Part shown: piece after piece, positions 1-64,000 of the stretch
Layout: every line of letters starts with the position of its first letter
How positions within the stretch are numbered: the first letter of the stretch is position 1
Virus record (IMG/VR): IMGVR_UViG_3300010885_076238
Span: 62,001-126,000 of that record
DNA: 64,000 nucleotides
Direction: 5' to 3' (one strand)
The notes under the pieces: model-generated
The model's database searches: none
The model's input: only the letters and a program-made list of their open reading frames with translations
Told to the model about the DNA's origin: nothing
Position numbers and translations under genes: made by a program

Positions 1-2
1 AT

Positions 3-239
3 CACAAGTGTCATCCTGATAATCTTAGCGAAAAAGACGCTGTAGCCGCTTGTTGCAACACTTGGGGTGAATACAAGCCTTTATTTCACTACTCAGAAAG
101 CAAAGAAGGCAAAAATCCACGCGCCCACGCAGATTATGCCATTAATAAATTTGACAACTACGGATTTGATTTTGATATTGACTTTGAATTGAAAATGAAA
201 GACCAAGCCATAGCAAAATATTTGCAAGAAGTAGCATGA
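3..239 (+). CDS. uvsE: UV-damage endonuclease (UvsE/UVDE family), 3' end only
   Basis: Absent from ORF track (runs off left edge). Frame 3 reads ...NTWGEYKPLFHYSESKEGKNPRAHADY...DIDFELKMKDQAI...*, matching UvsE C-terminal TW/P-H-S/RAHAD/E-x-K-x-K motifs. Stop overlaps the next ATG (ATGA). Confidence 0.8.
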   Translation, partial: HKCHPDNLSEKDAVAACCNTWGEYKPLFHYSESKEGKNPRAHADYAINKFDNYGFDFDIDFELKMKDQAIAKYLQEVA

Positions 240-1204
240 TTGATTTATTAGAAAAATACCACGATCAAAAATTACTAATTAAACAGAGCCACCCTACTCT
301 TCCTTTAATTATTTGGAATTATTCTCCAAAAGTTCAATATGATCGGCTATGGAACGAAACAACCCTCATGTGCCGAGCTTTGGTTACTGATCAAGAAGGC
401 AATATAGTAGCTAGAAGCTTCAATAAATTTTTTAATTTAGAAGAAGAAAAGCAAATACCAAACGAGCCTTATGAAATTTATGAAAAATTAGACGGATCAT
501 TAATTGTTCTTTTCTGGTACAAAGACGAATTGATTGTATCTTCTAAAGGATCATTCATTAGTGATCATGCTTTGCAAGCTAAAAGGTTATTGAATAATTA
601 TGATTTATCCTGTTTAGATTCTACGAAAACTTATTGTTTTGAACTTGTGGCTCCTTGGAATCGAATAGTTTGCTCTTATCCTAAAGAAGAATTGTTTTTA
701 TTAGCTAAATTCGACAATTCTGGAAAAGAATACCCAATAGACACTTACACGAACTTTCCTTTTGTTAAAAAATATAATTCTTTAGATATTAATAAAATAA
801 AAGAAACTATAACCGACGATAGAGAAGGTGTGGTTGTTCGTTTTGATTCTGGGAAAAGAATTAAAATAAAAGGAAGCGAATATGTCAGATTGCACAAACT
901 GGTTACTGGGCTATCTGAAAGTTCTATTTTAGAACTATTAAAAAATAATCAATCCGTCGAATCCATATTAGACAAAGTTCCTGACGAATTCTATCAGTGG
1001 GCCAAAAGTGTCGAACAAAAATTTAAATTTGAATTTAATGAAATATTAAATGAGTGTAAAAATTCCTACAAGGAAATGGGAACCAGAAAAGAAACTGCCT
1101 TGTATTTTTTGAGTCAAAAATATCCTCAAATTTTATTTGCTTTGCTTGATAAAAAGGAAACAAATGATATAATTTGGAAAATAGTTGAGAAAAATCATGC
1201 TTGA
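236..1204 (+). CDS. rnlA: RNA ligase, T4 Rnl1-like
   Basis: Nucleotidyltransferase motifs EKLDGS (I), CFEL (IIIa), EGVVV (IV), KIKGSEY (V); N-terminal IWNYS / CRALV / RSFNKFFN typical of Rnl1. Confidence 0.9.
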   Translation: MIDLLEKYHDQKLLIKQSHPTLPLIIWNYSPKVQYDRLWNETTLMCRALVTDQEGNIVARSFNKFFNLEEEKQIPNEPYEIYEKLDGSLIVLFWYKDELIVSSKGSFISDHALQAKRLLNNYDLSCLDSTKTYCFELVAPWNRIVCSYPKEELFLLAKFDNSGKEYPIDTYTNFPFVKKYNSLDINKIKETITDDREGVVVRFDSGKRIKIKGSEYVRLHKLVTGLSESSILELLKNNQSVESILDKVPDEFYQWAKSVEQKFKFEFNEILNECKNSYKEMGTRKETALYFLSQKYPQILFALLDKKETNDIIWKIVEKNHA

Positions 1205-1472
1205 ACACAGAGAAAGTTGCGGACATACTGAAGGGGGTTGGTGTTCTTATTGTATTGAGTTGTGGAAAGAAGCATATTATAAAGGCAAAAAAGATGGAGT
1301 AGTTGGGAAAAAAGCGTTCATGTGCGTTACAGATTATGAGTATGATCTAGAATCAGCAAGTGGTGGCTGTAGGATTTATCCAAGTGAAACAGACTTGAAA
1401 AAGCATTCCAAGTGCTGGGCAGAGTGCGGAATAGTTGAAGTTGAAGTAACACTAAAGAAAGAAGAGTCATGA
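1197..1472 (+). CDS. hypothetical protein
   Basis: ORF in operon, overlaps neighbours; ATG 1197 preferred over 1185. Confidence 0.65.
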   Translation: MLEHRESCGHTEGGWCSYCIELWKEAYYKGKKDGVVGKKAFMCVTDYEYDLESASGGCRIYPSETDLKKHSKCWAECGIVEVEVTLKKEES

Positions 1473-1933
1473 AAGAAGAACTTGAGCAAAAATTATTTGA
1501 TAAATATCCTTATTTATTTGAAAATCGTCATAAGTCCATTCAAGAAAGCTGTATGGCTTGGGGAATTGAATTTTCCGATGGGTGGTTTGATATTATTAAT
1601 AATTTGTGTTTTGAAGTAGAGCAATATGAAAAAGAAGTCGCAAATGAAAAGTCTTCAAGATATAACAAGGATTACCAAAAGGTAAAATTTGATCAAACTA
1701 AAGAAAAATTTGGCGGGCTTAGAGTTTATTATTCTGGCGGGGACGAATACGTCAGAGGACTAATCAACATGGCAGAAGCAATGAGTTATTCTACTTGTGA
1801 AAATTGTGGAAATAAAGGCAAGCCCAATGAAGGTGGTTGGATATCAACTCTTTGTGAAAATTGTAGAACCAAGGCAAGACTAGATTCTTTGCAAAAATTA
1901 TCAGACTCGGATCAGGAATTGGGATTCGTATGA
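1469..1933 (+). CDS. hypothetical phage protein with two C-terminal CxxC pairs
   Basis: GWFDII, QTKEKFGGLRVY, CENC...CENC; ATGA overlaps at both ends. Confidence 0.75.
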   Translation: MKEELEQKLFDKYPYLFENRHKSIQESCMAWGIEFSDGWFDIINNLCFEVEQYEKEVANEKSSRYNKDYQKVKFDQTKEKFGGLRVYYSGGDEYVRGLINMAEAMSYSTCENCGNKGKPNEGGWISTLCENCRTKARLDSLQKLSDSDQELGFV

Positions 1934-2382
1934 AATATCACACCAGCCCAGAAAGATTCAGCTTTCTGAAAAACAATAAAGAAAATGACTTGTCTTTAAC
2001 TCCTGAACAAAAACAAGAATGGGCAAGTTATGTTGAGCAATGTCGTGCTAATGACAGCATTCCAAACACAACTCAGCCATGTTTGGAACATGATTTGAGA
2101 TATTCTGAAACTATCGCCAATAAATGCAAGAATTCAGACAGCTACAGTCAAAATTTGTACGCAGCATTGTGCAACAATGAGTTTGTTAAGAATGATGTAA
2201 ACTGGCATTGTTCTTGGCGACATTCGGGCGGTATTGTTTCTAATTTAAGAGAGGAAGGCGACTATATTGATTGGTACTGTAGTGGAATTCATGTCGAATC
2301 TCCTTTTGTTGAAGAAGGAAGCATTACCGAAGAAGTTCGTAAAGATTTAGAAAATTTAGGCTGGATAGCAAAAAATGAATAG
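1930..2382 (+). CDS. hypothetical phage protein
   Basis: SWRHSGGIVSNLR...DYIDWYCSG block; coupled ORF. Confidence 0.75.
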   Translation: MKYHTSPERFSFLKNNKENDLSLTPEQKQEWASYVEQCRANDSIPNTTQPCLEHDLRYSETIANKCKNSDSYSQNLYAALCNNEFVKNDVNWHCSWRHSGGIVSNLREEGDYIDWYCSGIHVESPFVEEGSITEEVRKDLENLGWIAKNE

Positions 2383-2713
2383 GCGCGACTTACTACAGTG
2401 GATTACAGGACTTTTGGCCGGAACTTTGGCCGGAACTGAACCAAAGACCATATCTACCCCCAAAACGCTTCCTATGCCCAAAGATGCGGGGTTTAACGGT
2501 TCGTTCATGCTCTATAGGAACAAGTGGACATCAGGATATAATGTAAAATTGGCCAGATGTTTGGCCGTTAACCCAAATAGATTTAAAATACCCCCAAATC
2601 AAATGGTCGTGTGGCAATCCGAAGACAAATCCATAGAAAAATTAGTGTATCGAAACAACGAAGGAAAATTATTTTCCTTAGAATTCGCCCCAATGGAAGA
2701 AACTATGATTTAG
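2375..2713 (+). CDS. hypothetical protein with twin-arginine-like N-terminus
   Basis: MNRRDLL followed by a hydrophobic stretch WITGLLAGTLA. Confidence 0.65.
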   Translation: MNRRDLLQWITGLLAGTLAGTEPKTISTPKTLPMPKDAGFNGSFMLYRNKWTSGYNVKLARCLAVNPNRFKIPPNQMVVWQSEDKSIEKLVYRNNEGKLFSLEFAPMEETMI

Positions 2714-2909
2714 CTTTCGATTCGGCCTCAGTTTTTAATTTCTCTAACTCGGACTTCAACTTTTTTACTTCTGCTCTTAGTCCTGCCGCTTCGCTTTCTA
2801 ATTTATTAATGGCATTAATAATTCGGTAAATTTGTGAACTTTTTTCTTGTTCGTAGGTGTTAGCTGCCAATCTCTTTAGTTCCATCATGTCATCATTTGA
2901 AAGGTACAT
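2703..2909 (-). CDS. hypothetical coiled-coil protein
   Basis: AGGAG RBS upstream on minus strand; heptad-like C-terminus. Confidence 0.65.
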   Translation of the reverse strand: MYLSNDDMMELKRLAANTYEQEKSSQIYRIINAINKLESEAAGLRAEVKKLKSELEKLKTEAESKAKS

Positions 2910-2968
2910 AAAATTCTCCTGTTTGTTTATTAGAGTAATAATTATTTAAAATAACAAGAATTTGCTTA

Positions 2969-2993
2969 AATATTTTTTTGTGTCTTTCGTTAT
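2969..2993 (+). promoter_or_regulatory. phage promoter motif AATATT-N13-CGTTAT
   Basis: One of about 30 fixed-spacing copies; followed by AAGGAG and ATG 3015. Confidence 0.7.
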
Positions 2994-3014
2994 CATATCA
3001 ACCAAGGAGATAAA

Positions 3015-3221
3015 ATGAAGACATCCAAGTTGATTAGCTACATGAAAGAAAGAGCGACTTTTGAAAATGTTGGTTGGGAAATGCCCGATGAGATTCTTGA
3101 AAATTTCTTTGTTCAAAAGGGAACTAGAATCTTTTTTGGTGTGATCCTTGACGATTTGGGCAACATTCTTAAAGATCAGCAACAGCCGGAGTTTTACACT
3201 TCTTATTGTGAGAGAAATTAA
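3015..3221 (+). CDS. hypothetical protein
   Basis: AAGGAG RBS and promoter motif upstream. Confidence 0.7.
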   Translation: MKTSKLISYMKERATFENVGWEMPDEILENFFVQKGTRIFFGVILDDLGNILKDQQQPEFYTSYCERN

Positions 3222-3316
3222 ATAATGACAAGGACAAGGATATTCCTTTTTATTGTTTTTGTAATGGGTTGTGCATTTGCTTATTTGATTGATTCAAAGT
3301 AAATAGAAAGAAAAAA

Positions 3317-4591
3317 ATGTTTGAAAAGTTATCTGATCTTGTTCAAGACTTGAAGGCCACTTCATCTTCAAATTCTAAAGTTTCAATTATTAGAGATTAT
3401 TTAAAAGAAGACAAAGACCTTCAAAATATTTTTTATTATGTCTATCATCCCTTTTATCAATTTTATGTTTCAAGTGATAACTGTAAGAAAAATAAAGAAT
3501 TAAAAAATAAGCAGCATGACTGTATTTTTAAATTGTTAGATGATCTTAGAAATAGAAAAATCACTGGTCACGATGCTGTTAGTGCCATTAATGGGTATTT
3601 AGAAAATCATGATCACGTTTCGCTTGTTCATGATATCTTGGACAAAGATTTAAAAATTAGAGCTGCCGATAAATTAATTAATAAAGCAATCCCCGGATTG
3701 ATCCCGGAATTTGAGGTTGCTTTAGCTGAGAAATACACACCGGAAATTATGAATCTCAATGAAGATTGGTATGCGAGTCATAAGCTCGACGGTTGCCGCT
3801 GTGTTTGTGTAGTCGATGATTCTGGTGTGGTGAGCATCTCAAGGCAGGGGAAAATTTTTACAACCTTGGGCTTGGTTGAAGATGCCATTAAAAACTTAAA
3901 CATTAAAAATGTTGTTTTTGACGGAGAGATTTGTCTACTTGATGAAAACGGAAAAGAAAGCTTTCAAGGAATAATGAAGCTTATTCGCAAGAAAGATCAT
4001 GTTATTCAAAACCCTGTTTATAAAATTTTTGATTTGCTAACTACAGGAGAATTTTATAATAAGAAAAGTGAAAGAAAACTATCTGATCGACTTGAATTTC
4101 TCAAGAGTGTTATCAAGGAAGATTCAAATCCTTGTTTGACTGTTTTAGAGCAAATTAAAATTAAAAATAACGAGCATTTTGAAGAGTTAACAAAGAAAGC
4201 AACAGATAGTGGGTGGGAAGGACTAATTCTCAGAAAAGACACAGGATACGCAGGAAAGAGGAGCAAGGATTTATTGAAGTATAAAAACTTCTTTGATGCT
4301 GAGTATGTTGTTGAAGACCTTGAATTCGGCCCGTTCAGATATGTTTTTGAAAACAAGGAAAAAGAAGAGATTATGCTTAGTTGTGCAACAATCAAGCATA
4401 AAGACAATGTCGTGAGAGTGGGCAGCGGCTTTACAATTGATCAAAGAAAGCATTATTACAAAAATCCTCAGGATCTTTTGGGAAAAACAATCAATGTTCA
4501 GTATTTTGAAGAAACCTTCAATCAAGAAGGAGGAATAAGTCTCAGGTTTCCTGTTGTTAAACACATTTATGAAAATGGTAGGGATACATAA
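3317..4591 (+). CDS. lig: ATP-dependent DNA ligase
   Basis: HKLDGCRC (I), FDGEI (III), KIFD (IIIa), WEGLILRK (IV), LLKYK (V), OB-fold VGSGFT and SLRFPV. Confidence 0.95.
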   Translation: MFEKLSDLVQDLKATSSSNSKVSIIRDYLKEDKDLQNIFYYVYHPFYQFYVSSDNCKKNKELKNKQHDCIFKLLDDLRNRKITGHDAVSAINGYLENHDHVSLVHDILDKDLKIRAADKLINKAIPGLIPEFEVALAEKYTPEIMNLNEDWYASHKLDGCRCVCVVDDSGVVSISRQGKIFTTLGLVEDAIKNLNIKNVVFDGEICLLDENGKESFQGIMKLIRKKDHVIQNPVYKIFDLLTTGEFYNKKSERKLSDRLEFLKSVIKEDSNPCLTVLEQIKIKNNEHFEELTKKATDSGWEGLILRKDTGYAGKRSKDLLKYKNFFDAEYVVEDLEFGPFRYVFENKEKEEIMLSCATIKHKDNVVRVGSGFTIDQRKHYYKNPQDLLGKTINVQYFEETFNQEGGISLRFPVVKHIYENGRDT

Positions 4592-4598
4592 ATATAAC

Positions 4599-4970
4599 AT
4601 GGAAGACATTGATGACTTTTGCCAAAGAATTAGAAATTTTGTGTTCGATAGAATTAGACACACCATAGCAAAGATGCTAAATATTGATGTCAATTCTTTA
4701 GACGACGCAGATAAATATATTTCTCAAAAAGAAACAATAATGATTTTTAATGATGTCGTAGAAAATTTTGATGGAAAAATTTCTCAAAAAAAAATTGTTA
4801 AAATTTGTGAAGACATAAATAAAAGAATTTTTAGTAACATTCTCAATAAGATGTCGATTGACGGAGATTTGGATTGTGCGTGGTCAGAGGCAGATCAGTC
4901 GTTTGTTTTTAAAGTTTCACAAGAGGGTCAAAAAAAGGGATTATCTATTCCCAAGATATTTGAAAAATGA
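4599..4970 (+). CDS. hypothetical protein
   Basis: ATG 4599 after ligase stop; ATAAATA at 4588-4594. Confidence 0.7.
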   Translation: MEDIDDFCQRIRNFVFDRIRHTIAKMLNIDVNSLDDADKYISQKETIMIFNDVVENFDGKISQKKIVKICEDINKRIFSNILNKMSIDGDLDCAWSEADQSFVFKVSQEGQKKGLSIPKIFEK

Positions 4971-5072
4971 AAAAGTTTTTTATATTGCTTCGTTTTGCCT
5001 TTAGTATTATAATGATATTTTATGGAATTATGTTGATTTCTTTTTTTACCTATAAAGAAATTATAGAAAAAT

Positions 5073-5309
5073 ATGCAAACCAATTATGAAGAAAAAGCTG
5101 CCTTCAAGGCTTTTTTTGTTGCTTTTTTTGCTCTTTTACTGATTTTAACAAGTGGAATTTATTTGAACTATAAATATCCACTTGTTCCGCCAATTTCAGA
5201 TGACCCAGTAAAAGCTGCGTACGATAAAAGTTCAAACAACAAAATTGAAATCAAAATAAATCAAATTGAAAAAAGATTAGATAAATTAGAGAAACTAAAG
5301 ATTAGATAA
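5073..5309 (+). CDS. small membrane protein
   Basis: One hydrophobic helix FFVAFFALLLILTSGIYL. Confidence 0.6.
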   Translation: MQTNYEEKAAFKAFFVAFFALLLILTSGIYLNYKYPLVPPISDDPVKAAYDKSSNNKIEIKINQIEKRLDKLEKLKIR

Positions 5310-6032
5310 AGAGTTCAATCTTTTAATGGATTTTTCATAATATTCTTTTGACAATTCGCATCCTAAAAAAGTGCGATTTGTATTTTTGCAAGCGATCATA
5401 GTAGACCCAGACCCACTAAATATGTCTAAAACTTTATTTTTTTTATTTGTATATGCTTTTATTATTCTTTCCAAAATTAGAAGCGGCTTTTGTGTTGGAT
5501 GCCAATTGACATACTCTTTGGATTTTGTATGATTATTTTTTTCCCATACACAAGTGGGGATTGTTCCTCTCTCGTACGGTTCGCCAGTTCTTATATTTAT
5601 TTTTTGTTTTCTTTCAACCATAACATCATCGGAATTAAATAAAAATTTATTTCCTTTGGAATAACACCAAATGTATTCGTGTTTTCTAGCAAAATTAACT
5701 TTTGATCTTCCTCCCCAATTATACGACCAAATAATTTCATTTTGTGATTTTGCTTCTTTTATATTGTTAATTATATTTAATTTGTACTTAATAAATGTGT
5801 CTGTTTTTAGTGTTCCGAAAACAGCAAACATTCTGTTTTCTTTCAGAACTCTGAAACATTCCTTTGTCCAAACTTCACACCAATCTAGGTATTCCCCTTC
5901 GCTTTTCCATTGCGAATCCCATCCTTTTCCTCCATCGAATCCTATGAAATATGGGGGATCGGTAAGAATTAAGTCAATGGAATTTGATCTTATTTTTTTT
6001 AAATAACTAATACAATCAATGTTTTCCAGCAT
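5295..6032 (-). CDS. amino (N6A/N4C) DNA methyltransferase, beta class
   Basis: DLILTDPPY (motif IV) precedes HPTQKP and VLDIFSGSGST (motif I), the beta-class order; no cognate endonuclease adjacent. Confidence 0.92.
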   Translation of the reverse strand: MLENIDCISYLKKIRSNSIDLILTDPPYFIGFDGGKGWDSQWKSEGEYLDWCEVWTKECFRVLKENRMFAVFGTLKTDTFIKYKLNIINNIKEAKSQNEIIWSYNWGGRSKVNFARKHEYIWCYSKGNKFLFNSDDVMVERKQKINIRTGEPYERGTIPTCVWEKNNHTKSKEYVNWHPTQKPLLILERIIKAYTNKKNKVLDIFSGSGSTMIACKNTNRTFLGCELSKEYYEKSIKRLNSLSNL

Positions 6033-6050
6033 TAATTAAAGGAGTTAAAT

Positions 6051-6227
6051 ATGATTAGTTTTTCACTTAGAGAACCTATAAATTATCAAAAAATTTGCCA
6101 AGAAATTGATAGGCTATTAAAAAAAGAAATTAATAGCCAGAAACAAGCAGAATCTACGCTACTTGTTATTAAATTAATCGAAACAAAAGAAGTAGAAGAA
6201 ATTAAAAAAATAGAGTTAAACGCATAG
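6051..6227 (+). CDS. hypothetical protein (58 aa, below ORF-track cutoff)
   Basis: AAAGGAG RBS, ATG 6051 to TAG 6227. Confidence 0.55.
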   Translation: MISFSLREPINYQKICQEIDRLLKKEINSQKQAESTLLVIKLIETKEVEEIKKIELNA

Positions 6228-6302
6228 CCGCACAAAATAAATCTTGATTTTAATTAAATTTTATTTATTACCAAGCGTTATGATGGTAGGGAGTATAAAT
6301 TT

Positions 6303-6938
6303 ATGGTTCGTTTGCCAAAGTACAAAAAAGATGCCGAAGCAGCATACAAATATGCGAAAAAAAATAATATAATTTTTTCTTCAGAGGAAGAAAACGTACT
6401 AACACAAAACCCAGAAGTAGCAATCAAATATGCTTTGAATCTTAAGAAAGAAAGACTATCTGATTTTGTTAACAAAAAGGTTTTTGAATATTATTCTTCA
6501 TTGATCAAGAAAACTCAAAAAAATAAACACTCTTCCGTCTTGCATAATTTTTTTGACTATTTGAAAATGATCAAGGACGTTCCTGATTTTTGTAAAAATG
6601 AAATTTTAGAAAATATTGACCCTGAGCTTTTATATATTTTTGCACAAATTTTAGACAACAAATTAACTGAAAAATACGAAAAAAGAATGTTTCAAAAATG
6701 CCAACAACATAATAATCTTTGGCCTTTGGTAGAATATCAATTTTACTTGAAAACAAAACTACCAGACTATATGCACAATTTTATGATAGCTAAAAATTTA
6801 GAATCGAATTGTAATTCTTCAAAAAATGCCATAGAGGCATATTTTCTAAACCTAAAAGATATTAAAAATATCTTGTTAAAAATTTCTTTGGTATTTGGAA
6901 AAGAAACCAAACTTAAAGAAATTATAGAAGAGCTATGA
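6303..6938 (+). CDS. LP-HN-M family protein (degenerate helical repeats)
   Basis: PKYKKDAEAAYKYA N-motif, KLPDYMHNFMIA, terminal TKLKEIIEEL; promoter motif at 6257-6281. Confidence 0.75.
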   Translation: MVRLPKYKKDAEAAYKYAKKNNIIFSSEEENVLTQNPEVAIKYALNLKKERLSDFVNKKVFEYYSSLIKKTQKNKHSSVLHNFFDYLKMIKDVPDFCKNEILENIDPELLYIFAQILDNKLTEKYEKRMFQKCQQHNNLWPLVEYQFYLKTKLPDYMHNFMIAKNLESNCNSSKNAIEAYFLNLKDIKNILLKISLVFGKETKLKEIIEEL

Positions 6939-7166
6939 GTATCAGTAAGAACACTCTTTTTGGTCTCGTTCTGTCTTTTCAATGAGTTCGTTGATAAACT
7001 CAAAATCGTAAACTCTTATTTTGTATTCTTCCATGATTTTGGCAATTTTTTCACTGAGTTCGTTGTTTTGCATCTTGCATTCTCCTAGGTCTTGCCTTCA
7101 TTGAAGATATCCTAGCTGATTTTAGATTGACTGTAAAGACCTGCTTTAAAAATATTAAAAAATTAA

Positions 7167-7191
7167 AATAATAATTGGCTGATTCCGTTAT
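7167..7191 (+). promoter_or_regulatory. phage promoter motif AATAAT-N13-CGTTAT
   Basis: Exact consensus, upstream of the 7266-10502 operon. Confidence 0.7.
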
Positions 7192-7265
7192 CTCTTTGTC
7201 CGCTTGCTTTACAAGTCTAATTTCTGGTCTATATTTATTCCAGCTTCACTAACAAAGGAGAAATC

Positions 7266-7454
7266 ATGAAAGTTTTTACTCTTGAAAATGTTGTTGATCG
7301 ACTCGTCAACGCAAAATCCCCGGCCCACAAAGCCCATGCTACTCGCGCACTCAAAACCTATGCTGTAATGAGAGCATTAGAGATTGGATCCACTCCATCC
7401 AGAGTAATCGCTGGGGTTCGTGCGGTTGTTACAAAGCGCAAGCAAATTGCCTAA
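7266..7454 (+). CDS. small basic hypothetical protein
   Basis: AAGGAG RBS; Lys/Arg/Ala-rich 62 aa. Confidence 0.7.
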   Translation: MKVFTLENVVDRLVNAKSPAHKAHATRALKTYAVMRALEIGSTPSRVIAGVRAVVTKRKQIA

Positions 7455-7477
7455 AAAATTAGAAAAGAAAAGCAGGG

Positions 7478-8230
7478 ATGCTTATGAAAACAATGTCGGT
7501 ATCTAGACAACCAAAATATTGTGAGTCTCCACATAAGTTTATGGCTAGAGATATAATCCCAAGCCTTTATAGACTTTTTAGTGGAAATGAATCAATTCCT
7601 GAAGGAAAACAATATTTGACTTTAGCCTCCATACAGGACAAAAGTCCTCGTAGCGAAGTTAATCAAATGGTTAATTCCGGCGTGTGTACCCGCAAACAAT
7701 TTGTAGGAATTGATAACAACAAAAAATACATCAAAAGAAATAAAAAAGCCCATCCAGAAGCAACTTTTATTTGTGAAGATTGGAATGTTTTGTTGGCAAC
7801 TAGACAATTCGATCCTGCGATTGTTTATTTGGACTCTACTCATTTCGGTGACAAATTACCAGCACTTAGAACCTTAAAGAATACGTTAGACATTTGCAAA
7901 AATGAAACATTAGTTGTTTGCAATGTTATGGAATCAAACCCCCGATCAGGATTAGGTGAGTTCCTAGATTCTAAAGTCTTACTGGAAAGCCTTCTTTATA
8001 GAGAGATTCCAGCAAAATATAAAGACTGGAACAGGAGCAGAGATTGCAAATCTTGGAGTCAGGAAGAAAACTCAAATATTTATATACCAAGCTACACATA
8101 TCAGACGGCCAAGACCTTAATGAAAAGTTATATTTTTTATAAAGGTTTTATGCCTACAGAAGAAGAAATCGAAAGTTTATTTTCTGAATTTAAAATTTGG
8201 TGTAATGATATTGAGAAAACATTTTGCTAA
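7478..8230 (+). CDS. SAM-dependent methyltransferase-like (Rossmann-fold) protein
   Basis: QFVGID (motif II-like), FICEDW (III-like), IVYLDST (IV-like); motif I is degenerate. Confidence 0.45.
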   Translation: MLMKTMSVSRQPKYCESPHKFMARDIIPSLYRLFSGNESIPEGKQYLTLASIQDKSPRSEVNQMVNSGVCTRKQFVGIDNNKKYIKRNKKAHPEATFICEDWNVLLATRQFDPAIVYLDSTHFGDKLPALRTLKNTLDICKNETLVVCNVMESNPRSGLGEFLDSKVLLESLLYREIPAKYKDWNRSRDCKSWSQEENSNIYIPSYTYQTAKTLMKSYIFYKGFMPTEEEIESLFSEFKIWCNDIEKTFC

Positions 8231-8249
8231 AAGAAAGAAGAAAGACATC

Positions 8250-10502
8250 ATGTTAAAAACCATTGGTAATACTAGCTATAGCTTTTCAGATCCTAAAAGG
8301 AAAGGATTATCTTTCCCGCCTAGAAAGTCTGGAAAAAAGCCTGAACTTTCCACTCCTACATTCTTGAAAAGAATGAAGAAGCCAATAACTGTAAGAGTTT
8401 TTAGGTATTGGCAAGATAAAGCTTTTAATAAATTATTCAATTCAAGGTTTTTCTTGGTGAAAGCATTTTGTGGCAGCGGAAAAACAACTCTTTCTGTTGC
8501 TCTGGCTCTTTATGATGTTATTAAAAATCGTAGGAAGCAAATTTTTATCGTGCCGCAATCGCACATTGGTGATGGCTTTTCAATTAGCGGCAAGTTTTAT
8601 GTTCCAGGTTTAGGAATAGTTAATCTTTGTTCTGCTACAAATTATTGTGAAAATTCACCTAGCAAAGTTCAAATGTTGGCGGATTTCATGACTAGACCTG
8701 CAAGTTTTTCAAATTTCGATCTGGATGAGGAACTTAGGGTTGACGGAACAGAGGGCATGGTCGTTTGTACCCACGCGGCATTCAACGCTGCAATGAAAAA
8801 AGTTATAGCAGATGGAAATTTTGATTTGGCCTGTAAGGACACGGCATTTTATATTGACGAGGCCCATCATGTTAAGGGTGGCGAAACCAAAGAAGATGAC
8901 GAAGAATTTGAAGATTACAATCAATTAGGAAAAGTTTTATATAAAATTATAGCAAGTGCTGAGTCGAACAACTCTAGAGTTGGATTGACAACCGCTACTT
9001 TCTTCAGAGGAGATCAAGGAATCATTGTATCAAGTGACTATTTAGCTAAGTTCGATAGATATGAGCTTGATTTTTTGAGTCATTTTGAAACGCTAGGAAT
9101 TGAGAAGGTATTTATTAATTTTGAAGAATATGAAGATGACCCCATAAATCAAATTGTTGAGAATATTAGAAAAGAAATTCACACCGAGCGTCATTTGCTG
9201 GTTGTTCCTACCATTGTAGGAAAGTGGAGGAAGCATAAAGATCCGAATCTGGAAATTCTTCTTGCTAAAATTAGAAAAATGTTAGTAGAAGAAGGGCTGA
9301 ATCCAGATGAGGCCATTTTGGATTTAGTTCCTGAAAACACGCAAGACAAGAATAAGGCTATTTTACTCAAAGAGCCTAAAGAAAGATATGACGAAGAAAA
9401 TAATTCTAAAATTAGAATTGTAATAACTTGTATGCTTGGCCGCGAAGGAACAGATTGGTGTCCATGTTCTCGCTTGCACAACGCATCAATTGAATTAGGC
9501 TCGCCTACTCTGGCCGTTCAAACTCTGGGCAGATTGTTTAGGGCGTTTGAAGGCAAAGATACTGTGGGAATAACCTACTATATTAAGAAATTCAATAATT
9601 TGAAAAATGCTAGTTCTAAAAGAGAATTTCTAATGGATAGAATCAATGCTATGCTTACTTTGATGATTATTGATGATTTGTTGAACCCGATTATTTTGCC
9701 AGAAATTCCAACTCCTGCCAACAAAAGTAGTCGATCAACTAATTCTTCAAAAAATAAATCAAGCGTAGCAATTAGATTGTCTGATGTTTTTGGCGATAAT
9801 TTTGAAAGTGTGAAAAGGAAAATTTTAGACTCAATATCGATGCAGTCTAATTTTGATGAAAAAACTGTAAATCGCATTATTAATTCTGTAATTGCTGAGT
9901 ATGGTCTTGATAAAGTTGTACAAGTTCAAACTGAAGATGGCATCAAAGAGACTGACATAGACAGTGTTGCTGCTGGTCTTAAACTTTTTCTACTCAGGGC
10001 CAGATCGGAAATACTTAGGTCAAAAAGCATAGACATTAGCGTTATCAGAGAACGCGGCTTTGACAAATTGGTTCAGGAAACCGGTTCAAACGGAAATTTT
10101 TGGTGTGGTGTTTTCGATATGGAAACCCTTATTGAATTTAGGGAATTGATCGGAAAAACTTTTTGGAATAGAGAAGAAAATAACCAGATCAAATCTAATC
10201 TATTGGAAATTCTATCTAAAAATATTGGCAGTGAAATTGATGCGAAAAACAAAAGCCACGAAAGAATTATAAGAAAAAATCTTTTAGACTTTGTGAAATT
10301 TCATGGAGCCTATAATGAGATTTCGGAATCTACTGGGTTGGTAGTTCCGAGTAAAAAAGATGTTGCCGAAAGACTTAGGATTTCAACAACGGAATTAGAT
10401 AAAAAAGTTGATCATTTCAATAAAATAGTTCCGAAAGGATTTGAATTCTTTGAAGAAGGTTCAAAGCTTTCAAATAAGGTAGCAATAGATCACGCAGCGT
10501 GA
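8250..10502 (+). CDS. superfamily 2 (DExH-box, Res-subunit-like) helicase
   Basis: AFCGSGKTT (Walker A), IDEAHH (II), TTAT (III), GREGTDW (V), QTLGRLFR (VI). Confidence 0.88.
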   Translation: MLKTIGNTSYSFSDPKRKGLSFPPRKSGKKPELSTPTFLKRMKKPITVRVFRYWQDKAFNKLFNSRFFLVKAFCGSGKTTLSVALALYDVIKNRRKQIFIVPQSHIGDGFSISGKFYVPGLGIVNLCSATNYCENSPSKVQMLADFMTRPASFSNFDLDEELRVDGTEGMVVCTHAAFNAAMKKVIADGNFDLACKDTAFYIDEAHHVKGGETKEDDEEFEDYNQLGKVLYKIIASAESNNSRVGLTTATFFRGDQGIIVSSDYLAKFDRYELDFLSHFETLGIEKVFINFEEYEDDPINQIVENIRKEIHTERHLLVVPTIVGKWRKHKDPNLEILLAKIRKMLVEEGLNPDEAILDLVPENTQDKNKAILLKEPKERYDEENNSKIRIVITCMLGREGTDWCPCSRLHNASIELGSPTLAVQTLGRLFRAFEGKDTVGITYYIKKFNNLKNASSKREFLMDRINAMLTLMIIDDLLNPIILPEIPTPANKSSRSTNSSKNKSSVAIRLSDVFGDNFESVKRKILDSISMQSNFDEKTVNRIINSVIAEYGLDKVVQVQTEDGIKETDIDSVAAGLKLFLLRARSEILRSKSIDISVIRERGFDKLVQETGSNGNFWCGVFDMETLIEFRELIGKTFWNREENNQIKSNLLEILSKNIGSEIDAKNKSHERIIRKNLLDFVKFHGAYNEISESTGLVVPSKKDVAERLRISTTELDKKVDHFNKIVPKGFEFFEEGSKLSNKVAIDHAA

Positions 10503-10509
10503 GGTCAAA

Positions 10510-11133
10510 ATGATATCTAGCATAAATACAAGCTATGATTCTTTATGCAGATTGTTTGATTTTAGTAACGGCAAAATTTCAAGTAATAAAAAATTATTAC
10601 TTAGTCTTGCAAGAAGAGGGAAGCCTAAGCCAAGTTACAAAACAAGCTTGTATGTTTACTTATGCAGTTGCACAAATAAGAATAATTGTCTTTACGACGA
10701 TGTTTTTAGCGAAAGCATTAGACAAATTAGACCAGACTGGTTTGTAAGAAGACAAGAAACAACAAGGAAGAAAAAAGAAAATCTAATAAAAATTGCAAAA
10801 AAGATGATGCCTAGACCTAATCATTCTGATGCCTCTTATAGAGATCTTTTTTCTTATACTAATAAAAATAGCAATGTTTATGACGAAGATTTTGATTCTA
10901 TTATCAGGAAACTCAGACCAGATTGGTTTTTTACTAGAACTCACTTATCGGAAATAAAGAAACAAAACATACTAAAATTAGCAAAAGAAAGAAAGCCTAA
11001 GCCTAGTAGAAATCATGTTCTTGGAATAGCAATCAAAAATTATACAAACAAAAGCAGCCCAGCCTATGATTCTAACTTTGAAGTTGAGTTAAAAAAACTC
11101 AGACCAGATTGGTTTAAAAATTCGGTAAAATAA
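10510..11133 (+). CDS. three-repeat protein (helicase-associated HA-like units)
   Basis: Three ~60-aa units ending TNKxxxxYDxxFxxxxxxxRPDWF; N-terminal YDSLCRLFDFS. Confidence 0.65.
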   Translation: MISSINTSYDSLCRLFDFSNGKISSNKKLLLSLARRGKPKPSYKTSLYVYLCSCTNKNNCLYDDVFSESIRQIRPDWFVRRQETTRKKKENLIKIAKKMMPRPNHSDASYRDLFSYTNKNSNVYDEDFDSIIRKLRPDWFFTRTHLSEIKKQNILKLAKERKPKPSRNHVLGIAIKNYTNKSSPAYDSNFEVELKKLRPDWFKNSVK

Positions 11134-11153
11134 TTTCTTGATCAATGCGTTAT
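11129..11153 (+). promoter_or_regulatory. phage promoter motif AATAAT-N13-CGTTAT
   Basis: Exact consensus, then AAGGAG and ATG 11173. Confidence 0.7.
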
Positions 11154-11172
11154 AGAAACAAGGAGAAATCCA

Positions 11173-12729
11173 ATGATAAACGATATTAGTTCAAATTACG
11201 AAGCTCTTTGCAAGTTATTTGACTTCACTAAAAAGAGCCGTGCAAGCGGCGTTAAAAAGACTCGCATTATTGTAAAACAAAAACTTTCCTATGAAGATTG
11301 CAAAAAAGAAGTTATTAGTTTGGGAATTGAAGGTGAAAAACAATATAGAAAAAAGAGAAATGAATTAAAAAAACATAATTGGCCTGCTTTGCCGTATGTT
11401 TTTTATAAAGAGTGGATAGATTGGGATAACTTTTGTGGAACTAAAAAAATAGAAATATTAAATTGGAATGATTTCTTATCCAGCTTCAGAGAAGAATGTC
11501 GCAATAATAAAATAAACAGTCGCAATTATCGTGAATTTAGGAAAGAAAATTGGCCTAAAGACCCACGTTCGTATTATCGTGAATGGTCAGGATGGGATTA
11601 TTTATGTGGCGGCGTTGTAGTTGAGCCATATCGTTGCAAAGACATTTCTTTTGAAGATCTAAAAGAAGAAGTAAAGAATTGTAATGTCACTTCTTTCCCA
11701 GAATATAGAAAATGCTATAAAAATCACAATTGGCCTGCTTCTCCTCGTTCTATGTACGAGAACGAATGGGTTTCTTTCAATCATTTTTTCGGAAAAGAAA
11801 AGAAATTTTTGTCTTATGAAGATTTAGTAGTAGAAGTTAGAAAAGCTGAGATCAGTAGTATGACTCAGTATCACGAATACAGAATAAAAAATAATAAAAA
11901 ATCATGGAACTCTACTCCTCATAAATTTGCAGAGTGGACTAATAATTTTGATTTCTTCGGAAAAGATAAAGATCATTGGGCTAAAAAAGGTATTTCTTCT
12001 TATAAAGATGCAAAGACTCTTGAGCAGCTTGTCAAGGAGATTAGAGACAATGGGGTAAAAACCAGAAAAGAGTATAGGAAAAATTGTAAAAAATTAGGAT
12101 GGCCTGCTAATCCCGATGATGCCTACAAGGATTGTTGGAAGGGATGGGATTTCCTATTTAGCAGGGAAGAAAAAGTTGAATTGTCTTGGAACGAATTTGT
12201 CGCACAAGTTAGAGACGCAAAAATCAAGGGATTTTGGGACTATAGAAATAGATATAAAAACTATAAAGGCTGGGTCTCTCATCCTATGAAAAAATACGCT
12301 GAAGATTGGACAACTTGGATGGACTTGCTTGGCGAGCATTTTTCTAAAAAAAACTCAGAAAACGAACATAAAAACAAAATTTCTTGGGAAGAACTCAAGA
12401 GACAAGTTAGAGCCGTAGAAATAGAAACGCAACTAGAATACAGAACGAGATATAAAGAGTATGGATGGACTTCAAGCCCAGAAAAAAGCTATCCAGATAA
12501 CTGGAATGGCTGGGATGATTTTATTGGAAAAAGACAAATTACTTTTTCTCAACTGAAAGAAGAAGTCAAATTAAATAATATAAAAGGACAGGTAGAATAT
12601 AGAAAAAGACACAAAGAATTTGATGGCTGGCCTTCTGCTCCTGAACGTGTTTTTGAAAATGAATGGAAAGATTGGTTTGACTTTTTGAGCAAGCCAAGAG
12701 ATAAGTATCACCAAGAGGCTCAAAGATGA
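11173..12729 (+). CDS. 'integrase-repeat'-type tandem repeat protein (no integrase domain)
   Basis: About 9 units of ExxxxVxxxxIxSxxEY...WPxxPxxxYxxxWxGWxxF; N-terminal YEALCKLFDFT. Confidence 0.75.
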   Translation: MINDISSNYEALCKLFDFTKKSRASGVKKTRIIVKQKLSYEDCKKEVISLGIEGEKQYRKKRNELKKHNWPALPYVFYKEWIDWDNFCGTKKIEILNWNDFLSSFREECRNNKINSRNYREFRKENWPKDPRSYYREWSGWDYLCGGVVVEPYRCKDISFEDLKEEVKNCNVTSFPEYRKCYKNHNWPASPRSMYENEWVSFNHFFGKEKKFLSYEDLVVEVRKAEISSMTQYHEYRIKNNKKSWNSTPHKFAEWTNNFDFFGKDKDHWAKKGISSYKDAKTLEQLVKEIRDNGVKTRKEYRKNCKKLGWPANPDDAYKDCWKGWDFLFSREEKVELSWNEFVAQVRDAKIKGFWDYRNRYKNYKGWVSHPMKKYAEDWTTWMDLLGEHFSKKNSENEHKNKISWEELKRQVRAVEIETQLEYRTRYKEYGWTSSPEKSYPDNWNGWDDFIGKRQITFSQLKEEVKLNNIKGQVEYRKRHKEFDGWPSAPERVFENEWKDWFDFLSKPRDKYHQEAQR

Positions 12730-13796
12730 TAAACAATATTAGTTCAAATTATAAAGCTCTTTGCGAACTGTTTAATTTCAGCAAAAAAAGCTATAGTCGC
12801 CCGAAGAGCCGAAGACTCCGCGTAGTGGAATTTTTATTATTTGAAGAATGCAAAAAAGAAGTTAGACAACAAGGGATAAAAAGTTCGACTGAATACAAAA
12901 AGCTCTATGCTAAAAGAAGCTGGCCGTCTGATCCTACGAAATACTATAAAGAACAATGGAAAGGTTGGCATGACTTTTTGGATAAAGAATGTTTGATTTC
13001 TTTTGAAGAACTTAAAAAAGAGGTTGCTTTAAAAGACATCCAGTCTTCTAGTCAATATCAAAAAACTTTCAAAAGTAACAAATGGCCTCGTCAACCATTT
13101 GTTACTTTTGAAAAAGATTGGAAAGGCTGGGATGATTTTTTTGGTAGAGCCAAAAAACTTTCATACGAAGAAATTAAAAAACAATTGAGATTAAAGGGTG
13201 TTATTTCTATGCCCCAATACAAAAAAGTATATAAAAATAATGGATGGCCCTCCAATCCAAACTCGTTTTATAAAAAAGAATGGAAAGGTTGTTATGATTT
13301 TTTCAATACGAAGAAGCCAAAATTTATTTCGTTTGCACAACTAAAAAAAATATTAAAATTTGAGCATGTTGATTCTTGGATTAAGTATAATAAAATATAT
13401 AAAAAAAGAAATTGGCCATCATCTCCGCGAGATTCTTATAAAAGAGAATGGAAAGGAGGGCATGACTTTTTTGGAAATACAGAGCCGACAAAGTTTCCTT
13501 CTTTCGAAGAAATAAAAAAAGAAATGAAAAAAGAAAAAATTAAATTTTGGAGTCAATATAAAAAACTATACAAAGAAAAGGGCTGGCCTTCTAGGCCACA
13601 AGATTATTACAAAGAGTGGAAAAATTGGCGTGGAAAAAAATTTCCTTCTTTTAACGAGTTTAAAGAAAAAATAAAAATAGAGGGCATTGAAATTTTTTCG
13701 AATCAATATAAAAAATTATACAAAAAAAGAGGATGGCCTTCTAACCCAAATAAATTTTATGAAAAAGAGTGGAAGAAAGGTTTGTTTAAAAAATGA
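12726..13796 (+). CDS. 'integrase-repeat'-type tandem repeat protein
   Basis: Six units with WPSxPxxxYKxxWKG; N-terminal YKALCELFNFS; ATGA overlap with previous gene. Confidence 0.75.
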   Translation: MINNISSNYKALCELFNFSKKSYSRPKSRRLRVVEFLLFEECKKEVRQQGIKSSTEYKKLYAKRSWPSDPTKYYKEQWKGWHDFLDKECLISFEELKKEVALKDIQSSSQYQKTFKSNKWPRQPFVTFEKDWKGWDDFFGRAKKLSYEEIKKQLRLKGVISMPQYKKVYKNNGWPSNPNSFYKKEWKGCYDFFNTKKPKFISFAQLKKILKFEHVDSWIKYNKIYKKRNWPSSPRDSYKREWKGGHDFFGNTEPTKFPSFEEIKKEMKKEKIKFWSQYKKLYKEKGWPSRPQDYYKEWKNWRGKKFPSFNEFKEKIKIEGIEIFSNQYKKLYKKRGWPSNPNKFYEKEWKKGLFKK

Positions 13797-13838
13797 ACTC
13801 GTCTTTACCAATAAATTAACTTGACCTACAATGATAGC

Positions 13839-14438
13839 ATGAACATAAAGAACGAACAGTTTTTGAAGCTAATCGATCAATACCCAGATGTTGCTTTTAG
13901 CTATTGTTCAGTAGCAAACAGATTCGCAGATAAAATTAATAAAAAAATATTTGATTCTGCTGAGTCGGTTTTGTTGCGTGATCCAAAGTATTGCTATAGG
14001 TACGCAGACGAAGTTATAAGAGGAAGATGGAAAAAAGCAGAAAACACTTTGTCTAAAGATATCGATTTTGCTTATAATTATGCTAAAAATATCTTAAAAA
14101 AAAGATTTTTATTGGCTGAAAATTTAATTTCTCAAGACCCTGAATATTCTTTATATTATGCTGAATTTGTTGTTAAAAAAAGATGGATGAAGGGCGAACA
14201 AGCAATATCAAGTAACCCAGCTTTCGCATATAAATATGCAGAATTTATAAAAAAAAGATTCTACAAAGGAGAAGAAGCAATAGGAGATAGTCCTGAATAT
14301 TCGTTTTATTATGCACAAAATATTATTCACGGAAAGTTGCCAGTAAAAATGCACTCAAAAATGATTGCGTATGCTTTGGATAATCCAAAAAATGAATTTA
14401 TTAATAAGTATTTTCAATTAATAAAATCTTCTGCTTGA
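13839..14438 (+). CDS. 26-aa helical-repeat protein, LP-HN-M family
   Basis: YAxxVIxGRWxxAE units; GKLPVKMHSKMIAYA. Confidence 0.8.
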   Translation: MNIKNEQFLKLIDQYPDVAFSYCSVANRFADKINKKIFDSAESVLLRDPKYCYRYADEVIRGRWKKAENTLSKDIDFAYNYAKNILKKRFLLAENLISQDPEYSLYYAEFVVKKRWMKGEQAISSNPAFAYKYAEFIKKRFYKGEEAIGDSPEYSFYYAQNIIHGKLPVKMHSKMIAYALDNPKNEFINKYFQLIKSSA

Positions 14439-14462
14439 CTTGTGATAACTGTAGGATACAAT
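14435..14462 (+). promoter_or_regulatory. sigma70-like promoter
   Basis: TTGACT-N16-TACAAT upstream of the HTH gene at 14481. Confidence 0.5.
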
Positions 14463-14480
14463 CAAATTTGACACAGCAAA

Positions 14481-15206
14481 ATGAGAAGAAATATGAACGA
14501 AATCAAAAAAACAATCAACACAGCAAAAATTATCGTCATCGCAGAAGAATTAAAAAGAAATAATAAGGACATTTCTATCTACGCAATCAAAGAAATTGCC
14601 AAGCAAAAAAATATAGAAATGGAAATGAATTATGCTACTATTACAAAAACTCTAAAAGAGAAAGGGTACGAATTTGTAAAAGTTTTTGATAAAAATAAGT
14701 TTTCTCAAAGAAGAATTGAAATGGCCCAGCTAACCAGATTGGGCTGGACTTTGCAAATGATTGCTGATAAATATGGAATAACGAGACAAGGCGTTTCTTT
14801 ATTGCTTAAGAAAGCAGCTTTGGATGACAATCAAGTTGTTGTAAAAAGCAGGACAGTTAAGAGTAACCTTGTTGAAAAGAATGTTGTTTTTGTTAAGAGA
14901 AGCAAAAAAGAATCTTGCATTTGTCAAACTTGTGGAAAACAGTTTTTTTCAAAAAACAAGAAAAGGAAAAACTGTAGCAAGGTGTGTTTGAAAAAGTCAA
15001 TCGAAAAAAGAACTGGCGGCGAGTGGAGTCGAATTGAAAAAGTTGATTTAGTTTGCAGTTTTTGTAGCAAACCTTTTCAAAGATCAAAGTATTTGCATAA
15101 AATTGTAACGCGATCAAAAGGCAACTCAGACAAAAATTATTGTAGCAGAGAATGTTACCACAGTAAAAATCGAACCGTCCCAGTGCAGGGAGTTTTGGTT
15201 TCTTGA
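14481..15206 (+). CDS. HTH + zinc-finger DNA-binding protein
   Basis: TLQMIADKYGITRQGVSLLL helix-turn-helix; CxxC...CSKVC and CxxC...CSREC. Confidence 0.7.
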   Translation: MRRNMNEIKKTINTAKIIVIAEELKRNNKDISIYAIKEIAKQKNIEMEMNYATITKTLKEKGYEFVKVFDKNKFSQRRIEMAQLTRLGWTLQMIADKYGITRQGVSLLLKKAALDDNQVVVKSRTVKSNLVEKNVVFVKRSKKESCICQTCGKQFFSKNKKRKNCSKVCLKKSIEKRTGGEWSRIEKVDLVCSFCSKPFQRSKYLHKIVTRSKGNSDKNYCSRECYHSKNRTVPVQGVLVS

Positions 15207-15232
15207 AACTAAAATGCACTTTTTAGTTTCAA
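15203..15232. repeat. perfect 12-bp inverted repeat (operator or hairpin)
   Basis: TTGAAACTAAAA-tgcact-TTTTAGTTTCAA. Confidence 0.8.
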
Positions 15233-15251
15233 CTCTAAGGAGAGAGATAGA

Positions 15252-15629
15252 ATGAGAATTTTACTCGTTTGTTTAGTGGTTGGATTGTTTTGTTCTGACG
15301 CTCATGCAAAGCCCAGAAAAACTTATAATTATTCGACACCAACGTATTCGAATAATTATTCTATTCCTAACGCCAAAACTTCAACTTATACTTCATTAGT
15401 TGAAAATGGCGGATCCGATCAGGCCAGATGCCAAGCAGAAGCAGATCATATGGCTGCAAATAATATTACGGGCCATGTATGGAGCTGTATCGGTAGATTT
15501 GAAGGGGTTGGCTATGGGTCATCTCCTAATTGCAAAACTTGCACCCCTAGCAGTAGCATGACTCCAACCGGAGATGCCTCTGCTCAGGGCAGAAATGGTA
15601 TGTGGTACAGAGTTCGTTCGTGGAGATAA
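15252..15629 (+). CDS. secreted minimal CAP/SCP-like protein
   Basis: Signal peptide MRILLVCLVVGLFCSDAHA; AxHMA...GH...EGVG...G(x)nWY pattern. Confidence 0.55.
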   Translation: MRILLVCLVVGLFCSDAHAKPRKTYNYSTPTYSNNYSIPNAKTSTYTSLVENGGSDQARCQAEADHMAANNITGHVWSCIGRFEGVGYGSSPNCKTCTPSSSMTPTGDASAQGRNGMWYRVRSWR

Positions 15630-15637
15630 GTTCTTAA

Positions 15638-15687
15638 AAAAGCCCCCTGTCTATGATTTTTCATAGACAGGGGGCTTTTATTTTTTT
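15638..15687 (+). terminator. intrinsic terminator, probably bidirectional
   Basis: Perfect 19-bp stem AAAAGCCCCCTGTCTATGA / TCATAGACAGGGGGCTTTT, TTTT loop, T-run downstream and A-run upstream. Confidence 0.9.
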
Positions 15688-15728
15688 AATTTGTCACTAT
15701 ATAATTCTTCACAAGGAGTTAATTTATT

Positions 15729-16388
15729 TTGGCAAATCAAATCTCTTTTTTTACATCTTTCAACCCAAAAAATTACGGAAATCAATATAAAACTTGGGCT
15801 AGTTATGCTTATAAAACTTACGCCATCCAAGATCCTAAAGATACAAAGATAGATGTTGACTGTAGCATAATACTAAACAAAGCTAATGAAATAGAAAACA
15901 AGAGATTGCACAAAATTTCTGATATAATTAAAATAGCTAGGCTTTTAGAAGAAAATGAAAAATTTGTACTGTTAAATAGTGATATTGAATTAAACTTTCA
16001 AGATGAAACTTGGAGCAATATTTGTGAAATGGCAAATGAAGGTATGGTTGTCGGCTACAGATCAGATTACAAATTAGATCGTAAAAAAAATAAAAAATAT
16101 ATTTATGGTTTAGATTTTTTTGTCATAAATAAAAAAATACAGGTCGCAGACGCTCCATTCGTTATGGGTTCTTGCGGTTGGGACTGGTGGATGGTTTACT
16201 TGTGTATGTCTCAAGACATACCTGTTTATTCCATAAAAGGGGAAGGCAATATATATCATAAGATGCACGAAAGAAACTGGACAGATGAGATGTTATTAGA
16301 ATCTCAAAAGTGGTTTCAAGAAACCGCCAACTTAGATAAAAATTCAATAAAAATAAATTTAGTTAATTATATTGAGAATATAGTATAA
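15729..16388 (+). CDS. glycosyltransferase-like (GT-A) protein
   Basis: LLNSDI (DxD-like), GLDFFV, GxxGWDWW, YHKMH; TTG start with AAGGAG. Confidence 0.45.
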   Translation: MANQISFFTSFNPKNYGNQYKTWASYAYKTYAIQDPKDTKIDVDCSIILNKANEIENKRLHKISDIIKIARLLEENEKFVLLNSDIELNFQDETWSNICEMANEGMVVGYRSDYKLDRKKNKKYIYGLDFFVINKKIQVADAPFVMGSCGWDWWMVYLCMSQDIPVYSIKGEGNIYHKMHERNWTDEMLLESQKWFQETANLDKNSIKINLVNYIENIV

Positions 16389-16548
16389 TCCTTGACTTAG
16401 TTATTTTCTTCCTTGTCTTGATTCTGATATTGTTCTCTCTTCTTTAATTCTTCTTCTGAAAAGGGTGTCCAACCCCTAATGTTTCCCTGCGGCCCATTAG
16501 TGCGCCAGTGAATAACTCCATTAATAATTGATTCTTCGTAGTTCATGA

Positions 16549-16944
16549 TCAGTAGGGACATCTTTTAGCGTCAAAATTTTCGCAAGCCTTATGGTATCCG
16601 TCTGCATAGCCTTTAGTAATAATTTCCTCGTATTTTGCTTCATCTTCTTCTGAAATTTCTTTTGATACTGTATAGCTGAAAATTTTTTCATCGTCATTTT
16701 TAATACCCATTTGTTTTTGGAAATTTCTTCTGCCTCGCTGGTAGGCAGTAATATAAATTTTTTCTTCAACGGGAATTTCTTCGACAGGAATTTCTTCAAC
16801 GGGAATTTCTTCGATTTGTACGTTTTTTGACGTTGCAACATCTTGTTGCACAATTTTTTTATTACTTTGACCTAATAAAAAGTATCCGCTCAAAATTACA
16901 AAAAAACAACCAAAAATAACGATAAATCCTTTTATTTTTTTCAT
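16549..16944 (-). CDS. membrane-anchored protein with EEIPV tandem repeats
   Basis: N-terminal TM helix; three 15-nt repeats encoding EEIPV; GYADGY motif. Confidence 0.7.
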   Translation of the reverse strand: MKKIKGFIVIFGCFFVILSGYFLLGQSNKKIVQQDVATSKNVQIEEIPVEEIPVEEIPVEEKIYITAYQRGRRNFQKQMGIKNDDEKIFSYTVSKEISEEDEAKYEEIITKGYADGYHKACENFDAKRCPY

Positions 16945-17098
16945 TTAAATTTCCCTAAAAAATAGAGCGGAGTTCAGTGTGCAGGCATGAATATACACTT
17001 ATCTTTTAGGTTTTTCAACAGCGATGTGAGCACATAAAATAATATTTTGCTCAAGACGTTGTGCATTTATCCGAAGACACCCAACAAAGGAAAAAACA

Positions 17099-17524
17099 AT
17101 GGAAATCGAACCACCAGACCCCTCTATCATGCTCAATAGTTTTCTTTGCATTCAAAAAGAAATTTTCGTAAATATTTGTGCTCATTTTAGCAAAAATGTT
17201 TGCACCAGTAATCAGGGAGTTTACAAGAGAGCTTTAGACTTCAGCACCGACTTCAATAATTGTGAGCCGTTTGATTTTCAAAGCTTGATGATCAGTGACG
17301 AAAATTTCCCTTTGTTTTGCAATTTTATGTTCGATTTCATAAACTACATTAGGAAGATTGACCAAAACCTCTATAATGAGAGTCTTGGATTCGCCAGAGA
17401 ACAAATGAAATTTCCCTCCATGCCTACTCTGGACATGGCTATTGTAGGTTGTGGAAATTCCATTACTATGTTCTTGGACATGAGAGAAAATGGGCTTTTG
17501 CCAAAAAAAGAGGATTTTGAATGA
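17099..17524 (+). CDS. hypothetical protein
   Basis: AAAGGA RBS; variant promoter AATAAT-N13-CGTTGT at 17038-17062. Confidence 0.7.
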   Translation: MEIEPPDPSIMLNSFLCIQKEIFVNICAHFSKNVCTSNQGVYKRALDFSTDFNNCEPFDFQSLMISDENFPLFCNFMFDFINYIRKIDQNLYNESLGFAREQMKFPSMPTLDMAIVGCGNSITMFLDMRENGLLPKKEDFE

Positions 17525-18084
17525 TGGAAAATAGAGTTGAGAAATACAAATTAAACGCAAAAAAAGCCTTTGAGTTTGCCGGGGGTTTTAGAGAAGTAAT
17601 TCCCGGTAGAGACAGAACCAGAAGAATTTATGGGAAAAAAGCTGGAAGGCCAGAATATACCAAGAAGATAGAGCTTAATTCAGAGGAGCAACTTGTTTTA
17701 TTGTTGGACTTAGAATACGCCTATCGTTATTCTGTAAAATTAATGGGCAAGAGACTTGCCGAAGAGGTTGAGGAAAAGTTTTTATCTCAAGCTGAAACTG
17801 TATTGGATGTTAAATACGCCATAGAATATTGCAATCGTTTTGAAATTGCTCTTCCTTCTTGTTTGCACAACAGAATATTAATGCACTCAGCTGTGCCAGT
17901 TGATAAAAAAGGAATGGCTTGGAGAGAAAGATATCAAATTGAAAGATCAGAAAGAAGGCAAAAAAAATATTTAGTTAAATTTCAAGAACAAAGAAAATCT
18001 TTCAAGATTATTTTAGAGGGAATAATTAAAGAAAATAATCTACATGAAAGCAATACTATAAAAGATTTACTTGATTCGATTTAG
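17521..18084 (+). CDS. LP-HN-M family protein
   Basis: KYKLNAKKAFEFA, ALPSCLHNRIL, terminal TIKDLLDSI. Confidence 0.75.
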   Translation: MMENRVEKYKLNAKKAFEFAGGFREVIPGRDRTRRIYGKKAGRPEYTKKIELNSEEQLVLLLDLEYAYRYSVKLMGKRLAEEVEEKFLSQAETVLDVKYAIEYCNRFEIALPSCLHNRILMHSAVPVDKKGMAWRERYQIERSERRQKKYLVKFQEQRKSFKIILEGIIKENNLHESNTIKDLLDSI

Positions 18085-18105
18085 CATTAATTTAGAAAGA
18101 AATTT

Positions 18106-18381
18106 ATGGACATTTCAGAATTAGATACTTCAAAGTTCACTCAGGTTTGTTCCGGGTATGTTTTGCGATGCATAAAAAATAATAGTTACGCATCACTTGG
18201 AGAAATTAAGAAAGTTGACAAGAACACAGAGGCGTTCTATAGTATGATGGTTGGCAATGAATACTTTGAAATCGTCTCAAAAGGCGAAAAACATACGCAA
18301 AGAGCCTTGAAAGATGCTTTCGTGATAGGAAATGACAAAATGAATGATGATTTCAAGAACGCTTTGATTAGAGGTTGCTAA
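18106..18381 (+). CDS. hypothetical protein
   Basis: Operon ORF. Confidence 0.65.
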   Translation: MDISELDTSKFTQVCSGYVLRCIKNNSYASLGEIKKVDKNTEAFYSMMVGNEYFEIVSKGEKHTQRALKDAFVIGNDKMNDDFKNALIRGC

Positions 18382-18382
18382 A

Positions 18383-18661
18383 ATGGACAGGCACTCAACA
18401 TTATTTAATGTTTTGAAAATTTTGCCAACTGATTATGAAGCATATGGTGGGCAAATTATAAGATGGGAAGATTCTGAAAAAAACTACCCAGACTGTTCTG
18501 GTGGGTGTAAACATTTTGTTCCTCTTGATGGCGACTTAAAATTTGATTGGGGCGTTTGTGCTAATAAAAAATCTCCAAGGGCTGGACTATTAACTTGGGA
18601 ACACCAAGCTGGCGTGGATTGTTTCGAGAAAGAGGAAGAAAATGAAGAAAATTACAATTAA
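18383..18661 (+). CDS. DUF3027-like Cys-rich protein
   Basis: CSGGCKHFVPL...DWGVCANKKSPRAGLLTWEH. Confidence 0.65.
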   Translation: MDRHSTLFNVLKILPTDYEAYGGQIIRWEDSEKNYPDCSGGCKHFVPLDGDLKFDWGVCANKKSPRAGLLTWEHQAGVDCFEKEEENEENYN

Positions 18662-19001
18662 AGACTGTTTTGAAGCAATTAAATATAAAATAAATGATGG
18701 TGCAGAGTATCTCTGGACTTGTTACGGCAAAAATGCCTATATCTTAGACAGTCTAAATTCAAAGGGTTCTGTCGCATTTATTTTCGATAAAAAAGACCAG
18801 ACTATTTATGAACTTTCCGTTTGTGATTATGTAAAAAATACCGCTTATAAATGGGTAAATCCTAGTTTTATAGAAAAAAATAGGAAAGAAATGAAAAAAA
18901 GAGGGTTTTCTGAAGATCAAGCATGGGATTCTATTAATTACCAACCAACAGATATTGAAAAAATAATTAAACTTACCAAGGCTATTGCTAATAGAAAATG
19001 A
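18642..19001 (+). CDS. hypothetical phage protein
   Basis: YLWTCYGKNAY...FDKKDQTIYE...AYKWVNP. Confidence 0.7.
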   Translation: MKKITIKDCFEAIKYKINDGAEYLWTCYGKNAYILDSLNSKGSVAFIFDKKDQTIYELSVCDYVKNTAYKWVNPSFIEKNRKEMKKRGFSEDQAWDSINYQPTDIEKIIKLTKAIANRK

Positions 19002-19255
19002 ATTACTATAATAACTGCATGAAATCCACAGCAAATTGTAAAAAACTTGAAAATCTTCCGTTTTCCGAGAATGAAATTCTTAATATTTTAAGAATTGCAG
19101 ATGTTGCTTTGGCAGACGAAAACTTAGAAAAAGAAGTTTGTAATTGGCTTAATGTTCTACATGAGCCAATTGCTCTTGAAAATTTAGAGGATTTGCATAA
19201 AAAAGTTAATATTTATTTGCAAACAATAAATAGTAAGTATGAATATAAAAGATGA
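18998..19255 (+). CDS. hypothetical protein
   Basis: ATGA-coupled ORF. Confidence 0.55.
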   Translation: MNYYNNCMKSTANCKKLENLPFSENEILNILRIADVALADENLEKEVCNWLNVLHEPIALENLEDLHKKVNIYLQTINSKYEYKR

Positions 19256-19394
19256 TGGCAGTGGCGGCTCACTGATAAATGAATTAAAAGGAAAAATTAC
19301 AAATTGGGTAAGCACAGAAGTGCCCAATGCAATCAATAATTCAATTGAAAATTCAGAAATAACAAAAAGTATGAAAATTTCTGCCGAGTTTGAA

Positions 19395-19419
19395 AATAAT
19401 AAAAAATAAAGCTCGTTAT
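19395..19419 (+). promoter_or_regulatory. phage promoter motif, leaderless class
   Basis: AATAAT-N13-CGTTAT, 6 nt, then ATG 19426; no SD. Confidence 0.75.
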
Positions 19420-19425
19420 AGCCTT

Positions 19426-20466
19426 ATGAAGCTATTTATTGAAACTCTTGAAGCACGAACCGTTTTGTCTGTAGTGTTTTTTGATAAAGAAACCAAAGCA
19501 GCGGTGGCAAATGCTTATAAAGACAAAATTATTTCAAGAGATGAGCTTGTTTCTATTTTTAGGCAGACCACCGATCAGAACACAATCACCGCCAATGAAC
19601 TATCAGATTTGAGAAAAGTTACGACGTTGAGAATGCCAGAGCATGTTCGATACTTGGCTAAAGATGTCGTTTTTGCGAATATTGCAAATGCAAAGTTTCA
19701 AGGCAATACTTTGGGCAACTTGACGGCAAATTCTCCCGCTCAAAAGATTAATAATCTTATAGATAAATGGTTTTATGGAAAAGACCGTCCAGCCTTGCCT
19801 AACAATCTATCATATAAAGAAAGCAAATTGCCTTTATTCGACAATGGAGCGACAAGCACGGATGTTATTCAAGGTCAACTTGGAGATTGTTATTTATTGG
19901 CATCATTAGCCTCTGTTGCAGATAAATTAGGCATAAGAACTTCGTTTATCGACAATGGCGACAGAACATGGACGATTAGGCTTTATGATTTGAATGGCAT
20001 ACGCAAGGTGGATTATATCACCGTTGACAGTTACCTTCCGGTTGATGCGAATGGGTCATCCATTTATGCAAATTTTGATAAAGAATTATGGGTTGCACTA
20101 ATCGAAAAAGCATATGCACAATATAATGAAACGGGTGGCACATGGCATTTAGAAAAGTCAAATAGTTATCAAGCAATAGTGGGTGGCTATCCTGTTCTTG
20201 CACTAGAAAGCATAACGGGAGTGCCTACTAAATGTAATTTTTTCTCTGATGCTATGGCTCAAACAACATTGAACAAATCACTTTATCGCGGCGATGCTGT
20301 TGTTTTATCTGCCCCAGTTAAAGATAAAGATGTTTCTCATTCTTATTATGTAAAATCCTATTTAAATGGCTTGTATTATTTGTATAATCCTTGGGGCTTT
20401 AGTCATTTAGAAGTTACTTGGGATCAATTGAAAACAAACATAAACTTTGTTATAGAGGCAAAATGA
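19426..20466 (+). CDS. calpain-like (peptidase C2) cysteine protease with planctomycete-type LExRxVLS N-terminal motif
   Basis: QGQLGDCYLLA (Cys), LWVALIEKAYA, SHSY (His), YNPWG (Asn); N-terminus MKLFIETLEARTVLS. Confidence 0.88.
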   Translation: MKLFIETLEARTVLSVVFFDKETKAAVANAYKDKIISRDELVSIFRQTTDQNTITANELSDLRKVTTLRMPEHVRYLAKDVVFANIANAKFQGNTLGNLTANSPAQKINNLIDKWFYGKDRPALPNNLSYKESKLPLFDNGATSTDVIQGQLGDCYLLASLASVADKLGIRTSFIDNGDRTWTIRLYDLNGIRKVDYITVDSYLPVDANGSSIYANFDKELWVALIEKAYAQYNETGGTWHLEKSNSYQAIVGGYPVLALESITGVPTKCNFFSDAMAQTTLNKSLYRGDAVVLSAPVKDKDVSHSYYVKSYLNGLYYLYNPWGFSHLEVTWDQLKTNINFVIEAK

Positions 20467-20822
20467 CTCCTTTTTTAGCTTATCAAAAAATCGTTCTTGC
20501 AATGAACAACCTTCATGACAAAAGCGATAAATTCGCCAAAAGAATAAATAAAAAATCGAAAAAGTATAAATATTTTCGCATTCCAGAGTACGAAAAGTTT
20601 TTAATAAATGACGTTAAATTTTCTTATTATTATGCTAGGGATGTGGTGCATGGAAAATTGCCAGAGGACATGCACAATTTAATGCTTTGTGAAGCATTAG
20701 CTAATTCAAATAACGCTTATGTTAAAAACTATTTTGAAATTTGTAAAGGAAATTTTCCAATCACGAATCAAAATCTTGGCTTGAACTCATTGAAAATGGA
20801 AAGACAACTTTATGGAACATAA
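20463..20822 (+). CDS. short LP-HN-M family protein
   Basis: YYARDVVHGKLPEDMHNLML. Confidence 0.75.
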   Translation: MTPFLAYQKIVLAMNNLHDKSDKFAKRINKKSKKYKYFRIPEYEKFLINDVKFSYYYARDVVHGKLPEDMHNLMLCEALANSNNAYVKNYFEICKGNFPITNQNLGLNSLKMERQLYGT

Positions 20823-21630
20823 AATAATTACGCATGATGGCAAGGCTCATCAAGACGATTTTCTAGGAACTTGCGTTTGTATTTTTAAATTGAACGCACC
20901 TGCATTTAGAAAAAAATTTACATCTGAAGAGTTGTCTGATCCTAGTTGTTGGATTTTAGACCAAGGAAGAAGTTTTGAATCAGAGCTTCATAATTTTGAC
21001 CATCATCAATTAGAAGAAGAGATTTGTGCTTTTACAATGGTTTTAGACCATTTTTATGGCAAAGAATATAGAAAATTTTTACCACAACTTAAATACGTTG
21101 AAATATTTGATAGTTACGGCCCCTCTGCTGCCGCCAAGTTCGCAGAAATGCCAGTAGATAGTATTGAAATTATTTCTTCTCCTGTTCACACTTCAATGAT
21201 GAGAGTTTTTTCTAAAATAGATGGAGAAATATTAAATCCAATTTATTCGGTAATGAAAGAAATTGGAAGGGATATTTGCGAACAAATAGAAAATGTTGAT
21301 TTGTTTTTCAAAATTCTTGGAGACTCAAGATTTTTTGATTATAACGGAATTAAAATTTTTGATGTGACACAGTGCGAGATGCCACAAGGATTTAAGCACG
21401 ATCAACTTCCAACTAAAATGTTTTGTAAAACAAGAGGGCTAGAGCCTCAACTAATTCTTACAAAAGATTCAAGGCAAAATGGATTTAGACTTGTTAGCAT
21501 TAATACAAATTCTATCAAGTTCTTACAGAATGAGTTGTCTTATTTTACTCACAACAGTGGTTTTTTGACTAACTTTTTTAAATACGAAGACTATAGAAAA
21601 ATAATAGATAATTATGTCGAAAAATTCTGA
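20812..21630 (+). CDS. MYG1-like (DHH-type) nuclease/hydrolase
   Basis: IITHDGKAHQDD, ILDQG, NFDHHQ. Confidence 0.75.
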   Translation: MEHKIITHDGKAHQDDFLGTCVCIFKLNAPAFRKKFTSEELSDPSCWILDQGRSFESELHNFDHHQLEEEICAFTMVLDHFYGKEYRKFLPQLKYVEIFDSYGPSAAAKFAEMPVDSIEIISSPVHTSMMRVFSKIDGEILNPIYSVMKEIGRDICEQIENVDLFFKILGDSRFFDYNGIKIFDVTQCEMPQGFKHDQLPTKMFCKTRGLEPQLILTKDSRQNGFRLVSINTNSIKFLQNELSYFTHNSGFLTNFFKYEDYRKIIDNYVEKF

Positions 21631-22042
21631 GGAAAACAGAGAAAAAATTAACTTCGCTATAGGTTCTATTGAAAAGCTTCTTGAGGAAGCTATAGACAAA
21701 TGTTTTTATAGAGATCTTAATTCTTTTTGCTCTCTGAGTAGGCTAACCGTATCAGATACTTTTTTGAGCCAAGAGCCAACAAAAATTAAAACTTACCTAT
21801 TTGATTTTGTCGATAAAATAAAAAATAAATATGAAAAAGTAGTTCGCACAAATGGAGAAAGAGATATTTTCGCTGATTTTTGCGAAATTATAAATACATT
21901 ATTTCCTTTTGTTTTTCCAATAAATTTGGAAGAATTTCAATTTAGGAAATTAATGGAAAAGACTTTTTTAGATAAAAAAATTAATAAAATGCCGTACTTA
22001 AATAAAGACGAATTTAAAAATAAAGATATCAAAAAATATTAG
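21614..22042 (+). CDS. hypothetical protein
   Basis: Overlapping operon ORF. Confidence 0.65.
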   Translation: MSKNSEENREKINFAIGSIEKLLEEAIDKCFYRDLNSFCSLSRLTVSDTFLSQEPTKIKTYLFDFVDKIKNKYEKVVRTNGERDIFADFCEIINTLFPFVFPINLEEFQFRKLMEKTFLDKKINKMPYLNKDEFKNKDIKKY

Positions 22043-22052
22043 GAGAACTAAC

Positions 22053-22412
22053 TTGTACAAGGTAAGATTTCATTTGGGACGAGGTCAAAATTACAAAAAG
22101 TGGCAAGTCTCCTCCTTAGATGGAGCGGCAGTATACTTCGATCCAGAAACAACAAAACTAAAACTGATTAATTGCAAGCTTAAGAATAATAAAAATATTT
22201 CTAGAAAAATATTTGAAGGCCAAAATAAAATGGTTTGTGCTTGGGTTGAGTGCGAAGAAATTCAAATAAACCCAAATTCAAATACTATTAAAAACAAAAT
22301 ATCTTACAATCCTAAAAAAGCTCCTTATTGGTGCGACGAAAGCGGGGCAGATATTGACAATCAAAAATTTGATATGATTTTTAGTGAAGGCAACGCTTTG
22401 TATATGGGCTAA
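22053..22412 (+). CDS. hypothetical phage protein
   Basis: YKVRFHLGRG...VCAWVECE; AGGAG before TTG. Confidence 0.75.
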   Translation: MYKVRFHLGRGQNYKKWQVSSLDGAAVYFDPETTKLKLINCKLKNNKNISRKIFEGQNKMVCAWVECEEIQINPNSNTIKNKISYNPKKAPYWCDESGADIDNQKFDMIFSEGNALYMG

Positions 22413-22437
22413 AATAATAATTTCTCTTAGACGTTAT
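22413..22437 (+). promoter_or_regulatory. phage promoter motif AATAAT-N13-CGTTAT
   Basis: Exact consensus, AGGAG 6 nt downstream. Confidence 0.75.
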
Positions 22438-22457
22438 GATTCTAGGAGAAAAATGAA

Positions 22458-22913
22458 GTGAATACAGAAAAGCTACTCATTAGAGGGGAAGAACATGAGA
22501 TTGAAGTCAAGCCTATAAATCTGATCTTCAATTCCTCAGTTGATGAGTCCGTTTATTTAGATCGGATTATGATAACTCCTGATATGACCTTGGAGCATTT
22601 CAAATCTCTCAAGGAAGTAGACCCATACTCAGCGAGATTTTTTAAGATAGTCGTTCCAGATTTTCCATATGAAATTACTAAAGAAAAATTAGAAGGATGT
22701 TCTTTAGCCTTTCAGCATATCATTGGACTTTTTTCTTTGAGTTTTGTTTTATTGTCTCAAAACATAAAGTTTGGATGGAAATATCCAGAGTCATTTCTTC
22801 ATCCAAAATATCAAGGAAATATTGCTGACGCACTAATAGCTTTCTCAGATAAAGAAAAGTTTATTAGAATTATTACAGAAGTCAAAGAAGAACTCTTAAA
22901 AAAGGGCAAATAA
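22458..22913 (+). CDS. hypothetical protein resembling an ABC/OLD ATPase C-terminal fragment
   Basis: YPESFLHPKYQ resembles the EPExxLHPxxQ D-loop; no Walker A. Confidence 0.45.
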   Translation: MNTEKLLIRGEEHEIEVKPINLIFNSSVDESVYLDRIMITPDMTLEHFKSLKEVDPYSARFFKIVVPDFPYEITKEKLEGCSLAFQHIIGLFSLSFVLLSQNIKFGWKYPESFLHPKYQGNIADALIAFSDKEKFIRIITEVKEELLKKGK

Positions 22914-22916
22914 TTT

Positions 22917-23276
22917 ATGAAAGAAAAGCCTTTAATTTTTATCGATAAGATAGAAAAAATAGAGTTTTTTGATGTTTTAGTTGAAGATATTCATTCTGCT
23001 GGAGAAAAATCAAATCATCATTGTTTAGAGGGTAGTTCTAAATTAACCTACCATGAAGTTTGGGAGTGGATAAGTCGAGGTGGAGATTGGAGCTTCATCG
23101 TGACAGAGCATAACAACCCAGAGAAAGTTTTCATGCGTGGCTCTGCATATGAAGATATGGACGCTGCAAGAAAAGGGGAACACCAACTATCGTTGGGACA
23201 GGTAACAGATGCGGAACTTTCTGATCTGCAAAAATTATTACATAGAAAAAGAAAAGAACAATACGGAATCAAATAA
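22917..23276 (+). CDS. hypothetical protein
   Basis: Operon ORF. Confidence 0.65.
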   Translation: MKEKPLIFIDKIEKIEFFDVLVEDIHSAGEKSNHHCLEGSSKLTYHEVWEWISRGGDWSFIVTEHNNPEKVFMRGSAYEDMDAARKGEHQLSLGQVTDAELSDLQKLLHRKRKEQYGIK

Positions 23277-23316
23277 TAAAAAATCAACATCGTTATGTAA
23301 TTGAGGGAAATTTAAA

Positions 23317-24438
23317 ATGTCTAAACCAAAAGAAATAGTAAAAAGTGCGATGGATGGTAAGCTTCTTACAAAAGAAGAAAAGTCCATAGTTGCATCTAAT
23401 GCTCAATGCTCAAAAATCTATGCAGAAAAGGTTTTGCAAGAAAGATTTATTGAGGGCGAAGAAGTAATTAAAACTAGTGCTTCTCAAACCTACCTTTATG
23501 CAAAAGACGTTATAAAAGGAAGGTGGAAAGAAGGGGAAGACACTCTATCTAAAGATGCCCATTACGCAGTAAAATATGCTGCAAATGTTTTATTTGGAAG
23601 ATTTCCAAAAGGCGAAAATGAAATTGCAAAAAATCCTAAGGCGGCATATCAATACGCAGTGGCAAGGAGTGCGAGATTTGAAAAAGCAGAACAAAAAATG
23701 ATAGAAGAACTTCCGGCCATGGATTTGGTTGAATATAGCTTAAGTATTATCGGAGATAGATGGCCGGAAGCAGAAGAAAAGATATTAAAATCTTCGCGTC
23801 GTTCTGAGTCTTCCGTCGCCTTCGCTGAGACAATCGTCTATAGTCCATCTACTTCTTCCTATAGCTCTCCGGCGTGTCATTATGCTTGTGGGCATGAATT
23901 CAAATGGAAAGAAGCTGAGTCCGAAATCTTAAAGAATCCTGTGGAGTCTTCTCAATATGCAATTAACGCCTTAAAAGGAAGGTGGGAAGAAGGAGAAGAA
24001 ATTATTTCTACTTGTGGGTCTTCCTCTCTTACTTATGCTTTGTATTTAGAACAAGAGTTTGAAAAAGGAGAGGACGCAATAATCAATTTGATTGCAGAAG
24101 AAAACTCTTGGAGTTCTAATCACCTTATAAATAATTATGTTGGTCGAGTTTTACATGGGAAAAGATGGCTGAAGTTTGAAAGCTTTATCGATAAAGCAAA
24201 TATTGATGATGAAAAATTAACTACGCTAATACAATACTATAGCGATAATGTTAACGCAAAGCTGCCCGACTTCATTCACAATAGAATGATTGCCGCCGCT
24301 ATAAGCAACCCAGAAGATTGGGGCATTCGCAAATATTTCGATTCATTGGAAGAAAGAGAAGATAACGAAAAATTGCTTTTGGTCAAAAGATTTAGTTTAG
24401 ATCAACTTAGGGAAATATTGAGTTCAGTAAATGATTGA
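23317..24438 (+). CDS. 26-aa helical-repeat protein, LP-HN-M family
   Basis: Multiple YAxxVIKGRWxEGE units; AKLPDFIHNRMIAAA; promoter at 23272-23296. Confidence 0.85.
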   Translation: MSKPKEIVKSAMDGKLLTKEEKSIVASNAQCSKIYAEKVLQERFIEGEEVIKTSASQTYLYAKDVIKGRWKEGEDTLSKDAHYAVKYAANVLFGRFPKGENEIAKNPKAAYQYAVARSARFEKAEQKMIEELPAMDLVEYSLSIIGDRWPEAEEKILKSSRRSESSVAFAETIVYSPSTSSYSSPACHYACGHEFKWKEAESEILKNPVESSQYAINALKGRWEEGEEIISTCGSSSLTYALYLEQEFEKGEDAIINLIAEENSWSSNHLINNYVGRVLHGKRWLKFESFIDKANIDDEKLTTLIQYYSDNVNAKLPDFIHNRMIAAAISNPEDWGIRKYFDSLEEREDNEKLLLVKRFSLDQLREILSSVND

Positions 24439-24907
24439 AAACATTACAAAAGAGTGGAAAACCGAGACTGGCTTGGTTGCAAGGGTCATTCAACACCCTC
24501 TTTTATATCATTTTTGTGGTTATGTAGGACTTGATAAGGGTTCTGGTTTTTATGAACTGGACTATGCCAAAATAGAAAACCGCATATATGTTCATGGAGG
24601 CGTAACATTCACAGGAACCTTTAAAGACTCTGCTTTATGGTGGATTGGTTATGACTGTGCGCACTCTTGCGACTTTAGTAAGTATAATCCAAGTGGCGTA
24701 AAAAGAGACTTGAATTTTTGTGTGGATGAGTGCGAATATTTAGCGAAACAAATTTTTCAAACTCCTATTGACTACTATTTTTTAGCTAAGAGAATAGGAA
24801 GACTACCGGAAGACCTTCACAATAAAATGATTGCTTGGGCAATTGAGAATCCTAATGATGAAATAATTAAGGAGTATTTTGAAAATTATGGAATGCCACT
24901 TCTTTGA
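24431..24907 (+). CDS. phage protein (CGYV/VHGG/WWIGYDCAH domain) with appended LP-HN-M motif
   Basis: N-domain unrelated to the repeats; C-terminal GRLPEDLHNKMIAWA. Confidence 0.75.
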   Translation: MIENITKEWKTETGLVARVIQHPLLYHFCGYVGLDKGSGFYELDYAKIENRIYVHGGVTFTGTFKDSALWWIGYDCAHSCDFSKYNPSGVKRDLNFCVDECEYLAKQIFQTPIDYYFLAKRIGRLPEDLHNKMIAWAIENPNDEIIKEYFENYGMPLL

Positions 24908-25139
24908 ATGCCATTGTCACAGCCCAGAACACACTTTGGTTTTTCATCTTTTTGATGATGATCCAAAAATGCTTTACGCCCATGTGTTTTTGAATCCAGA
25001 TACTTTTTTTAAGAGAATTTGGAATTCAATTAAATATATTTTTGGATATAAATGTGTGTATGGTCATTTCGATGAATTTATTTTCAATCCAAAAGATGCT
25101 CAAAAATTAATAAATTTATTAGAACAAATAAAGGAATGA
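24888..25139 (+). CDS. hypothetical protein
   Basis: CHCHSPEH metal-binding-like N-terminus. Confidence 0.65.
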   Translation: MECHFFECHCHSPEHTLVFHLFDDDPKMLYAHVFLNPDTFFKRIWNSIKYIFGYKCVYGHFDEFIFNPKDAQKLINLLEQIKE

Positions 25140-25145
25140 CTTAAA

Positions 25146-25493
25146 ATGATCACCGAATTTAGACTGCCCTATCACGGAACCTATGTCCGTGAGATCAAAT
25201 ACTCTGTTCAGGTCATGTGCTTGCCAGAAAACAGCAACGACCTTATCGTCGCTCTCCTACGCCGCTGCTACCCTGAGATCACCGAAGAAGCGATCAACGA
25301 ACTCGCCTACAAGAACAAGGCGTTCACAATCTTCGGAACGATCAAGATTTTCAACGGCGGGCCAATGTACGCAGTTCTCTACCGTCACGATGAGAAGTGG
25401 TTCATCTACTACGTTCCACAATCCATTCGCAACTCAAAAAGCTTCACGGATCACGACATTCCGAAGAATATTCCTTGCTTCATGGGTTTCTGA
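25146..25493 (+). CDS. hypothetical protein, GC-rich relative to flanks
   Basis: C/G-ending codons dominate, unlike neighbours. Confidence 0.7.
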   Translation: MITEFRLPYHGTYVREIKYSVQVMCLPENSNDLIVALLRRCYPEITEEAINELAYKNKAFTIFGTIKIFNGGPMYAVLYRHDEKWFIYYVPQSIRNSKSFTDHDIPKNIPCFMGF

Positions 25494-25545
25494 GGAAGTC
25501 AACAAATTACTTAAAATAATAATAAATTAGAGTCGTTATCTGATT

Positions 25546-26511
25546 ATGAACATGAACTCAAAAATAATTTCGATAATCAATCACGCTCAGTATTCTGATC
25601 GGGATGCTTGGGAAAAAGCTATAAGCGGAAACAAAGATTTTTTTGAACGAGAATTTATAGCAAAAAGTGCTCACATTTCTTTTGATTATGCCAAATCACT
25701 TGGAGAAAGATTTTCTCTTGGTGAAAAAGTGATTAGCGAAAGTGCAGAAAAAAGCTATAGATATGCCAAAGAAGTTTTGCTATCTAGGTTTGAATTAGGC
25801 GAGGAAAAAGTTCAAAAAGATATTGAATATTGTTACAGATATGCAAAAGATGTTATAAAAAATAGGTGGGAGCCAGCAGAAAAAAATCTCTTGAACTTAA
25901 AGTCATCGGAAGCAAATGAATTTTTAGTTTCCTATGCAATTAATATAATCAAAAGCCAATGGCCCGAGGCAGAGGAAAGAATCAAAAGTATTGAGCCTTA
26001 CCGAATTCACGATTATTGTGTAAATGCTCGAAAAAGCAGATGGGAAGAAGTAGAGCCTCAAATTTTGAACATGAGTGCAACTTCAATTATTGATTATTGT
26101 AAAAACTGCGTAAAAGGACGATGGGAAAAGGCCGAGGAAAAAATTCTAAAGTCTAAACCAACACATAATTTTATTGTTGATTATGCAAAGGAAGTTGTGT
26201 GCGGTCGATGGGTTGAGGGAGAAAAAGAAATGTTGACCGATAAAAAGGTCGCCATTAAAATTAAATATTGCGATGAAGTTCTTGAAGGAAGATGGAAAGA
26301 ATTAGAAGATATTTTATTTGAAAAAGAAAGTACCCAAAGATTATATCAATACGCAAAAGATGTAATAAAAGGGAAGCTGCCTGAGATTCTTCATAATAAA
26401 ATGCTTATGATAGCAATGCTCAAAAAAGACGATTGGACGAACAAGTATTTGAAAGCCAAAAAATACAAGATTGAAAAGAAACTAAAACTTTACGAGACCA
26501 ACAATGCCTAA
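25546..26511 (+). CDS. 26-aa helical-repeat protein, LP-HN-M family
   Basis: About 10 units; KGKLPEILHNKML; leaderless promoter at 25515-25539. Confidence 0.85.
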   Translation: MNMNSKIISIINHAQYSDRDAWEKAISGNKDFFEREFIAKSAHISFDYAKSLGERFSLGEKVISESAEKSYRYAKEVLLSRFELGEEKVQKDIEYCYRYAKDVIKNRWEPAEKNLLNLKSSEANEFLVSYAINIIKSQWPEAEERIKSIEPYRIHDYCVNARKSRWEEVEPQILNMSATSIIDYCKNCVKGRWEKAEEKILKSKPTHNFIVDYAKEVVCGRWVEGEKEMLTDKKVAIKIKYCDEVLEGRWKELEDILFEKESTQRLYQYAKDVIKGKLPEILHNKMLMIAMLKKDDWTNKYLKAKKYKIEKKLKLYETNNA

Positions 26512-27037
26512 AGACAAAAGCAAACTGCCCCTTCCGATTCTTTATGAATTTCTTGTGACTGCAACAAATAACAATGGCTTTCTTTATTATAATCTAAGGA
26601 CTGCTCTGAAGTCTAGATTTAATTTAGACACAGAAGCCAAAGCGGAAGAAAAGTACGAAGAATTGAAGAGTGATTTCGACAAAGACCCAGACAAGTATTT
26701 CTTGCAGCTTTTAAAAAGTAAAAATGTAACTTCAAATTGGCTTGAAAAAAAAAGAATTAGATTTACTGAAAACGTAGAAAAGCAATTTTTTGAAAAATAT
26801 AAAGATACCCCTTTGTATTTTAGATATTGTGAAATTTTCAATATTATTGTCGGCAATTACGAACAAGTTGTGACCGAGGTTGCATTGGGCTGCGAAGTTT
26901 CTTATAATAAAAAGCGTTACTTAGAAACCTTGTTGAAGAGAAGAAAAATGATGAAAGAATGGATTAATGAATTTTTGTCGCACAAGACAGAGATCACACA
27001 GGACGATTCTATCAAAACGTTATTGGAAAATTTATGA
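26504..27037 (+). CDS. divergent member of the LP-HN-M family
   Basis: C-terminal half aligns by eye with the 52734 C-terminus (YC..F...V.EVAL...K.L...[S/T][I/V]..L...[L/I]). Confidence 0.6.
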   Translation: MPKDKSKLPLPILYEFLVTATNNNGFLYYNLRTALKSRFNLDTEAKAEEKYEELKSDFDKDPDKYFLQLLKSKNVTSNWLEKKRIRFTENVEKQFFEKYKDTPLYFRYCEIFNIIVGNYEQVVTEVALGCEVSYNKKRYLETLLKRRKMMKEWINEFLSHKTEITQDDSIKTLLENL

Positions 27038-27222
27038 GTCAAGAAGAAGTCGAAAGCCTTAAGATGCAGCTTGAAGAACTAAAAAATAGTTTCAAGGTTG
27101 TTGCGTATGCAAAAACAAATGAGCATGGGGATTTGTTTGATCTTAGATTACAGAACAACCCGTACAACGATCAGAAAACTATTGTACCGCTTTTCAGACT
27201 AATTGATTCCGTTAATAATTAA
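27034..27222 (+). CDS. hypothetical protein
   Basis: ATGA-coupled. Confidence 0.6.
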   Translation: MSQEEVESLKMQLEELKNSFKVVAYAKTNEHGDLFDLRLQNNPYNDQKTIVPLFRLIDSVNN

Positions 27223-27230
27223 GGTAAGAA

Positions 27231-27416
27231 ATGACTTATATTTGGATGGTTTTAGTTAATAATAGTAGAATTATTGGCTATGTAAGATCAGAAAGCGAAA
27301 CCAGTGCTTTTAACATTGCAAAAGAAAAGGTTGCGAAGGATGTTCCCTTTTTTTTAGAGAGGGTTTATTTAGGAAGCCCCATACCAGTTGGCGAAGAATT
27401 CTTTATTTCCAATTAA
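27231..27416 (+). CDS. hypothetical protein
   Basis: AAGGT RBS. Confidence 0.6.
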   Translation: MTYIWMVLVNNSRIIGYVRSESETSAFNIAKEKVAKDVPFFLERVYLGSPIPVGEEFFISN

Positions 27417-27434
27417 ATAGCTGGACGGTGATGT

Positions 27435-28043
27435 TTGACAAATAACATATCTTTGATTGGAGATGTTCATGGTAAATATAAAAGATACCATGAAATAATT
27501 AGGGAGAAAGATCGCCATGAATACACTGTGCAAATTGGAGATTTTGGATTCAATTATGAAACTTTAAAAAATGTTGATCCAAATAATCATAAAATTATAG
27601 GTGGCAACCATGATAATTATGATAAAATAATAAATACTCCACATTATCTTGGAGACTATGGAAATACAACTCTAAATGGAGTAGAGTTTTTCTTTTATAG
27701 AGGGGCTTATAGCATAGACCGCCAATATCGCACAATTGGAGTGGATTGGTGGGAATCTGAGCAATTAAAAATTGAACAGTTCATGGAGGCAAGAGAACTC
27801 TATAGAAGCATCAAGCCAAAAATTGTTATAACTCATGATTGTCCTGAGTGCATTGTTCCATATTACATAGGTTTTCAAGGAAAAATATATCAGAACATAA
27901 CCAGTTGGGGATTGAATGAATTACTTAATATTCATCAACCAGAACTTTGGATTCATGGTCATTTTCATCAATCCAAAACCACAAAATATGGAAATACAAA
28001 CTTTATTTGTTTGAATGAATTAGAAGTTTTTAAAATTAAATAA
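27435..28043 (+). CDS. calcineurin-like metallophosphoesterase
   Basis: GDVHG, QIGDFG, GGNHD, ITHDCP, HGHFH. Confidence 0.92.
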   Translation: MTNNISLIGDVHGKYKRYHEIIREKDRHEYTVQIGDFGFNYETLKNVDPNNHKIIGGNHDNYDKIINTPHYLGDYGNTTLNGVEFFFYRGAYSIDRQYRTIGVDWWESEQLKIEQFMEARELYRSIKPKIVITHDCPECIVPYYIGFQGKIYQNITSWGLNELLNIHQPELWIHGHFHQSKTTKYGNTNFICLNELEVFKIK

Positions 28044-28103
28044 TAAATTGTGCAGATCGTTATCTCTGCAAGTTGAAAAATAATCTGCAAAAGGAATTAA
28101 AAT

Positions 28104-28328
28104 ATGATAATAATGCCAGCTTGGATAATTAGTGAAGATGAAAATGGATATGTCGCTCTTTTGGGTAGCGAACCTAAGATGGATGCAGAAAAAGAGTTTT
28201 TGCCCAAAGAATGTGTTGACAAAATTGTTTACGCTCCTATGATTCACGAATCTGGTTACAAATTTTCTTTGCTTACTCTCAACCCAGACAAAGTTCCAGA
28301 AAAAATTAAAAACATGATCAATCACTGA
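28104..28328 (+). CDS. hypothetical protein
   Basis: AAGGA RBS; promoter at 28039-28063. Confidence 0.65.
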   Translation: MIIMPAWIISEDENGYVALLGSEPKMDAEKEFLPKECVDKIVYAPMIHESGYKFSLLTLNPDKVPEKIKNMINH

Positions 28329-28372
28329 AAATAAAAATTTATTCAAGCCGTTATGTGTATAAGGAGACAAAA

Positions 28373-29497
28373 ATGAACGAACAATTTGCCAATGTCATTC
28401 GCCAAAGAATTTACCAGCGTGTTCCTCTTGAGCAACTCGCAGAAGCAGGAATTAAGGAATTTTATGTTGCTGGCAATTCTTTGAATAAACAGCCCCCTAA
28501 CGATATTGATATTTTCCCAGTGGGAAATCTCTTTACTCAAGAGCAAGCTGAAAAGCTTGGAAATATCGTTAGTTCAACTAAAAACGCAATCACTGTTAAG
28601 GTTGGTCTTGATAAAAAAATCAACCATCAAACCGTAGATGGTCAGAATGAAATTGAAGTTAGTGGCAAAAACATTGTGGTTCAACTTTGTAATTACCAAC
28701 ACGGTGAACTTGAGTCTTTAGTTAATTCTTTTGATTTTTCTCATATCCAAATTGGAGCCAAGGTAGACAATCTTGGCATCACAGTCTATTACACTAAGGA
28801 ATATGAGAATGCAAAAATGTGTCAATCTACCGAATATGTCGGTAGCGAATACCCTTTGTCTTCTATGATTAGAATGTTCAAATACGCAAAGCGTGGCGAC
28901 TTTGCTGGAAATTCTCATATTTTTTCTGCTTTCAAAATCGTCACAGATGTTGTAGACAGAGGGTTTGATGACTTCGATGACTTCAAGAATCAATTGGATG
29001 CTATTGATCTTGGATTGGTTCCAGAAAATCAAAAGGAACTTGTTGATGCAGGCTTGGCATCAGAAGAATCCGGCTTGGATTTTTCTGAAGAAGGCAAAAA
29101 AGTTCTTAATAAACTGATGAGCTTTTTGATTTTGAGCAAGAAGGCGATTTGCAAAGACGCACAGGCTGCGTATGATTACGCACAAAGCTCTGGCGAACGA
29201 TTTGAAAAGGGCGAAGATGCGATTAGCAAAGATGAAAAATTGGCTCTTGCATATGCAAAAAATATATTGAAAGGTAGGTTTGAAAAAGGCGAAGAAGCCA
29301 TTTCTAACAATCCTTATTTGGTTCATGATTATTGGTGCAATGTGATTAACAAATCAATTCATGTATATGATGTATATAATAATAGCGATATGCAAAAACT
29401 GCCTGAATTTTTGCATAATAAAATGATCGCTTATGGGATGGATAATAATCATTATGCAAAAGACTATCTTTTTAGAATTTCAAAAATCGCAGCGTAA
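28373..29497 (+). CDS. Pol-beta-superfamily nucleotidyltransferase fused to helical repeats and LP-HN-M motif
   Basis: VAGNS...NDIDIF, SFDF, SMIRMFKYAKRG; C-terminal AYDYA...RFEKGE units and KLPEFLHNKMIA; promoter at 28330-28354. Confidence 0.7.
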   Translation: MNEQFANVIRQRIYQRVPLEQLAEAGIKEFYVAGNSLNKQPPNDIDIFPVGNLFTQEQAEKLGNIVSSTKNAITVKVGLDKKINHQTVDGQNEIEVSGKNIVVQLCNYQHGELESLVNSFDFSHIQIGAKVDNLGITVYYTKEYENAKMCQSTEYVGSEYPLSSMIRMFKYAKRGDFAGNSHIFSAFKIVTDVVDRGFDDFDDFKNQLDAIDLGLVPENQKELVDAGLASEESGLDFSEEGKKVLNKLMSFLILSKKAICKDAQAAYDYAQSSGERFEKGEDAISKDEKLALAYAKNILKGRFEKGEEAISNNPYLVHDYWCNVINKSIHVYDVYNNSDMQKLPEFLHNKMIAYGMDNNHYAKDYLFRISKIAA

Positions 29498-29503
29498 ATT
29501 CTT

Positions 29504-29803
29504 TCATTTGTGCTTCTTCTTCTTTTTGATTCTCTCTAATTCATCTAAATATTGATTTTGATACATCGCTTGATTTTTTTCTTTGAGTTTTCTTGCTTTT
29601 TTATGCTGCTTATCTTCTATTAATTTAATTTTAATAGTTTTTATTCCAGAGAATATTAGAAAAAATGGCACAATGGCAATTAAAAAAAGTATTACATAAG
29701 AAAAATAAAATAGCATCTTAAGAACGAAAGATGTAAACAGAATACAATAGTAGCAAAATGGAGCGTCTCTCTGAAAATATTCCATCCATTCTGGTTCATA
29801 CAT
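29504..29803 (-). CDS. membrane protein
   Basis: Long hydrophobic segment, basic tail. Confidence 0.65.
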   Translation of the reverse strand: MYEPEWMEYFQRDAPFCYYCILFTSFVLKMLFYFSYVILFLIAIVPFFLIFSGIKTIKIKLIEDKQHKKARKLKEKNQAMYQNQYLDELERIKKKKKHK

Positions 29804-30049
29804 AATTTATTATAGTTAGCTTCTTAAAACTAAATAACATATAGCCAATGTCAAAAACGCTTCTCTTACATGAAACCAAAATTCAATATCATAAAACATA
29901 TAAAACATTTTAATTCTCCAAATTAGGAGTACCAGAAAAGAAAAGTTATCCAAACAGCTAATATAAAATAAATCCAAAAATTTGGCGGGCTTTTCATAAT
30001 AGTATATATGAAAAATCCTAACAATTTCCTAACAATTCAATTAAAAAGC

Positions 30050-32536
30050 TTATTTTTTACTAACTTGATAGCACCAAAATTTAATTGTTTTATCATTATT
30101 ATAGCCAACCTTCACACAACTCTTAATTTGTTTAATTTTTGATAAAATCTTTGCGAATTGTGGTTGGTATTTAAAAGAACCTTCTAAATTCATAACAAAT
30201 TCTAATATAACAAAAACTAAAGACTTAATTTCTGAAAATTCTTTTGTCTGTCTCCAGTGTGGGTTTAGATCAAATCTATTACTTAGCTTCACATCTACTG
30301 ATTCTAAATTAATCATAGTTTGAATAAAGCTATCAATTACATCATTTATTTCTCTAGATTTGTATGTAGCATCCATATTATTATCATAAGAAATAACTCT
30401 AAATTTTCTTTGCATTTCTCCAAGAATTCTTACAAATCTTTTGCCGATATTGGCAACACCTGTTTGGGACTTTGAAATTCCTTCTTTTGTAGAACCGATT
30501 TTGCTAAAATCTATTTTAGAATAATCGCCATCAAAAAGTCCAGAACTTATCAATTGATCACTTAATAAGATTGCTTTATTAATTTGAATCTTTAGTTCTT
30601 CTGTAATAATGCCTGGGCCGGTCATGCTTAGTATATAATTAAGATTGGTTCCGATGTAACGAACTTTATCTTTATTGAATATTCCCTTTGTAATAAGAGC
30701 TTGATATTCATCTTCGCTTATTTTTTTGGCTTCTCTCACAAGAGAAGAACATAAAACAAAAAAGTTATTGAGCACTCTTTCAATTTTACCCATTCCATAA
30801 TATTTCACATTGCCTAATTCAGTCTGAACTTTGCTAAGATTACGCTCCAATCCCATAAACCATTTTTCTTTAGGAGTGGCATCTAGTCCAAAACGGATTT
30901 CGTCTTTTTTTTGTTTATCATAATAGTCATTGTCACACTCGCCAATTTGATTAATAATAATTGTAGAAATTAATTCGATATTTTTTGTGCTAAAAAATAC
31001 TCCCTGAGTTGGCTCTGAGGGATATATTGATCCTGTATCGTGCGAGTCTAAAAGACCATCAATCCCTAGTTTTCTTAGTAGTCCCGTCCACATTGCCCAA
31101 GGGCGATATTTTTTTTGATTACGTTCGGGCTTTTCTTTTTCCCCTCTGTTTGAACCTATGTAGCCTTTTTTTGCTATTATCATATCTGATATTTTTTTTG
31201 TGATCACATAAAGAAATTTACCGGAAACGTCCTGCTTCCCAGATGATCTCAGACTGATTAGAGACTTCATTAAAGCTTGATTCCAATCTATATCATTTTT
31301 TTCACAAAAATCTTGTAGTTCTTTGCCAAATGGAACTTTTATGGATTCTGATATTTCTTTTTTTCTTTTTGCTATTTCAACTTCAAAATTACCAATTTTT
31401 TTTACCCAATAATCTAATAATTTTTTTACTTTTTTATTTGATAATAAGAAATAACTTTCAATGTAAGTATTGAAATTAGGGCTTGCATCAATATCTCTAA
31501 AATAAGATCCTAAATTAACATAAGATCTCAGACTTTTTGAAATTTTAGTTAATTCTTCTAAAGAAATTTTATCATTTCCAAGCATTTCGAGCATTTTGCG
31601 ATCATTTTCTCTTGAAATGCCCCCAGTACCGCTAGAAAAAGGCTCGGTTTTTATCATTTTATTTGCAAAATTTCTAACCTCGTCAGACAATGCAAAAGAA
31701 TTATTGTCTAAATTAGTGAATAAAGGTAGTTTTTGCGAAGAACCGGGCCATGGCGATAAACTAGAAATCAAATTATCAAGACCAAAATTAATCATCATTC
31801 TTGTTGCGTTGAAAGTCAATTCAGAAATTATTCTTTCAAAATTTTCTTTCGATGAAAGTTTTTCAATTCTATCAACAGAATATTTTTTAATTGATTTTTC
31901 TTCTTCTGAGTAGTCGTCCATCTCGCTCTTAGCAGTTGATACTGTGTTATGATAGAAATTATAAACAATATCATCGCTATACAATTCTGCTCCGCTTTTT
32001 AATAATTCCTCTTTTATTGTTTTTTTTAATAATTTAATTTTTAAATTTTCATGCTTGTAAATATAGTTGCTTATTTGTTGTTTTATGGTTTTGTTTATTT
32101 CATCAACATCGGAAATTTCTTTTATTTCTCCTTCTCCTGGCTTCATAGAAATATAACTTTCTTTATTTTTAATTTTAAAAATGTGAAGATACTTTCTGCT
32201 TCCGGCCATAGGAACGCCTGAGACATTCTTTTTAATAATATACTCAAGAGGAAAAGCATATAATCCTAAAGGAGTTCCACCATCGTCAGCAGAATATTTT
32301 GGCCCAAGTCTTTGAACACAAGAAAAATTACCCCATATGTCTTCGGGCTTAGTGTTATTGTTCACAGCTTTTTCAAAGACAGTCTTTATTTGTTTGATTT
32401 TTTCAAACTTTCTGTAAGGTTTTCCTGTTTGAGGATCGGCTATAGATGGATCAACTCTGCCCACGGCTCTTGAAAGGAGTTGTGGTTCTTCTATCAAATA
32501 TGTGTCTATTGGTTGAAAATATTCTTTAAAATTCAT
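30050..32536 (-). CDS. large putative internal head protein with split ART-like domain (paralogue of 34149-36446)
   Basis: MNFKEY...LIEE N-peptide; TPLGLYAFP and LGIDG..D...IYPSEPTQGVFF blocks shared with the paralogue. Confidence 0.6.
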   Translation of the reverse strand: MNFKEYFQPIDTYLIEEPQLLSRAVGRVDPSIADPQTGKPYRKFEKIKQIKTVFEKAVNNNTKPEDIWGNFSCVQRLGPKYSADDGGTPLGLYAFPLEYIIKKNVSGVPMAGSRKYLHIFKIKNKESYISMKPGEGEIKEISDVDEINKTIKQQISNYIYKHENLKIKLLKKTIKEELLKSGAELYSDDIVYNFYHNTVSTAKSEMDDYSEEEKSIKKYSVDRIEKLSSKENFERIISELTFNATRMMINFGLDNLISSLSPWPGSSQKLPLFTNLDNNSFALSDEVRNFANKMIKTEPFSSGTGGISRENDRKMLEMLGNDKISLEELTKISKSLRSYVNLGSYFRDIDASPNFNTYIESYFLLSNKKVKKLLDYWVKKIGNFEVEIAKRKKEISESIKVPFGKELQDFCEKNDIDWNQALMKSLISLRSSGKQDVSGKFLYVITKKISDMIIAKKGYIGSNRGEKEKPERNQKKYRPWAMWTGLLRKLGIDGLLDSHDTGSIYPSEPTQGVFFSTKNIELISTIIINQIGECDNDYYDKQKKDEIRFGLDATPKEKWFMGLERNLSKVQTELGNVKYYGMGKIERVLNNFFVLCSSLVREAKKISEDEYQALITKGIFNKDKVRYIGTNLNYILSMTGPGIITEELKIQINKAILLSDQLISSGLFDGDYSKIDFSKIGSTKEGISKSQTGVANIGKRFVRILGEMQRKFRVISYDNNMDATYKSREINDVIDSFIQTMINLESVDVKLSNRFDLNPHWRQTKEFSEIKSLVFVILEFVMNLEGSFKYQPQFAKILSKIKQIKSCVKVGYNNDKTIKFWCYQVSKK

Positions 32537-32607
32537 GTATCTATATCTATGTTTTTACTGAAATAAATTAGTCGATCTATTTCGTATATAAATTTATAGG
32601 AGATTCT

Positions 32608-32994
32608 ATGTATAAAATTGTATTGCGATCTATATTTTACCATTGGTTTGCCTTATTTATTGGAATTTCCATAGGTTTTATAGCTAATTCGGAGTGGGTT
32701 GGGGACAAATATGCGATTGTAGAAAGATCGGTCAGAAACATATTTTTCCCAATTCAATATGACGAGAATATTGAGGCTTTTGTAAAACAGGCTGGAAAAG
32801 TGAGGTTGTGGTCTAGTTTAGAATGCCCCGAGGATTTTGTTGTATTAGACGATTTGGTAAAGGGCGAAGAATTTTATTGGGCATTGTATAAATATAAGGA
32901 TAAGAACGGAAAAGAAGTCAAGGATGTTGGAAGCATTAGAGTCAAATGGAAAACTTGGGAATATTATTATAAGCTAGATGAAATAATTAAATAA
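32608..32994 (+). CDS. membrane-anchored hypothetical protein
   Basis: AGGAG RBS; N-terminal TM helix. Confidence 0.7.
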   Translation: MYKIVLRSIFYHWFALFIGISIGFIANSEWVGDKYAIVERSVRNIFFPIQYDENIEAFVKQAGKVRLWSSLECPEDFVVLDDLVKGEEFYWALYKYKDKNGKEVKDVGSIRVKWKTWEYYYKLDEIIK

Positions 32995-33003
32995 AGGTAA
33001 AAT

Positions 33004-33273
33004 ATGAAAACTTTCAATGAATGGCTAAAAAACAGAGTATTGAGCGAAGGCAATCAAAAAAACGCAAGAGAACTCAGAGCGTTATTAGAAAAAGAGGGCT
33101 TTATTTTTGTGCGAGACGGTGACGAGCTTATAATGAAAAAAGACGACATTCCAATCACAGTAAGCAAACAATCGGATCGCGTTTTGCCAAGAAAACTTGT
33201 AAAAACCGTCCTGCGAGATTGGCAAAGAAACAAGGATAAAATAGACGCACTAAGAGCCAGACGAGCCGTATAA
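33004..33273 (+). CDS. putative internal head protein with HicA-like fold
   Basis: MKTFNEWL...LSE then ARELRALLEKEGF..R......ITV.....LPRKLVKTVLRD; TAAATA at 32988-32993. Confidence 0.55.
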   Translation: MKTFNEWLKNRVLSEGNQKNARELRALLEKEGFIFVRDGDELIMKKDDIPITVSKQSDRVLPRKLVKTVLRDWQRNKDKIDALRARRAV

Positions 33274-33294
33274 TATTATTTACAAATTCCTTAA

Positions 33295-33319
33295 AATAAT
33301 AATTTATTATATGCGTTAT
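33295..33319 (+). promoter_or_regulatory. phage promoter motif AATAAT-N13-CGTTAT
   Basis: Exact consensus, AGGAGG 5 nt downstream. Confidence 0.75.
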
Positions 33320-33338
33320 ACCATAGGAGGAAACTTTT

Positions 33339-33701
33339 ATGTGGCTTTTTACTAAATATGGGTTTTTCAGTGTTGTTTGTGCAAGAAAGAACAATGGTTT
33401 GAGTTCTGACGTAGATACAGAAACTCTTATGATCAGAGCTAGATCAAAAAATCATCTTGAAAATTTGATCAATAGTTTTCAAGATTTGAATGATTGTCAA
33501 ATAGCAACAACACACGACACAGATTACCGATACAGAATCTTTGTTCCAAAGAAGATATGGAGCAATGTGATGCTAGAATTATCAAGTGAAATTGATTATG
33601 GAAACTTCAAGAGCAAAGTTCACAAATCTTTGCAAGACCAAGAATTTTCTCATTGCTTGGGTGATATTTGGAGTGTAATGTATAGGTATCAAGATGAGTA
33701 A
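33339..33701 (+). CDS. hypothetical phage protein
   Basis: MWLFTKYGFFSVV...IRAR...DYRYR...IDYGNFK. Confidence 0.75.
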   Translation: MWLFTKYGFFSVVCARKNNGLSSDVDTETLMIRARSKNHLENLINSFQDLNDCQIATTHDTDYRYRIFVPKKIWSNVMLELSSEIDYGNFKSKVHKSLQDQEFSHCLGDIWSVMYRYQDE

Positions 33702-34152
33702 GGTTCTATTTTTGCACGGGATGTTTGGTCAAAATAGTTCCAAGCCTTATTTTATAAGATCTTTAGGATTAGAGGTTTTTCATCCATTTTTGAATGATTG
33801 GAGCTTTGAAGATTCTATCAAAGAAGCCCAAAAACATCTAAATGAAACAGAGCCAGACCTAATCGTAGGTTCTTCAAGAGGCGGTGCGGTTGCGATGAAC
33901 ATTGATTCAAAAAATATACCAATTATTTTATTGGCTCCTGCTTGGAGGTTTTTTGGCAAGAAAGATCGAACCAAAGATAATGCAACTATAATTCATAGCG
34001 AAAATGACAACTTGATTCCGATTAGTGATAGCATAAAATTATCAGCAAATTCAAATTGCAAATTGGTAATTGCAGGAAAAGACCATAGACTAAATTGCGA
34101 AGATGGCAAAAATGCAATCAAAAAAATAATTAATACATATTTGAACTGCTAA
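33694..34152 (+). CDS. small alpha/beta hydrolase
   Basis: FLHG, GSSRGG nucleophile elbow, IHSEND, DHRL. Confidence 0.85.
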   Translation: MSKVLFLHGMFGQNSSKPYFIRSLGLEVFHPFLNDWSFEDSIKEAQKHLNETEPDLIVGSSRGGAVAMNIDSKNIPIILLAPAWRFFGKKDRTKDNATIIHSENDNLIPISDSIKLSANSNCKLVIAGKDHRLNCEDGKNAIKKIINTYLNC

Positions 34153-36446
34153 AGTATATCGGGGTCAAACATTTTAGAGCCATCTGGGTTAAGCGGCTCA
34201 GAGTCCTCGCTTGGCTTTCTAGGTGGTTTTGGCTTCTTATGCTGCGGATGCGTAGTCATTCTAAGTTGAGATGGCTTCAAAAACTCTGCGTTTTGGGGAA
34301 TATCGGGAGTGTATGGAAACATTCCAATCTTTATCAAATATCCAATAACATAAGAATGGTGTTCTATAATCTTTCTTAATTGCTCAAGACTCAACCCAGA
34401 AGAATTGGTTTGCAATTCATCAGCTTGAACGGTTCCAGATATTGGCTCGACTAGGTTCCCTTTATTATCATAAGAATAGCCATCCCCATAACGATCACAA
34501 AACATTATCAAATATCTATCAGAATCGACTTTTTCTAAAACTTTCCCGTAGTCATAATTTTGAAATGGCTTTATGAGCCTTACGACCGCTCCAATTTTTG
34601 GAATTAATAATTTTTCTATATTTGTCTTATTGGCAAGTAAAGTTGAAGACACTCTCTTAATTTCTTGTTCTATTGCATTTTTTAAATCTTGATCACTATC
34701 GGGATTATCTCTTTGTTTCATGAATGAATCAAATAAAATTTGAAATTTTGTTAAAAGTTTCATTGAGCTTAATGGCGATTCTCCTTCATATCTAATACTA
34801 TCTCGATAATTTCCAACAAGCTCTGAAAATCCTTTTTTGATTCCTTTAAGAAATCTATTTGCAGGCGTATCTTCAATATCCCAATCTAAAGGTTCTCCTG
34901 ATTTTCTTTTTTGATTTCTTGTTTGTTTTGGATGCTGCCAACTTTGTGAAAGATCTCTTGGGTTAAATTTATTATTTTGTAAGACTTTCAAAAGTTTAAA
35001 TTGCCTTGGATTAAAAAATGCTCCCTGAGTCGGCTCTCCACTGTGAATAGTGGATGTTCCTTCTGTATCTATTACTCCATCGATTCCCAATTCCCTTAAT
35101 ATTTTTGTCCACAATGCCCATTGTCTAATTGAACTATCGTCTTTATCAGTAACTTCTTGAGACATTATTTTTGTTATTTGATAAACGAAAGCCCCAGAAA
35201 TTGTGCTTAGTCCCCGTCGAGACATTTCTTCAACAGTTGTTGCTAAAACTTCCAGCCAATCAATTTTGTACTTATCACAGAGTTGTTTGATCTTATGATC
35301 AAGGGGGAAGTGAATATCTTTTAAATATTTGCCTTTTTGTGAATTAAATTCATCAAGACTTTTTTCTAGTGACTTTTTGATTTTTTTAGAAATCATTAAA
35401 GCCTTATCAAAAATTTCTGGATTTTTGAGAAATTCTGTTTGGGTTGCCATTTTACTGCGATCTTCGATGTAAGGCGTTCCTATTCTAATATTACCATCCG
35501 CCCCAGAAAAATTCGCTAGACTCATTATTTTATCGATATTAAAATTAAAAAATGATTCTTCTTCGTTTTCTTCATTCCAATTCAAACCATATAATTTTAT
35601 TAAGCTTTGCTTGTCTTCATCACCTGCACTTTTTATTATTTGTATTGCTCCACTAGACAAATAAATTCTAAGCTTTTCTTCATCTAACTTGCCAATGTTC
35701 ACAAATTGAGTTGGGCCATTGCTGGATCCATATCTTTTAATTATCATGTTATCCACAAATTTTTTAATTTCTTTTAATATTTCTGATTTTTCTGGAATGT
35801 CTAAAAGTTTTAATTTTTCTTTTATGCCAAAATAGCCACCTTGCAAACTATCATAATAAACATTTGAATGTAAATCGCCCAATGAATCTTCTATTAGCTC
35901 AAGAATTACTGGGGCATTTCTAAGATTAGATCGCACGAACTTTTTAAGAAAATCAATTTTTTTTGAAAAAACTTTTTTGAAATTTTTGCTAAGAAAATCT
36001 TTCTCTTCTCTTATATTTTTACGAATAGACTCTAAATTAGAAACTTCCATTTGCCCTCTTTTCATAGAAACTACATTATCACTAACCATCTCAAATATAA
36101 GAATGTATTTTCTACTGTATCCATAAGGGACTCTTAATCCGTTTTCTAAAACGTAATTTATAGGATAAGCATAAAGGCCCAAAGGGGTTTGTCCGTTTTT
36201 TGCGTTATAATAAATACCCAATCTTTGATAATCACTAAAACTAGCCCAAATTTTATCTTTAGGAACCTTTAGTTTGCTTACTATATTTTCTAGTTCTTTC
36301 TTTTTATTATTAGCTCTCCAAGGCTTGCCGGTTTCTGGCTCTACGAGCGAACTGTCTACGTCACCAATTCTTTTTTTAACTATGGCTTCAACGATTGTTT
36401 CAAAATAACTTGCGTCATATGTTGTGTAATATTCTTTGAAATTCAT
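34149..36446 (-). CDS. large putative internal head protein with split ART-like domain (paralogue of 30050-32536)
   Basis: MNFKEY...IVEA; TPLGLYAYP; LGIDGVIDT...IHSGEPTQGAFF. Confidence 0.6.
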   Translation of the reverse strand: MNFKEYYTTYDASYFETIVEAIVKKRIGDVDSSLVEPETGKPWRANNKKKELENIVSKLKVPKDKIWASFSDYQRLGIYYNAKNGQTPLGLYAYPINYVLENGLRVPYGYSRKYILIFEMVSDNVVSMKRGQMEVSNLESIRKNIREEKDFLSKNFKKVFSKKIDFLKKFVRSNLRNAPVILELIEDSLGDLHSNVYYDSLQGGYFGIKEKLKLLDIPEKSEILKEIKKFVDNMIIKRYGSSNGPTQFVNIGKLDEEKLRIYLSSGAIQIIKSAGDEDKQSLIKLYGLNWNEENEEESFFNFNIDKIMSLANFSGADGNIRIGTPYIEDRSKMATQTEFLKNPEIFDKALMISKKIKKSLEKSLDEFNSQKGKYLKDIHFPLDHKIKQLCDKYKIDWLEVLATTVEEMSRRGLSTISGAFVYQITKIMSQEVTDKDDSSIRQWALWTKILRELGIDGVIDTEGTSTIHSGEPTQGAFFNPRQFKLLKVLQNNKFNPRDLSQSWQHPKQTRNQKRKSGEPLDWDIEDTPANRFLKGIKKGFSELVGNYRDSIRYEGESPLSSMKLLTKFQILFDSFMKQRDNPDSDQDLKNAIEQEIKRVSSTLLANKTNIEKLLIPKIGAVVRLIKPFQNYDYGKVLEKVDSDRYLIMFCDRYGDGYSYDNKGNLVEPISGTVQADELQTNSSGLSLEQLRKIIEHHSYVIGYLIKIGMFPYTPDIPQNAEFLKPSQLRMTTHPQHKKPKPPRKPSEDSEPLNPDGSKMFDPDIL

Positions 36447-36452
36447 AAATTT

Positions 36453-37067
36453 TTAGGAGGTAGTAGGAATATTTTTTGGAATGGTTATGCCCAAACTAAT
36501 CAGGTGTTTATCTATTGCTAATTTAACAATTGGCAAAGGAATTCCGTGGCCGATATTACTATAGGTTGTTAGTCTAAATCCATAATTATATGCCAACTCA
36601 ATACTATCTTCTACTGGAACCGTAATGTCTTTTTTTCCATGAATAACTATGGTATCACTTGGTAATTTGTCTGGTTTTGAATTGAATATTTTCCAAGCAG
36701 GGCATCCTAAAACAAATTTAGCGTTTGGGTATCTGTAGCCTAATTTCATTGCAACAGCCCCGCCTTGACTTGTTCCAACAACCACATCTGGCACAAAATT
36801 TTTAATTTCTTCATCATGCTTTTTAACATTATCCTGCATATGCTGACTTCCCCAAGTATCTACCTTTTTTCTAATCATAAAAAATGGCTGATACCTCTTA
36901 ATTCTACCCAAATAAGCAGCAAAATAGTGATTTGTAGTGCCTATGGATTTAACATCATAGCCCAGAGTAGCTAGTTTTTTGGGTTTAGAGCCGCTACTAT
37001 TCATTCCGGTAAACCATAAGACCCTTGGTGGTCTTTCTTTTTCTTGAAGCCAGGTTTTAAATTCCAT
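36453..37067 (-). CDS. alpha/beta hydrolase with capsid-targeting-like N-terminus
   Basis: Preferred start MEFKTWLQE at 37067; GTSQGG, IHGKKD, GHG triad. Confidence 0.8.
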   Translation of the reverse strand: MEFKTWLQEKERPPRVLWFTGMNSSGSKPKKLATLGYDVKSIGTTNHYFAAYLGRIKRYQPFFMIRKKVDTWGSQHMQDNVKKHDEEIKNFVPDVVVGTSQGGAVAMKLGYRYPNAKFVLGCPAWKIFNSKPDKLPSDTIVIHGKKDITVPVEDSIELAYNYGFRLTTYSNIGHGIPLPIVKLAIDKHLISLGITIPKNIPTTS

Positions 37068-37138
37068 ATTTAATATATATATTGTAGTAGATAAAAAGTG
37101 CAAAAAACAATGATTTAATAAATAACTAGGCACTCATA

Positions 37139-37146
37139 TATAAATA
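37139..37146 (+). promoter_or_regulatory. T4-type late promoter TATAAATA
   Basis: Exact T4 gp55 consensus, 16 nt upstream of ATG 37163, with GAGG RBS between. Confidence 0.65.
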
Positions 37147-37162
37147 TAAAAAAGAGGGTTGA

Positions 37163-38764
37163 ATGATTAATTTTTATGAATTCTTAAATATTATAAACGT
37201 CAAAAACGAAGCTTTTGAAAAAGATTTATTCGACCCTCATCCAGATAACTCCGATCCAGAAGGCGGCTCATCTCACGATGTTTACAGACTAAAAAATAAA
37301 AAGGGAGAAGACTTTTGGAGCAAATCTGCTGCGTCTAACCTACAGACGGTTAATGAGTATTTGGCTTGGAAAATTTATAAATTATTTGACATTAGCGTTG
37401 CCTCAAACGCTCATTTAGTTGTTAATAATAATAAAATGAGATTGGTTTCTAGCCAAGTTTCTGGAAAGCAAATTCCTTTGGACTATAGTTCAAGTTTCTC
37501 AAGTGCTTTATCTGGTTCTGATATTCATAAAGGATTTTTTGTTGATGCCTTTTTAGGACATTGGGATGTTGTTGGAAACGCTCCTAGATCGAATTTATTT
37601 ATAGATGATCAAAAACGGGTTGTAAGAATTGATTTGGGCGGTTTAGATTTTAGAGCTACTGGCCCAAGAAAAAGCAAAACAATTCCTGGCTCTTGGGGTG
37701 GAGAAGTTGGAGAATTAAAAACAATGGGCGGATTAGGTGGCCCAATAATGAAAAGTAATGCTTCTGCCGTGTTGGGAAATCTACAAAAAGATCAACTTTT
37801 AGAATCTGCTAAGATTTTTTCAAGAGTAGGTTGGTCACAAATAGAAAACGTACTGAAGCAAGTAGAAGCAGAGGTAGTAGATATTTCCAAAGAACATAAC
37901 TTGCCTGAAGTCGCAGAAGAAACTTCTAAATACATAAAAGAAATAGAAGAAGTTCTATACAGTCGTTTTCAAGACATGCACAAAAAAATAAAAGAACTAG
38001 GATTGGATCAATTTTCAGAATGGCAAAAACTAGCAGGAGTGCAAATCTTTTCAGAAGAAATAGCGACTTACAATCAAATCGAAGATAAGGAGATGCTCTA
38101 CAAGACATATTACGACACATATGCAGATGCAAATGCAAAAGATGGCAAAGGTCTAAAGCCTTGGAGCAAAAGCGATTTTGAATGGCGAGCAGAAAAATGG
38201 ACATATGCAGGAATACTTCCAAAAGAAGGAGTTCCTTTTGAGCAATTAGGATTCATTACAGCAAGAGAAAAAGGCGGGGTCTTTAAATTAACTGGTATGC
38301 AAGGCCCAAACACAAAAGCAAAAATAAAAGGATTGATGGAGCTTGCTGCTTTAGCAAGACCAATTTGGGGAGCGATGGATAAAGACTTTACAGAAAGACT
38401 TAAGAAATTAGGATTTTTAACTCCTCCGAAAAAAATCATGACTTTCCTTCTTCCTGTTATACAAAGTGATCCTCAATTTTCTTCAGGTGGCGAATGGGGA
38501 AATCTGAACGATGATGGTGGAATAAATTTTGAATTAAGCGGCATAGGAAGCACTATCAAATATTTTACAGCTAACAAACAATTTTATAAATTGATCATAG
38601 ACAAAATGGTTTCTAAAGGTAAGATTGATGCAAAAATGATTAAATTATTAGAAAAATGGCCGACCATGCCAGAAGCAATGAAGCAAATGTCTTTATCGTT
38701 TTTGCCAAAAAACTTAGACTTGGACGTTGAATCTTTAGATTGGCTATCGTTTGTTTTAGCTTAA
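37163..38764 (+). CDS. putative internal head protein: HipA/PI3-4K-like kinase domain + possible GNAT-like domain
   Basis: MINFYEFL N-peptide; WSKS, NEYLAWKIY, GHWDVVGN...N, RIDLG; C-domain GFITARE...LKKLGF. Confidence 0.6.
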   Translation: MINFYEFLNIINVKNEAFEKDLFDPHPDNSDPEGGSSHDVYRLKNKKGEDFWSKSAASNLQTVNEYLAWKIYKLFDISVASNAHLVVNNNKMRLVSSQVSGKQIPLDYSSSFSSALSGSDIHKGFFVDAFLGHWDVVGNAPRSNLFIDDQKRVVRIDLGGLDFRATGPRKSKTIPGSWGGEVGELKTMGGLGGPIMKSNASAVLGNLQKDQLLESAKIFSRVGWSQIENVLKQVEAEVVDISKEHNLPEVAEETSKYIKEIEEVLYSRFQDMHKKIKELGLDQFSEWQKLAGVQIFSEEIATYNQIEDKEMLYKTYYDTYADANAKDGKGLKPWSKSDFEWRAEKWTYAGILPKEGVPFEQLGFITAREKGGVFKLTGMQGPNTKAKIKGLMELAALARPIWGAMDKDFTERLKKLGFLTPPKKIMTFLLPVIQSDPQFSSGGEWGNLNDDGGINFELSGIGSTIKYFTANKQFYKLIIDKMVSKGKIDAKMIKLLEKWPTMPEAMKQMSLSFLPKNLDLDVESLDWLSFVLA

Positions 38765-38845
38765 ATATTAATTATTTTTACCAGCTTGATTTGAATCTGC
38801 GTATAGAGTAAGATACCGTCTTCATTAAATTTTCAAGGAGGAAAA

Positions 38846-39505
38846 ATGAGTAAAAGACGTTGGACTCAGAGTGAGATAAATCTCTTAAAAGAAGGAAAAA
38901 TTCCTTCAAATCGCTCTGAAAATTCCATTAGCAATATGCGAAAAAGACTTGGATTGACAAGGAAATCTTATTCAAGATGGCTTAAAGAACACAAAGATCA
39001 ACTTGCAGCTTTGCTGGAAAAAGGAATGCAGCAAAAAGAAATTTATAAAATTTTGCCTTATTCTCCAAGAGCAATTCAAAAGCAAGTAATGAGAATGAAA
39101 CTGCAAAAAACTCATCAATACAAGTTCACCAGAAAAGAACTTGAAAAATTTATAGATTTCTTAAAAAATAATTGGCAACAAAAAACTCCAAAAGAACTAA
39201 CTGAAATTTGGAACAAAGATAACAAAAAGATCCACAAAAAAAAGGTAGAATACCATCTTGCCAAATTAGGAATTAAAATTCCAAAGCGTGAAAGTTTACG
39301 AATGGGATTTTTAAGAAAGAAAGAAGAAGAAATTTACAAAAATTATAAAACTACAAAAAAATCTGAAGAAAAAATTAAGTCTTTGAGAATAGAATTAATG
39401 AAAAAAAGAATTGAAGAAAACAAAGATTTGTGGACAGGATTGCCGGGACATAATACATTTAGTTGGGAAGACGAATCGGAAATGGAGGAAATTATCAATG
39501 GCTAA
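38846..39505 (+). CDS. basic DNA-binding protein with Myb/HTH-like repeats
   Basis: RWTQSEINLL, RWLKEHKDQL, KFTRKELEKF repeats; TTGATT-N17-TAAGAT at 38786-38814. Confidence 0.5.
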   Translation: MSKRRWTQSEINLLKEGKIPSNRSENSISNMRKRLGLTRKSYSRWLKEHKDQLAALLEKGMQQKEIYKILPYSPRAIQKQVMRMKLQKTHQYKFTRKELEKFIDFLKNNWQQKTPKELTEIWNKDNKKIHKKKVEYHLAKLGIKIPKRESLRMGFLRKKEEEIYKNYKTTKKSEEKIKSLRIELMKKRIEENKDLWTGLPGHNTFSWEDESEMEEIING

Positions 39506-39848
39506 GAAAAAGAAATCCGCTAAACCAAAGAAGAAAGTAACTAGCCCGCAAGAATTATTTAACGATTGGTGGGCAAAAGTTGCATCAAAAAAAGCGGAAA
39601 AAATAGAGTCTGCTTATTTAAAAGAAAATCCAGACTATGACCCCGAAGATGATGATATGAGTGATAGCGGGTGCGTCCACAGAATGATGCACGAAGGCGA
39701 AGCTGAAAATATATCATACGACGAATCTCAAACAGCTTTTATTCAAGGATTCAATAACGAAAAGTTTGATGCTGGATACCTTTATTGCGAATTAGACGAT
39801 ATTGTTGCCGAAGCGTACGAAGCTGGAAAAGCACATGCACAAAATTAG
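39498..39848 (+). CDS. hypothetical protein
   Basis: GGAGG RBS; MAKKKK start. Confidence 0.7.
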   Translation: MAKKKKSAKPKKKVTSPQELFNDWWAKVASKKAEKIESAYLKENPDYDPEDDDMSDSGCVHRMMHEGEAENISYDESQTAFIQGFNNEKFDAGYLYCELDDIVAEAYEAGKAHAQN

Positions 39849-40149
39849 TTTGAAATTAAAAGAGAGCAAAACAGAGCCTCTAATTTACAATTTAAAAAAT
39901 TTGAATTTTATTTTTGGTCTTGTTGTGCAAGAACAAACTAATATTAATATTACTTTTTATTCTCAATACCAAATTGAAAGATTGTTAAACATAACAGACC
40001 TAAAAAAATACAGTCTGCAAACTTTTGTAGAAAATTTTCCATCAGAAAATGAAAGCCATTATAAAATAGGATTTATTTTTTCTTTTGGCTTAGATGAAGT
40101 TGAATTAATTAATAATAAGCTTGAGTGCTGGTTTAAGCCGAAACAATAG
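39802..40149 (+). CDS. hypothetical protein
   Basis: Operon ORF; true start probably about 39835. Confidence 0.55.
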   Translation: MLPKRTKLEKHMHKISLKLKESKTEPLIYNLKNLNFIFGLVVQEQTNINITFYSQYQIERLLNITDLKKYSLQTFVENFPSENESHYKIGFIFSFGLDEVELINNKLECWFKPKQ

Positions 40150-40194
40150 CTAATATTATTTTGCCGCAATCGTTATCTGTGTAAGGAGAACAAC

Positions 40195-40470
40195 ATGGAT
40201 AACATTGCTAATCTTTTGCGACAGGTTGAAAGCGAGTACGAGGCTCAGTCTAGGCAAAATTCAAAGATGATCGAGAGAAATCTTGAATATCTCAAGATCA
40301 TGGCTACAGTCAAGAACGATTTGGAAAAGACCCTAAAGAAGCCGGAAACTCTCAAAGAGACTGTATACAATTGCATAAATCTTTTACGAGCCAACACTCC
40401 GTATTATTCGGCAACAGAGGCGGTCAATAAGATAGACCCTCCTTTGAGTGATGAGCAGAAAACTTTGTGA
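40195..40470 (+). CDS. coiled-coil hypothetical protein
   Basis: AAGGAG; promoter AATATT-N13-CGTTAT at 40152-40176. Confidence 0.7.
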   Translation: MDNIANLLRQVESEYEAQSRQNSKMIERNLEYLKIMATVKNDLEKTLKKPETLKETVYNCINLLRANTPYYSATEAVNKIDPPLSDEQKTL

Positions 40471-40690
40471 ACCCGCAATTTTATCAAAAACCAATAAGGA
40501 GCTAAACATGAGTGCTAACGATTTGCTTGATATTTTGAAAAGTCTTGAACATAATGATGTTGTTGAGTCTGGCGAAGATTACGAAGGAAACTCAGTCTTT
40601 TCTGTTAGGATCGGCAACAGAGTTTCAACTCTAATCATTGGCAACCAAGATGCAGCAGACTATCCAGAATTTTATGAGGAAGCATACTGA
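40448..40690 (+). CDS. hypothetical protein
   Basis: Likely start at MSANDLL with AAGGAG. Confidence 0.65.
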   Translation: MMSRKLCEPAILSKTNKELNMSANDLLDILKSLEHNDVVESGEDYEGNSVFSVRIGNRVSTLIIGNQDAADYPEFYEEAY

Positions 40691-40953
40691 ACACCATTCA
40701 AGAATTCGTTGATTTTATTGATCAACTTGAAAATTCTAATGTTCGACTTGAGTCTGCTGACTTTCAAAGTGAATTGTTTCACACAATAAATTTAAAAGTT
40801 TTGACCAAAGATATTAAAGATTTTGAATCTTTTCAAACATGGTGGAAAAGTAAAAACTTAACAGATCATCTTCACAAAAAATTAGTTAACACATTATTAA
40901 AAATAAACCCACCAGATAATGTAAAGAACGAACTTTTAGCTATGATGATCTAA
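40687..40953 (+). CDS. 88-aa ORF with apparent CTG start (not in track)
   Basis: Open frame LNTIQEF...PPDNVKNELLAMMI*; GAGGA upstream; CTGA overlap with upstream stop. Confidence 0.55.
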   Translation: MNTIQEFVDFIDQLENSNVRLESADFQSELFHTINLKVLTKDIKDFESFQTWWKSKNLTDHLHKKLVNTLLKINPPDNVKNELLAMMI

Positions 40954-41009
40954 AATAATAATTAACTCAGTTCGCACATCTGTGCGGACATAAACAAGGG
41001 GAGAGCGAT

Positions 41010-41390
41010 ATGGGTGCTTGGGGATATGAACCATTTGAAAATGATGGGGCCGTGGATTGGCTTTGTAACTTAGAGAAGTTTCTCATACAATCCATAAATG
41101 GAGAGAATGCTCCAATAAAAGAATCGGGCATAGACGAAAAGATTGCAGCCATAGAAGTTGTTACTATGCTTGAATTAAAACCAAATTTCAATGAATTTGG
41201 AACTTGTCCTCTAGGATATAAATTTCCTAACAATAGGGTACTAGATGCTTGCTTAAAATCAATTGCTAAAATGAGAAAGCAAATCAAGAAAAAAGAATAT
41301 TGGTCTGACGAGGCTCCAACAAAATTGTTGGATAAACTTCAAGATAAAGTAGAAACTATTAAAAATAAATTGTTGATGGAACACATATGA
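41010..41390 (+). CDS. DUF4259-like protein
   Basis: MGAWGYEPFENDGAVDWL N-terminus. Confidence 0.7.
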   Translation: MGAWGYEPFENDGAVDWLCNLEKFLIQSINGENAPIKESGIDEKIAAIEVVTMLELKPNFNEFGTCPLGYKFPNNRVLDACLKSIAKMRKQIKKKEYWSDEAPTKLLDKLQDKVETIKNKLLMEHI

Positions 41391-41421
41391 AATAAAAATT
41401 AATGAGCGTCGTTATCAAACT

Positions 41422-42345
41422 ATGGAACCAAAAGAAGCACATAAGGCCGCAAGGTCTGGCGAAATGCGTTGGACAGACGCAATAGAAATTTTCAAGAAAG
41501 ATCCCCAAACTGCTTTCGATTATGCGTCAGAAAATCGATCTAGATTTCTAGAAGCAGAAGAATACATCAAAACCAATGCTGAATTAGCTTGTGCATATGC
41601 ACAACGATTTATCAATGGAAGGTTTCCAGAAGCAGAAGAATACATTAAAAAAGATGCTCAACAGGCTTATAATTATGCCAGATATGTGATTAAAGGTAGA
41701 TTCCCAGAAGCAGAAGAACATATCAAAATCAACCCTGCGGTCGCTTGCAATTATGCAGATAGTGTGCTTGACGAAAGATTCTTAGAAGCAGAAGAATTTA
41801 TCAAACAAGACCCAAGAATTGCATTTGAGTACGCAAGAAGAGTAATTAGGGGAAGATGGATTGAAGCAGAAGATCATATTAAAATAGATGCTCAATCTGC
41901 TTACTTATATGCAAGAGATATTCTAGATCGAAGATGGGAAGAAGCAGAAGAATATATTAAAAAGCAGCCTGACTATGCCTGTGCATATGCAAGAAATGTA
42001 ATCAGAGGCAGATGGGAAGAAGCAGAGCCTTTTATCAAGAACGAAGTATTTGAAGCATTTGGTTATGCAAAAGATATTATCAGAGGTAGATTCTTAGAAG
42101 CAGAGAGCTTGATTAAAAAGAATTTGAGCATTGCTTTTGATTATGTTGAAGAAGTAGTAAAAGGAAGATGGATTGAAGCAGAAGATACCATTCTTAATGG
42201 CAAAAAGAAATCTCTAGAATATTGTTTGCGATATAACGCAAAATTGCCAGAAGCAATTCATAACAAAGTGTTAACAGAAGTTGCTTTTGATAGTAAAGTG
42301 CCAAACCTTGATCTTAAAAAGAAATATGTGAACAGGATCAAGTGA
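41422..42345 (+). CDS. 26-aa helical-repeat protein, LP-HN-M family
   Basis: About 9 regular units AxxYAxxVIxGR[W/F]xEAExxIK; AKLPEAIHNKV; leaderless promoter at 41391-41415. Confidence 0.88.
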   Translation: MEPKEAHKAARSGEMRWTDAIEIFKKDPQTAFDYASENRSRFLEAEEYIKTNAELACAYAQRFINGRFPEAEEYIKKDAQQAYNYARYVIKGRFPEAEEHIKINPAVACNYADSVLDERFLEAEEFIKQDPRIAFEYARRVIRGRWIEAEDHIKIDAQSAYLYARDILDRRWEEAEEYIKKQPDYACAYARNVIRGRWEEAEPFIKNEVFEAFGYAKDIIRGRFLEAESLIKKNLSIAFDYVEEVVKGRWIEAEDTILNGKKKSLEYCLRYNAKLPEAIHNKVLTEVAFDSKVPNLDLKKKYVNRIK

Positions 42346-42830
42346 TGCACAAAAACTCTTCTAAATTAAATAAAAATTTAATCAAAGACGCTCAACAATT
42401 TGATGTTGTTAGGAAAGAATTCGAAAAAAAAGAAAAAAAATTCAAAAAAGATTTTAGTAGGATAAAAGACAGGGTTGACTTTATTTTAAATAAACTAGCA
42501 AATGTTTACAAAATGTGCATCGGCAGTTGGGGCTTTAGTAATTGTTGCTACGATGACCTCAATTCAAAATACGACTCTAGCGGTTATTTTGTGAGTGCCA
42601 TGTTGCTAGAAAAGGACTTTATAGTTTGTGTTAATTTTAATATAGATCGCAAAAGTCATATTGGTGAGTTTGATTCTAAAATAATTATAAATGATGGCGA
42701 ATACGAGCCATTCAAACTTTATCAAGACGAGGTGAGTTCGCATGTGCAATTTCCTACAAGATGGATTTTTGAAGACTTTGAAAAAGAACTTGAGAAAAGC
42801 AAAATTTTATACGAAATAGGCAAAAAATAA
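42342..42830 (+). CDS. hypothetical protein
   Basis: GTGA-coupled ORF. Confidence 0.6.
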   Translation: MMHKNSSKLNKNLIKDAQQFDVVRKEFEKKEKKFKKDFSRIKDRVDFILNKLANVYKMCIGSWGFSNCCYDDLNSKYDSSGYFVSAMLLEKDFIVCVNFNIDRKSHIGEFDSKIIINDGEYEPFKLYQDEVSSHVQFPTRWIFEDFEKELEKSKILYEIGKK

Positions 42831-42869
42831 TAATTTTGTTTGCGAGTTATACCAATAAGGAGACATGAA

Positions 42870-43415
42870 ATGAGCGAAAACGGAAGCCAAAAATACTTTG
42901 ATTTTCTTCACAAGTTAGAAAACGACGCTTCTTTTTGTTATAGTTATCTCGGAAATTGCCAAAGGGGTAGCGAAACATGGAACCAATGCTTGCAGACTAT
43001 TGCTAAAGACGCAAGCATTTCCTATACTTGGGCTGCCGCACTAAAATCAAGATTTGAACTTGGTGAACTTGCTATTTCAAAAGTGCCTCAATACTCTATT
43101 CCATATGCAAAAGATATTATAAAGGGCAGGTTCGTATTGGCAGAGCCAAAAATTTTAGAATCTTCTGCCGACTCTTTTAGGTACGCATCGACCGTAATAC
43201 ATGGAAGATGGTTAGAAGCAGAGCCAATAATTGCAAAAGATCCAAATCATTCTTTTCTTTATGCAAGAGATATAATCAAAGGAAGATTTGAACTTGGAGA
43301 AGAAACCATTGCTCACGATGAAGATGCTGCTTTTAGATACGCAACCGATATAATCAAGGGCAAGTTGCCAGAAAAAATGCACAATATTATGATTGCAAAA
43401 GGAGTGGCGGCATGA
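42870..43415 (+). CDS. 26-aa helical-repeat protein, LP-HN-M family
   Basis: Units plus KGKLPEKMHNIMIA; ATG 42870 with AAGGAG; variant promoter at 42826-42850. Confidence 0.85.
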   Translation: MSENGSQKYFDFLHKLENDASFCYSYLGNCQRGSETWNQCLQTIAKDASISYTWAAALKSRFELGELAISKVPQYSIPYAKDIIKGRFVLAEPKILESSADSFRYASTVIHGRWLEAEPIIAKDPNHSFLYARDIIKGRFELGEETIAHDEDAAFRYATDIIKGKLPEKMHNIMIAKGVAA

Positions 43416-43825
43416 GCGAAGATTATGAAGAAGATTACCTAATCGAAGACATAGAAGTATTTGCAGAATTCTTAAGAAGTCAATACGTAAAAGTTTATAC
43501 AGCTTATCCACCAGAAACCTCAAAAAATCCCACTGAACAAGAAAAATTCAATTATGATGTGCGAGAGCAAATCAAAGACGTAATGCAGCAATACGAATTA
43601 GACCAACTAATCACCATTTCTCAAATCGCAGAAATAATTACTAATGATCCTAATGTAGAAAAAATAGATCAAGGATTTTTGGTCAATATGGATTCTGTAG
43701 TTGAAATCACACAAAAAATTGAAGGAGCCATATTTCAATCTGCTTTTTCTAAATTATCAGCACAAGACAAAATAAATTGTGGTTGGAATCCAGAAACAAA
43801 TAAGATGGAATTTTGGCCCAAATGA
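43412..43825 (+). CDS. hypothetical protein
   Basis: ATGA-coupled. Confidence 0.7.
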   Translation: MSEDYEEDYLIEDIEVFAEFLRSQYVKVYTAYPPETSKNPTEQEKFNYDVREQIKDVMQQYELDQLITISQIAEIITNDPNVEKIDQGFLVNMDSVVEITQKIEGAIFQSAFSKLSAQDKINCGWNPETNKMEFWPK

Positions 43826-43896
43826 AGCACAAAATAATAACTGAGCAGGTTCGTTATACCATATATGACTGCCACGGCTCATAACAAGGAATAAAA

Positions 43897-44325
43897 ATGT
43901 ATTTCAAGTGTGTTTTTGAAGACGGAACAGAAACTTATAAAGATCTTAACAATGATGATCTTAGAAAAGTAATAGATGAAGATGTTATGGTTGATCTTAT
44001 CTGTGAAGAAACCGGAGAGAATGTAGAAGAATGGGACTTCACTGAAAGACCAATTACGTATTCGGACATTGTTGAAATTGACGTTAGTTCTGCCGTTATT
44101 AAAGAAAACCCAGGATTGATTATTAACGACAAAAAAGTATTAAAAATTGATCTTTTAGAAGGTTCAACATACGAACACGCTTTGGCTACACTTAGTTTGA
44201 CAAATCCTAAAGCCTTAGTGTATTCAACAAACGTCCTTTATGTTTCTCAAGTCGATGATGATGATTATGAAAACTATGAAGAAGATGATGGTGGCTATAA
44301 TGACGAACCACCAGACTACGATTAA
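43897..44325 (+). CDS. acidic hypothetical protein
   Basis: D/E-rich; promoter at 43833-43857. Confidence 0.7.
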   Translation: MYFKCVFEDGTETYKDLNNDDLRKVIDEDVMVDLICEETGENVEEWDFTERPITYSDIVEIDVSSAVIKENPGLIINDKKVLKIDLLEGSTYEHALATLSLTNPKALVYSTNVLYVSQVDDDDYENYEEDDGGYNDEPPDYD

Positions 44326-44336
44326 TAGGAAATAAA

Positions 44337-44699
44337 ATGCCTACAAAAAAGAAAAATGCAAAAGAACAGAGACTTGCCAACATTGAATACGATATTGGTT
44401 GGTATCGAATTCGCAAGCCTATCGCAAACGCAATTCGTAAATGCGGAGAATTAGGCTTTTCAATGGCAGGACACGGATGCGGATTTGGTGGCGAAGATTT
44501 TAGCCTAATCAATAAAAGCAAGGATATGTATGTGAACTTTTGTGACACAGGAAATAGTTGTGAGGTTACTATAAGCACCGTCAAAACCACCGACAAAGAA
44601 GGCTACCCTATCCTGTTGTTTACAGGAACTACTAAGAAGGCAATGGATTTTATTGAGAATACCTTGACAGCATCCTTAGACTATGGTAATTTTGGCTAA
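44337..44699 (+). CDS. hypothetical protein
   Basis: AGGA RBS. Confidence 0.7.
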   Translation: MPTKKKNAKEQRLANIEYDIGWYRIRKPIANAIRKCGELGFSMAGHGCGFGGEDFSLINKSKDMYVNFCDTGNSCEVTISTVKTTDKEGYPILLFTGTTKKAMDFIENTLTASLDYGNFG

Positions 44700-44725
44700 T
44701 CCCAATTCTTTTCAGAGAATAACCA

Positions 44726-44917
44726 ATGAGCATCGTAATTAAAGATTCTTATAAGGCCGATGTTTTTAATTTTACTGCCGAGCAAAATGGCGGCATAATT
44801 GACCTTACCATCAATAATGTTATCTCTTGGGAGTGGGTTAATATGAAACTAACAAGAGAAGAAATTAAGGGTCTGGCTCAATTTCTCAACAACTTTTCAG
44901 ATATTAAGGCTAATTAA
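44726..44917 (+). CDS. hypothetical protein
   Basis: Short operon ORF. Confidence 0.55.
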   Translation: MSIVIKDSYKADVFNFTAEQNGGIIDLTINNVISWEWVNMKLTREEIKGLAQFLNNFSDIKAN

Positions 44918-45096
44918 TGAACGATTGGAAATTTGTTCTAATTGTTGTTGATTCAAATGAAAAAACAAAATATTTTGGCCCATTTGATGATGGTGAAAAG
45001 GCATTAGAGTGGGGTCAAAAACACTTTAGTGGTATTGATTATTTTCTAACGTCAACTACATTGTATAATCCGGCAAGGTTGGATTTCAATGAATAA
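44917..45096 (+). CDS. hypothetical protein (59 aa, not in track)
   Basis: TAATG overlap; MNDWKFVLIVV...GPFDDGEKALEWG. Confidence 0.6.
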   Translation: MNDWKFVLIVVDSNEKTKYFGPFDDGEKALEWGQKHFSGIDYFLTSTTLYNPARLDFNE

Positions 45097-45304
45097 AGAC
45101 CACAATACAGTGATCTCTTTGGTGGGAGGGCCGCTATGTGGGACAAGTCTCACAATGAAAGAAGGCCGATTACCCAACAGCGTTCCCGTATTTAATAATG
45201 GGAAATTTTATGTCTACAATCTTTTTCTAGAACAAGGCAAAGATTGGACTACGCTGCACTATGAATATTCCAATGAAATTATAGAAACCTTCTTGAAAAA
45301 CTAA
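45089..45304 (+). CDS. hypothetical protein
   Basis: LVGGPLCG motif. Confidence 0.6.
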   Translation: MNKDHNTVISLVGGPLCGTSLTMKEGRLPNSVPVFNNGKFYVYNLFLEQGKDWTTLHYEYSNEIIETFLKN

Positions 45305-45312
45305 GGTTTTGA

Positions 45313-45390
45313 ATGAGATTATATAGAGTTGTTTGTAAAATTTGTGGGGGCAACTGGAAAAGATGCCCTAAGTGTCAATTTGGAACTTAA
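45313..45390 (+). CDS. 25-aa four-cysteine micro-protein
   Basis: MRLYRVVCKICGGNWKRCPKCQFGT*; AAGG upstream. Confidence 0.5.
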   Translation: MRLYRVVCKICGGNWKRCPKCQFGT

Positions 45391-45415
45391 AATAATAATT
45401 TTGTAATGCCGTTAT
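45391..45415 (+). promoter_or_regulatory. phage promoter motif AATAAT-N13-CGTTAT (GCCGTTAT)
   Basis: Exact consensus, AGGAG 6 nt downstream. Confidence 0.75.
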
Positions 45416-45432
45416 TGGTTTAGGAGACAACA

Positions 45433-46521
45433 ATGCCTAATACAATTACGCCAATCGAAGCAGCAAGCCTTTACTTCAAAGAAGGCTCAAGTGATAAAGT
45501 TTACAATGCTACCTTGGAAAAAGAGGATGACAACAAATATGTTGTTAATTTCTCTTACGGCAGACGAGGAAGTGCATTGAAGTCTGGATCCAAAACCTCA
45601 AGCCCCGTTTCTCTTAAGGAAGCCAAGACCATCTTTGACAAAATTGTCAGAGAGAAAACTTCTAAGGGCTATAAATACGTCACCGACGCTGTTGCTAAAG
45701 AAATTCATGTTGCCGACAACCCACCGGACACGCCTACTGAGTCCAAGTGCGTTTTGCTCAATCCAATCAGCGAAGAAGAACTTGAAAAGTATTTGAACGA
45801 TCCAGATTGGATTGCCCAACAGAAAATTGATGGAGTTAGATTTATGCTCCATAAGGTAAAAGATAAAATTACTGCGTATAACCGTCGCGGACTTTACGCA
45901 AACATTCCAACCGATCTTTATAATTTCGCAAAAAACACTCAAGAAGATTTTCTAGTTGATGGAGAATTGATTGGAGATGTTTTTCACACCTTCGATATTC
46001 TTGAATATAACGGCAAAGACCTTACTCAAAACTCAGTTGTCGAAAGGCTTGAGGTTTTGTTGAATTGGGTTAATAATAATCCGTGCGAACTTGTAAAGTA
46101 TACAGAAACTCAAAGTTCAAGCAAAATTGAATTTTATGATCGTCTTGTTCGTGAAAACCAAGAAGGAATTGTTTTCAAACATAAAGACGCAAAGTATTAT
46201 GCTGGTAGGCCCGCCAGCGGTGGAAAGTATGTAAAATATAAGTTTTACAGCACTTGTAGTTGTGTCGTGACTGATGTGAATAATAAAAGAAGCGTAAGTA
46301 TAGGCTTGCTCAATGGCAAAAAATTAGTTGATGCTGGGAATGTTACTATTCCTATCAATTTTGAAATTCCTAATAAGGATGACATTGTGGAAGTCAGATA
46401 CCTTTATGCAAGAAAGCAGTCTGGCTCTCTTTATCAGCCTGTGTATCTTGGCAAAAGAACCGATATTGTTAGAGAAGATTGCAAGCAAAGTCAACTGAAG
46501 TATAAATTTGATGATGAATAA
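45433..46521 (+). CDS. WGR-domain + ATP-dependent DNA ligase
   Basis: WGR: SSDKVY...YGRRG...EKTSKGY; ligase: QKIDG, DGEL, FDIL, EGIVFK, KYKF; OB fold VEVRY, LYQPVY. Confidence 0.85.
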   Translation: MPNTITPIEAASLYFKEGSSDKVYNATLEKEDDNKYVVNFSYGRRGSALKSGSKTSSPVSLKEAKTIFDKIVREKTSKGYKYVTDAVAKEIHVADNPPDTPTESKCVLLNPISEEELEKYLNDPDWIAQQKIDGVRFMLHKVKDKITAYNRRGLYANIPTDLYNFAKNTQEDFLVDGELIGDVFHTFDILEYNGKDLTQNSVVERLEVLLNWVNNNPCELVKYTETQSSSKIEFYDRLVRENQEGIVFKHKDAKYYAGRPASGGKYVKYKFYSTCSCVVTDVNNKRSVSIGLLNGKKLVDAGNVTIPINFEIPNKDDIVEVRYLYARKQSGSLYQPVYLGKRTDIVREDCKQSQLKYKFDDE

Positions 46522-46524
46522 ACT

Positions 46525-46758
46525 ATGAGATCAAGTCGAATGAGGGGCTACGGTAGCTGGTGCATAGGCTGGAACGAAGCGAACAGAAAGCCATCCCCGC
46601 CCAATGATAATGGGGGTTGTGTGATTGTCGCATTAGGCTTGTTTTTTATATTATTAGTTCTATGCCTTTTTAAGGCATCTCTCGACACCGGAAGTCCCCT
46701 AGGATTTTTATTTGGAATCTGTGTTATAGCAGGTTTTATAAAGGGATTGAACAAATGA
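46525..46758 (+). CDS. small membrane protein
   Basis: Two TM segments. Confidence 0.6.
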   Translation: MRSSRMRGYGSWCIGWNEANRKPSPPNDNGGCVIVALGLFFILLVLCLFKASLDTGSPLGFLFGICVIAGFIKGLNK

Positions 46759-47318
46759 AAAAATATTATTATCACGTTACTGAAAAGTTTTGGGGAAAGC
46801 AAATTACCCTCAATCCCCGAATTACTGGCAAAAAACGAGATTTAGATTATGAACCCAAAGTAAAAAGAATCTGCGTTAGTTCAACCATCGAAGGATGCTT
46901 GACTGCTGTATATCTTTACGAAATGACCGAATGGAATATTTATAGAACCAAAAGAAAAGTCATAGCACACAAAACAAAAGATATTCCAGATAGTAAAATA
47001 ACAAATGAATTTTGGCTCAAAAGACCAACGCAATTTGTTTACCACGGCTCAGTCAGAGGAAGACATTTTGCAAAAATTATTAAAAAGTCGTTCGACTTTT
47101 TTAACAAAAATGACTTGCTGATTGGCGACGGAGAAAAGAAAACTTTCAATCACCAAATAATTATTAAGAACCAACTAAAGAAATTAATAAAAGAAAACAA
47201 GATAACATTTGAAAAATTACCTAAGAACGAAATGCACGACATGACAGATTTCATCTTAGAGTTATCAGACAGTAAAAAATTTGAAGGCATCGAAGAACTT
47301 GAAGAAGATTATACTTAA
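46755..47318 (+). CDS. possible ADP-ribosyltransferase-fold protein
   Basis: YYHVT (beta1 His), RICVSS (beta2 Ser), TNEFW (beta5 Glu). Confidence 0.4.
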   Translation: MKKYYYHVTEKFWGKQITLNPRITGKKRDLDYEPKVKRICVSSTIEGCLTAVYLYEMTEWNIYRTKRKVIAHKTKDIPDSKITNEFWLKRPTQFVYHGSVRGRHFAKIIKKSFDFFNKNDLLIGDGEKKTFNHQIIIKNQLKKLIKENKITFEKLPKNEMHDMTDFILELSDSKKFEGIEELEEDYT

Positions 47319-47337
47319 TTCGGAGCGTTGTGCATCT

Positions 47338-47535
47338 ATGAACACGATTGACCAGCATCTTTCCGCTCTGATTCTAAAGCAAAGAGGCGATAATAGAAAA
47401 TTGGTTGACGAAGTTCTAAGTCTGTCGGCAGATAGTAAAAATAAAATTTTTCATATTCTTCTTGACTTAGACAACGAAAATAAAAGATTAAAAAATGATG
47501 CTCGTAGAGCAAAGTTTTATCCAAGTTTCAGATGA
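47338..47535 (+). CDS. hypothetical protein
   Basis: Short coupled ORF. Confidence 0.55.
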   Translation: MNTIDQHLSALILKQRGDNRKLVDEVLSLSADSKNKIFHILLDLDNENKRLKNDARRAKFYPSFR

Positions 47536-48074
47536 TAAAAAATCATGGCTACCAATCCATCATGGCTACCAATCCTATAGATTTCAAAAAAGCAACGCTT
47601 AATTATGGCAAGGAAGCCATAGAAGGTGTTCTAGTAATTGCGAATGATCCAGCAATAACTAAACTAGATAAAAAGTCAAGCGTTAAGATTCCTAAAAAAA
47701 TATTCGTGCCTGTAAAGGAGTCTGTTTTTTACACGAATAGTCCTGCTCATATGAATGAAGTTCTTGAAAGATGCAAACAAAGCGATATGTTAGAATTGCT
47801 TAGTTATTTAGACTTATCCGTACCTTTTATAGATGATTATTTCTTTGACGGCGACTCAGGATTTATAGTTAATTTTTATCAGCCAGATCAAGGAGATTGT
47901 CTGGCAGATCAGCGTTATCATAAATGTCCAGTTTGTATTCAATTGCTTGACCCAATCGAATGGCTAAACAATTGGGATATGAGCGACGATGATAAAAATA
48001 AATGGATCGTCGCCATGATAAACCAAAACCTACCAGAAAATATTAAAAATAAACTGCTTTTGATAGGCCTTTAA
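47532..48074 (+). CDS. hypothetical protein with terminal LP-xN motif
   Basis: C-terminus NLPENIKNKLLL. Confidence 0.65.
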   Translation: MIKNHGYQSIMATNPIDFKKATLNYGKEAIEGVLVIANDPAITKLDKKSSVKIPKKIFVPVKESVFYTNSPAHMNEVLERCKQSDMLELLSYLDLSVPFIDDYFFDGDSGFIVNFYQPDQGDCLADQRYHKCPVCIQLLDPIEWLNNWDMSDDDKNKWIVAMINQNLPENIKNKLLLIGL

Positions 48075-48120
48075 TATTAATTATTAAAACGCGTTATCAA
48101 GTATCAAGCAAGGACAACAA

Positions 48121-49137
48121 ATGAATAGCTACCACAAGCAATATAGAGAATTTGTCAAAGAACTCAACCCAACCGATGCAGAAGTTAATAATTTTTTGTG
48201 GGGACATAAAGCAGATTTCTCTCAACATAAGAAATTAGGAATAATTAAAAAAATTCTCACCAGTCCAAAATGGTGTTACGAATACGCAAAACTTATAAAT
48301 AAAGATAGATGGGAAAAGGGCGAAAAAACCATACTGACTGATGCCCAACATTCACACCTTTACGCAAGAGATATAATCAAAGGTAGATGGATCGAAGCAG
48401 AAGAAATTATCAAAACAGAATCCTCAATTGCGTATGATTATGCAGCAAACATAATCAAAGGCAGATGGATCGAAGCAGAAGAAATTATCAAAGAGGATTC
48501 ATATAGAACATATTTTTACGCAGCAAACATAATCAAAGGCAGATGGATCGAAGGCGAAGAAATTATCAAAACAGCCGGTGACGCTGACGCTGCTTATCAT
48601 TATGCAAAAGATATAATTAAAGGTAGATGGATAGAAGCAGAAGATTTTATTAAAACAAATCCAGGTTGTGCTTTTGGTTACGCAAATGATGTTATCAAAG
48701 GTAGATGGATCGAAGCAGAAGATTTTATTAAAACAAATCCATGCTATGCTTATGAGTATGCAAAAGATGTGATCAAAGGCAGATGGATCGAAGCAGAAGA
48801 TTTTATTAAAACAGATCCATACTATGCTTATTATTACGCAAGAGATGTCATCAAAGGTAGATGGATCGAAGGCGAAGAAATTATTAAAACAGATCCACGC
48901 CATGCTTATGATTATGCAAAAGATGTGATCGAAGGCAGATGGATCGAAGGTGAAGATATTATTAAAACAGATCTGCGTTATTCATGGGATTATGTTCGAA
49001 ATTTAGTAAAAGAAAGATGGGAAAATGGAGAAGGAATCTTCGCATCTGATCCACAATATTTGTATAGATATGCCACGGAAATTCTAATAGACGAACTACC
49101 CCCCGAATTAGAAGCAGCATACGCTTTACATGAATAA
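48121..49137 (+). CDS. 26-aa helical-repeat protein with near-identical units
   Basis: [I/V]I[K/E]GRWIE[A/G]E x8 plus degenerate flanks; promoter at 48073-48097. Confidence 0.9.
   Translation: MNSYHKQYREFVKELNPTDAEVNNFLWGHKADFSQHKKLGIIKKILTSPKWCYEYAKLINKDRWEKGEKTILTDAQHSHLYARDIIKGRWIEAEEIIKTESSIAYDYAANIIKGRWIEAEEIIKEDSYRTYFYAANIIKGRWIEGEEIIKTAGDADAAYHYAKDIIKGRWIEAEDFIKTNPGCAFGYANDVIKGRWIEAEDFIKTNPCYAYEYAKDVIKGRWIEAEDFIKTDPYYAYYYARDVIKGRWIEGEEIIKTDPRHAYDYAKDVIEGRWIEGEDIIKTDLRYSWDYVRNLVKERWENGEGIFASDPQYLYRYATEILIDELPPELEAAYALHE
48373..49002 (+). repeat. 78-bp coding tandem repeat, 8 copies (one of 84 bp)
   Basis: Near-constant core ATCAAAGGYAGATGGATCGAAG...ATYAAAAC with variable codons between copies. 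Confidence 0.9.
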
Positions 49138-49146
49138 GGAAATAAA

Positions 49147-49671
49147 ATGAAAATTATTAAGAAGATAGAAAAAAAATCAGAATACAGTGACAGGTTAGTA
49201 GCCACTACAATTTTATTTAAAAATGAACACGGAATTTTTCAACTAGACGATAGTAAAAATATTTTGCACAAGTGGAATGATAACGAAGGTTGGGTTTACG
49301 TTACCAACGAAACGACAGGCATTAATGACGCAAAAAATTTAATAGAAGAAATGTTTACGCCAGAAACGATCCTGCCTAAAGAAATTGAAGAGCCTCAAAA
49401 ATTTCTTATAAGTAACGATTCGATTTTATCCGACGAAGAAGTGATGATAGTAGTAAACATTGTGAAAAAAGCAGTGAATGAATGGAGACTGTTTCCCGGC
49501 ATGAACGAAGAAAAAAAAGAATGTTTACAAGAATTGGAGTATCTTAGATATTGTAATGATAACGAACTCACAGCCTTCTTTAAACACTCTGGCAAAATCT
49601 TTCTTAGTAGTCTGCCAGAAATGATTAAAAATAAACTAATCTGCAAAATGGCTTTCAAAGAAGCTGCCTAG
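49147..49671 (+). CDS. hypothetical protein with terminal LP-xN motif
   Basis: SLPEMIKNKLIC near the C-terminus. Confidence 0.7.
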   Translation: MKIIKKIEKKSEYSDRLVATTILFKNEHGIFQLDDSKNILHKWNDNEGWVYVTNETTGINDAKNLIEEMFTPETILPKEIEEPQKFLISNDSILSDEEVMIVVNIVKKAVNEWRLFPGMNEEKKECLQELEYLRYCNDNELTAFFKHSGKIFLSSLPEMIKNKLICKMAFKEAA

Positions 49672-49692
49672 TATTAAATTAAAGGAGAAACA

Positions 49693-50049
49693 ATGGAAAA
49701 TAAAGTTTTTGCGTTAATTTCTAAAGAGGAAGGCTACGAACTACTTCTTGAATTTTATAGTATCTGGTTTGCTGCAAGAAACATCAAAGATATTCTGAGT
49801 GAAGATAGACATCTTGACCTTCCTTCTTTTAGAAACTGCTCAGAGGACATTTGCTTGTTGTCACGAACATTGGGGCAAAAAGAAGTGTTTGATTTTATTA
49901 AAGAAAAACTAGATTGTGAAGAAATAGTTCTAGAAGATGAAAGAAATAAAATTCTAGTTAATTCACAAGAAGATGACGACGAAGAAGATGACGAAGATGA
50001 TGATGACGACGAATATGACGATGATGACGACGAAGAAGAAGATGAATAA
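49693..50049 (+). CDS. protein with long poly-D/E tail
   Basis: Ends EDDDEEDDEDDDDDEYDDDDDEEEDE. Confidence 0.75.
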   Translation: MENKVFALISKEEGYELLLEFYSIWFAARNIKDILSEDRHLDLPSFRNCSEDICLLSRTLGQKEVFDFIKEKLDCEEIVLEDERNKILVNSQEDDDEEDDEDDDDDEYDDDDDEEEDE

Positions 50050-50067
50050 TTATTAAGGAATTAAAAG

Positions 50068-50292
50068 ATGTGGATAAGCCCCAATAAGCACCGTGTAAAG
50101 GTTGGAGACAGACTTAGGCTCACTAACCACCTAAGTCAAGAAAGCCTGCCTATCGGCCTATTAGGAACCGTTACCCATGTAAATGAAGGAACCTATAACC
50201 TTCATATTCATATGAAATGGGACAACGGCTCAACCCTAGCATTACTGGAAACTGACAGCGATTGCTACGAAATTGTCAAAGAAGAAAAATAA
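50068..50292 (+). CDS. DUF4314-like SH3-fold protein
   Basis: VGDRLRL...GTV...WDNGSTLAL. Confidence 0.6.
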   Translation: MWISPNKHRVKVGDRLRLTNHLSQESLPIGLLGTVTHVNEGTYNLHIHMKWDNGSTLALLETDSDCYEIVKEEK

Positions 50293-50315
50293 AAATTAGA
50301 AATGGATAATAACTA

Positions 50316-50630
50316 ATGACTAGTATTAGATTGATTACTTTTTATGAAGCCCCCGACTGCTGGGACATTGCAGAGGCCGATCTAGACAAAGAGATTGATG
50401 AACAATTAGATGAATATGTAGCCTCTAACATACAAAACATTACCAGTCCAGGCTTTGTTGTAAAAGATTTTGAAGTGCCAGAAAATTTAGAAAAACAACT
50501 AATTCTAGATATTTGTAACGGAAAGTCTATGGCAGTTTGGATCGAGAAATCCGTGGATTTTCATAGCGAATATTACCAAAATTGGATCTTTTTCAAGAAT
50601 AAAGAAAACTCTTGGGAAGACCTAAAATAA
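50316..50630 (+). CDS. hypothetical protein
   Basis: Operon ORF. Confidence 0.65.
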   Translation: MTSIRLITFYEAPDCWDIAEADLDKEIDEQLDEYVASNIQNITSPGFVVKDFEVPENLEKQLILDICNGKSMAVWIEKSVDFHSEYYQNWIFFKNKENSWEDLK

Positions 50631-50656
50631 TAATTAACCCAACGCGTTATGCCACT

Positions 50657-50899
50657 ATGAGATGGAACTACAGACTGCTTGATAGGTCGCACAAAAACGG
50701 TGGAGAACCTTGGCTTGAAATCGTAGAGGTTTATTATGATGAACATAACAAACTAATAGGATTTTCTGAACCTTGTCTCAACGCAGAAAATAAAGAAGAA
50801 GTTATAAGCACCCTACAGATGATTATTAAAGATATTAGCAAAGAAAATGTGCTAAATGTTTCTGATTTCGGAATGACAATACAACAGGATACGCAATAA
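50657..50899 (+). CDS. hypothetical phage protein (MRWNYR...EVYY)
   Basis: Leaderless ATG 6 nt after the promoter at 50626-50650. Confidence 0.7.
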   Translation: MRWNYRLLDRSHKNGGEPWLEIVEVYYDEHNKLIGFSEPCLNAENKEEVISTLQMIIKDISKENVLNVSDFGMTIQQDTQ

Positions 50900-50901
50900 A
50901 T

Positions 50902-51138
50902 ATGAATATTCTTTCAAAACAACAACATTTGTTTGTTAAAAATGCTGTTGATAAACATTTGGGATTTAAAGAAAATCACAACTACTCAGAAAACGAAGAA
51001 ATCAAAATTAAAAAAGTTGTTGCAAACTTTGTGAACTCAATCAATGAAGAAGCAAGTGTGCCTAAAGTATTGGATGGATATTTAGATGATTATCTCGATT
51101 TTCTCGTAATTTGTGCTTGTGCCGATTCTGTGGAATAA
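50902..51138 (+). CDS. hypothetical protein
   Basis: Operon ORF. Confidence 0.6.
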   Translation: MNILSKQQHLFVKNAVDKHLGFKENHNYSENEEIKIKKVVANFVNSINEEASVPKVLDGYLDDYLDFLVICACADSVE

Positions 51139-51290
51139 AAATAAACATGAGTGAAACCGAAAATTATTCTCTGAGTGAGTTGGCTAATTCTTTGGCAACT
51201 GCATCAAATATTGCCAAAATATTAGGAATATAGCCTAGTTACTACTGGCGATTCGTTTAATCTTTTAAGGGAAGTTTTGGAGAATAAATA

Positions 51291-51638
51291 ATCAAAATAA
51301 TCCCTCTACAAGACTGTAAAGACAGACACCTTTACATAATTAATTCTAGAAATTTTAATCTTGGTGTTTTTGACGCTAAGAACAGAGATTTTATTGGAAT
51401 AAGAATAAAAATTGGAGATACATTTTTAGACAGAGAAAACCACAGTATTGGCTGTGTCAAAGTGTTTGAAGAAATAGAAAATATTCCAGACCATATTGAA
51501 CTAAAAATAGGACACCGCTCTGAAACTGAACTTAATGTTTGGGGAGATCGTTTATGGGTGGAAAATAAAGATCTTTTTAACTATCTGGAAGATAAGTGCC
51601 GTAATCTATTAGCAAAGGATAATGACAAAATACAGTAG
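51291..51638 (+). CDS. 115-aa ORF with apparent ATC start (not in track)
   Basis: IKIIPLQDCKDRHLYIINSRNFNLGVFD...FIGIR...*; GGAG 8 nt upstream; TAATC junction. Confidence 0.55.
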   Translation: MKIIPLQDCKDRHLYIINSRNFNLGVFDAKNRDFIGIRIKIGDTFLDRENHSIGCVKVFEEIENIPDHIELKIGHRSETELNVWGDRLWVENKDLFNYLEDKCRNLLAKDNDKIQ

Positions 51639-51737
51639 AATAAAAAAGCTCAATCTCTTGTCTCAAGTTCATTTTTGGCACTACAACCCCTGAAATAATA
51701 TTTGATCTGATCCGCTATCCTCAATGAAGGTAACACC

Positions 51738-52691
51738 ATGAACGCTAAAGAATCATACTTTCACGCAAAAAATGTTCTCAAAGGAAGAAGCAAAGACTTT
51801 GAAGATCATATATTAAAAACCAAATGGAATTGTTGGTCAGAAGATCATAAGTATTACAACCTTTATTTTAAAAATATACTCAAAGGCAGATGGGAAGAAT
51901 TAGAAAATCGCCTTGTAAAAGACATTGTGGCTCCAAAAAAAGGAGATATGCTTTCGCACAACGAGTGGAACATAGCAATAAATTATTGTGAAAATATTAA
52001 TGAAAGATGCAATGAATTAGAAGAAAAAATATTATCTCTTGTTAAAAATTGGCGCTTTGATGATATGGCAATAAACTATTGTGAAAAAGTCATCAAAGGA
52101 AGATGGGAAGAATTAGAAGAAATTATTAAAAAAGAGCCAAATTCCCTTTCTCGCGCACACACTTGCTACTTGTACGCAGAAAGAATCATAAAAGGCAGAT
52201 GGAAGGAAGCAGAAGAACTTATTAAAGAAGAACCAAGAGTCGCTGTTGATTATGCTAGAGAAATAATCAAAGGCAGATGGAATGAAGCAGAGCCATACAT
52301 TCTAAAAAATGAATTATGGGCATTCAATTATGCAAGAGACATAATCAAAGATAGATGGATCGAAGCAGAAAATATTATTACAGGCTCCGCACAAAAATAT
52401 TACAAACAACTTGTTAAAAATAAAATTCTCGACCTGTTACAAAAAAAAGATTATGACAATGTTTTGAAATACGTTGATTATAAGCACTTCACTAATATCA
52501 TTAAAAATGCAGAGAAAAAGCACCACATTCCAGATGCTATCCGAAATGCGATGATGGCATCCTGCATCACAGGAAACGACCAAAACAGCACCAGCTTTTT
52601 CAAACAAGAAAAAATCTTCAAGGAAAAAATGAAAAATTTCTTGAAAGATTATAAAGGATTACTTGTTGATGATGTAATCGACAAGCTATAA
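51738..52691 (+). CDS. helical-repeat protein, LP-HN-M family
   Basis: IKGRWxE[L/A]E units; IPDAIRNAMMA; terminal VDDVIDKL. Confidence 0.85.
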   Translation: MNAKESYFHAKNVLKGRSKDFEDHILKTKWNCWSEDHKYYNLYFKNILKGRWEELENRLVKDIVAPKKGDMLSHNEWNIAINYCENINERCNELEEKILSLVKNWRFDDMAINYCEKVIKGRWEELEEIIKKEPNSLSRAHTCYLYAERIIKGRWKEAEELIKEEPRVAVDYAREIIKGRWNEAEPYILKNELWAFNYARDIIKDRWIEAENIITGSAQKYYKQLVKNKILDLLQKKDYDNVLKYVDYKHFTNIIKNAEKKHHIPDAIRNAMMASCITGNDQNSTSFFKQEKIFKEKMKNFLKDYKGLLVDDVIDKL

Positions 52692-52733
52692 AATAATAAT
52701 TAATATCATTGGTTATCAAGCAGAGGAACAAAT

Positions 52734-53552
52734 ATGACCCCACAAGAAGCATATTCTGAATTAATTAATCTTTTCAATAGCTCCCGACGAGGAATCGTCT
52801 TTTACTTTAAAGATTTTATTAATGCACCCGAACACAAAAAAGAAGTAGATGAACTAAAAAAAATAATTATTCAAGACCCCTTCACCGCTTCAGATTTTGC
52901 AATAAGTTCCGGCGAAAGATGGATCGAAGCAGAAGAAATTATTAAAACAAATCCAAAAATATTAAGCCATTATTTTTGTATGTTGTTTACAAGGGAATTC
53001 AAAAGAAGATGGAATGAAGCAGAAGCAGATATTCTAAAAGGAACTCCTAATAGTGTTTGGGATTATTATAAACCTGTGCAGTATCATGTGTCAAACTCTT
53101 TCCCAGACAATGTTTGGATAGAAGCAGAACCAGTTTTTGAAAAGAAAATGAGCATCTTTCATCAATATGTTCTAACCACAAAAAAGCCCAACAAAACCTA
53201 TGAACAAAAAATATTAAATGATCCAAGTTCTAAATATAATCCCAAATACATCTATGACTACTCTTCCAAAGTTCTACAAAGCAGATGGAAAGAAGCAGAA
53301 CATATAATATTAAAAAATCCAGACTACGCAGCAAAATATTGCTCGAAATTTAAGATGGTAGTTCCAGAAGAAATTCATAACCAAATAGTTGCAGAAGTCG
53401 CCTTAACCGACAAATCTTCCTCTTTCAGAAAGAAATTTCTCCAAGATCAAACCAAAAGAAAAGAAAAATTTTTAGAATATCTCAAAGAACTTGTTAGTAG
53501 TAATGTTATTAACAAAGATAGCACAGTTGAAGAATTAATAAATAATATTTAA
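52734..53552 (+). CDS. helical-repeat protein, LP-HN-M family
   Basis: RWIEAE units; VPEEIHNQIVA; terminal TVEELINNI. Confidence 0.85.
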   Translation: MTPQEAYSELINLFNSSRRGIVFYFKDFINAPEHKKEVDELKKIIIQDPFTASDFAISSGERWIEAEEIIKTNPKILSHYFCMLFTREFKRRWNEAEADILKGTPNSVWDYYKPVQYHVSNSFPDNVWIEAEPVFEKKMSIFHQYVLTTKKPNKTYEQKILNDPSSKYNPKYIYDYSSKVLQSRWKEAEHIILKNPDYAAKYCSKFKMVVPEEIHNQIVAEVALTDKSSSFRKKFLQDQTKRKEKFLEYLKELVSSNVINKDSTVEELINNI

Positions 53553-53571
53553 TCCCAACCGTTATAACACT

Positions 53572-54441
53572 ATGACAACTCTAAAAATCCCCAAGTTCAG
53601 AAATGCCAAAAGAGCAGCAGAGTTTGCTGTTAAACACAAAGTTACACTAAACGAAGAAACAGAAAAATTAATAGCACAAGACGCTGTAGCGTCCTACAAC
53701 TACGCATATCACGTTAAAGGCAAATTTGAACTTGCTGAACCCTTAATCGCTAAAGATTTGCATTTAGCAGTAATCTACGCCATCTATATTCTAAAAGGTA
53801 GATTCTATCTGGCCGAAAAAATGATTGCAGAATCTATCACAGAATATGGCTTGAAAAAAGAAAATTTCTATAACGCACCAGCATTTAATTACGCAAGAAG
53901 TGTTTGCCAAGGAAGATTTGAACTATTAGAACCATTAATTATTAATGATCCTGATCTTTGCTATCATTACGCCGCAGATGTTATTGGAGGAAGATGGGAG
54001 GAAGGAGAACCAACAATAGCAAAAGATTTACAACTTTCTCTGAATTATGCAAGATATGTATTAGACGGAAGATTTGAACTAGCAGAACCCTTGCTTGCAC
54101 AAGACTCAGACTACGCTTTTGAATACGCATCAGATGTTATTAACAGATATATAACTAACTGCGACTACAGAGACAGAACAAATAAACTTGCAAAAAGATT
54201 TGAACTTGGTGAAGAAGCTATTTCTAAAAATATTAAGAAATTAGCAAAATATATCGATCTAACCAAACAAGAACTAACAGGCACTATTCACAACATGATG
54301 ATCGCAAGAAGCCTAACCGATGACCTTCTTTCAAAAACATACTTCGATTACATCAGCGATAATAAAAAAACACTACTAGAGTATTTGAGCAAATATCCCG
54401 AAAATATGACCGTAAAAGAAATAACCCAATCTCTTAGTTAA
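53572..54441 (+). CDS. helical-repeat protein, LP-HN-M family
   Basis: PKFRNAKRA N-motif; GRFELAE units; LTGTIHNMMIA; leaderless promoter at 53541-53565. Confidence 0.85.
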   Translation: MTTLKIPKFRNAKRAAEFAVKHKVTLNEETEKLIAQDAVASYNYAYHVKGKFELAEPLIAKDLHLAVIYAIYILKGRFYLAEKMIAESITEYGLKKENFYNAPAFNYARSVCQGRFELLEPLIINDPDLCYHYAADVIGGRWEEGEPTIAKDLQLSLNYARYVLDGRFELAEPLLAQDSDYAFEYASDVINRYITNCDYRDRTNKLAKRFELGEEAISKNIKKLAKYIDLTKQELTGTIHNMMIARSLTDDLLSKTYFDYISDNKKTLLEYLSKYPENMTVKEITQSLS

Positions 54442-54469
54442 TAATAATTATTCCAAACCGTTATGAGGT

Positions 54470-55174
54470 ATGGAAGAACTAAACGAAATTATCATCTGCT
54501 CAATCCTCAACAAACTGAAAATTGATGCTATCGCCACTGTTTCAGAACAACTCAGTTGGGCAGATGCAGATGAAGATGGAAAAGTAGACGGCGGTGTGCA
54601 TTATTTTTTGGAACTTGACGCACTAAAAGAAACAAGAGAAAGATTAGTAAAAGAAATTCTTGAAGGATTCAATCGTCCAGAAATTCGAAATTATAGATTC
54701 AACAATAGCATCAAATACTCAAAAGTGCATCAGTTACAAGAAAACGAAAAACACATAAAGGAAATAAAATTTTTCGGAATCAACAGCAAAAATAAAACAA
54801 TAGAACCAATAAGTGAAAAATTAGATAAAAATATTAAAGATCTACTGCCAGAAAAAGTATACAATTTTATTATTGCAAAATGTTTGGTAGATGAAAATCA
54901 TAAACATATACTCAGTCTAAATGGATTAGATTTAATTCTCAATTATTGGAAAAATAATCTCCCCGATACAGATAATGATTGTTGGTCGGGTGACGGAAAT
55001 TCACAATATTTTTGGGAAGTGTTGTTCAAAGAAAACAACCAAATAAACGTAGATTATGGAGGCGAATTTGGAGCAGGCGAACTAAATTTCTATAGCCACA
55101 GTCAAGATTTATTAAAATATGATTTTTGGAAGGTTTTTACCGAAAATTATCCAAAAATTACTAATAATTCATAA
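54470..55174 (+). CDS. hypothetical protein (paralogue of 57301-57921)
   Basis: MEELNEIII vs MQEFNEIII; LPEKVYNFIIA; promoter at 54440-54464. Confidence 0.75.
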   Translation: MEELNEIIICSILNKLKIDAIATVSEQLSWADADEDGKVDGGVHYFLELDALKETRERLVKEILEGFNRPEIRNYRFNNSIKYSKVHQLQENEKHIKEIKFFGINSKNKTIEPISEKLDKNIKDLLPEKVYNFIIAKCLVDENHKHILSLNGLDLILNYWKNNLPDTDNDCWSGDGNSQYFWEVLFKENNQINVDYGGEFGAGELNFYSHSQDLLKYDFWKVFTENYPKITNNS

Positions 55175-55182
55175 ATAAAATT

Positions 55183-55761
55183 ATGACAACATTCAAAGAA
55201 TGGCTATGGAATAAAACCAAAGAACCCGAATACAAAGACTATAGTGCCTATGCCGCTGCTGTTGCTGCCAAAGAGAAAGAGCAGAAGGATAAGGATTCTA
55301 AGTACAATACAGTAAAAATAGACGATATTGAGATTCAAGGCGATGAAGACTTTATAAATAAAACAAAAAGTGCCTTATCACTATTATCACGCTCAAAAAC
55401 CTTCCAAGAAATTAAAAAATATTTAGGAAAGATAAAACAACACCGAGCGTCAGGAATGGTTCCTTATGCAAAACCACCCACTTTTGAAGTCGCAAAACCA
55501 ACATACTCAAGCGGTTCAAAATGGTACGCATCTGGTATCGCACACGATACCTACCACTCTTATCTTTATCACAACAATCAAGAATGGCATGGCAAAAAAG
55601 CAGAACAAGAATGTATTGCAATACAAATAAAGGTACATGACGAAATAGTTGGGAAAAGAATAATTCCAAACCCAATAGATCACCTTAATAAAAGATATCT
55701 GCAATCAATAAAAGATAATCCTACCCATCAAGACATTCCTTACGAAAAACGAGATTGGTAA
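55183..55761 (+). CDS. putative internal head protein, zincin-like (HDxxH)
   Basis: MTTFKEWL; WYASGIAHDTYHS...AEQEC; ATAAATA at 55171-55177. Confidence 0.6.
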   Translation: MTTFKEWLWNKTKEPEYKDYSAYAAAVAAKEKEQKDKDSKYNTVKIDDIEIQGDEDFINKTKSALSLLSRSKTFQEIKKYLGKIKQHRASGMVPYAKPPTFEVAKPTYSSGSKWYASGIAHDTYHSYLYHNNQEWHGKKAEQECIAIQIKVHDEIVGKRIIPNPIDHLNKRYLQSIKDNPTHQDIPYEKRDW

Positions 55762-55852
55762 ATTCATAAAAATAATTCTATATATGAATTAATAATAATT
55801 AATCAAATTCGTTATAACACTATGGCCCAAAACATGAACCCAAAGATAATCA

Positions 55853-56068
55853 ATGGATAACGAAATGGTTAGTATGATTCAAACCTTAATCGATAAGTTC
55901 TCTAGTGAGCAAAAACGATTAGAACAAAAGATTATAAAAGGCTCTATTAAAGAATCTGTCTCAAACGATGAACTTTTAGCCCTAGCAAAAGACTTGGTTT
56001 CTGAAATCAAAAAGATCAAAAGAATCATACTTACGCTAGAAGATATTAAAAGTATGATGAATAATTAA
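55853..56068 (+). CDS. coiled-coil hypothetical protein
   Basis: Promoter at 55791-55815. Confidence 0.6.
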   Translation: MDNEMVSMIQTLIDKFSSEQKRLEQKIIKGSIKESVSNDELLALAKDLVSEIKKIKRIILTLEDIKSMMNN

Positions 56069-56329
56069 TTGGATAACACGATGAGAAAACGAATTTTGTC
56101 TGATGATGAAATTATAGAATCTATTAATATTTTCTATAATTCAAATCAATTACAAGAAAATTACGCAAGAATATCCGTTATGCGAAGAATTTTAAATAAA
56201 CCCCTACACGAAAATATAGCAAACGTGGCAGAAGAATCAATTACTGTCGCCTGCAAAGAAACACCCAAAATTATCGACCTTATACAAAACAAAGATACCA
56301 AAGAAAAAATATTACTACTCGTATTATAA
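56069..56329 (+). CDS. hypothetical protein
   Basis: Abuts upstream stop. Confidence 0.55.
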   Translation: MDNTMRKRILSDDEIIESINIFYNSNQLQENYARISVMRRILNKPLHENIANVAEESITVACKETPKIIDLIQNKDTKEKILLLVL

Positions 56330-56521
56330 TCATTTCTTATCGCTGCTGATTAGATTTAAATAACCGCCGCAATTCCTACATTTGGCTTTACCAGCATTTA
56401 TATCATACATTTTGGCCTTTTCTTTGTTTCCGCATCTACTGCACTCAGCATTACGATGGCCTTGAGGAGCATTTTTAGTTTTCGCTTCTAATATTTGTTG
56501 AAACTCATAAAAATTAATCAT
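56330..56521 (-). CDS. small zinc-ribbon protein with capsid-targeting-like N-terminus
   Basis: MINFYEFQQILEA; CSRC...CRNC; TAAATA (minus, 56540-56545) and AAGGAG. Confidence 0.7.
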   Translation of the reverse strand: MINFYEFQQILEAKTKNAPQGHRNAECSRCGNKEKAKMYDINAGKAKCRNCGGYLNLISSDKK

Positions 56522-56573
56522 AATATCTCCTTTTATTTTTATTTAGATTTGTGCAAATAAAAATCAACTTGAA

Positions 56574-56606
56574 AATATTAATAATTCCAAACCGTTATAC
56601 AGTATG
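56574..56606 (+). repeat. 33-bp promoter/start repeat identical to 57271-57303
   Basis: AATATTAATAATTCCAAACCGTTATACAGTATG at both sites; the last 23 nt also at 57927-57949. Confidence 0.9.
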
Positions 56607-57272
56607 AGATACGAAAAAGTAGAACCAAGAGAAATTAAATACTACTACAGCAACTATATTGAGAACGAAAATGTAACAAACTTCTTCGCACAAAAATACG
56701 CGGGAGATAAAACCACCACAGAAGAACTAAACCTACTACAAATTCTTATCTCAAATGTTACAAAAAATATACTTGAAAAAACAAAATCAACCCAAGATTG
56801 TATAGTATTTGACCCTACCACAGAAGATTTTTTTGTAACCGATCTAGATTCTTTCCAAAATCAACGCAGTTTTTTCTACCGAAGCGACTTTACTGATTTT
56901 TCAACTAAATGGAACGAAAATTGTTTACCAAGTTTACATAATGCAAAATTAATAAAAAATCGAAAAGTAGATACGCTGCTTTTTGATAATGTTCGACAAC
57001 ACCTAGATGAAAAAGTATTTAATGCTCTATTGGCTACCGCCGCTTTTTGCCAAGATGAACTCAAAAATTACACAAATGTTTCTTGCGGCTTCTTATTCAA
57101 ATTCTTATCCACTCAGCACTACAACGCACATAAAGAAAAATATTATGAGCAAATAAGTCAAGAATATTACATTTGCAAACAGTACGAAGGACAAGTTGTT
57201 ATAGCAAACAAAAAAACAGTAAATTTAATGCCTATCGAATGGAATGATGTAAATATTGATTATAACCCTTAA
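56604..57272 (+). CDS. hypothetical protein
   Basis: Leaderless; degenerate LDEKVFNALLA motif. Confidence 0.7.
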   Translation: MRYEKVEPREIKYYYSNYIENENVTNFFAQKYAGDKTTTEELNLLQILISNVTKNILEKTKSTQDCIVFDPTTEDFFVTDLDSFQNQRSFFYRSDFTDFSTKWNENCLPSLHNAKLIKNRKVDTLLFDNVRQHLDEKVFNALLATAAFCQDELKNYTNVSCGFLFKFLSTQHYNAHKEKYYEQISQEYYICKQYEGQVVIANKKTVNLMPIEWNDVNIDYNP

Positions 57273-57300
57273 TATTAATAATTCCAAACCGTTATACAGT

Positions 57301-57921
57301 ATGCAAGAATTCAACGAAATTATTATTAAGTCAATATTTAAGAAATTAAATATTGATTGCCTCATTCTAAGCCAAAAAGATTTCGTCGCTCACGATAAAG
57401 AAGATTGCTGGGTAAATCACAAACTAAGAAAGAAAATCTTCGCCCTAAAAAATGACAAAGTGTCCCTCGTAGAACTCAGCCTAAAAGACTCATTGCCCGA
57501 AAAAGTCTACAACTATATCTTGGCAGAATCCTTGGCTAAAGATTCTAAAGAATTATTAAAAAGCCCAAGAGAAATCCTTATGGATATGTGGAAAAACTTT
57601 CGTCCAGACCTAGATGATGAATTATTTGATGATGATTGCGGCAACGACGAAAGAAACGAAAGAAACGGAGCAATGGAATTTATAAGTTATTGGATCTTCT
57701 TGTATCTAGAAAATAATGAAGTAAAAATTAAATACTCTGTGCGTGACGTTAAACGCTCAGGATGGAACAACGAAGAAGTAAAAATTCCAGATATAATATC
57801 AATAAGAACATCAGAAGATGACCTCAAATACCAAGAAAAAACCAACCTTATAATCTCAGAAGATGACCTCAAAAACCCTATGTGGGAAAAAATCTGCTGC
57901 AAAGATAATTGGATAAAATAA
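57301..57921 (+). CDS. hypothetical protein (paralogue of 54470-55174)
   Basis: Leaderless ATG 57301; LPEKVYNYILA. Confidence 0.75.
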   Translation: MQEFNEIIIKSIFKKLNIDCLILSQKDFVAHDKEDCWVNHKLRKKIFALKNDKVSLVELSLKDSLPEKVYNYILAESLAKDSKELLKSPREILMDMWKNFRPDLDDELFDDDCGNDERNERNGAMEFISYWIFLYLENNEVKIKYSVRDVKRSGWNNEEVKIPDIISIRTSEDDLKYQEKTNLIISEDDLKNPMWEKICCKDNWIK

Positions 57922-57966
57922 TAATTATTCCAAACCGTTATACAGTATGAACCAAAAGGAAGCCAA

Positions 57967-58593
57967 ATGACTAAATACCCACCTATCGATCCAAAAGAAG
58001 TCTACGACAGCCTCTATACCCGTTCTAAGAATATTGTAGACTGGTATGAGTTTCTCGGAGATCACAATATCGAAACAATCTCATACTTAGACCCTTGCAC
58101 TATGGAATCTAAGGGAAATAAATTCGTTGTTTGTGACGATCCTGCCGGTGGACGTTCTCTTAAAATCCCTGAGCAACTTGCCCACGAAATTAGAGGAAAT
58201 CCTTATTTTGATGTTGAAGCAACCGATGCTGACCTTCCAAGAATCGAAGCCGCACTAGACAATCTCTCAGAACAAGATAAAGAAATTGTCGAAAAAGCAA
58301 AAGAATACGGCGACGGTTCTGGAAATAGAAACACAGAAGTTTCTCTCACCGTTAATCTATATTGCAATTGGGACGGCGATCTATTATTTCCAACAGTAAT
58401 CGTAGACGAAATAGCCAATCACGATACCCTCAAATATGGGGTAAATTGGGATAAAGCAAAAGAACTTGAACATAAGGCGAAAAAAGAAGTTCTTAATAAA
58501 GTCGCCCAATATAAGAACATCGTTATTAAAATCGCCACAGAACTTAAAATTAACTCACACGATGTTCATGAGTATATTATGGGATGGGGATGA
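57967..58593 (+). CDS. hypothetical protein
   Basis: AAGGA RBS; promoter at 57917-57941. Confidence 0.75.
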   Translation: MTKYPPIDPKEVYDSLYTRSKNIVDWYEFLGDHNIETISYLDPCTMESKGNKFVVCDDPAGGRSLKIPEQLAHEIRGNPYFDVEATDADLPRIEAALDNLSEQDKEIVEKAKEYGDGSGNRNTEVSLTVNLYCNWDGDLLFPTVIVDEIANHDTLKYGVNWDKAKELEHKAKKEVLNKVAQYKNIVIKIATELKINSHDVHEYIMGWG

Positions 58594-58717
58594 TGAAAAT
58601 TAGATTTCAAGATGAAATTATGCAAAAGCATTACGAGTCTTTAATAAAAGATGGGTATCATTGGAAAATAGCAGAAATCAAAACAATAAAAAGATTTGAA
58701 GAATATGACCAATAAGA

Positions 58718-59098
58718 TTACCCCAATGCTTTTTTAATTTGTCCACTATCCAACGCAGGACTTCTTAATTTCGCAACAACATAATCCCTAAGTTGCTTAC
58801 TACTCACTTTTCTCAGTTCTCCCACAATGCCATTGTTTTTTATCACAGGCAGTTCCATCAAATTATCCACGCCCAAAGGCTCTGTAGCATCGTAATACCT
58901 TCCATCGTAATAAATGAAAGCATGAGCATCATCTGCAAATAATTGACCCGATTTTAAATAATATTTAGCAGCCAATGCCCAATTATAACAATGACCACGA
59001 TTAATAATCTCTGGACTCATTCCAGAAAATATTTTTTCACTTATAATCGATAAATCAACCGATTCTAATATGTTGTAAAATTTATAAAAATTAATCAT
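58718..59098 (-). CDS. Cys-His-Asp (transglutaminase/papain-like) protein with capsid-targeting-like N-terminus
   Basis: MINFYKFYNILES; NRGHCYNWA, HAF, YYDA; ATAAATA on minus strand at 59105-59111. Confidence 0.6.
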   Translation of the reverse strand: MINFYKFYNILESVDLSIISEKIFSGMSPEIINRGHCYNWALAAKYYLKSGQLFADDAHAFIYYDGRYYDATEPLGVDNLMELPVIKNNGIVGELRKVSSKQLRDYVVAKLRSPALDSGQIKKALG

Positions 59099-59139
59099 CT
59101 TAATTATTTATCCAAGAATTTAATAATTGTAAATAATGA

Positions 59140-59676
59140 GTGGAAAAAAATATATCACTCATAGGAAATTGCCAAACAACAGCATTATGTAAGTTTCTCA
59201 GACAACTAAAATATAACGCTAAATGGCTATGCTTTGAAACAGAATGGATAAATTCCAATTGGCCCAAAAACCAATCATTGTTTCAAAATCAAATTCAACA
59301 TAATATCTTCGACCAAAACGATTGTGTAAACTTCCTAAAAATATCAGATATTATCATATTCCAACCAAATTACTTACATTGCAATGTAGTTGATAATTAT
59401 AAAAATGATACCGCCCAAACTATTACACTATCTCCCGTTTTTGTTAATAATTTAGATTACATCTTAGAAAAAGAATCAAAATATCAAACCAATGTTAAAA
59501 TATCCAGTATCATCAGCCAATACCCTAAAGAAAAATTGTACGTTATAAACGATAACCACCTATCAACACTACTAACACTAGAAATACTAAAACAAATAGC
59601 CAACTTGGCTAACCTGCAATTCTTCGACAATATCACCTACCAAGAATTAATAAAAATACAATACCCTAATTATTAA
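59140..59676 (+). CDS. WcbI-like polysaccharide-biosynthesis protein
   Basis: LIGNCQTTAL...DIIIFQP. Confidence 0.5.
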   Translation: MEKNISLIGNCQTTALCKFLRQLKYNAKWLCFETEWINSNWPKNQSLFQNQIQHNIFDQNDCVNFLKISDIIIFQPNYLHCNVVDNYKNDTAQTITLSPVFVNNLDYILEKESKYQTNVKISSIISQYPKEKLYVINDNHLSTLLTLEILKQIANLANLQFFDNITYQELIKIQYPNY

Positions 59677-59723
59677 TTTTCCCAAATCGTTATCTCATAT
59701 CAACCCGACATAAGGATAAAACC

Positions 59724-60035
59724 ATGCCATTTGCTCTTTACCCCTCAAGAACGTACTCTCAAGATTTAGAACTGCTCAAAGAATTGGGCATAAAGCCATT
59801 CCAAGCACCAGACCAAGAAGAAATTCTAGTCGGTCAATATAAGCCGCCACACCACAAAAGAGCAAAAGTGAAAATATGGGTGAGTTGTATGCCTGCTCAA
59901 TTTTGGCGATTTGAGATCATCACAGAAGAAAACAAGAAGTTTGAAGTTCAAACCGGCTCAGGATGTTTATCAGAATATTGGCCGGGAGTATTGAAAATCG
60001 CAGAAGGTATGATGGAAGTGAAATCACTAAAATGA
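59724..60035 (+). CDS. hypothetical protein
   Basis: AAGGA RBS; variant promoter at 59669-59693. Confidence 0.7.
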   Translation: MPFALYPSRTYSQDLELLKELGIKPFQAPDQEEILVGQYKPPHHKRAKVKIWVSCMPAQFWRFEIITEENKKFEVQTGSGCLSEYWPGVLKIAEGMMEVKSLK

Positions 60036-60594
60036 ATTTATTAATTATTGTGGGTTATCTACCCAAATCTAACCTTTTATAATATTTAGCTGTGGGAAAC
60101 TAACCCATCTGCACAAATTTTGGTTCACCTAATAAATTAAATAATGGCTAATATTTAATTATAAAAATAGGGTCTAGTTAAATTAAGTAATAAATTTATT
60201 AAAAAAGGTAGTGCTTAGACCCCCTTTATAATTATAACTAACTAACGGGGAAATATAGTTTTCTAATAAAATCTAAGGGTTTCTAGTAAAATCTAGGTAA
60301 AAACAATGTATATTACTAATTATGAGTATCTGAGTGCGTTATTGAGTGTATTATTGATGGGAGTTGGGTTGGGGCTTTCATTGAGTAAGCTATTTTTTGT
60401 TGAATAATTAAAAAATAAGTAGAAAATAATCTCTTCTGCACAAATTTTGGTAGAGATTATATAGAAAATTAATAAAAAATAGTTTTTACGATATTGGGTG
60501 GTACTTTTTTTAAAGTAAAAAGACACCTGATGTTTATTTTGTATCTGGTATAATAATATTTTGTCTTATTCGATATGGTATACCGGAGGATAGA
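60036..60594. other. putative replication origin / strand-asymmetry switch
   Basis: Longest largely non-coding AT-rich tract; C>G to the left, G>C to the right; contains direct repeats, palindromes and hairpins. Confidence 0.55.
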
Positions 60595-61341
60595 ATGGCT
60601 AAGATAAACTTATTGGACTTTTCTAAGACGTTCTCGTTGAATAGTCATGGATACAGGGGAGATTACTGGTCTAATTCTACTATAGGCGCTCCTGCTGGCG
60701 GGGGTGCTTGGACATTATCTTCTGATTTTGAAGTTGCTGTTATCAATAAGATAGTTAGTTGGAGTGATTGGAAGGGTTGTCCTGAGAATATTTTGTTATT
60801 GGCCTTTTTTAAGAAGGCTGGGAAGTTATCGGACAACAGTATTTTCTACAGCAATATTAATTCAATAAAGAGACATAGTCATTGGCGTGGATGTGACGTA
60901 GTTTATACATTTTGTAGGAATGTATTGAAGGGTAGGTTGCCGAGTGGAGCGGAGGGGAATTTTCTTTCGGACATATGGGATAATCATTATGGTAGTAGGT
61001 TTGCATATAAGTATGCTAAGTATGTGATTCGTGGTCGGTTGCCTGTGGAGTATGAGAAGGGTTGTCAGAGTCTTGATTACTTGGGATTTTTGGAGACTAA
61101 GGGGATAGAGATTAGTGATATATTAATTAATAGTACGGCTTTATCCTTTAGTTACTACAAGTATTTTTATCATTTGCCTGAGGTTGTTCATAATTTTATG
61201 TTGGCGATGCAGTTGAGTGGAGATGGTTATGCTTCTGCTTATTTCCGTCAGCGTAATAAGGATGATGTTTTGATAAAGAACAGGTTGAAGATGGTTGATC
61301 CTAATAAGACTGTGAAGGAAGTATTGATGGGGTTGAAATGA
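60595..61341 (+). CDS. LP-HN-M family protein
   Basis: KGRLP/RGRLP units; HLPEVVHNFMLA; terminal KTVKEVL; GGAGG; promoter AATAAT-N13-CGATAT at 60552-60576. Confidence 0.75.
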   Translation: MAKINLLDFSKTFSLNSHGYRGDYWSNSTIGAPAGGGAWTLSSDFEVAVINKIVSWSDWKGCPENILLLAFFKKAGKLSDNSIFYSNINSIKRHSHWRGCDVVYTFCRNVLKGRLPSGAEGNFLSDIWDNHYGSRFAYKYAKYVIRGRLPVEYEKGCQSLDYLGFLETKGIEISDILINSTALSFSYYKYFYHLPEVVHNFMLAMQLSGDGYASAYFRQRNKDDVLIKNRLKMVDPNKTVKEVLMGLK

Positions 61342-61829
61342 ATATATTGGGTAGAATTTTATTGATAATTCCTTTTTGTAAATTGTTATATGATTACGTT
61401 CCTTCCTTGGACTTTTATAGTCTTAATTATCCTCTTGGAGCGTGGCTATTAATTTTATTGGGTTTGATTTCAATTTTATTTAATATTAGTAGAATATTGG
61501 GTATAATTTACATATTGGTTGGGTATGGGTTATACAGTTATTTTATACAGAGTGATATTTATAGTTTGTGGCCGGTTGGTGGTTTAATTTTATTAATTAG
61601 ATCAGATGTTAGTAAGAAGGTTGTGGAGAAGGTTGTTCCTGTAAAGGAGAAGGCAGTTGAGAAGGTAGTTCCTGCAAAGAAGAAAGTTGTAGTTGAGAAG
61701 GTAGTTCCTGTAAAAATTAATAAAACGAAGTCTGATGAATATTGGGAGAGGTATGACGCTCGCAATAAAAAGAATTTGTTTTTTAACTTAAAAGACAAAT
61801 TTAATAAATTATTGGTAGTGGGTAGGTAG
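61338..61829 (+). CDS. membrane protein with EKVVP repeats
   Basis: 3-4 TM segments, then three EKVVP units. Confidence 0.7.
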   Translation: MNILGRILLIIPFCKLLYDYVPSLDFYSLNYPLGAWLLILLGLISILFNISRILGIIYILVGYGLYSYFIQSDIYSLWPVGGLILLIRSDVSKKVVEKVVPVKEKAVEKVVPAKKKVVVEKVVPVKINKTKSDEYWERYDARNKKNLFFNLKDKFNKLLVVGR

Positions 61830-61949
61830 TAAATTAAAAAAAATTAAGTGTGGTTTTTTGCGGGGAAAAGTGAGCTTTACAAGAAAAAAAATTGGGCTAA
61901 AATGTTTGTTGTGTTTACGGTAAAATTTTTTTCACATGGAGGCTAAATT

Positions 61950-62423
61950 ATGCCCGCTGGAAGACCAAAGGGATCGAGTGGAACTAACAAGAGTTCGATT
62001 ATTCGGGAATACATTAAAGCTAATCCCACAGCGACTACGAATGAAGTGATGGAGGCGTTGGGTCAGAAGGGCATTGAGGTTAGTCAAGCTCTTGTGGCTG
62101 GAGTACGTTCTAGGGAGATGCGTGGCCCTGGGAATAAGAGTCGCAAGCGTGGTGAGATCACGGTTAGCGAATTGAATAGTATTAATGCGATGGTGGAGAA
62201 GTTTGATGATCGTTCTGTAATTATGAATATTATAGACGACATGACGACCTTGATTAAGGAAATTGGTGGTATTGATCGTTTTGAAGAAGCGATGAAGGAG
62301 TTCCAGAATTGGAAGCCTGAGTCTGAATCTTTGAAGGCGGAAGCTGCTTCTGACATATCTGGTGATGACGATGATGAGGATTCGGATGATGATGAGGACG
62401 AGGATGAAGACGAGGACGAATGA
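61950..62423 (+). CDS. AT-hook + winged-helix nucleoid-type protein with acidic tail
   Basis: GRPKGS; NKSSIIREYIKANPTATTNEVMEAL...GIEVS; poly-D/E tail; TTTACA-N16-TAAAAT at 61876-61903; GGAGG. Confidence 0.7.
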   Translation: MPAGRPKGSSGTNKSSIIREYIKANPTATTNEVMEALGQKGIEVSQALVAGVRSREMRGPGNKSRKRGEITVSELNSINAMVEKFDDRSVIMNIIDDMTTLIKEIGGIDRFEEAMKEFQNWKPESESLKAEAASDISGDDDDEDSDDDEDEDEDEDE

Positions 62424-62425
62424 AT

Positions 62426-62623
62426 TGGGAAGTTTTCGCTGACTTCCCATAGTTAAGCCTTCGGGTTAGGATCGCGGGTAATCCTTTAATTAACTGCCGT
62501 AGAGTTTTTAGAAGTTTCTGTAAGACTGAAATCTTCTATTGTTGGTTGCACAAATTTTAATAAAGAATATACTAGGGCCATTTCTGTGATATACTTTACA
62601 GAAGTGGCCTTAGTATTTCTTTA
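62426..62623 (+). ncRNA. candidate structured RNA (several hairpins)
   Basis: 8-bp stem 62426-62449; cUUCGg-containing junction 62451-62495; 28-bp stem 62561-62623 with 3 G-U pairs. Confidence 0.4.
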
Positions 62624-62671
62624 AACCAAGTAGGCATCTCCTGATGTTTATTTACTCAAGGAAGGGTAGGT

Positions 62672-62857
62672 ATGTTTAGGAATGAGAAGATAGTTGTTTT
62701 GGATATAGTTGATAGGTGTCTTAAGTTGGAGGATGATCGTGGTCAGATAATAAGTTTGATTTTTATTAAGGGTGGAAAATTAATAATTAAGGGTGAGTTG
62801 AAAGTTTCAGATAGTTCGATAGAGGCTCCAGAGATTAATTACTTGGATAAAAAATAA
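62672..62857 (+). CDS. hypothetical protein
   Basis: Short ORF with purine-rich leader. Confidence 0.55.
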   Translation: MFRNEKIVVLDIVDRCLKLEDDRGQIISLIFIKGGKLIIKGELKVSDSSIEAPEINYLDKK

Positions 62858-62894
62858 AAATAATTATGTATCGTTATGGGGTAGGAGACAAAAA

Positions 62895-63608
62895 ATGGAA
62901 AATACCCCTAAGAAGCCTACTGAAATTCTTCCTTATAGGGAAGAGGATTGGGCAGGCGTTAGCGTTCCTAAGTTTAGGGATGCGAGTCGTGCGTGGAAGT
63001 TTTTGAAGAAGCATGGTTTTTATCGGCTTCCTGAGAAAACTGAATTAGTATTTTTGAAGGATTTATCATTAGCGATAGATTATGCTGTTCGGGTAGGCAC
63101 TAGGTTGCCGGTTGTTTTTGAAACTGAGTTGAAGAAGCATCCTCAGTTGAGTTATGATTATATTTCTAGGGTGATTCAGGCGCCTTTGGAGGAATTTGAA
63201 GAAACTATTAGCAAGGTTCCTTCGTTGCTTGTGAAGTATAGTCATGAAATTTTAGAGGCGCCTTTGCCGGAGCATTTGGAAAATTGTTTGGCGGGTGATC
63301 CGTATAATTGTTTTGAATATGCGTGGCAGGTTCTTGACGGACGTTTGCCGGAAACTTTGCACAACTATATGTTTTGTGCTAACATGGACAATAACTTTGG
63401 ACGTAGGTATCGTGGTGGGTATCATACTAAGTTGAAGGGAGCAGAGGAATACAGTCCTGACTATGTTAGTCCAGAGACTTATTTTGAATTTATCAAGTGG
63501 CAAAGGAAAAATTTGCACAGGCAGATTCAGCATTATCAAAAAATTTATGGTGTTGAATCGAAGCAGACTGTTGGCGAATTTTTACATGAATTAGAGCATG
63601 GTCGTTAA
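62895..63608 (+). CDS. LP-HN-M family protein
   Basis: VPKFRDASRAW N-motif; GRLPETLHNYM; terminal QTVGEFL; promoter at 62853-62877. Confidence 0.8.
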   Translation: MENTPKKPTEILPYREEDWAGVSVPKFRDASRAWKFLKKHGFYRLPEKTELVFLKDLSLAIDYAVRVGTRLPVVFETELKKHPQLSYDYISRVIQAPLEEFEETISKVPSLLVKYSHEILEAPLPEHLENCLAGDPYNCFEYAWQVLDGRLPETLHNYMFCANMDNNFGRRYRGGYHTKLKGAEEYSPDYVSPETYFEFIKWQRKNLHRQIQHYQKIYGVESKQTVGEFLHELEHGR

Positions 63609-64000
63609 ATTATTTTTTACTGATGGGTCTAGTTCTATTCGATCTTTTTCGGATGAAGAATTAAGAGATTTAAAATTAAATAATAGTTTGAAAGATTATT
63701 TCTCAGAGCATTTGAGTCCAGATTTCCCTATTGACACCTTTGAAATATTTGATATAAAGAAGTGTCCGGTGGACAATGATTATAATTTACGGACATTCAA
63801 TTATCGGGATTATTTTAATTATTCTAAATCGTTTATAGGTTTAGAGATAGATGGTTGTGTAGTGGAGCGGGTGGAATTTTTTGACTATGATAGTTACGAG
63901 TATGGTTTGGATAGTTTGGATGGTGAGCCATACGAGCGTGGTGTAATTTTTAATTACACTATGGATCATTATTATTATTCAAAGGGAACAGTTGATCCAG
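63598..64000 (+). CDS. hypothetical protein, truncated by window edge
   Basis: ATG 63598 open to end of window (MVVKLFFTDG...). Confidence 0.6.
   Translation, partial: MVVKLFFTDGSSSIRSFSDEELRDLKLNNSLKDYFSEHLSPDFPIDTFEIFDIKKCPVDNDYNLRTFNYRDYFNYSKSFIGLEIDGCVVERVEFFDYDSYEYGLDSLDGEPYERGVIFNYTMDHYYYSKGTVDP

What the first reader, a model, noticed from the sequence alone, without database searches (positions are those of the whole stretch)
48373..52960. Recently amplified 78-bp repeats with hypervariable slots, and unit sharing between paralogues
Seen: eight DNA-level near-identical units vary mainly in the 4 residues after IK[T/E] (ESSI, DSYR, NPGC, NPCY, DPYY, DPRH, DLRY; one 6-aa insert) and in the [A/T/S]-[Y/F/W]-x-Y position (D, F, H, G, E, Y, D, D). 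A 39-nt stretch at about 52917 (AGATGGATCGAAGCAGAAGAAATTATTAAAACAAATCCA) differs by 2 nt from the unit at about 48703, though the two genes are otherwise divergent. Inference: a constant scaffold with variable contact residues (TALE/PPR/VLR-like logic), reshuffled by recombination or gene conversion among paralogues.
Basis: partly seen in the sequence, partly recalled or inferred. Interest (0 to 1): 0.68.

Follow-up and report, generated by a model that had tools for sequence, protein, structure and literature searches.

The report
Phage helical-repeat binder family, tandemly grown
A gene in an uncultured 204-kb freshwater phage encodes a rod of ten 26-residue helix-turn-helix units with a constant core and variable outward-facing residues; it belongs to a large phage-only repeat family that no database names and most likely serves as a customisable protein-binding module.

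Summary
Gene 48121-49137 (+) holds ten in-frame 78-bp units: eight near-identical core units and one degenerate unit at each end. The 39-nt stretch at 52917-52955 differs by 2 nt from 48703-48741. A second assembly has the same array.

AlphaFold gives a confident all-alpha solenoid (pLDDT 88.9). Fold searches find only generic HEAT/TPR/Sel1-like solenoids, and no Pfam, NCBIfam or PDB relative exists. The phage carries 12 paralogues. More than 700 unnamed relatives occur in metagenomic phage contigs, and none in GenBank phages.

The variable positions (3, 20-23, 26) are the same ones that vary across the whole family. By helical periodicity they lie on one face of the long helix.

- **Recent amplification:** only relatively so. 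Synonymous difference between units is 0.38 per site.
- **Diversifying selection:** not shown. Slot dN/dS is about 0.8.
- **TALE/PPR-like code:** not supported. There are 283 distinct slot pairs and the protein is acidic.
- **Population variation:** no repeat-number variant seen, on fragmentary data.
- **Exchange between paralogues:** suggested by three sharply bounded patches (P <0.003 to 0.02), not proven.

Best reading: an undescribed short HEAT-like repeat family that grows by tandem unit duplication and acts as a binding module, probably for proteins.

The parts
48121..49137 (+). Focal gene, 338 aa, acidic (pI 5.2). Layout: N-terminal cap, ten 26-residue units, short degenerate C-terminal cap.
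   Evidence: ORF list; unit register; AF2 pLDDT 88.9, pTM 0.81, all-alpha; charge.
48283..48360 (+). Unit 0, a degenerate first repeat (YAKLINKDRWEKGE...).
48361..48990 (+). Eight near-identical core units of 78 bp (the one at 48517 is 84 bp). Unit starts: 48361, 48439, 48517, 48601, 48679, 48757, 48835, 48913.
   Evidence: Longest exact inter-unit repeats are 24-34 bp.
48580..48591 (+). 6-nt tandem duplication (GACGCT twice) that lengthens the slot of the unit at 48517 by 2 residues.
48991..49068 (+). Unit 9, a degenerate last repeat (YVRNLVKERWENGE...).
49069..49134 (+). Degenerate, truncated copy of the family's C-terminal module (ELPPELEAAYALHE, against KLPExxHNxMIA... in the paralogues).
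52917..52955 (+). 39-nt patch in paralogue 52734-53552. It is 2 nt different from 48703-48741 and its flanks match only at chance level.
   Evidence: (P<0.003).
52332..52370 (+). 39-nt patch (2 mismatches) in paralogue 51738-52691, matching 48364-48402.
   Evidence: (P=0.013).
43257..43287 (+). 31-nt patch (2 mismatches) in paralogue 42840-43415, matching 48358-48388. The match ends abruptly on the 3' side.
   Evidence: (P=0.02).
51738..52691 (+). Paralogue, 317 aa, about 5 units plus the C-terminal module.
52734..53552 (+). Paralogue, 272 aa, degenerate units plus the C-terminal module.
53572..54441 (+). Paralogue, 289 aa.
41422..42345 (+). Paralogue, 307 aa, 9-10 regular units. It is the closest paralogue to the focal gene (50% identity).
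42840..43415 (+). Paralogue, 191 aa.
28355..29497 (+). Paralogue, 380 aa. It has a 265-aa N-terminal part of unknown kind, then 2-3 units and the C-terminal module.
25546..26511 (+). Paralogue, 321 aa.
23317..24438 (+). Paralogue, 373 aa.
13821..14438 (+). Paralogue, 205 aa, basic (pI 9.2).
62895..63608 (+). Degenerate family member, 237 aa, with the C-terminal GRLPETLHNYM motif.

Best explanation
The gene encodes a member of a large, so far unnamed, phage-restricted family of short (26-residue) HEAT-like alpha-solenoid repeats.

Each unit is a 12-residue helix A (unit positions 21-26 plus 1-6), a K-G-R-W turn, and a 7-residue helix B (positions 11-17). The conserved residues build the hydrophobic core, the helix caps and a probable Arg/Glu ladder: Y1, A2, V/I5, I6, G8, R9, W10, E12, A13, E14, I17, D20, P21, A24, Y25. 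Positions 22, 23, 26, 3 and 4 point outward on one face of helix A. Because units stack in register, these positions should form a continuous stripe along the rod.

The array grew by in-frame tandem duplication of the 78-bp unit, by slippage or unequal recombination on 24-34-bp exact repeats. This happened after the gene separated from its 11 paralogues in the same phage. The units then diverged mainly at the exposed stripe.

The most likely function is a modular binding surface, probably for a host or phage protein. The phage diversifies it by gene duplication, unit duplication and possibly short conversion patches between paralogues. In other phages the same array forms the C-terminal half of proteins that carry an N-terminal catalytic or unknown domain.

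Shown here: the repeat anatomy, the fold class, the family size and phage restriction, the paralogue expansion, the position of the variability, and the authenticity of the array.

Inferred: that the stripe is a contact surface, that the ligand is a protein, and the role in infection.
For: - **Anatomy:**
- **Fold:** AF2 gives pLDDT 88.9 and pTM 0.81, with about 98 in the repeats, and a regular helix-12/helix-7 pattern. The best local structural superpositions are HEAT-type proteins: symplekin (Z 6.5, rmsd 4.2 over 182 residues), PP2A-A, TOG domains, adaptins, alphaRep and YibA. The nearest ESM Atlas clusters are Uroviricota hypothetical proteins.
- **Co-faciality:** on the helices, the variable positions sit at 180-300 degrees of the helical wheel and the conserved ones at 340-140 degrees.
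- **Family-wide pattern:** the same positions vary within and between 120 homologues (Spearman 0.84).
- **Slot composition:** slots are enriched in Y, W, R, D, H and N, as is typical of protein-protein hot spots (general knowledge).
- **Intragenic amplification:** same-codon fraction is 0.83 within the gene, 0.57-0.65 elsewhere, and 0.46 expected from codon usage. Other family genes show the same within-gene unit similarity.
- **Family:** 12 paralogues in the phage, all with a shared C-terminal module. More than 700 relatives were found. Most listed hits have an N-terminal domain of about 250 aa, and one cluster has an AAA_5 ATPase.
- **Phage restriction:** no GenBank phage hit. Only 11 loci turned up in representative genomes of 185,579 species, all of them in MAGs.
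- **Authenticity:**
Against: - No ligand, expression or phenotype data exist.
- Slot dN/dS is about 0.8, on few sites and non-independent unit pairs. That is compatible with simple relaxed constraint on exposed residues.
- Co-faciality is inferred from helical periodicity, not measured on coordinates.
- Structural matches are only generic (Z at most 7.3, below the level that is meaningful for helical repeats).
- Paralogue pI ranges from 5.2 to 9.8, so different members may bind different classes of ligand.
- The N-terminal domain of the homologues has no recognisable fold. The 'targeting module' idea therefore rests on domain architecture alone.
Confidence: 0.6

Rival explanations
1. The variable slots are only unconstrained surface residues drifting neutrally. 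The protein would be a structural rod, spacer or scaffold (for example a virion or assembly component) with no unit-by-unit recognition.
For: Slot dN/dS is about 0.8, close to neutral. The same positions vary in every family member, as expected for any exposed site. One homologue lies directly upstream of a terminase large-subunit gene.
Against: Other exposed positions vary across the family (15, 16, 18, 19, with between-protein mismatch frequencies of 0.74-0.87). In the focal array these positions are far less variable between units than the slot (0.0-0.57 against 0.82-0.93). Slots are enriched in Y, W, R, D and H. The focal gene sits among small genes of unknown function, not among structural genes.
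Confidence: 0.25
2. TALE/PPR-like modular reader of nucleic acid. Each unit would read one base through its slot residues.
For: Near-identical tandem units with a few variable residues formally resemble TALE repeats. PPR, HPR and Pumilio proteins appear among the weak structural matches. Some paralogues are basic (pI 9.2-9.8).
Against: The focal protein is acidic (net charge -14). Slot pairs show no small alphabet: 283 distinct pairs, effective number about 165. There is no Pfam hit to the TALE, PPR or PUF families. Structural Z values are at noise level for helical repeats.
Confidence: 0.06
3. The 39-nt identity between 52917 and 48703 (and the two other patches) reflects shared ancestry, strong constraint and preferred codons in the most conserved part of the unit. 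It would not reflect gene conversion or unit exchange.
For: All patches lie in the most conserved segment (positions 1-21). No extant focal unit is an exact donor. The patch already exists in a related strain (run X3; loose ends at 48741), so it is not recent. The focal units use the commonest codons. The eight focal units are not independent, which inflates the counts.
Against: With amino acids fixed and codons resampled from family usage, a stretch this long was never reached in 300 trials for gene 52734, and the other two patches gave P=0.013 and 0.02. Paralogue pairs not involving the focal gene never reach 100% codon identity in comparable windows (0 of 34, against 5 of 72). Identity drops from 95% to chance level at both patch edges, and the flanking residues that are otherwise conserved (Y1, V5, I6, K7, A24, Y25) are not conserved in that unit.
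Confidence: 0.4
4. Acidic DNA-mimic decoy, of the anti-restriction or anti-defence kind. A regular ladder of Glu/Asp along the solenoid would imitate the DNA backbone.
For: Net charge is -14 with periodic E12, E14, E/D15, D4 and D20. The gene is a phage accessory gene.
Against: A pI of 5.2 is only mildly acidic. Paralogues range up to pI 9.8 with the same scaffold. The conserved Glu residues are probably paired with the invariant R9 (inference). No PADLOC or anti-defence evidence was sought or found.
Confidence: 0.05
5. Artefact or targeted mutagenesis. Either the array is a mis-assembly of a collapsed repeat, or a diversity-generating retroelement writes the slots.
For: Short-read assemblies often mis-handle repeats, and Logan contigs break inside the array.
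Against: A second assembly has an identical array. The pieces tile it without differences, and every unit carries a unique slot sequence. The breaks coincide with 30-34-bp exact repeats, about the 31-letter word size Logan uses. The 204-kb record contains no reverse transcriptase, while controls were positive.
Confidence: 0.02

Closest known systems
HEAT-like repeats, including the short PBS-lyase type and the artificial alphaRep scaffolds derived from it
   Same: Two antiparallel helices per unit stack into an alpha-solenoid. The core is conserved and a few exposed positions are highly variable. The best local superpositions are with HEAT proteins (symplekin, PP2A-A, TOG, adaptins, alphaRep, YibA).
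   Different: The unit is 26 residues, against about 30-47. No HEAT, HEAT_2 or HEAT_PBS profile match was found. The signature is different (YAxxVIKGRWxEAE...DPxxAY). The family is phage-restricted. Z values are only 5-7.
TPR / Sel1-like repeats
   Same: Helical hairpin solenoid that serves as a protein-binding scaffold. Weak structural matches exist (Sel1-like 4bwr and 6ok3, Z about 7; consensus TPR in Foldseek). TPR_7 gives a sub-threshold hit in paralogue 41422.
   Different: Those units are 34-44 residues with different consensus positions. No profile match above the cut-off. The rmsd is 16-22 A over the full length, so the superhelix differs.
TALE repeats (and PPR/PUF code repeats)
   Same: Near-identical tandem units at DNA level, with variability concentrated in a few residues per unit. 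Recombination-prone arrays.
   Different: There is no small residue alphabet. The protein is acidic. The unit length and fold details differ. No family profile hit. No evidence of nucleic-acid binding.
Lamprey VLR / other LRR receptors diversified by cassette conversion
   Same: The idea of a constant repeat scaffold with variable contact residues, reshuffled among paralogous cassettes.
   Different: The fold is all-alpha rather than LRR. Only three short patches hint at exchange. No somatic or programmed assembly mechanism is apparent.
Pfam Phage_FRD3 (PF05798, T4 Frd.3), HTH_35 (PF13693), DUF4116 (PF13475), Phage_gp38 (PF22130)
   Same: Units of some homologues or paralogues match about 25-30 positions of these small models: P0003 scores 38 bits to PF05798, P0004 scores 26 bits to DUF4116, and paralogue 41422 scores 27.5 bits to PF22130.
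   Different: No single matched stretch passed on its own (the 'stretches' column reads 0). The whole-protein scores appear to be sums over repeated partial matches (inference). The focal protein has no such hit at E up to 1. Most of these families are not known to me to have a characterised function (own knowledge); PF13693/HTH_35 is named a winged-helix DNA-binding domain and appears in a paper on the nucleoid-associated protein EnrR.

Membership tests
HEAT / HEAT-like (Pfam PF02985, PF13646, PF03130) | Significant match to a HEAT-family sequence profile | tested here: not met
   No HEAT-type family is listed for the focal protein at E up to 1, or for six paralogues at E up to 0.01.
HEAT / HEAT-like (Pfam PF02985, PF13646, PF03130) | Units of two antiparallel helices stacked into an alpha-solenoid | tested here: met
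   The AF2 model shows a regular 12-residue plus 7-residue helix pattern (pLDDT about 98 in the repeats). The best local superpositions are HEAT proteins.
HEAT / HEAT-like (Pfam PF02985, PF13646, PF03130) | Unit length of about 30-47 residues | tested here: not met
   The unit is 26 residues (78 bp) throughout the family.
TPR / Sel1-like | 34-44-residue unit with a match to TPR/SLR profiles | tested here: not met
   Only a sub-threshold TPR_7 hit in one paralogue (20.1 bits against a cut-off of 27.9). The unit is 26 aa.
TALE | 33-35-residue repeats with a small alphabet of repeat-variable di-residues that read DNA bases | tested here: not met
   The unit is 26 aa. There are 283 distinct slot pairs, effective number about 165. 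No TAL_effector hit. The protein is acidic. DNA binding itself cannot be tested here.
PPR / PUF | 35-36-residue repeats, family profile match, RNA-recognition code positions | tested here: not met
   No profile hit. Structural Z is 5.0-5.8 with rmsd 7.7-15.5 A.
VLR / LRR | Leucine-rich repeat fold with a beta-strand in every unit | tested here: not met
   The model has no strands.
DGR variable protein | Reverse transcriptase and a template repeat in the same element | tested here: not met
   No RVT_1 match in the 204-kb record, while the controls were positive. The record is 88% complete, so absence is not absolute.
Phage_FRD3 (PF05798) | Profile match above the gathering score | tested here: inconclusive
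   The focal protein has no hit at E up to 1. Homologue P0003 scores 38.4 bits (cut-off 28.1), but no individual stretch passed on its own.
The unnamed 26-residue repeat family itself (YAxxVIKGRW[PI]E[AG]ExxIxxDPxxAYx) | Tandem 26-residue units with the invariant R9 and E14, and Y1-A2, W/F10 and E12 conserved | tested here: met
   Ten units in the focal gene. The same signature appears in 829 units of 126 homologues. R9 and E14 were fixed by the search pattern used there, so their invariance is partly by construction. The A1 alignment shows them nearly invariant independently.

The most novel reading that the evidence does not exclude
The family could be a phage-encoded repertoire of evolvable binders. 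In this reading, in-frame unit duplication and loss, plus short conversion patches between a dozen paralogues, continually create new recognition stripes aimed at host defence or host takeover targets. That would be a germline analogue of cassette-based receptor diversification, built on the shortest known helical-hairpin repeat (26 residues).
Probability: 0.12. Interest if true: 0.8.

Novelty: new variant of a known kind. Interest (0 to 1): 0.45.

Why it matters
If the reading is right, uncultured large phages carry a widespread and completely unannotated binder scaffold. It counts hundreds of members and up to a dozen copies per genome, and it has no Pfam, PDB or literature record.

Defining it would annotate many 'hypothetical' phage genes. 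It would give a handle on host-takeover or anti-defence interactions in phages with unknown hosts. It would also offer protein engineers a very short natural helical repeat (26 residues) with a clear map of constant and variable positions.

The claims that would have made this exceptional are not supported by the present data: a recognition code, ongoing hypervariation, or programmed reshuffling.

Tried and rejected
**Close relatives for repeat-number or slot variation**
- The search for related loci in viral contigs found nothing with the focal protein, its upstream neighbour or the nearby DNA ligase.
- Megablast and tblastn against GenBank phages found nothing.
- A second word search with the N-terminal 160 aa, meant to catch fragmentary orthologues, found nothing above 62% identity.
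- Only Logan contig fragments of related strains (runs X3, X4) exist. They show no gaps in the array parts they cover but are too fragmentary for site-wise analysis.
- The 'goes back 284' joint belongs to a different repeat gene, because its flanks are unlike the window. It is not a rearrangement.

**Domain and fold searches**
- Pfam, NCBIfam and PHROGs give no named family.
- An HMM search of PDB sequences found nothing below E 0.29.
- Foldseek against PDB found nothing at E 0.001 or better. VIA-align wide gave Z at most 7.3, generic solenoids only.

**N-terminal domain of the metagenomic homologues**
- It folds well (pLDDT 87.9) but has no fold match and no Pfam match.
- It is absent from this phage.

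**Other ideas tested**
- DGR: no reverse transcriptase.
- Higher-order 156- or 318-bp periodicity suggested by TRF scores: the unit identity matrices show no i/i+4 excess, so it was dropped.
- Antisense ORF 48499-48903: treated as a by-product of a repeat that lacks stop codons, not as a gene.
- Literature: no paper mentions the motif or the family.

**Calls that failed**
- The search for related loci with alignment A1 failed for lack of a conserved stretch. It worked with A3.
- The genome search on loci L034, L032 and L023 was not possible because those records are not held.

**Not used**
- The large HMMER representative search was left out. The word search already gave hundreds of unnamed relatives, and that library has no names.
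- Complex prediction was left out because no partner is proposed.

Full report
**1. Setting**

The window is bases 62001-126000 of a 204,311-bp linear IMG/VR virus record, 88% complete by CheckV. GC content is about 33%. Almost all genes are short and lie on the + strand, and no tRNA gene was found.

Recognisable genes in the window are two ATP-dependent DNA ligases, an RNA ligase and a helicase. The DNA occurs in freshwater metagenomes. No GenBank phage is similar at DNA or protein level.

**2. The observation**

TRF reports a period-78 array at 48360-48973. Translated, gene 48121-49137 (338 aa) has the following layout:
- a 54-residue N-terminal cap;
- ten 26-residue units, starting at 48283, 48361, 48439, 48517, 48601, 48679, 48757, 48835, 48913 and 48991;
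- a short C-terminal cap.

The eight middle units are 65-90% identical at nucleotide level, and 74-93% identical over their first 57 nt. The first and last units are degenerate.

Variability between units is concentrated at unit positions 22, 23 and 26 (2.4-2.5 bits), then 3 (1.9) and 20-21 (1.75). The one longer unit owes its two extra residues to a tandem duplication of GACGCT at 48580-48591.

The 39-mer at 52917-52955 is exact. It lies 2 mismatches from 48703-48741, against no matches expected by chance.

**3. Authenticity**

A separate 16-kb metagenome contig (L018) is 99.99% identical over 9,014 bp and contains the same ten units.

Logan contigs of runs X1 and X2 tile the array without differences. 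They break where units share 30-34-bp exact repeats, about the 31-letter word size Logan uses.

Runs X3 and X4 hold related strains. Their pieces covering array parts differ at about 2-10% of positions, and those lying within the array have no gaps. No repeat-number variant was seen. The one 'goes back' joint has flanks from a different repeat gene.

The array is therefore real. Population-level hypervariability was not observed, though the data are too fragmentary to exclude it.

**4. Structure**

AlphaFold2 with a 30-sequence alignment gives pLDDT 88.9 and pTM 0.81, with about 98 across the repeats. The model is purely helical. Each unit consists of:
- a 12-residue helix A, spanning unit positions 21-26 and then 1-6 of the next unit;
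- the K-G-R-W turn;
- a 7-residue helix B, spanning positions 11-17.

On a helical wheel of helix A, the variable positions 22, 23, 26, 3 and 4 fall at 180-300 degrees. The conserved A24, Y25, Y1, A2, V/I5 and I6 fall at 340-140 degrees. The variable residues are thus co-facial and opposite the core. This is an inference from periodicity, because coordinates could not be read.

Fold searches give only generic alpha-solenoids:
- Foldseek finds nothing at E 0.001 or better.
- VIA-align wide gives Z at most 7.3. The best local fits are HEAT proteins: symplekin at rmsd 4.2 A over 182 residues, PP2A-A, TOG domains, adaptins, alphaRep and YibA. Sel1-like, TPR, PPR/HPR and designed repeats also appear.
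- The nearest ESM Atlas clusters are Uroviricota hypothetical proteins.
- No solved relative exists by sequence.

**5. Family**

The phage carries 12 family genes, 11 of them in the window. All share a C-terminal module of the form KLPExxHNxMIA...KYF, which is degenerate and truncated in the focal gene.

The word search returns more than 700 relatives, none named and none closer than 48-61% identity. A second search finds many short members as well. The consensus unit is YAxxVIKGRWPEAExxIxxDPxxAYx.

Most listed homologues carry an N-terminal domain of about 250 residues with an invariant Cys. That domain folds confidently but matches no known fold or Pfam family. One cluster carries an AAA_5 (MoxR-like) ATPase instead. 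One homologue lies next to the terminase gene in a 305-kb NCBI metagenome-assembly contig of huge-phage size.

Among species-representative genomes, only 11 loci were found. All are in MAGs of unrelated phyla and none is in an isolate. This fits phage contigs that were binned by mistake.

Pfam, NCBIfam and PHROGs give no named family. Only summed partial matches to small models appear (Phage_FRD3, HTH_35, DUF4116, Phage_gp38, RepB), and no single stretch passes on its own. The held literature does not mention the motif.

**6. Are the slots special?**

Across 120 homologues, the positions that differ between units of one protein are the same as in the focal gene (Spearman 0.84). 'Constant scaffold plus variable stripe' is therefore a family property, not a peculiarity of this gene.

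In the focal array the slot is more variable than other exposed positions. Mismatch frequency between units is 0.82-0.93 at positions 3, 22, 23 and 26. It is 0.0-0.57 at positions 15, 16, 18 and 19, even though those positions vary between proteins at 0.74-0.87. This mildly favours a functional role for the slot.

Nei-Gojobori estimates over the 28 unit pairs are as follows.

| Region | pS | dN/dS |
|---|---|---|
| Scaffold | 0.38 | 0.19 |
| Slot | not stated | 0.81 |

Positive selection is therefore not demonstrated, and the units are not very young. The estimates rest on few sites and on non-independent pairs.

Slot di-residues show no small alphabet. Over 1,204 units there are 283 distinct pairs, with an effective number of about 165. 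Y, D, R, H, W, C and N are enriched. Together with the acidic charge of the protein, this argues against a TALE/PPR-type code and for a protein-contact surface.

**7. Amplification**

| Comparison | Same-codon fraction at identical residues |
|---|---|
| Within the focal array | 0.83 |
| Focal units vs units of other paralogues | 0.63 |
| Between the other paralogues | 0.57 |
| Within other paralogues | 0.65 |
| Expected from codon usage | 0.46 |

Each focal unit's nearest neighbour is another focal unit. The units therefore multiplied, or were homogenised, inside this gene after the paralogues split. The most similar units are adjacent (48601-48912, up to 90% identity). Other family genes in unrelated contigs show similar within-gene unit identity (mean 0.6-0.82), so tandem unit turnover is a recurrent habit of the family.

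**8. Exchange between paralogues**

Three patches stand out among all paralogue pairs:
- 48703 / 52917: 39 nt, 2 mismatches;
- 48364 / 52332: 39 nt, 2 mismatches;
- 48358 / 43257: 31 nt, 2 mismatches.

With amino acids fixed and codons resampled from family usage, stretches this long occur with P <0.003, 0.013 and 0.02. The closest paralogue, 41422, shows nothing unusual (P 0.55).

An empirical background points the same way. In 34 comparable windows between non-focal paralogues, none reaches full codon identity. Among focal-versus-other windows, 5 of 72 do, and three of those involve the 52734 unit.

The 52917 patch drops to chance-level identity at both edges. It sits in a unit that has lost the residues otherwise conserved on either side.

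This pattern is what a short conversion tract would leave. Three caveats apply. The focal units are not independent. All patches lie in the most constrained segment. The patch predates at least one strain split. I put conversion at roughly 0.5-0.6.

**9. Other mechanisms**

No reverse transcriptase is present in the record, and the positive controls worked. A DGR is therefore unlikely.

**10. Verdict**

This is a constant-scaffold, variable-stripe repeat protein, and its units multiplied within the gene. It is a HEAT-like alpha-solenoid of an undescribed, phage-restricted 26-residue repeat family and most likely a protein-binding module.

It is not a TALE/PPR/VLR-type coded reader. Recency, diversifying selection and population variation are not shown, and inter-paralogue reshuffling is suggestive only.

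- No model coordinates were available.
- No full-length orthologues were found.
- The reads tool returned contigs only.

Noticed in passing
window 47542-47575: A perfect 17-bp tandem duplication sits at the very start of ORF 47532-48074. The related strain in run X3 lacks one copy ('47542 left out 17'). The gene's 5' end, or its start codon, therefore differs between strains.
   Followed up: partly
window 3317-4591 and 45433-46521 (also 236-1204): The window holds two separate ATP-dependent DNA ligase genes. The second has an N-terminal WGR domain. There is also an RNA ligase of the T4 Rnl/tail-fibre-attachment type.
   Followed up: no
window 49967-50045 (in ORF 49693-50049) and 62370-62419: Asp/Glu-rich low-complexity tails are encoded by imperfect 12-24-bp and 18-bp repeats. 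Logan contigs show many different continuations at 49967-50000, so this stretch is polymorphic or shared with other genomes.
   Followed up: no
window 48031: The window has T here, while all four runs have C. The single mismatch between the window and the independent contig L018 may be this same site; its position was not printed. This is either a private variant or a consensus error of the IMG/VR record.
   Followed up: partly
C-terminal ends of all 12 paralogues (e.g. window 14300-14438, 43370-43415, 63330-63450): All paralogues share a C-terminal module (G-K/R-L-P-E-x-x-H-N-x-M-I-A ... K-Y-F) that replaces the GRWxExE turn of the last unit. It is truncated in the focal gene and in 42840-43415. 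Its role is unknown.
   Followed up: partly
proteins P0003, P0013, P0001 and others (N-terminal ~250 aa); alignment A2: Most metagenomic homologues carry an N-terminal domain with a G-T-K-W-C-T-A motif and an invariant Cys. It folds confidently (pLDDT 87.9) but matches no PDB fold or Pfam family. It is absent from this phage.
   Followed up: yes
loci L035, L039, L040, L043 (one Promethearchaeota MAG) and L037, L044 (one Verrucomicrobiales MAG): Several contigs of single MAGs from unrelated phyla carry family members. These are probably large-phage contigs binned into MAGs, which is worth flagging for those bins.
   Followed up: no
window 48499-48903 (- strand): A 134-aa antisense ORF runs through the repeat array. 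It looks like a by-product of a stop-free repeat rather than a gene.
   Followed up: no
window 61614-61714: A 33-bp tandem repeat of 3 copies (82% matches) lies inside ORF 61338-61829, in a stretch where GC skew jumps to +0.4.
   Followed up: no

What the first reader, a model, noticed from the sequence alone, without database searches (positions are those of the whole stretch)
60036..60594. Abrupt GC-skew inversion at a repeat-rich intergenic region: probable origin with distance-decaying skew
Seen: genes stay on the + strand on both sides, yet composition flips. 59521-59580 has C15/G4 and 61081-61140 has C3/G17. Far left (3901-3960, C5/G14) the C excess is gone, so it builds only over roughly the last 10 kb. 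The gap holds two TGTGGG-N7-CCCA hairpins (60049, 60091), a 17-bp direct repeat TCTGCACAAATTTTGGT (60108, 60435; the second is exactly the loop of a 9-bp stem ATAATCTCT/AGAGATTAT), the palindrome TTATAATTATAA (60226) and a 20-bp-period tandem (60261-60300). Known: a C-rich to G-rich switch marks bidirectional origins. Inference: a fixed origin fires bidirectionally and then hands over to recombination-dependent replication; alternatively this is a junction of genome termini.
Basis: partly seen in the sequence, partly recalled or inferred. Interest (0 to 1): 0.72.

Follow-up and report, generated by a model that had tools for sequence, protein, structure and literature searches.

The report
Skew flip marking a phage origin
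In an uncultivated 200-kb freshwater phage and five relatives, one conserved non-coding element marks the exact point where the two DNA strands swap base composition, which is best read as the place where DNA copying starts in both directions.

Summary
The window is part of a 204-kb freshwater virus contig. At four-fold degenerate sites the + strand changes from A .46/C .21/G .055/T .27 (left) to A .14/C .13/G .23/T .505 (right), close to a mirror image. The jump in total skew is 1.81, against a standard deviation of 0.24 elsewhere in the contig. It decays almost symmetrically, with lengths of about 10 kb (left) and 12 kb (right).

The bias follows the DNA strand, not the coding strand, because genes on the minus strand carry it too. 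It is also present in intergenic DNA. Codon selection is therefore excluded, and transcription fits poorly. Independent contigs from two studies span the site, so it is not a misassembly.

Five related lineages show the same flip, each at a conserved non-coding element of about 330 bp that occurs once in this contig.

Best reading: a fixed, bidirectional replication initiation site, with origin-independent replication taking over further away. A joint of fixed genome ends predicts the same polarity and is not excluded.

The "hairpins" are weak as structures and are not DnaA boxes. The gap also holds a conserved 33-aa membrane-peptide gene. No polymerase, initiator or RecA-like gene was recognised.

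The parts
51738..60035 (+). Left arm. These + strand genes have a + strand rich in C and A. At four-fold sites A is .46, C .21, G .055 and T .27, against a baseline of A .335, C .146, G .089 and T .43. The bias is weaker but detectable back to about window 42000.
58718..59098 (-). The only minus-strand gene in the left arm. On its own coding strand it is G/T-rich at four-fold sites, which makes it C/A-rich on the + strand like its + strand neighbours. Only 39 sites are available.
60046..60300 (+). Core of the conserved non-coding element. It is 69-81% identical in DNA to relatives whose flanking proteins are only 43-63% identical, and it occurs once in the 204-kb contig. The cumulative keto-skew minimum is at 60306.
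60049..60065 (+). Site 1, TGTGGGTTATCTACCCA. This partial palindrome (GGG...CCC) is invariant in six lineages.
60091..60107 (+). Site 2, TGTGGGAAACTAACCCA. In the alignments it lies 42 columns after site 1 in every lineage.
60108..60124 (+). First copy of TCTGCACAAATTTTGGT. Its core TGCACAAAT recurs on the + strand at intergenic spots of the right-hand region here (62547 in the window, genome 146650) and in relatives, so it is a promoter-like or regulator-site motif. One further copy, at 6641, lies inside an ORF.
60124..60206 (.). Invariant TTCACC followed by an A+T-rich stretch of about 80 bp that contains the invariant TTAAATTAA. This is the candidate unwinding region.
60201..60237 (+). Conserved block AAAAAAGGTAG.G..TAG.CCCC.TTTATAATTATAA. 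It holds an invariant TATAAT at 60227-60232 but has no -35 match.
60260..60299 (+). Four CTA(A/G)-type repeats about 10 bp apart. Relatives have two to four CTAG(A/T)AA(A/C) repeats at the same place.
60306..60407 (+). Gene for a 33-aa hydrophobic peptide, MYITNYEYLSALLS.... It is conserved in four lineages, and differences by codon position are 45/14/72.
60426..60460 (+). Second copy of the 17-mer, in the loop of a 9-bp inverted repeat. A second TGCACAAAT copy is also present in L014.
60595..61341 (+). First large gene of the right arm. It is a 248-aa all-helical repeat protein found in all relatives, with no match among solved structures.
60595..64000 (+). Right arm, with a + strand rich in G and T. 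At four-fold sites A is .14, C .13, G .23 and T .505. It continues beyond the window and decays with a length of about 12 kb.

Best explanation
The gap at 60036-60594 holds the fixed replication initiation site of a lineage of large freshwater phages. DNA synthesis starts inside the conserved element and proceeds in both directions. To the right the + strand is the G/T-rich, leading-type or displaced strand. To the left the minus strand plays that role. Over evolutionary time, C-to-T and A-to-G changes on the exposed strand have produced mirror-image composition on the two sides. The bias fades with a length of about 10-12 kb. The likely reason is that, further from the site, a growing share of copying is done by forks of either direction that do not come from this origin, for example recombination-primed forks. 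The skew would then track a falling fork polarity. The layout is two conserved palindromic sites, then a promoter-like motif, then an A+T-rich stretch, at the head of the rightward (probably early) gene block. This suggests a transcription-activated origin like T4 oriF/oriG or the T7 primary origin. Shown here: the flip, its strand-bound mutational nature, its symmetry, its conservation and its anchoring on the element. Inferred: that the process is replication, how it starts, and why it decays.
For: (1) The polarity is that of an origin, with the cumulative GC and keto skew minima inside or next to the element. (2) The effect is strongest at four-fold degenerate sites, and the two arms are close to mirror images. 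Left-arm minus strand: T .46, G .21, C .055, A .27. Right-arm + strand: T .505, G .23, C .13, A .14. (3) The bias follows the DNA strand. The minus-strand gene at 58718-59098 follows it. So does a real minus-strand gene in the right arm of L011 and L012, whose differences by codon position are 18/13/34 and whose own third positions are A/C-rich. (4) Intergenic DNA has GC skew -0.25 on the left and +0.20 on the right, against +0.02 baseline. (5) Amino-acid usage shifts the same way. (6) The jump is 1.81 against an sd of 0.24 elsewhere. Amplitudes are -1.05 and +1.38, and decay lengths are 10.1 and 12.0 kb. (7) Six lineages aligned on the element all go from about -0.3 (-0.03 in L014) to +0.4 or +0.5 within 1 kb. 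(8) The element is conserved in DNA well above its protein-coding flanks and is unique in the contig. (9) Contigs from two independent studies span it. (10) A skew that is proportional to fork polarity, jumps at origins and declines between them is an established model (PMC3320577). Deamination of A and C on exposed single strands gives G/T-rich strands (PMC3269012). T4 origins consist of a promoter plus an A+T-rich unwinding element and give way to recombination-dependent replication (PMC3016281).
Against: There is no direct replication evidence: no coverage peak, no nascent-strand data and no origin assay. No initiator, DNA polymerase (PolA, PolB, protein-primed PolB, Pol III alpha), DnaB-type helicase or RecA-type recombinase was recognised in the 88%-complete contig. 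The machinery and the proposed recombination-dependent phase are therefore unsupported. No DnaA box with one mismatch or fewer lies in the gap. The conserved TATAAT has no -35 partner. AT skew is near zero in intergenic DNA although it is large at four-fold sites. Nearly all genes to the left would be head-on to a leftward fork. The skew amplitude is closer to that of mitochondrial DNA than to ordinary bacterial replichores, so simple leading/lagging asymmetry may not be enough.
Confidence: 0.5

Rival explanations
1. The element is the joint of fixed genome ends (cos-type ends or a short terminal repeat) as seen in concatemers or a circularised assembly. Replication is primed from the ends, by 3'-end invasion, strand displacement or protein priming. 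Synthesis then diverges from the joint and leaves the same footprint.
For: It predicts the same polarity and symmetry as an internal origin (reasoning). The element sits at the head of a long one-directional block of small genes, as at the first-entering end of T5, T7, N4 or SPO1 (my own knowledge). Many contigs start just left of it: X2 at 59824, X1 at 57946, L127 about 1 kb away, and the contigs of P0021 and P0014 within about 0.5-0.7 kb. Contig depth on the right is about 1.8 times that on the left in X1, X2 and X4.
Against: Contigs in three samples and in five relatives run through the element. This does not exclude ends, because concatemers or terminal repeats assemble through. No protein-primed polymerase and no Terminase_6N was recognised. 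A long terminal repeat of about 11 kb to the right would not give a symmetric peak at a single point. The depth step and the contig breaks are also explained by strain variation in a hypervariable stretch at 57.4-59.1 kb.
Confidence: 0.27
2. The flip is a transcription footprint. The element is only the strong first promoter of the early gene block. Heavy rightward transcription, with R-loops, exposes the + strand, and the left side differs for unrelated reasons.
For: The element carries promoter-like motifs (TGCACAAAT, which recurs at intergenic spots of the right-hand block, and a conserved TATAAT) and heads a one-directional gene block. A G-rich non-template strand favours R-loops (PMC3787257).
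Against: The left arm is transcribed rightward too, yet has the opposite bias with nearly equal amplitude and decay length. A real minus-strand gene in the right arm keeps the + strand bias. A leftward antisense transcript of 10-20 kb would be needed, and no motif copy on the minus strand was found in the left arm.
Confidence: 0.08
3. The flip is a module boundary. The right-hand block is foreign or is under different codon selection, for example early genes that avoid the A-ending codons served by the phage's own tRNAs.
For: G+C rises to 0.38-0.54 between about 124 and 166 kb of the contig. The phage tRNAs mostly read A-ending codons, and right-arm genes avoid A at third positions.
Against: Minus-strand genes follow the DNA strand, not their own coding strand. 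The GC skew is also present in intergenic DNA. The left arm deviates from baseline in the opposite direction, with a gradient. The adjacency and the flip are conserved in lineages whose marker protein is only 43-63% identical.
Confidence: 0.04
4. The flip is an assembly chimera that joins two unrelated sequences.
For: Composition changes abruptly, and G+C rises to the right.
Against: Logan contigs of 12,985 nt (X1), 11,101 nt (X2) and 12,082 nt (X3, a roughly 98%-identical variant from another study) cross it. Two JGI contigs carry the identical junction. Five related lineages have the same adjacency.
Confidence: 0.01

Closest known systems
Phage T4 origins oriF/oriG and the T4 switch to recombination-dependent replication (PMC3016281); T7 primary origin (my own knowledge)
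   Same: A promoter-like motif is followed by an A+T-rich stretch at the head of a transcription unit. A fixed origin is proposed to be used first, with origin-independent forks dominating later, which would explain a bias that fades with distance.
   Different: No R-loop, transcript or primer is shown here. No MotA-like factor, recombinase or polymerase was recognised. T4 is not known to me to carry such a local skew peak. The sequences are unrelated.
Skew jumps and N-shaped skew domains at mammalian replication origins (PMC3320577, PMC2764438)
   Same: There is an abrupt upward jump of the T-A plus G-C skew at a fixed initiation site, with a decline away from it that is read as falling fork polarity.
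   Different: The scale is 10 kb rather than about a megabase. The amplitude is roughly an order of magnitude larger by my recollection of the mammalian values. The decline fits an exponential, and this is a virus.
Strand-displacement footprint in vertebrate mitochondrial DNA (PMC3269012, PMC4182315)
   Same: The skews at four-fold sites are very large. The exposed strand is depleted in both C and A and enriched in T and G, and there is a gradient with distance from the origin.
   Different: Here the pattern is bidirectional and mirror-symmetric about one point, not one strand over the whole genome. Single-strandedness is inferred, not shown.
GC-skew origins reported for huge phages (PMC7162821) and bacterial oriC
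   Same: A switch from C-rich to G-rich is used to place an origin of bidirectional replication.
   Different: Those patterns span whole replichores from origin to terminus. Here the effect is local and no terminus is seen. No DnaA boxes with one mismatch or fewer were found.
Lambda-type iteron origins (my own knowledge)
   Same: Repeated protein-binding-like sites lie next to an A+T-rich stretch.
   Different: There are only two palindromic sites 42 bp apart plus short CTAG repeats, no array of 18-22-bp iterons, and no initiator gene recognised at the locus.

Membership tests
Replication origin inferred from compositional skew (origin polarity) | Skew switches from C/A-rich to G/T-rich on the reference strand, with the cumulative skew minimum at the site | tested here: met
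   The cumulative GC minimum is at 59855 and the keto minimum at 60306. In L012 the keto minimum (8307) lies inside the element, and in L011 and L014 within about 0.1-0.2 kb of it.
Replication origin inferred from compositional skew (origin polarity) | The bias is mutational and tied to the strand, not to gene orientation or codon choice | tested here: met
   Shown by four-fold sites, minus-strand genes and intergenic DNA.
Replication origin inferred from compositional skew (origin polarity) | Replication actually starts there (coverage peak, nascent strands, autonomous replication) | not testable with these tools
   Only assembled contigs were available, and the single read-laying run returned contigs.
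Bacterial oriC-type origin | A cluster of DnaA boxes (TTATCCACA) next to an unwinding element | tested here: not met
   No box with one mismatch or fewer lies in or near the gap. Two-mismatch matches occur at about the genome-wide density.
T4 oriF/oriG or T7-type transcription-activated origin | A promoter directly upstream of an A+T-rich unwinding element | tested here: inconclusive
   The recurring motif TGCACAAAT at 60110 is followed by an A+T-rich stretch of about 80 bp. Promoter activity is not shown, and the sigma-70 scan found no convincing site.
T4 oriF/oriG or T7-type transcription-activated origin | A persistent R-loop or transcript that primes leading-strand synthesis | not testable with these tools
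   No RNA data could be laid on the region.
Iteron (lambda or plasmid-type) origin | Three or more direct repeats bound by an initiator encoded at or next to the origin | tested here: not met
   There are two palindromic sites and short CTAG repeats only. Neighbouring genes have no Pfam or PHROG family above threshold, and the 248-aa protein has no structural match.
Phage genome terminus (cos site or terminal-repeat boundary) | Read starts and ends pile up at a fixed position, or there is a coverage step of two-fold over a terminal repeat | tested here: inconclusive
   Contigs carry no read ends. Right-hand contig depth is about 1.8 times the left in three runs, but strain splitting explains that too.
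Structured non-coding RNA | A match to a known RNA family or a stable conserved fold | tested here: not met
   Rfam gave only a chance-level hit with E = 0.33. Fold z-scores range from -1.75 to +0.56. The stems show no clear compensatory changes.

The most novel reading that the evidence does not exclude
This lineage of about 200-kb freshwater phages has no recognisable DNA polymerase, replicative helicase or recombinase. It may start replication at one fixed site by a mode that leaves the displaced or nascent strand single-stranded for long times on both sides, such as strand displacement or break-induced-type synthesis. That would write a symmetric, exponentially fading footprint of mitochondrial strength, with a length of about 10-12 kb, into the genome. 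The footprint would then be a sequence-only ruler of how far origin-dependent forks travel before origin-independent replication takes over in uncultivated phages.
Probability: 0.25. Interest if true: 0.78.

Novelty: new variant of a known kind. Interest (0 to 1): 0.62.

Why it matters
Replication origins of large uncultivated phages are almost never known. Here a single-copy conserved element can be proposed as one from sequence alone, and it can be tested in six lineages. The footprint is unusual in shape (local, symmetric and fading) and in strength. If it reflects fork polarity or single-strand exposure, it gives a way to read the replication mode (fixed origin against recombination-driven) directly from metagenomic genomes. 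It would also point to a replication system that current protein families do not recognise. There is a practical warning too: strong local skew and a G+C step inside a phage genome need not mean a chimeric assembly.

Tried and rejected
- Misassembly: rejected, because independent contigs and relatives span the junction.
- Codon-usage or tRNA-adaptation origin of the bias: rejected, because minus-strand genes follow the DNA strand.
- DnaA boxes: the TGTGGG sites match TGTGGATAA at only 7 of 9 positions. Such two-mismatch matches occur about 4 per kb genome-wide, and none with one mismatch or fewer is near.
- tRNA T-arm likeness of TGTGGG-N7-CCCA: the other genome hits of that pattern are a tRNA-Leu, a tRNA-Ala and an intron-bearing tRNA-like gene, but the loops here lack the T-loop consensus.
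- Known RNA family: none found. Stable hairpins: not supported.
- Function of flanking genes: Pfam and PHROGs gave only weak hits below the curated cut-offs for the neighbours. The AlphaFold model of the 248-aa protein is good (pLDDT 89), but no PDB match had E below 0.2.
- Search for the replication machinery: PolA, PolB, protein-primed PolB, Pol III alpha, DnaB, RecA and Terminase_6N were not found in the contig. The ESM Atlas gave only weak ART-like leads for two large unknown proteins.
- Relatives: none in the phage database by blastn. None in IMG/VR with two flanking proteins or with the site-2 DNA pattern.
- The two IMG/VR hits to GTTTCTAGTAAAATCTAGG gave no blastn match to the gap, and the one inspected (L017) looked unrelated.
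- The metagenome pattern scan returned mostly chance hits plus two identical copies of this phage.
- Extending the L012 record to follow its left arm: the record is not held.
- Polarising recent substitutions: L012/L013 and L014/L015 are almost identical, and L011 is too distant to serve as an outgroup.

Full report
**Where the window lies**

The window is bases 62001-126000 of a 204,311-bp linear IMG/VR virus contig that CheckV rates 88% complete. The same sequence occurs in freshwater metagenomes. The contig has about 30-33% G+C, except for a richer block (0.38-0.54) between about 124 and 166 kb. It carries 14 tRNA genes and a tmRNA. Most of its proteins have no family. Those recognised include a Dda-like helicase, a ResIII helicase, an SNF2 helicase, two ATP-dependent ligases, cobS/cobT-like AAA+/VWA pairs and a DUF2201 peptidase. 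No PolA, PolB, protein-primed PolB, Pol III alpha, DnaB, RecA or Terminase_6N domain was found.

**Check of the observation**

The 17-nt exact repeat exceeds all 2000 shuffles of the gap.

In 2-kb windows the GC skew runs from about -0.15 just left of the gap to +0.40 just right of it. The AT skew changes from about +0.16 to -0.07.

Two details need correcting.
- The proposed hairpins are not unusually stable.
- The gap is not empty. Bases 60306-60407 encode a 33-aa hydrophobic peptide that is conserved in four lineages. Its differences fall at codon positions 1/2/3 as 45/14/72.

**Is it an artefact?**

No. Logan contigs of 12,985 nt (run X1) and 11,101 nt (X2) cross the gap without a difference. 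A 12,082-nt contig from a different study (X3) crosses it at about 98% identity. Two JGI contigs carry the identical junction.

**What kind of bias is it?**

I separated mutation from selection in four ways.

1. *Four-fold degenerate sites.* The change there is larger than in bulk DNA.

| Region | A | C | G | T |
|---|---|---|---|---|
| Baseline, + strand genes | .335 | .146 | .089 | .43 |
| Left arm | .46 | .21 | .055 | .27 |
| Right arm | .14 | .13 | .23 | .505 |

Read on the opposite strand, the left arm (T .46, G .21, C .055, A .27) is close to a mirror image of the right arm.

2. *Genes on the minus strand.* These carry the bias of the DNA strand, not of their own coding strand.
   - In the left arm this is the gene at 58718-59098.
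   - In the right arm of relatives L011 and L012 it is a conserved gene of about 70 aa. Its differences by codon position are 18/13/34, so it is a real gene, and its own third positions are A/C-rich.
   - This excludes codon selection, including the attractive idea that early genes avoid the A-ending codons read by the phage's tRNAs.

3. *Intergenic DNA.* GC skew is -0.25 on the left and +0.20 on the right, against +0.02 baseline. AT skew is not seen there.

4. *Amino-acid usage.* It shifts in the expected direction.

**Shape of the signal**

I took total skew at four-fold sites as (G-C)/(G+C) + (T-A)/(T+A). It is -0.85 over the last 6 kb on the left and +0.96 over the first 6 kb on the right, a jump of 1.81. 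Adjacent 6-kb windows elsewhere give mean -0.02, sd 0.24 and maximum 0.75. Exponential fits give amplitudes of -1.05 and +1.38 and decay lengths of 10.1 kb (left) and 12.0 kb (right). The effect is therefore bidirectional, nearly symmetric and local.

**Relatives**

The first large gene to the right (60595-61341, 248 aa) has 22 homologues in metagenomes. I fetched five distinct lineages besides this one, all with the same gene order to the right: L011, L012/L013, L014/L015, L127 and L128.

All of them show the flip. Aligned on the element described below, the raw total skew changes from about -0.3 (-0.03 in L014) to +0.4 or +0.5 within 1 kb in all six.

**The conserved element**

At the flip point each lineage has the same non-coding element. 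It is 69-81% identical in DNA over about 330 bp in L127, L014 and L128, where the marker protein is only 46-63% identical. Shorter blocks are kept in L011 and L012.

In L011 and L012 the element lies about 1.5 kb upstream of the marker gene, separated from it by other small genes. The flip follows the element, not the gene. By nhmmer the element occurs once in the 204-kb contig.

Its conserved blocks are, in order:
- two GGG...CCC partial palindromes (60049 and 60091), 42 alignment columns apart in all lineages;
- TGCACAAAT;
- TTCACC;
- an A+T-rich stretch of about 80 bp with an invariant TTAAATTAA;
- AAAAAAGGTAG.G..TAG.CCCC.TTTATAATT;
- two to four CTAG(A/T)AA(A/C) repeats about 10 bp apart.

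The TGCACAAAT core recurs on the + strand at intergenic spots of the right-hand block in this phage and its relatives (one window copy, at 6641, lies inside an ORF), so it behaves like a promoter or regulator site.

**Interpretation**

A strand-bound mutational bias that reverses at one point, with the + strand G/T-rich to the right, is the signature of DNA synthesis diverging from that point. Two established ideas fit the fading.
- Skew is proportional to fork polarity. It therefore jumps at a fixed origin and declines where forks of both directions contribute (PMC3320577).
- Single-stranded DNA accumulates C-to-T and A-to-G changes in proportion to exposure time, as in mitochondrial strand-displacement replication (PMC3269012).

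The layout, a promoter-like motif followed by an A+T-rich stretch, resembles T4 oriF/oriG. T4 also provides the precedent for origins that give way to recombination-dependent replication (PMC3016281).

I therefore favour a fixed, probably transcription-activated, bidirectional origin whose forks dominate only the nearest 10-12 kb. The amplitude is closer to mitochondrial than to bacterial values, which suggests that prolonged single-strandedness contributes.

**Rivals**

- *A joint of fixed genome ends with end-primed replication.* This predicts the same polarity and symmetry, and I could not separate the two. Only contigs were available, which carry no read ends. The 1.8-fold depth step and the frequent contig breaks just left of the element can equally come from a hypervariable stretch at 57.4-59.1 kb. 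A long terminal repeat to the right would not give a symmetric peak at one point.
- *Transcription alone.* This fails on the left arm, which is transcribed rightward yet has the opposite bias.
- *Module boundary or codon selection.* This fails on the minus-strand genes.
- *DnaA boxes, a known RNA family and stable hairpins.* These were tested and not found.

**What is missing**

There is no initiator, no polymerase, no recombinase and no direct replication data. The G+C-rich block further right is a separate feature that the skew does not explain.

**Novelty**

Placing phage origins by skew is established. For huge phages, about 30% show bidirectional patterns (PMC7162821). What differs here is the local, symmetric, fading form, its mitochondrial-scale strength, and its anchoring on a conserved single-copy element across a family of uncultivated phages with no recognisable replication machinery. 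I rate it a new variant of a known kind.

Noticed in passing
window 60306-60407 (+): There is an unannotated gene for a 33-aa hydrophobic, single-helix peptide inside the 'intergenic' gap. It is the first gene of the rightward block in four lineages (33-35 aa, with codon-position differences of 45/14/72).
   Followed up: yes
window 6641, 60110, 60437, 62547; genome 146650; L011 9595 and 11923; L012 8385, 9595, 9654 and 11578; L014 9266, 9842 and 12153: The motif TGCACAAAT(T/A)TT recurs on the + strand at intergenic spots of the right-hand gene block in this phage and its relatives, in at least one case just after a terminator-like hairpin; the window copy at 6641 lies inside an ORF. It is likely a promoter or regulator site of unknown specificity, and no fixed -10 partner was seen.
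   Followed up: partly
L010:12817-13087 (genome 132817-133087, outside the window): A tRNA-like gene is interrupted by a group I intron (Rfam RF00028, 57.6 bits against a gathering score of 50). ARAGORN did not call it. The Logan contigs of X1 and X2 both end inside it, which suggests that strains differ in having the intron.
   Followed up: partly
genome about 124-166 kb (window 62000-64000 is its start): This is a block of 38-54% G+C in a 30-33% genome. Its small genes are mostly on the + strand. It includes a DUF2201 peptidase, two AAA_5/VWA (cobS/cobT-like) pairs, DUF932, DUF6011, an SNF2 helicase and five tRNA genes. Both G and C are raised at four-fold sites, so the skew does not explain it.
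   Followed up: partly
window 57400-59100: This is a hypervariable stretch among co-occurring strains. X3 has 814 extra bases near 57.9 kb, X4 lacks 258 bases (58756-59015), and several assemblies break here.
   Followed up: partly
window 57600-63500: Logan contig depth to the right of the gap is about 1.8 times the depth to the left in X1 (12.5 against 6.8), X2 (14.6 against 8.1) and X4 (7.7 against about 4). The cause could be a collapsed repeat, a replication gradient or strain splitting, and it was not resolved.
   Followed up: no
window 61614-61714, inside ORF 61338-61829: A 33-bp tandem repeat (3 copies, 82% matches) lies inside a coding region. The X3 strain has 21-nt and 15-nt deletions here.
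   Followed up: no
window 51738-54441 and 41422-42345; L012 600-1526 and 8540-9043; L014 2862-3332 and 6149-7090: This is a family of paralogous proteins with internal repeats, with weak sub-threshold likeness to the RepB/ParB partition family (E = 2e-5). Copies lie on both sides of the element in relatives.
   Followed up: partly
genome 184864-185213 (-), outside the window: The phage encodes a tmRNA with tag GTNSYAMAA. The ending resembles tags I recall from Bacteroidota and Chlorobi, which is a possible host clue, not tested. Nine tRNA genes lie elsewhere: one tRNA-Met at 37568 and eight clustered at 183-187 kb around the tmRNA.
   Followed up: no
window 3317-4591 and 45433-46521: There are two separate ATP-dependent DNA ligase genes in one phage genome, one of them with a WGR domain.
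   Followed up: no
window 62363-62420: An acidic low-complexity coding stretch attracts short unrelated contigs in all four runs, giving a depth spike of up to 41. This is a mapping artefact, not a feature of the phage.
   Followed up: no
genome 58185-59198 (L131:185-1198): A 337-aa protein has a sub-threshold match to sigma-70 region 2 (23.2 bits against a cut-off of 24). It may be a phage sigma factor, which would bear on the unusual promoter motifs.
   Followed up: no
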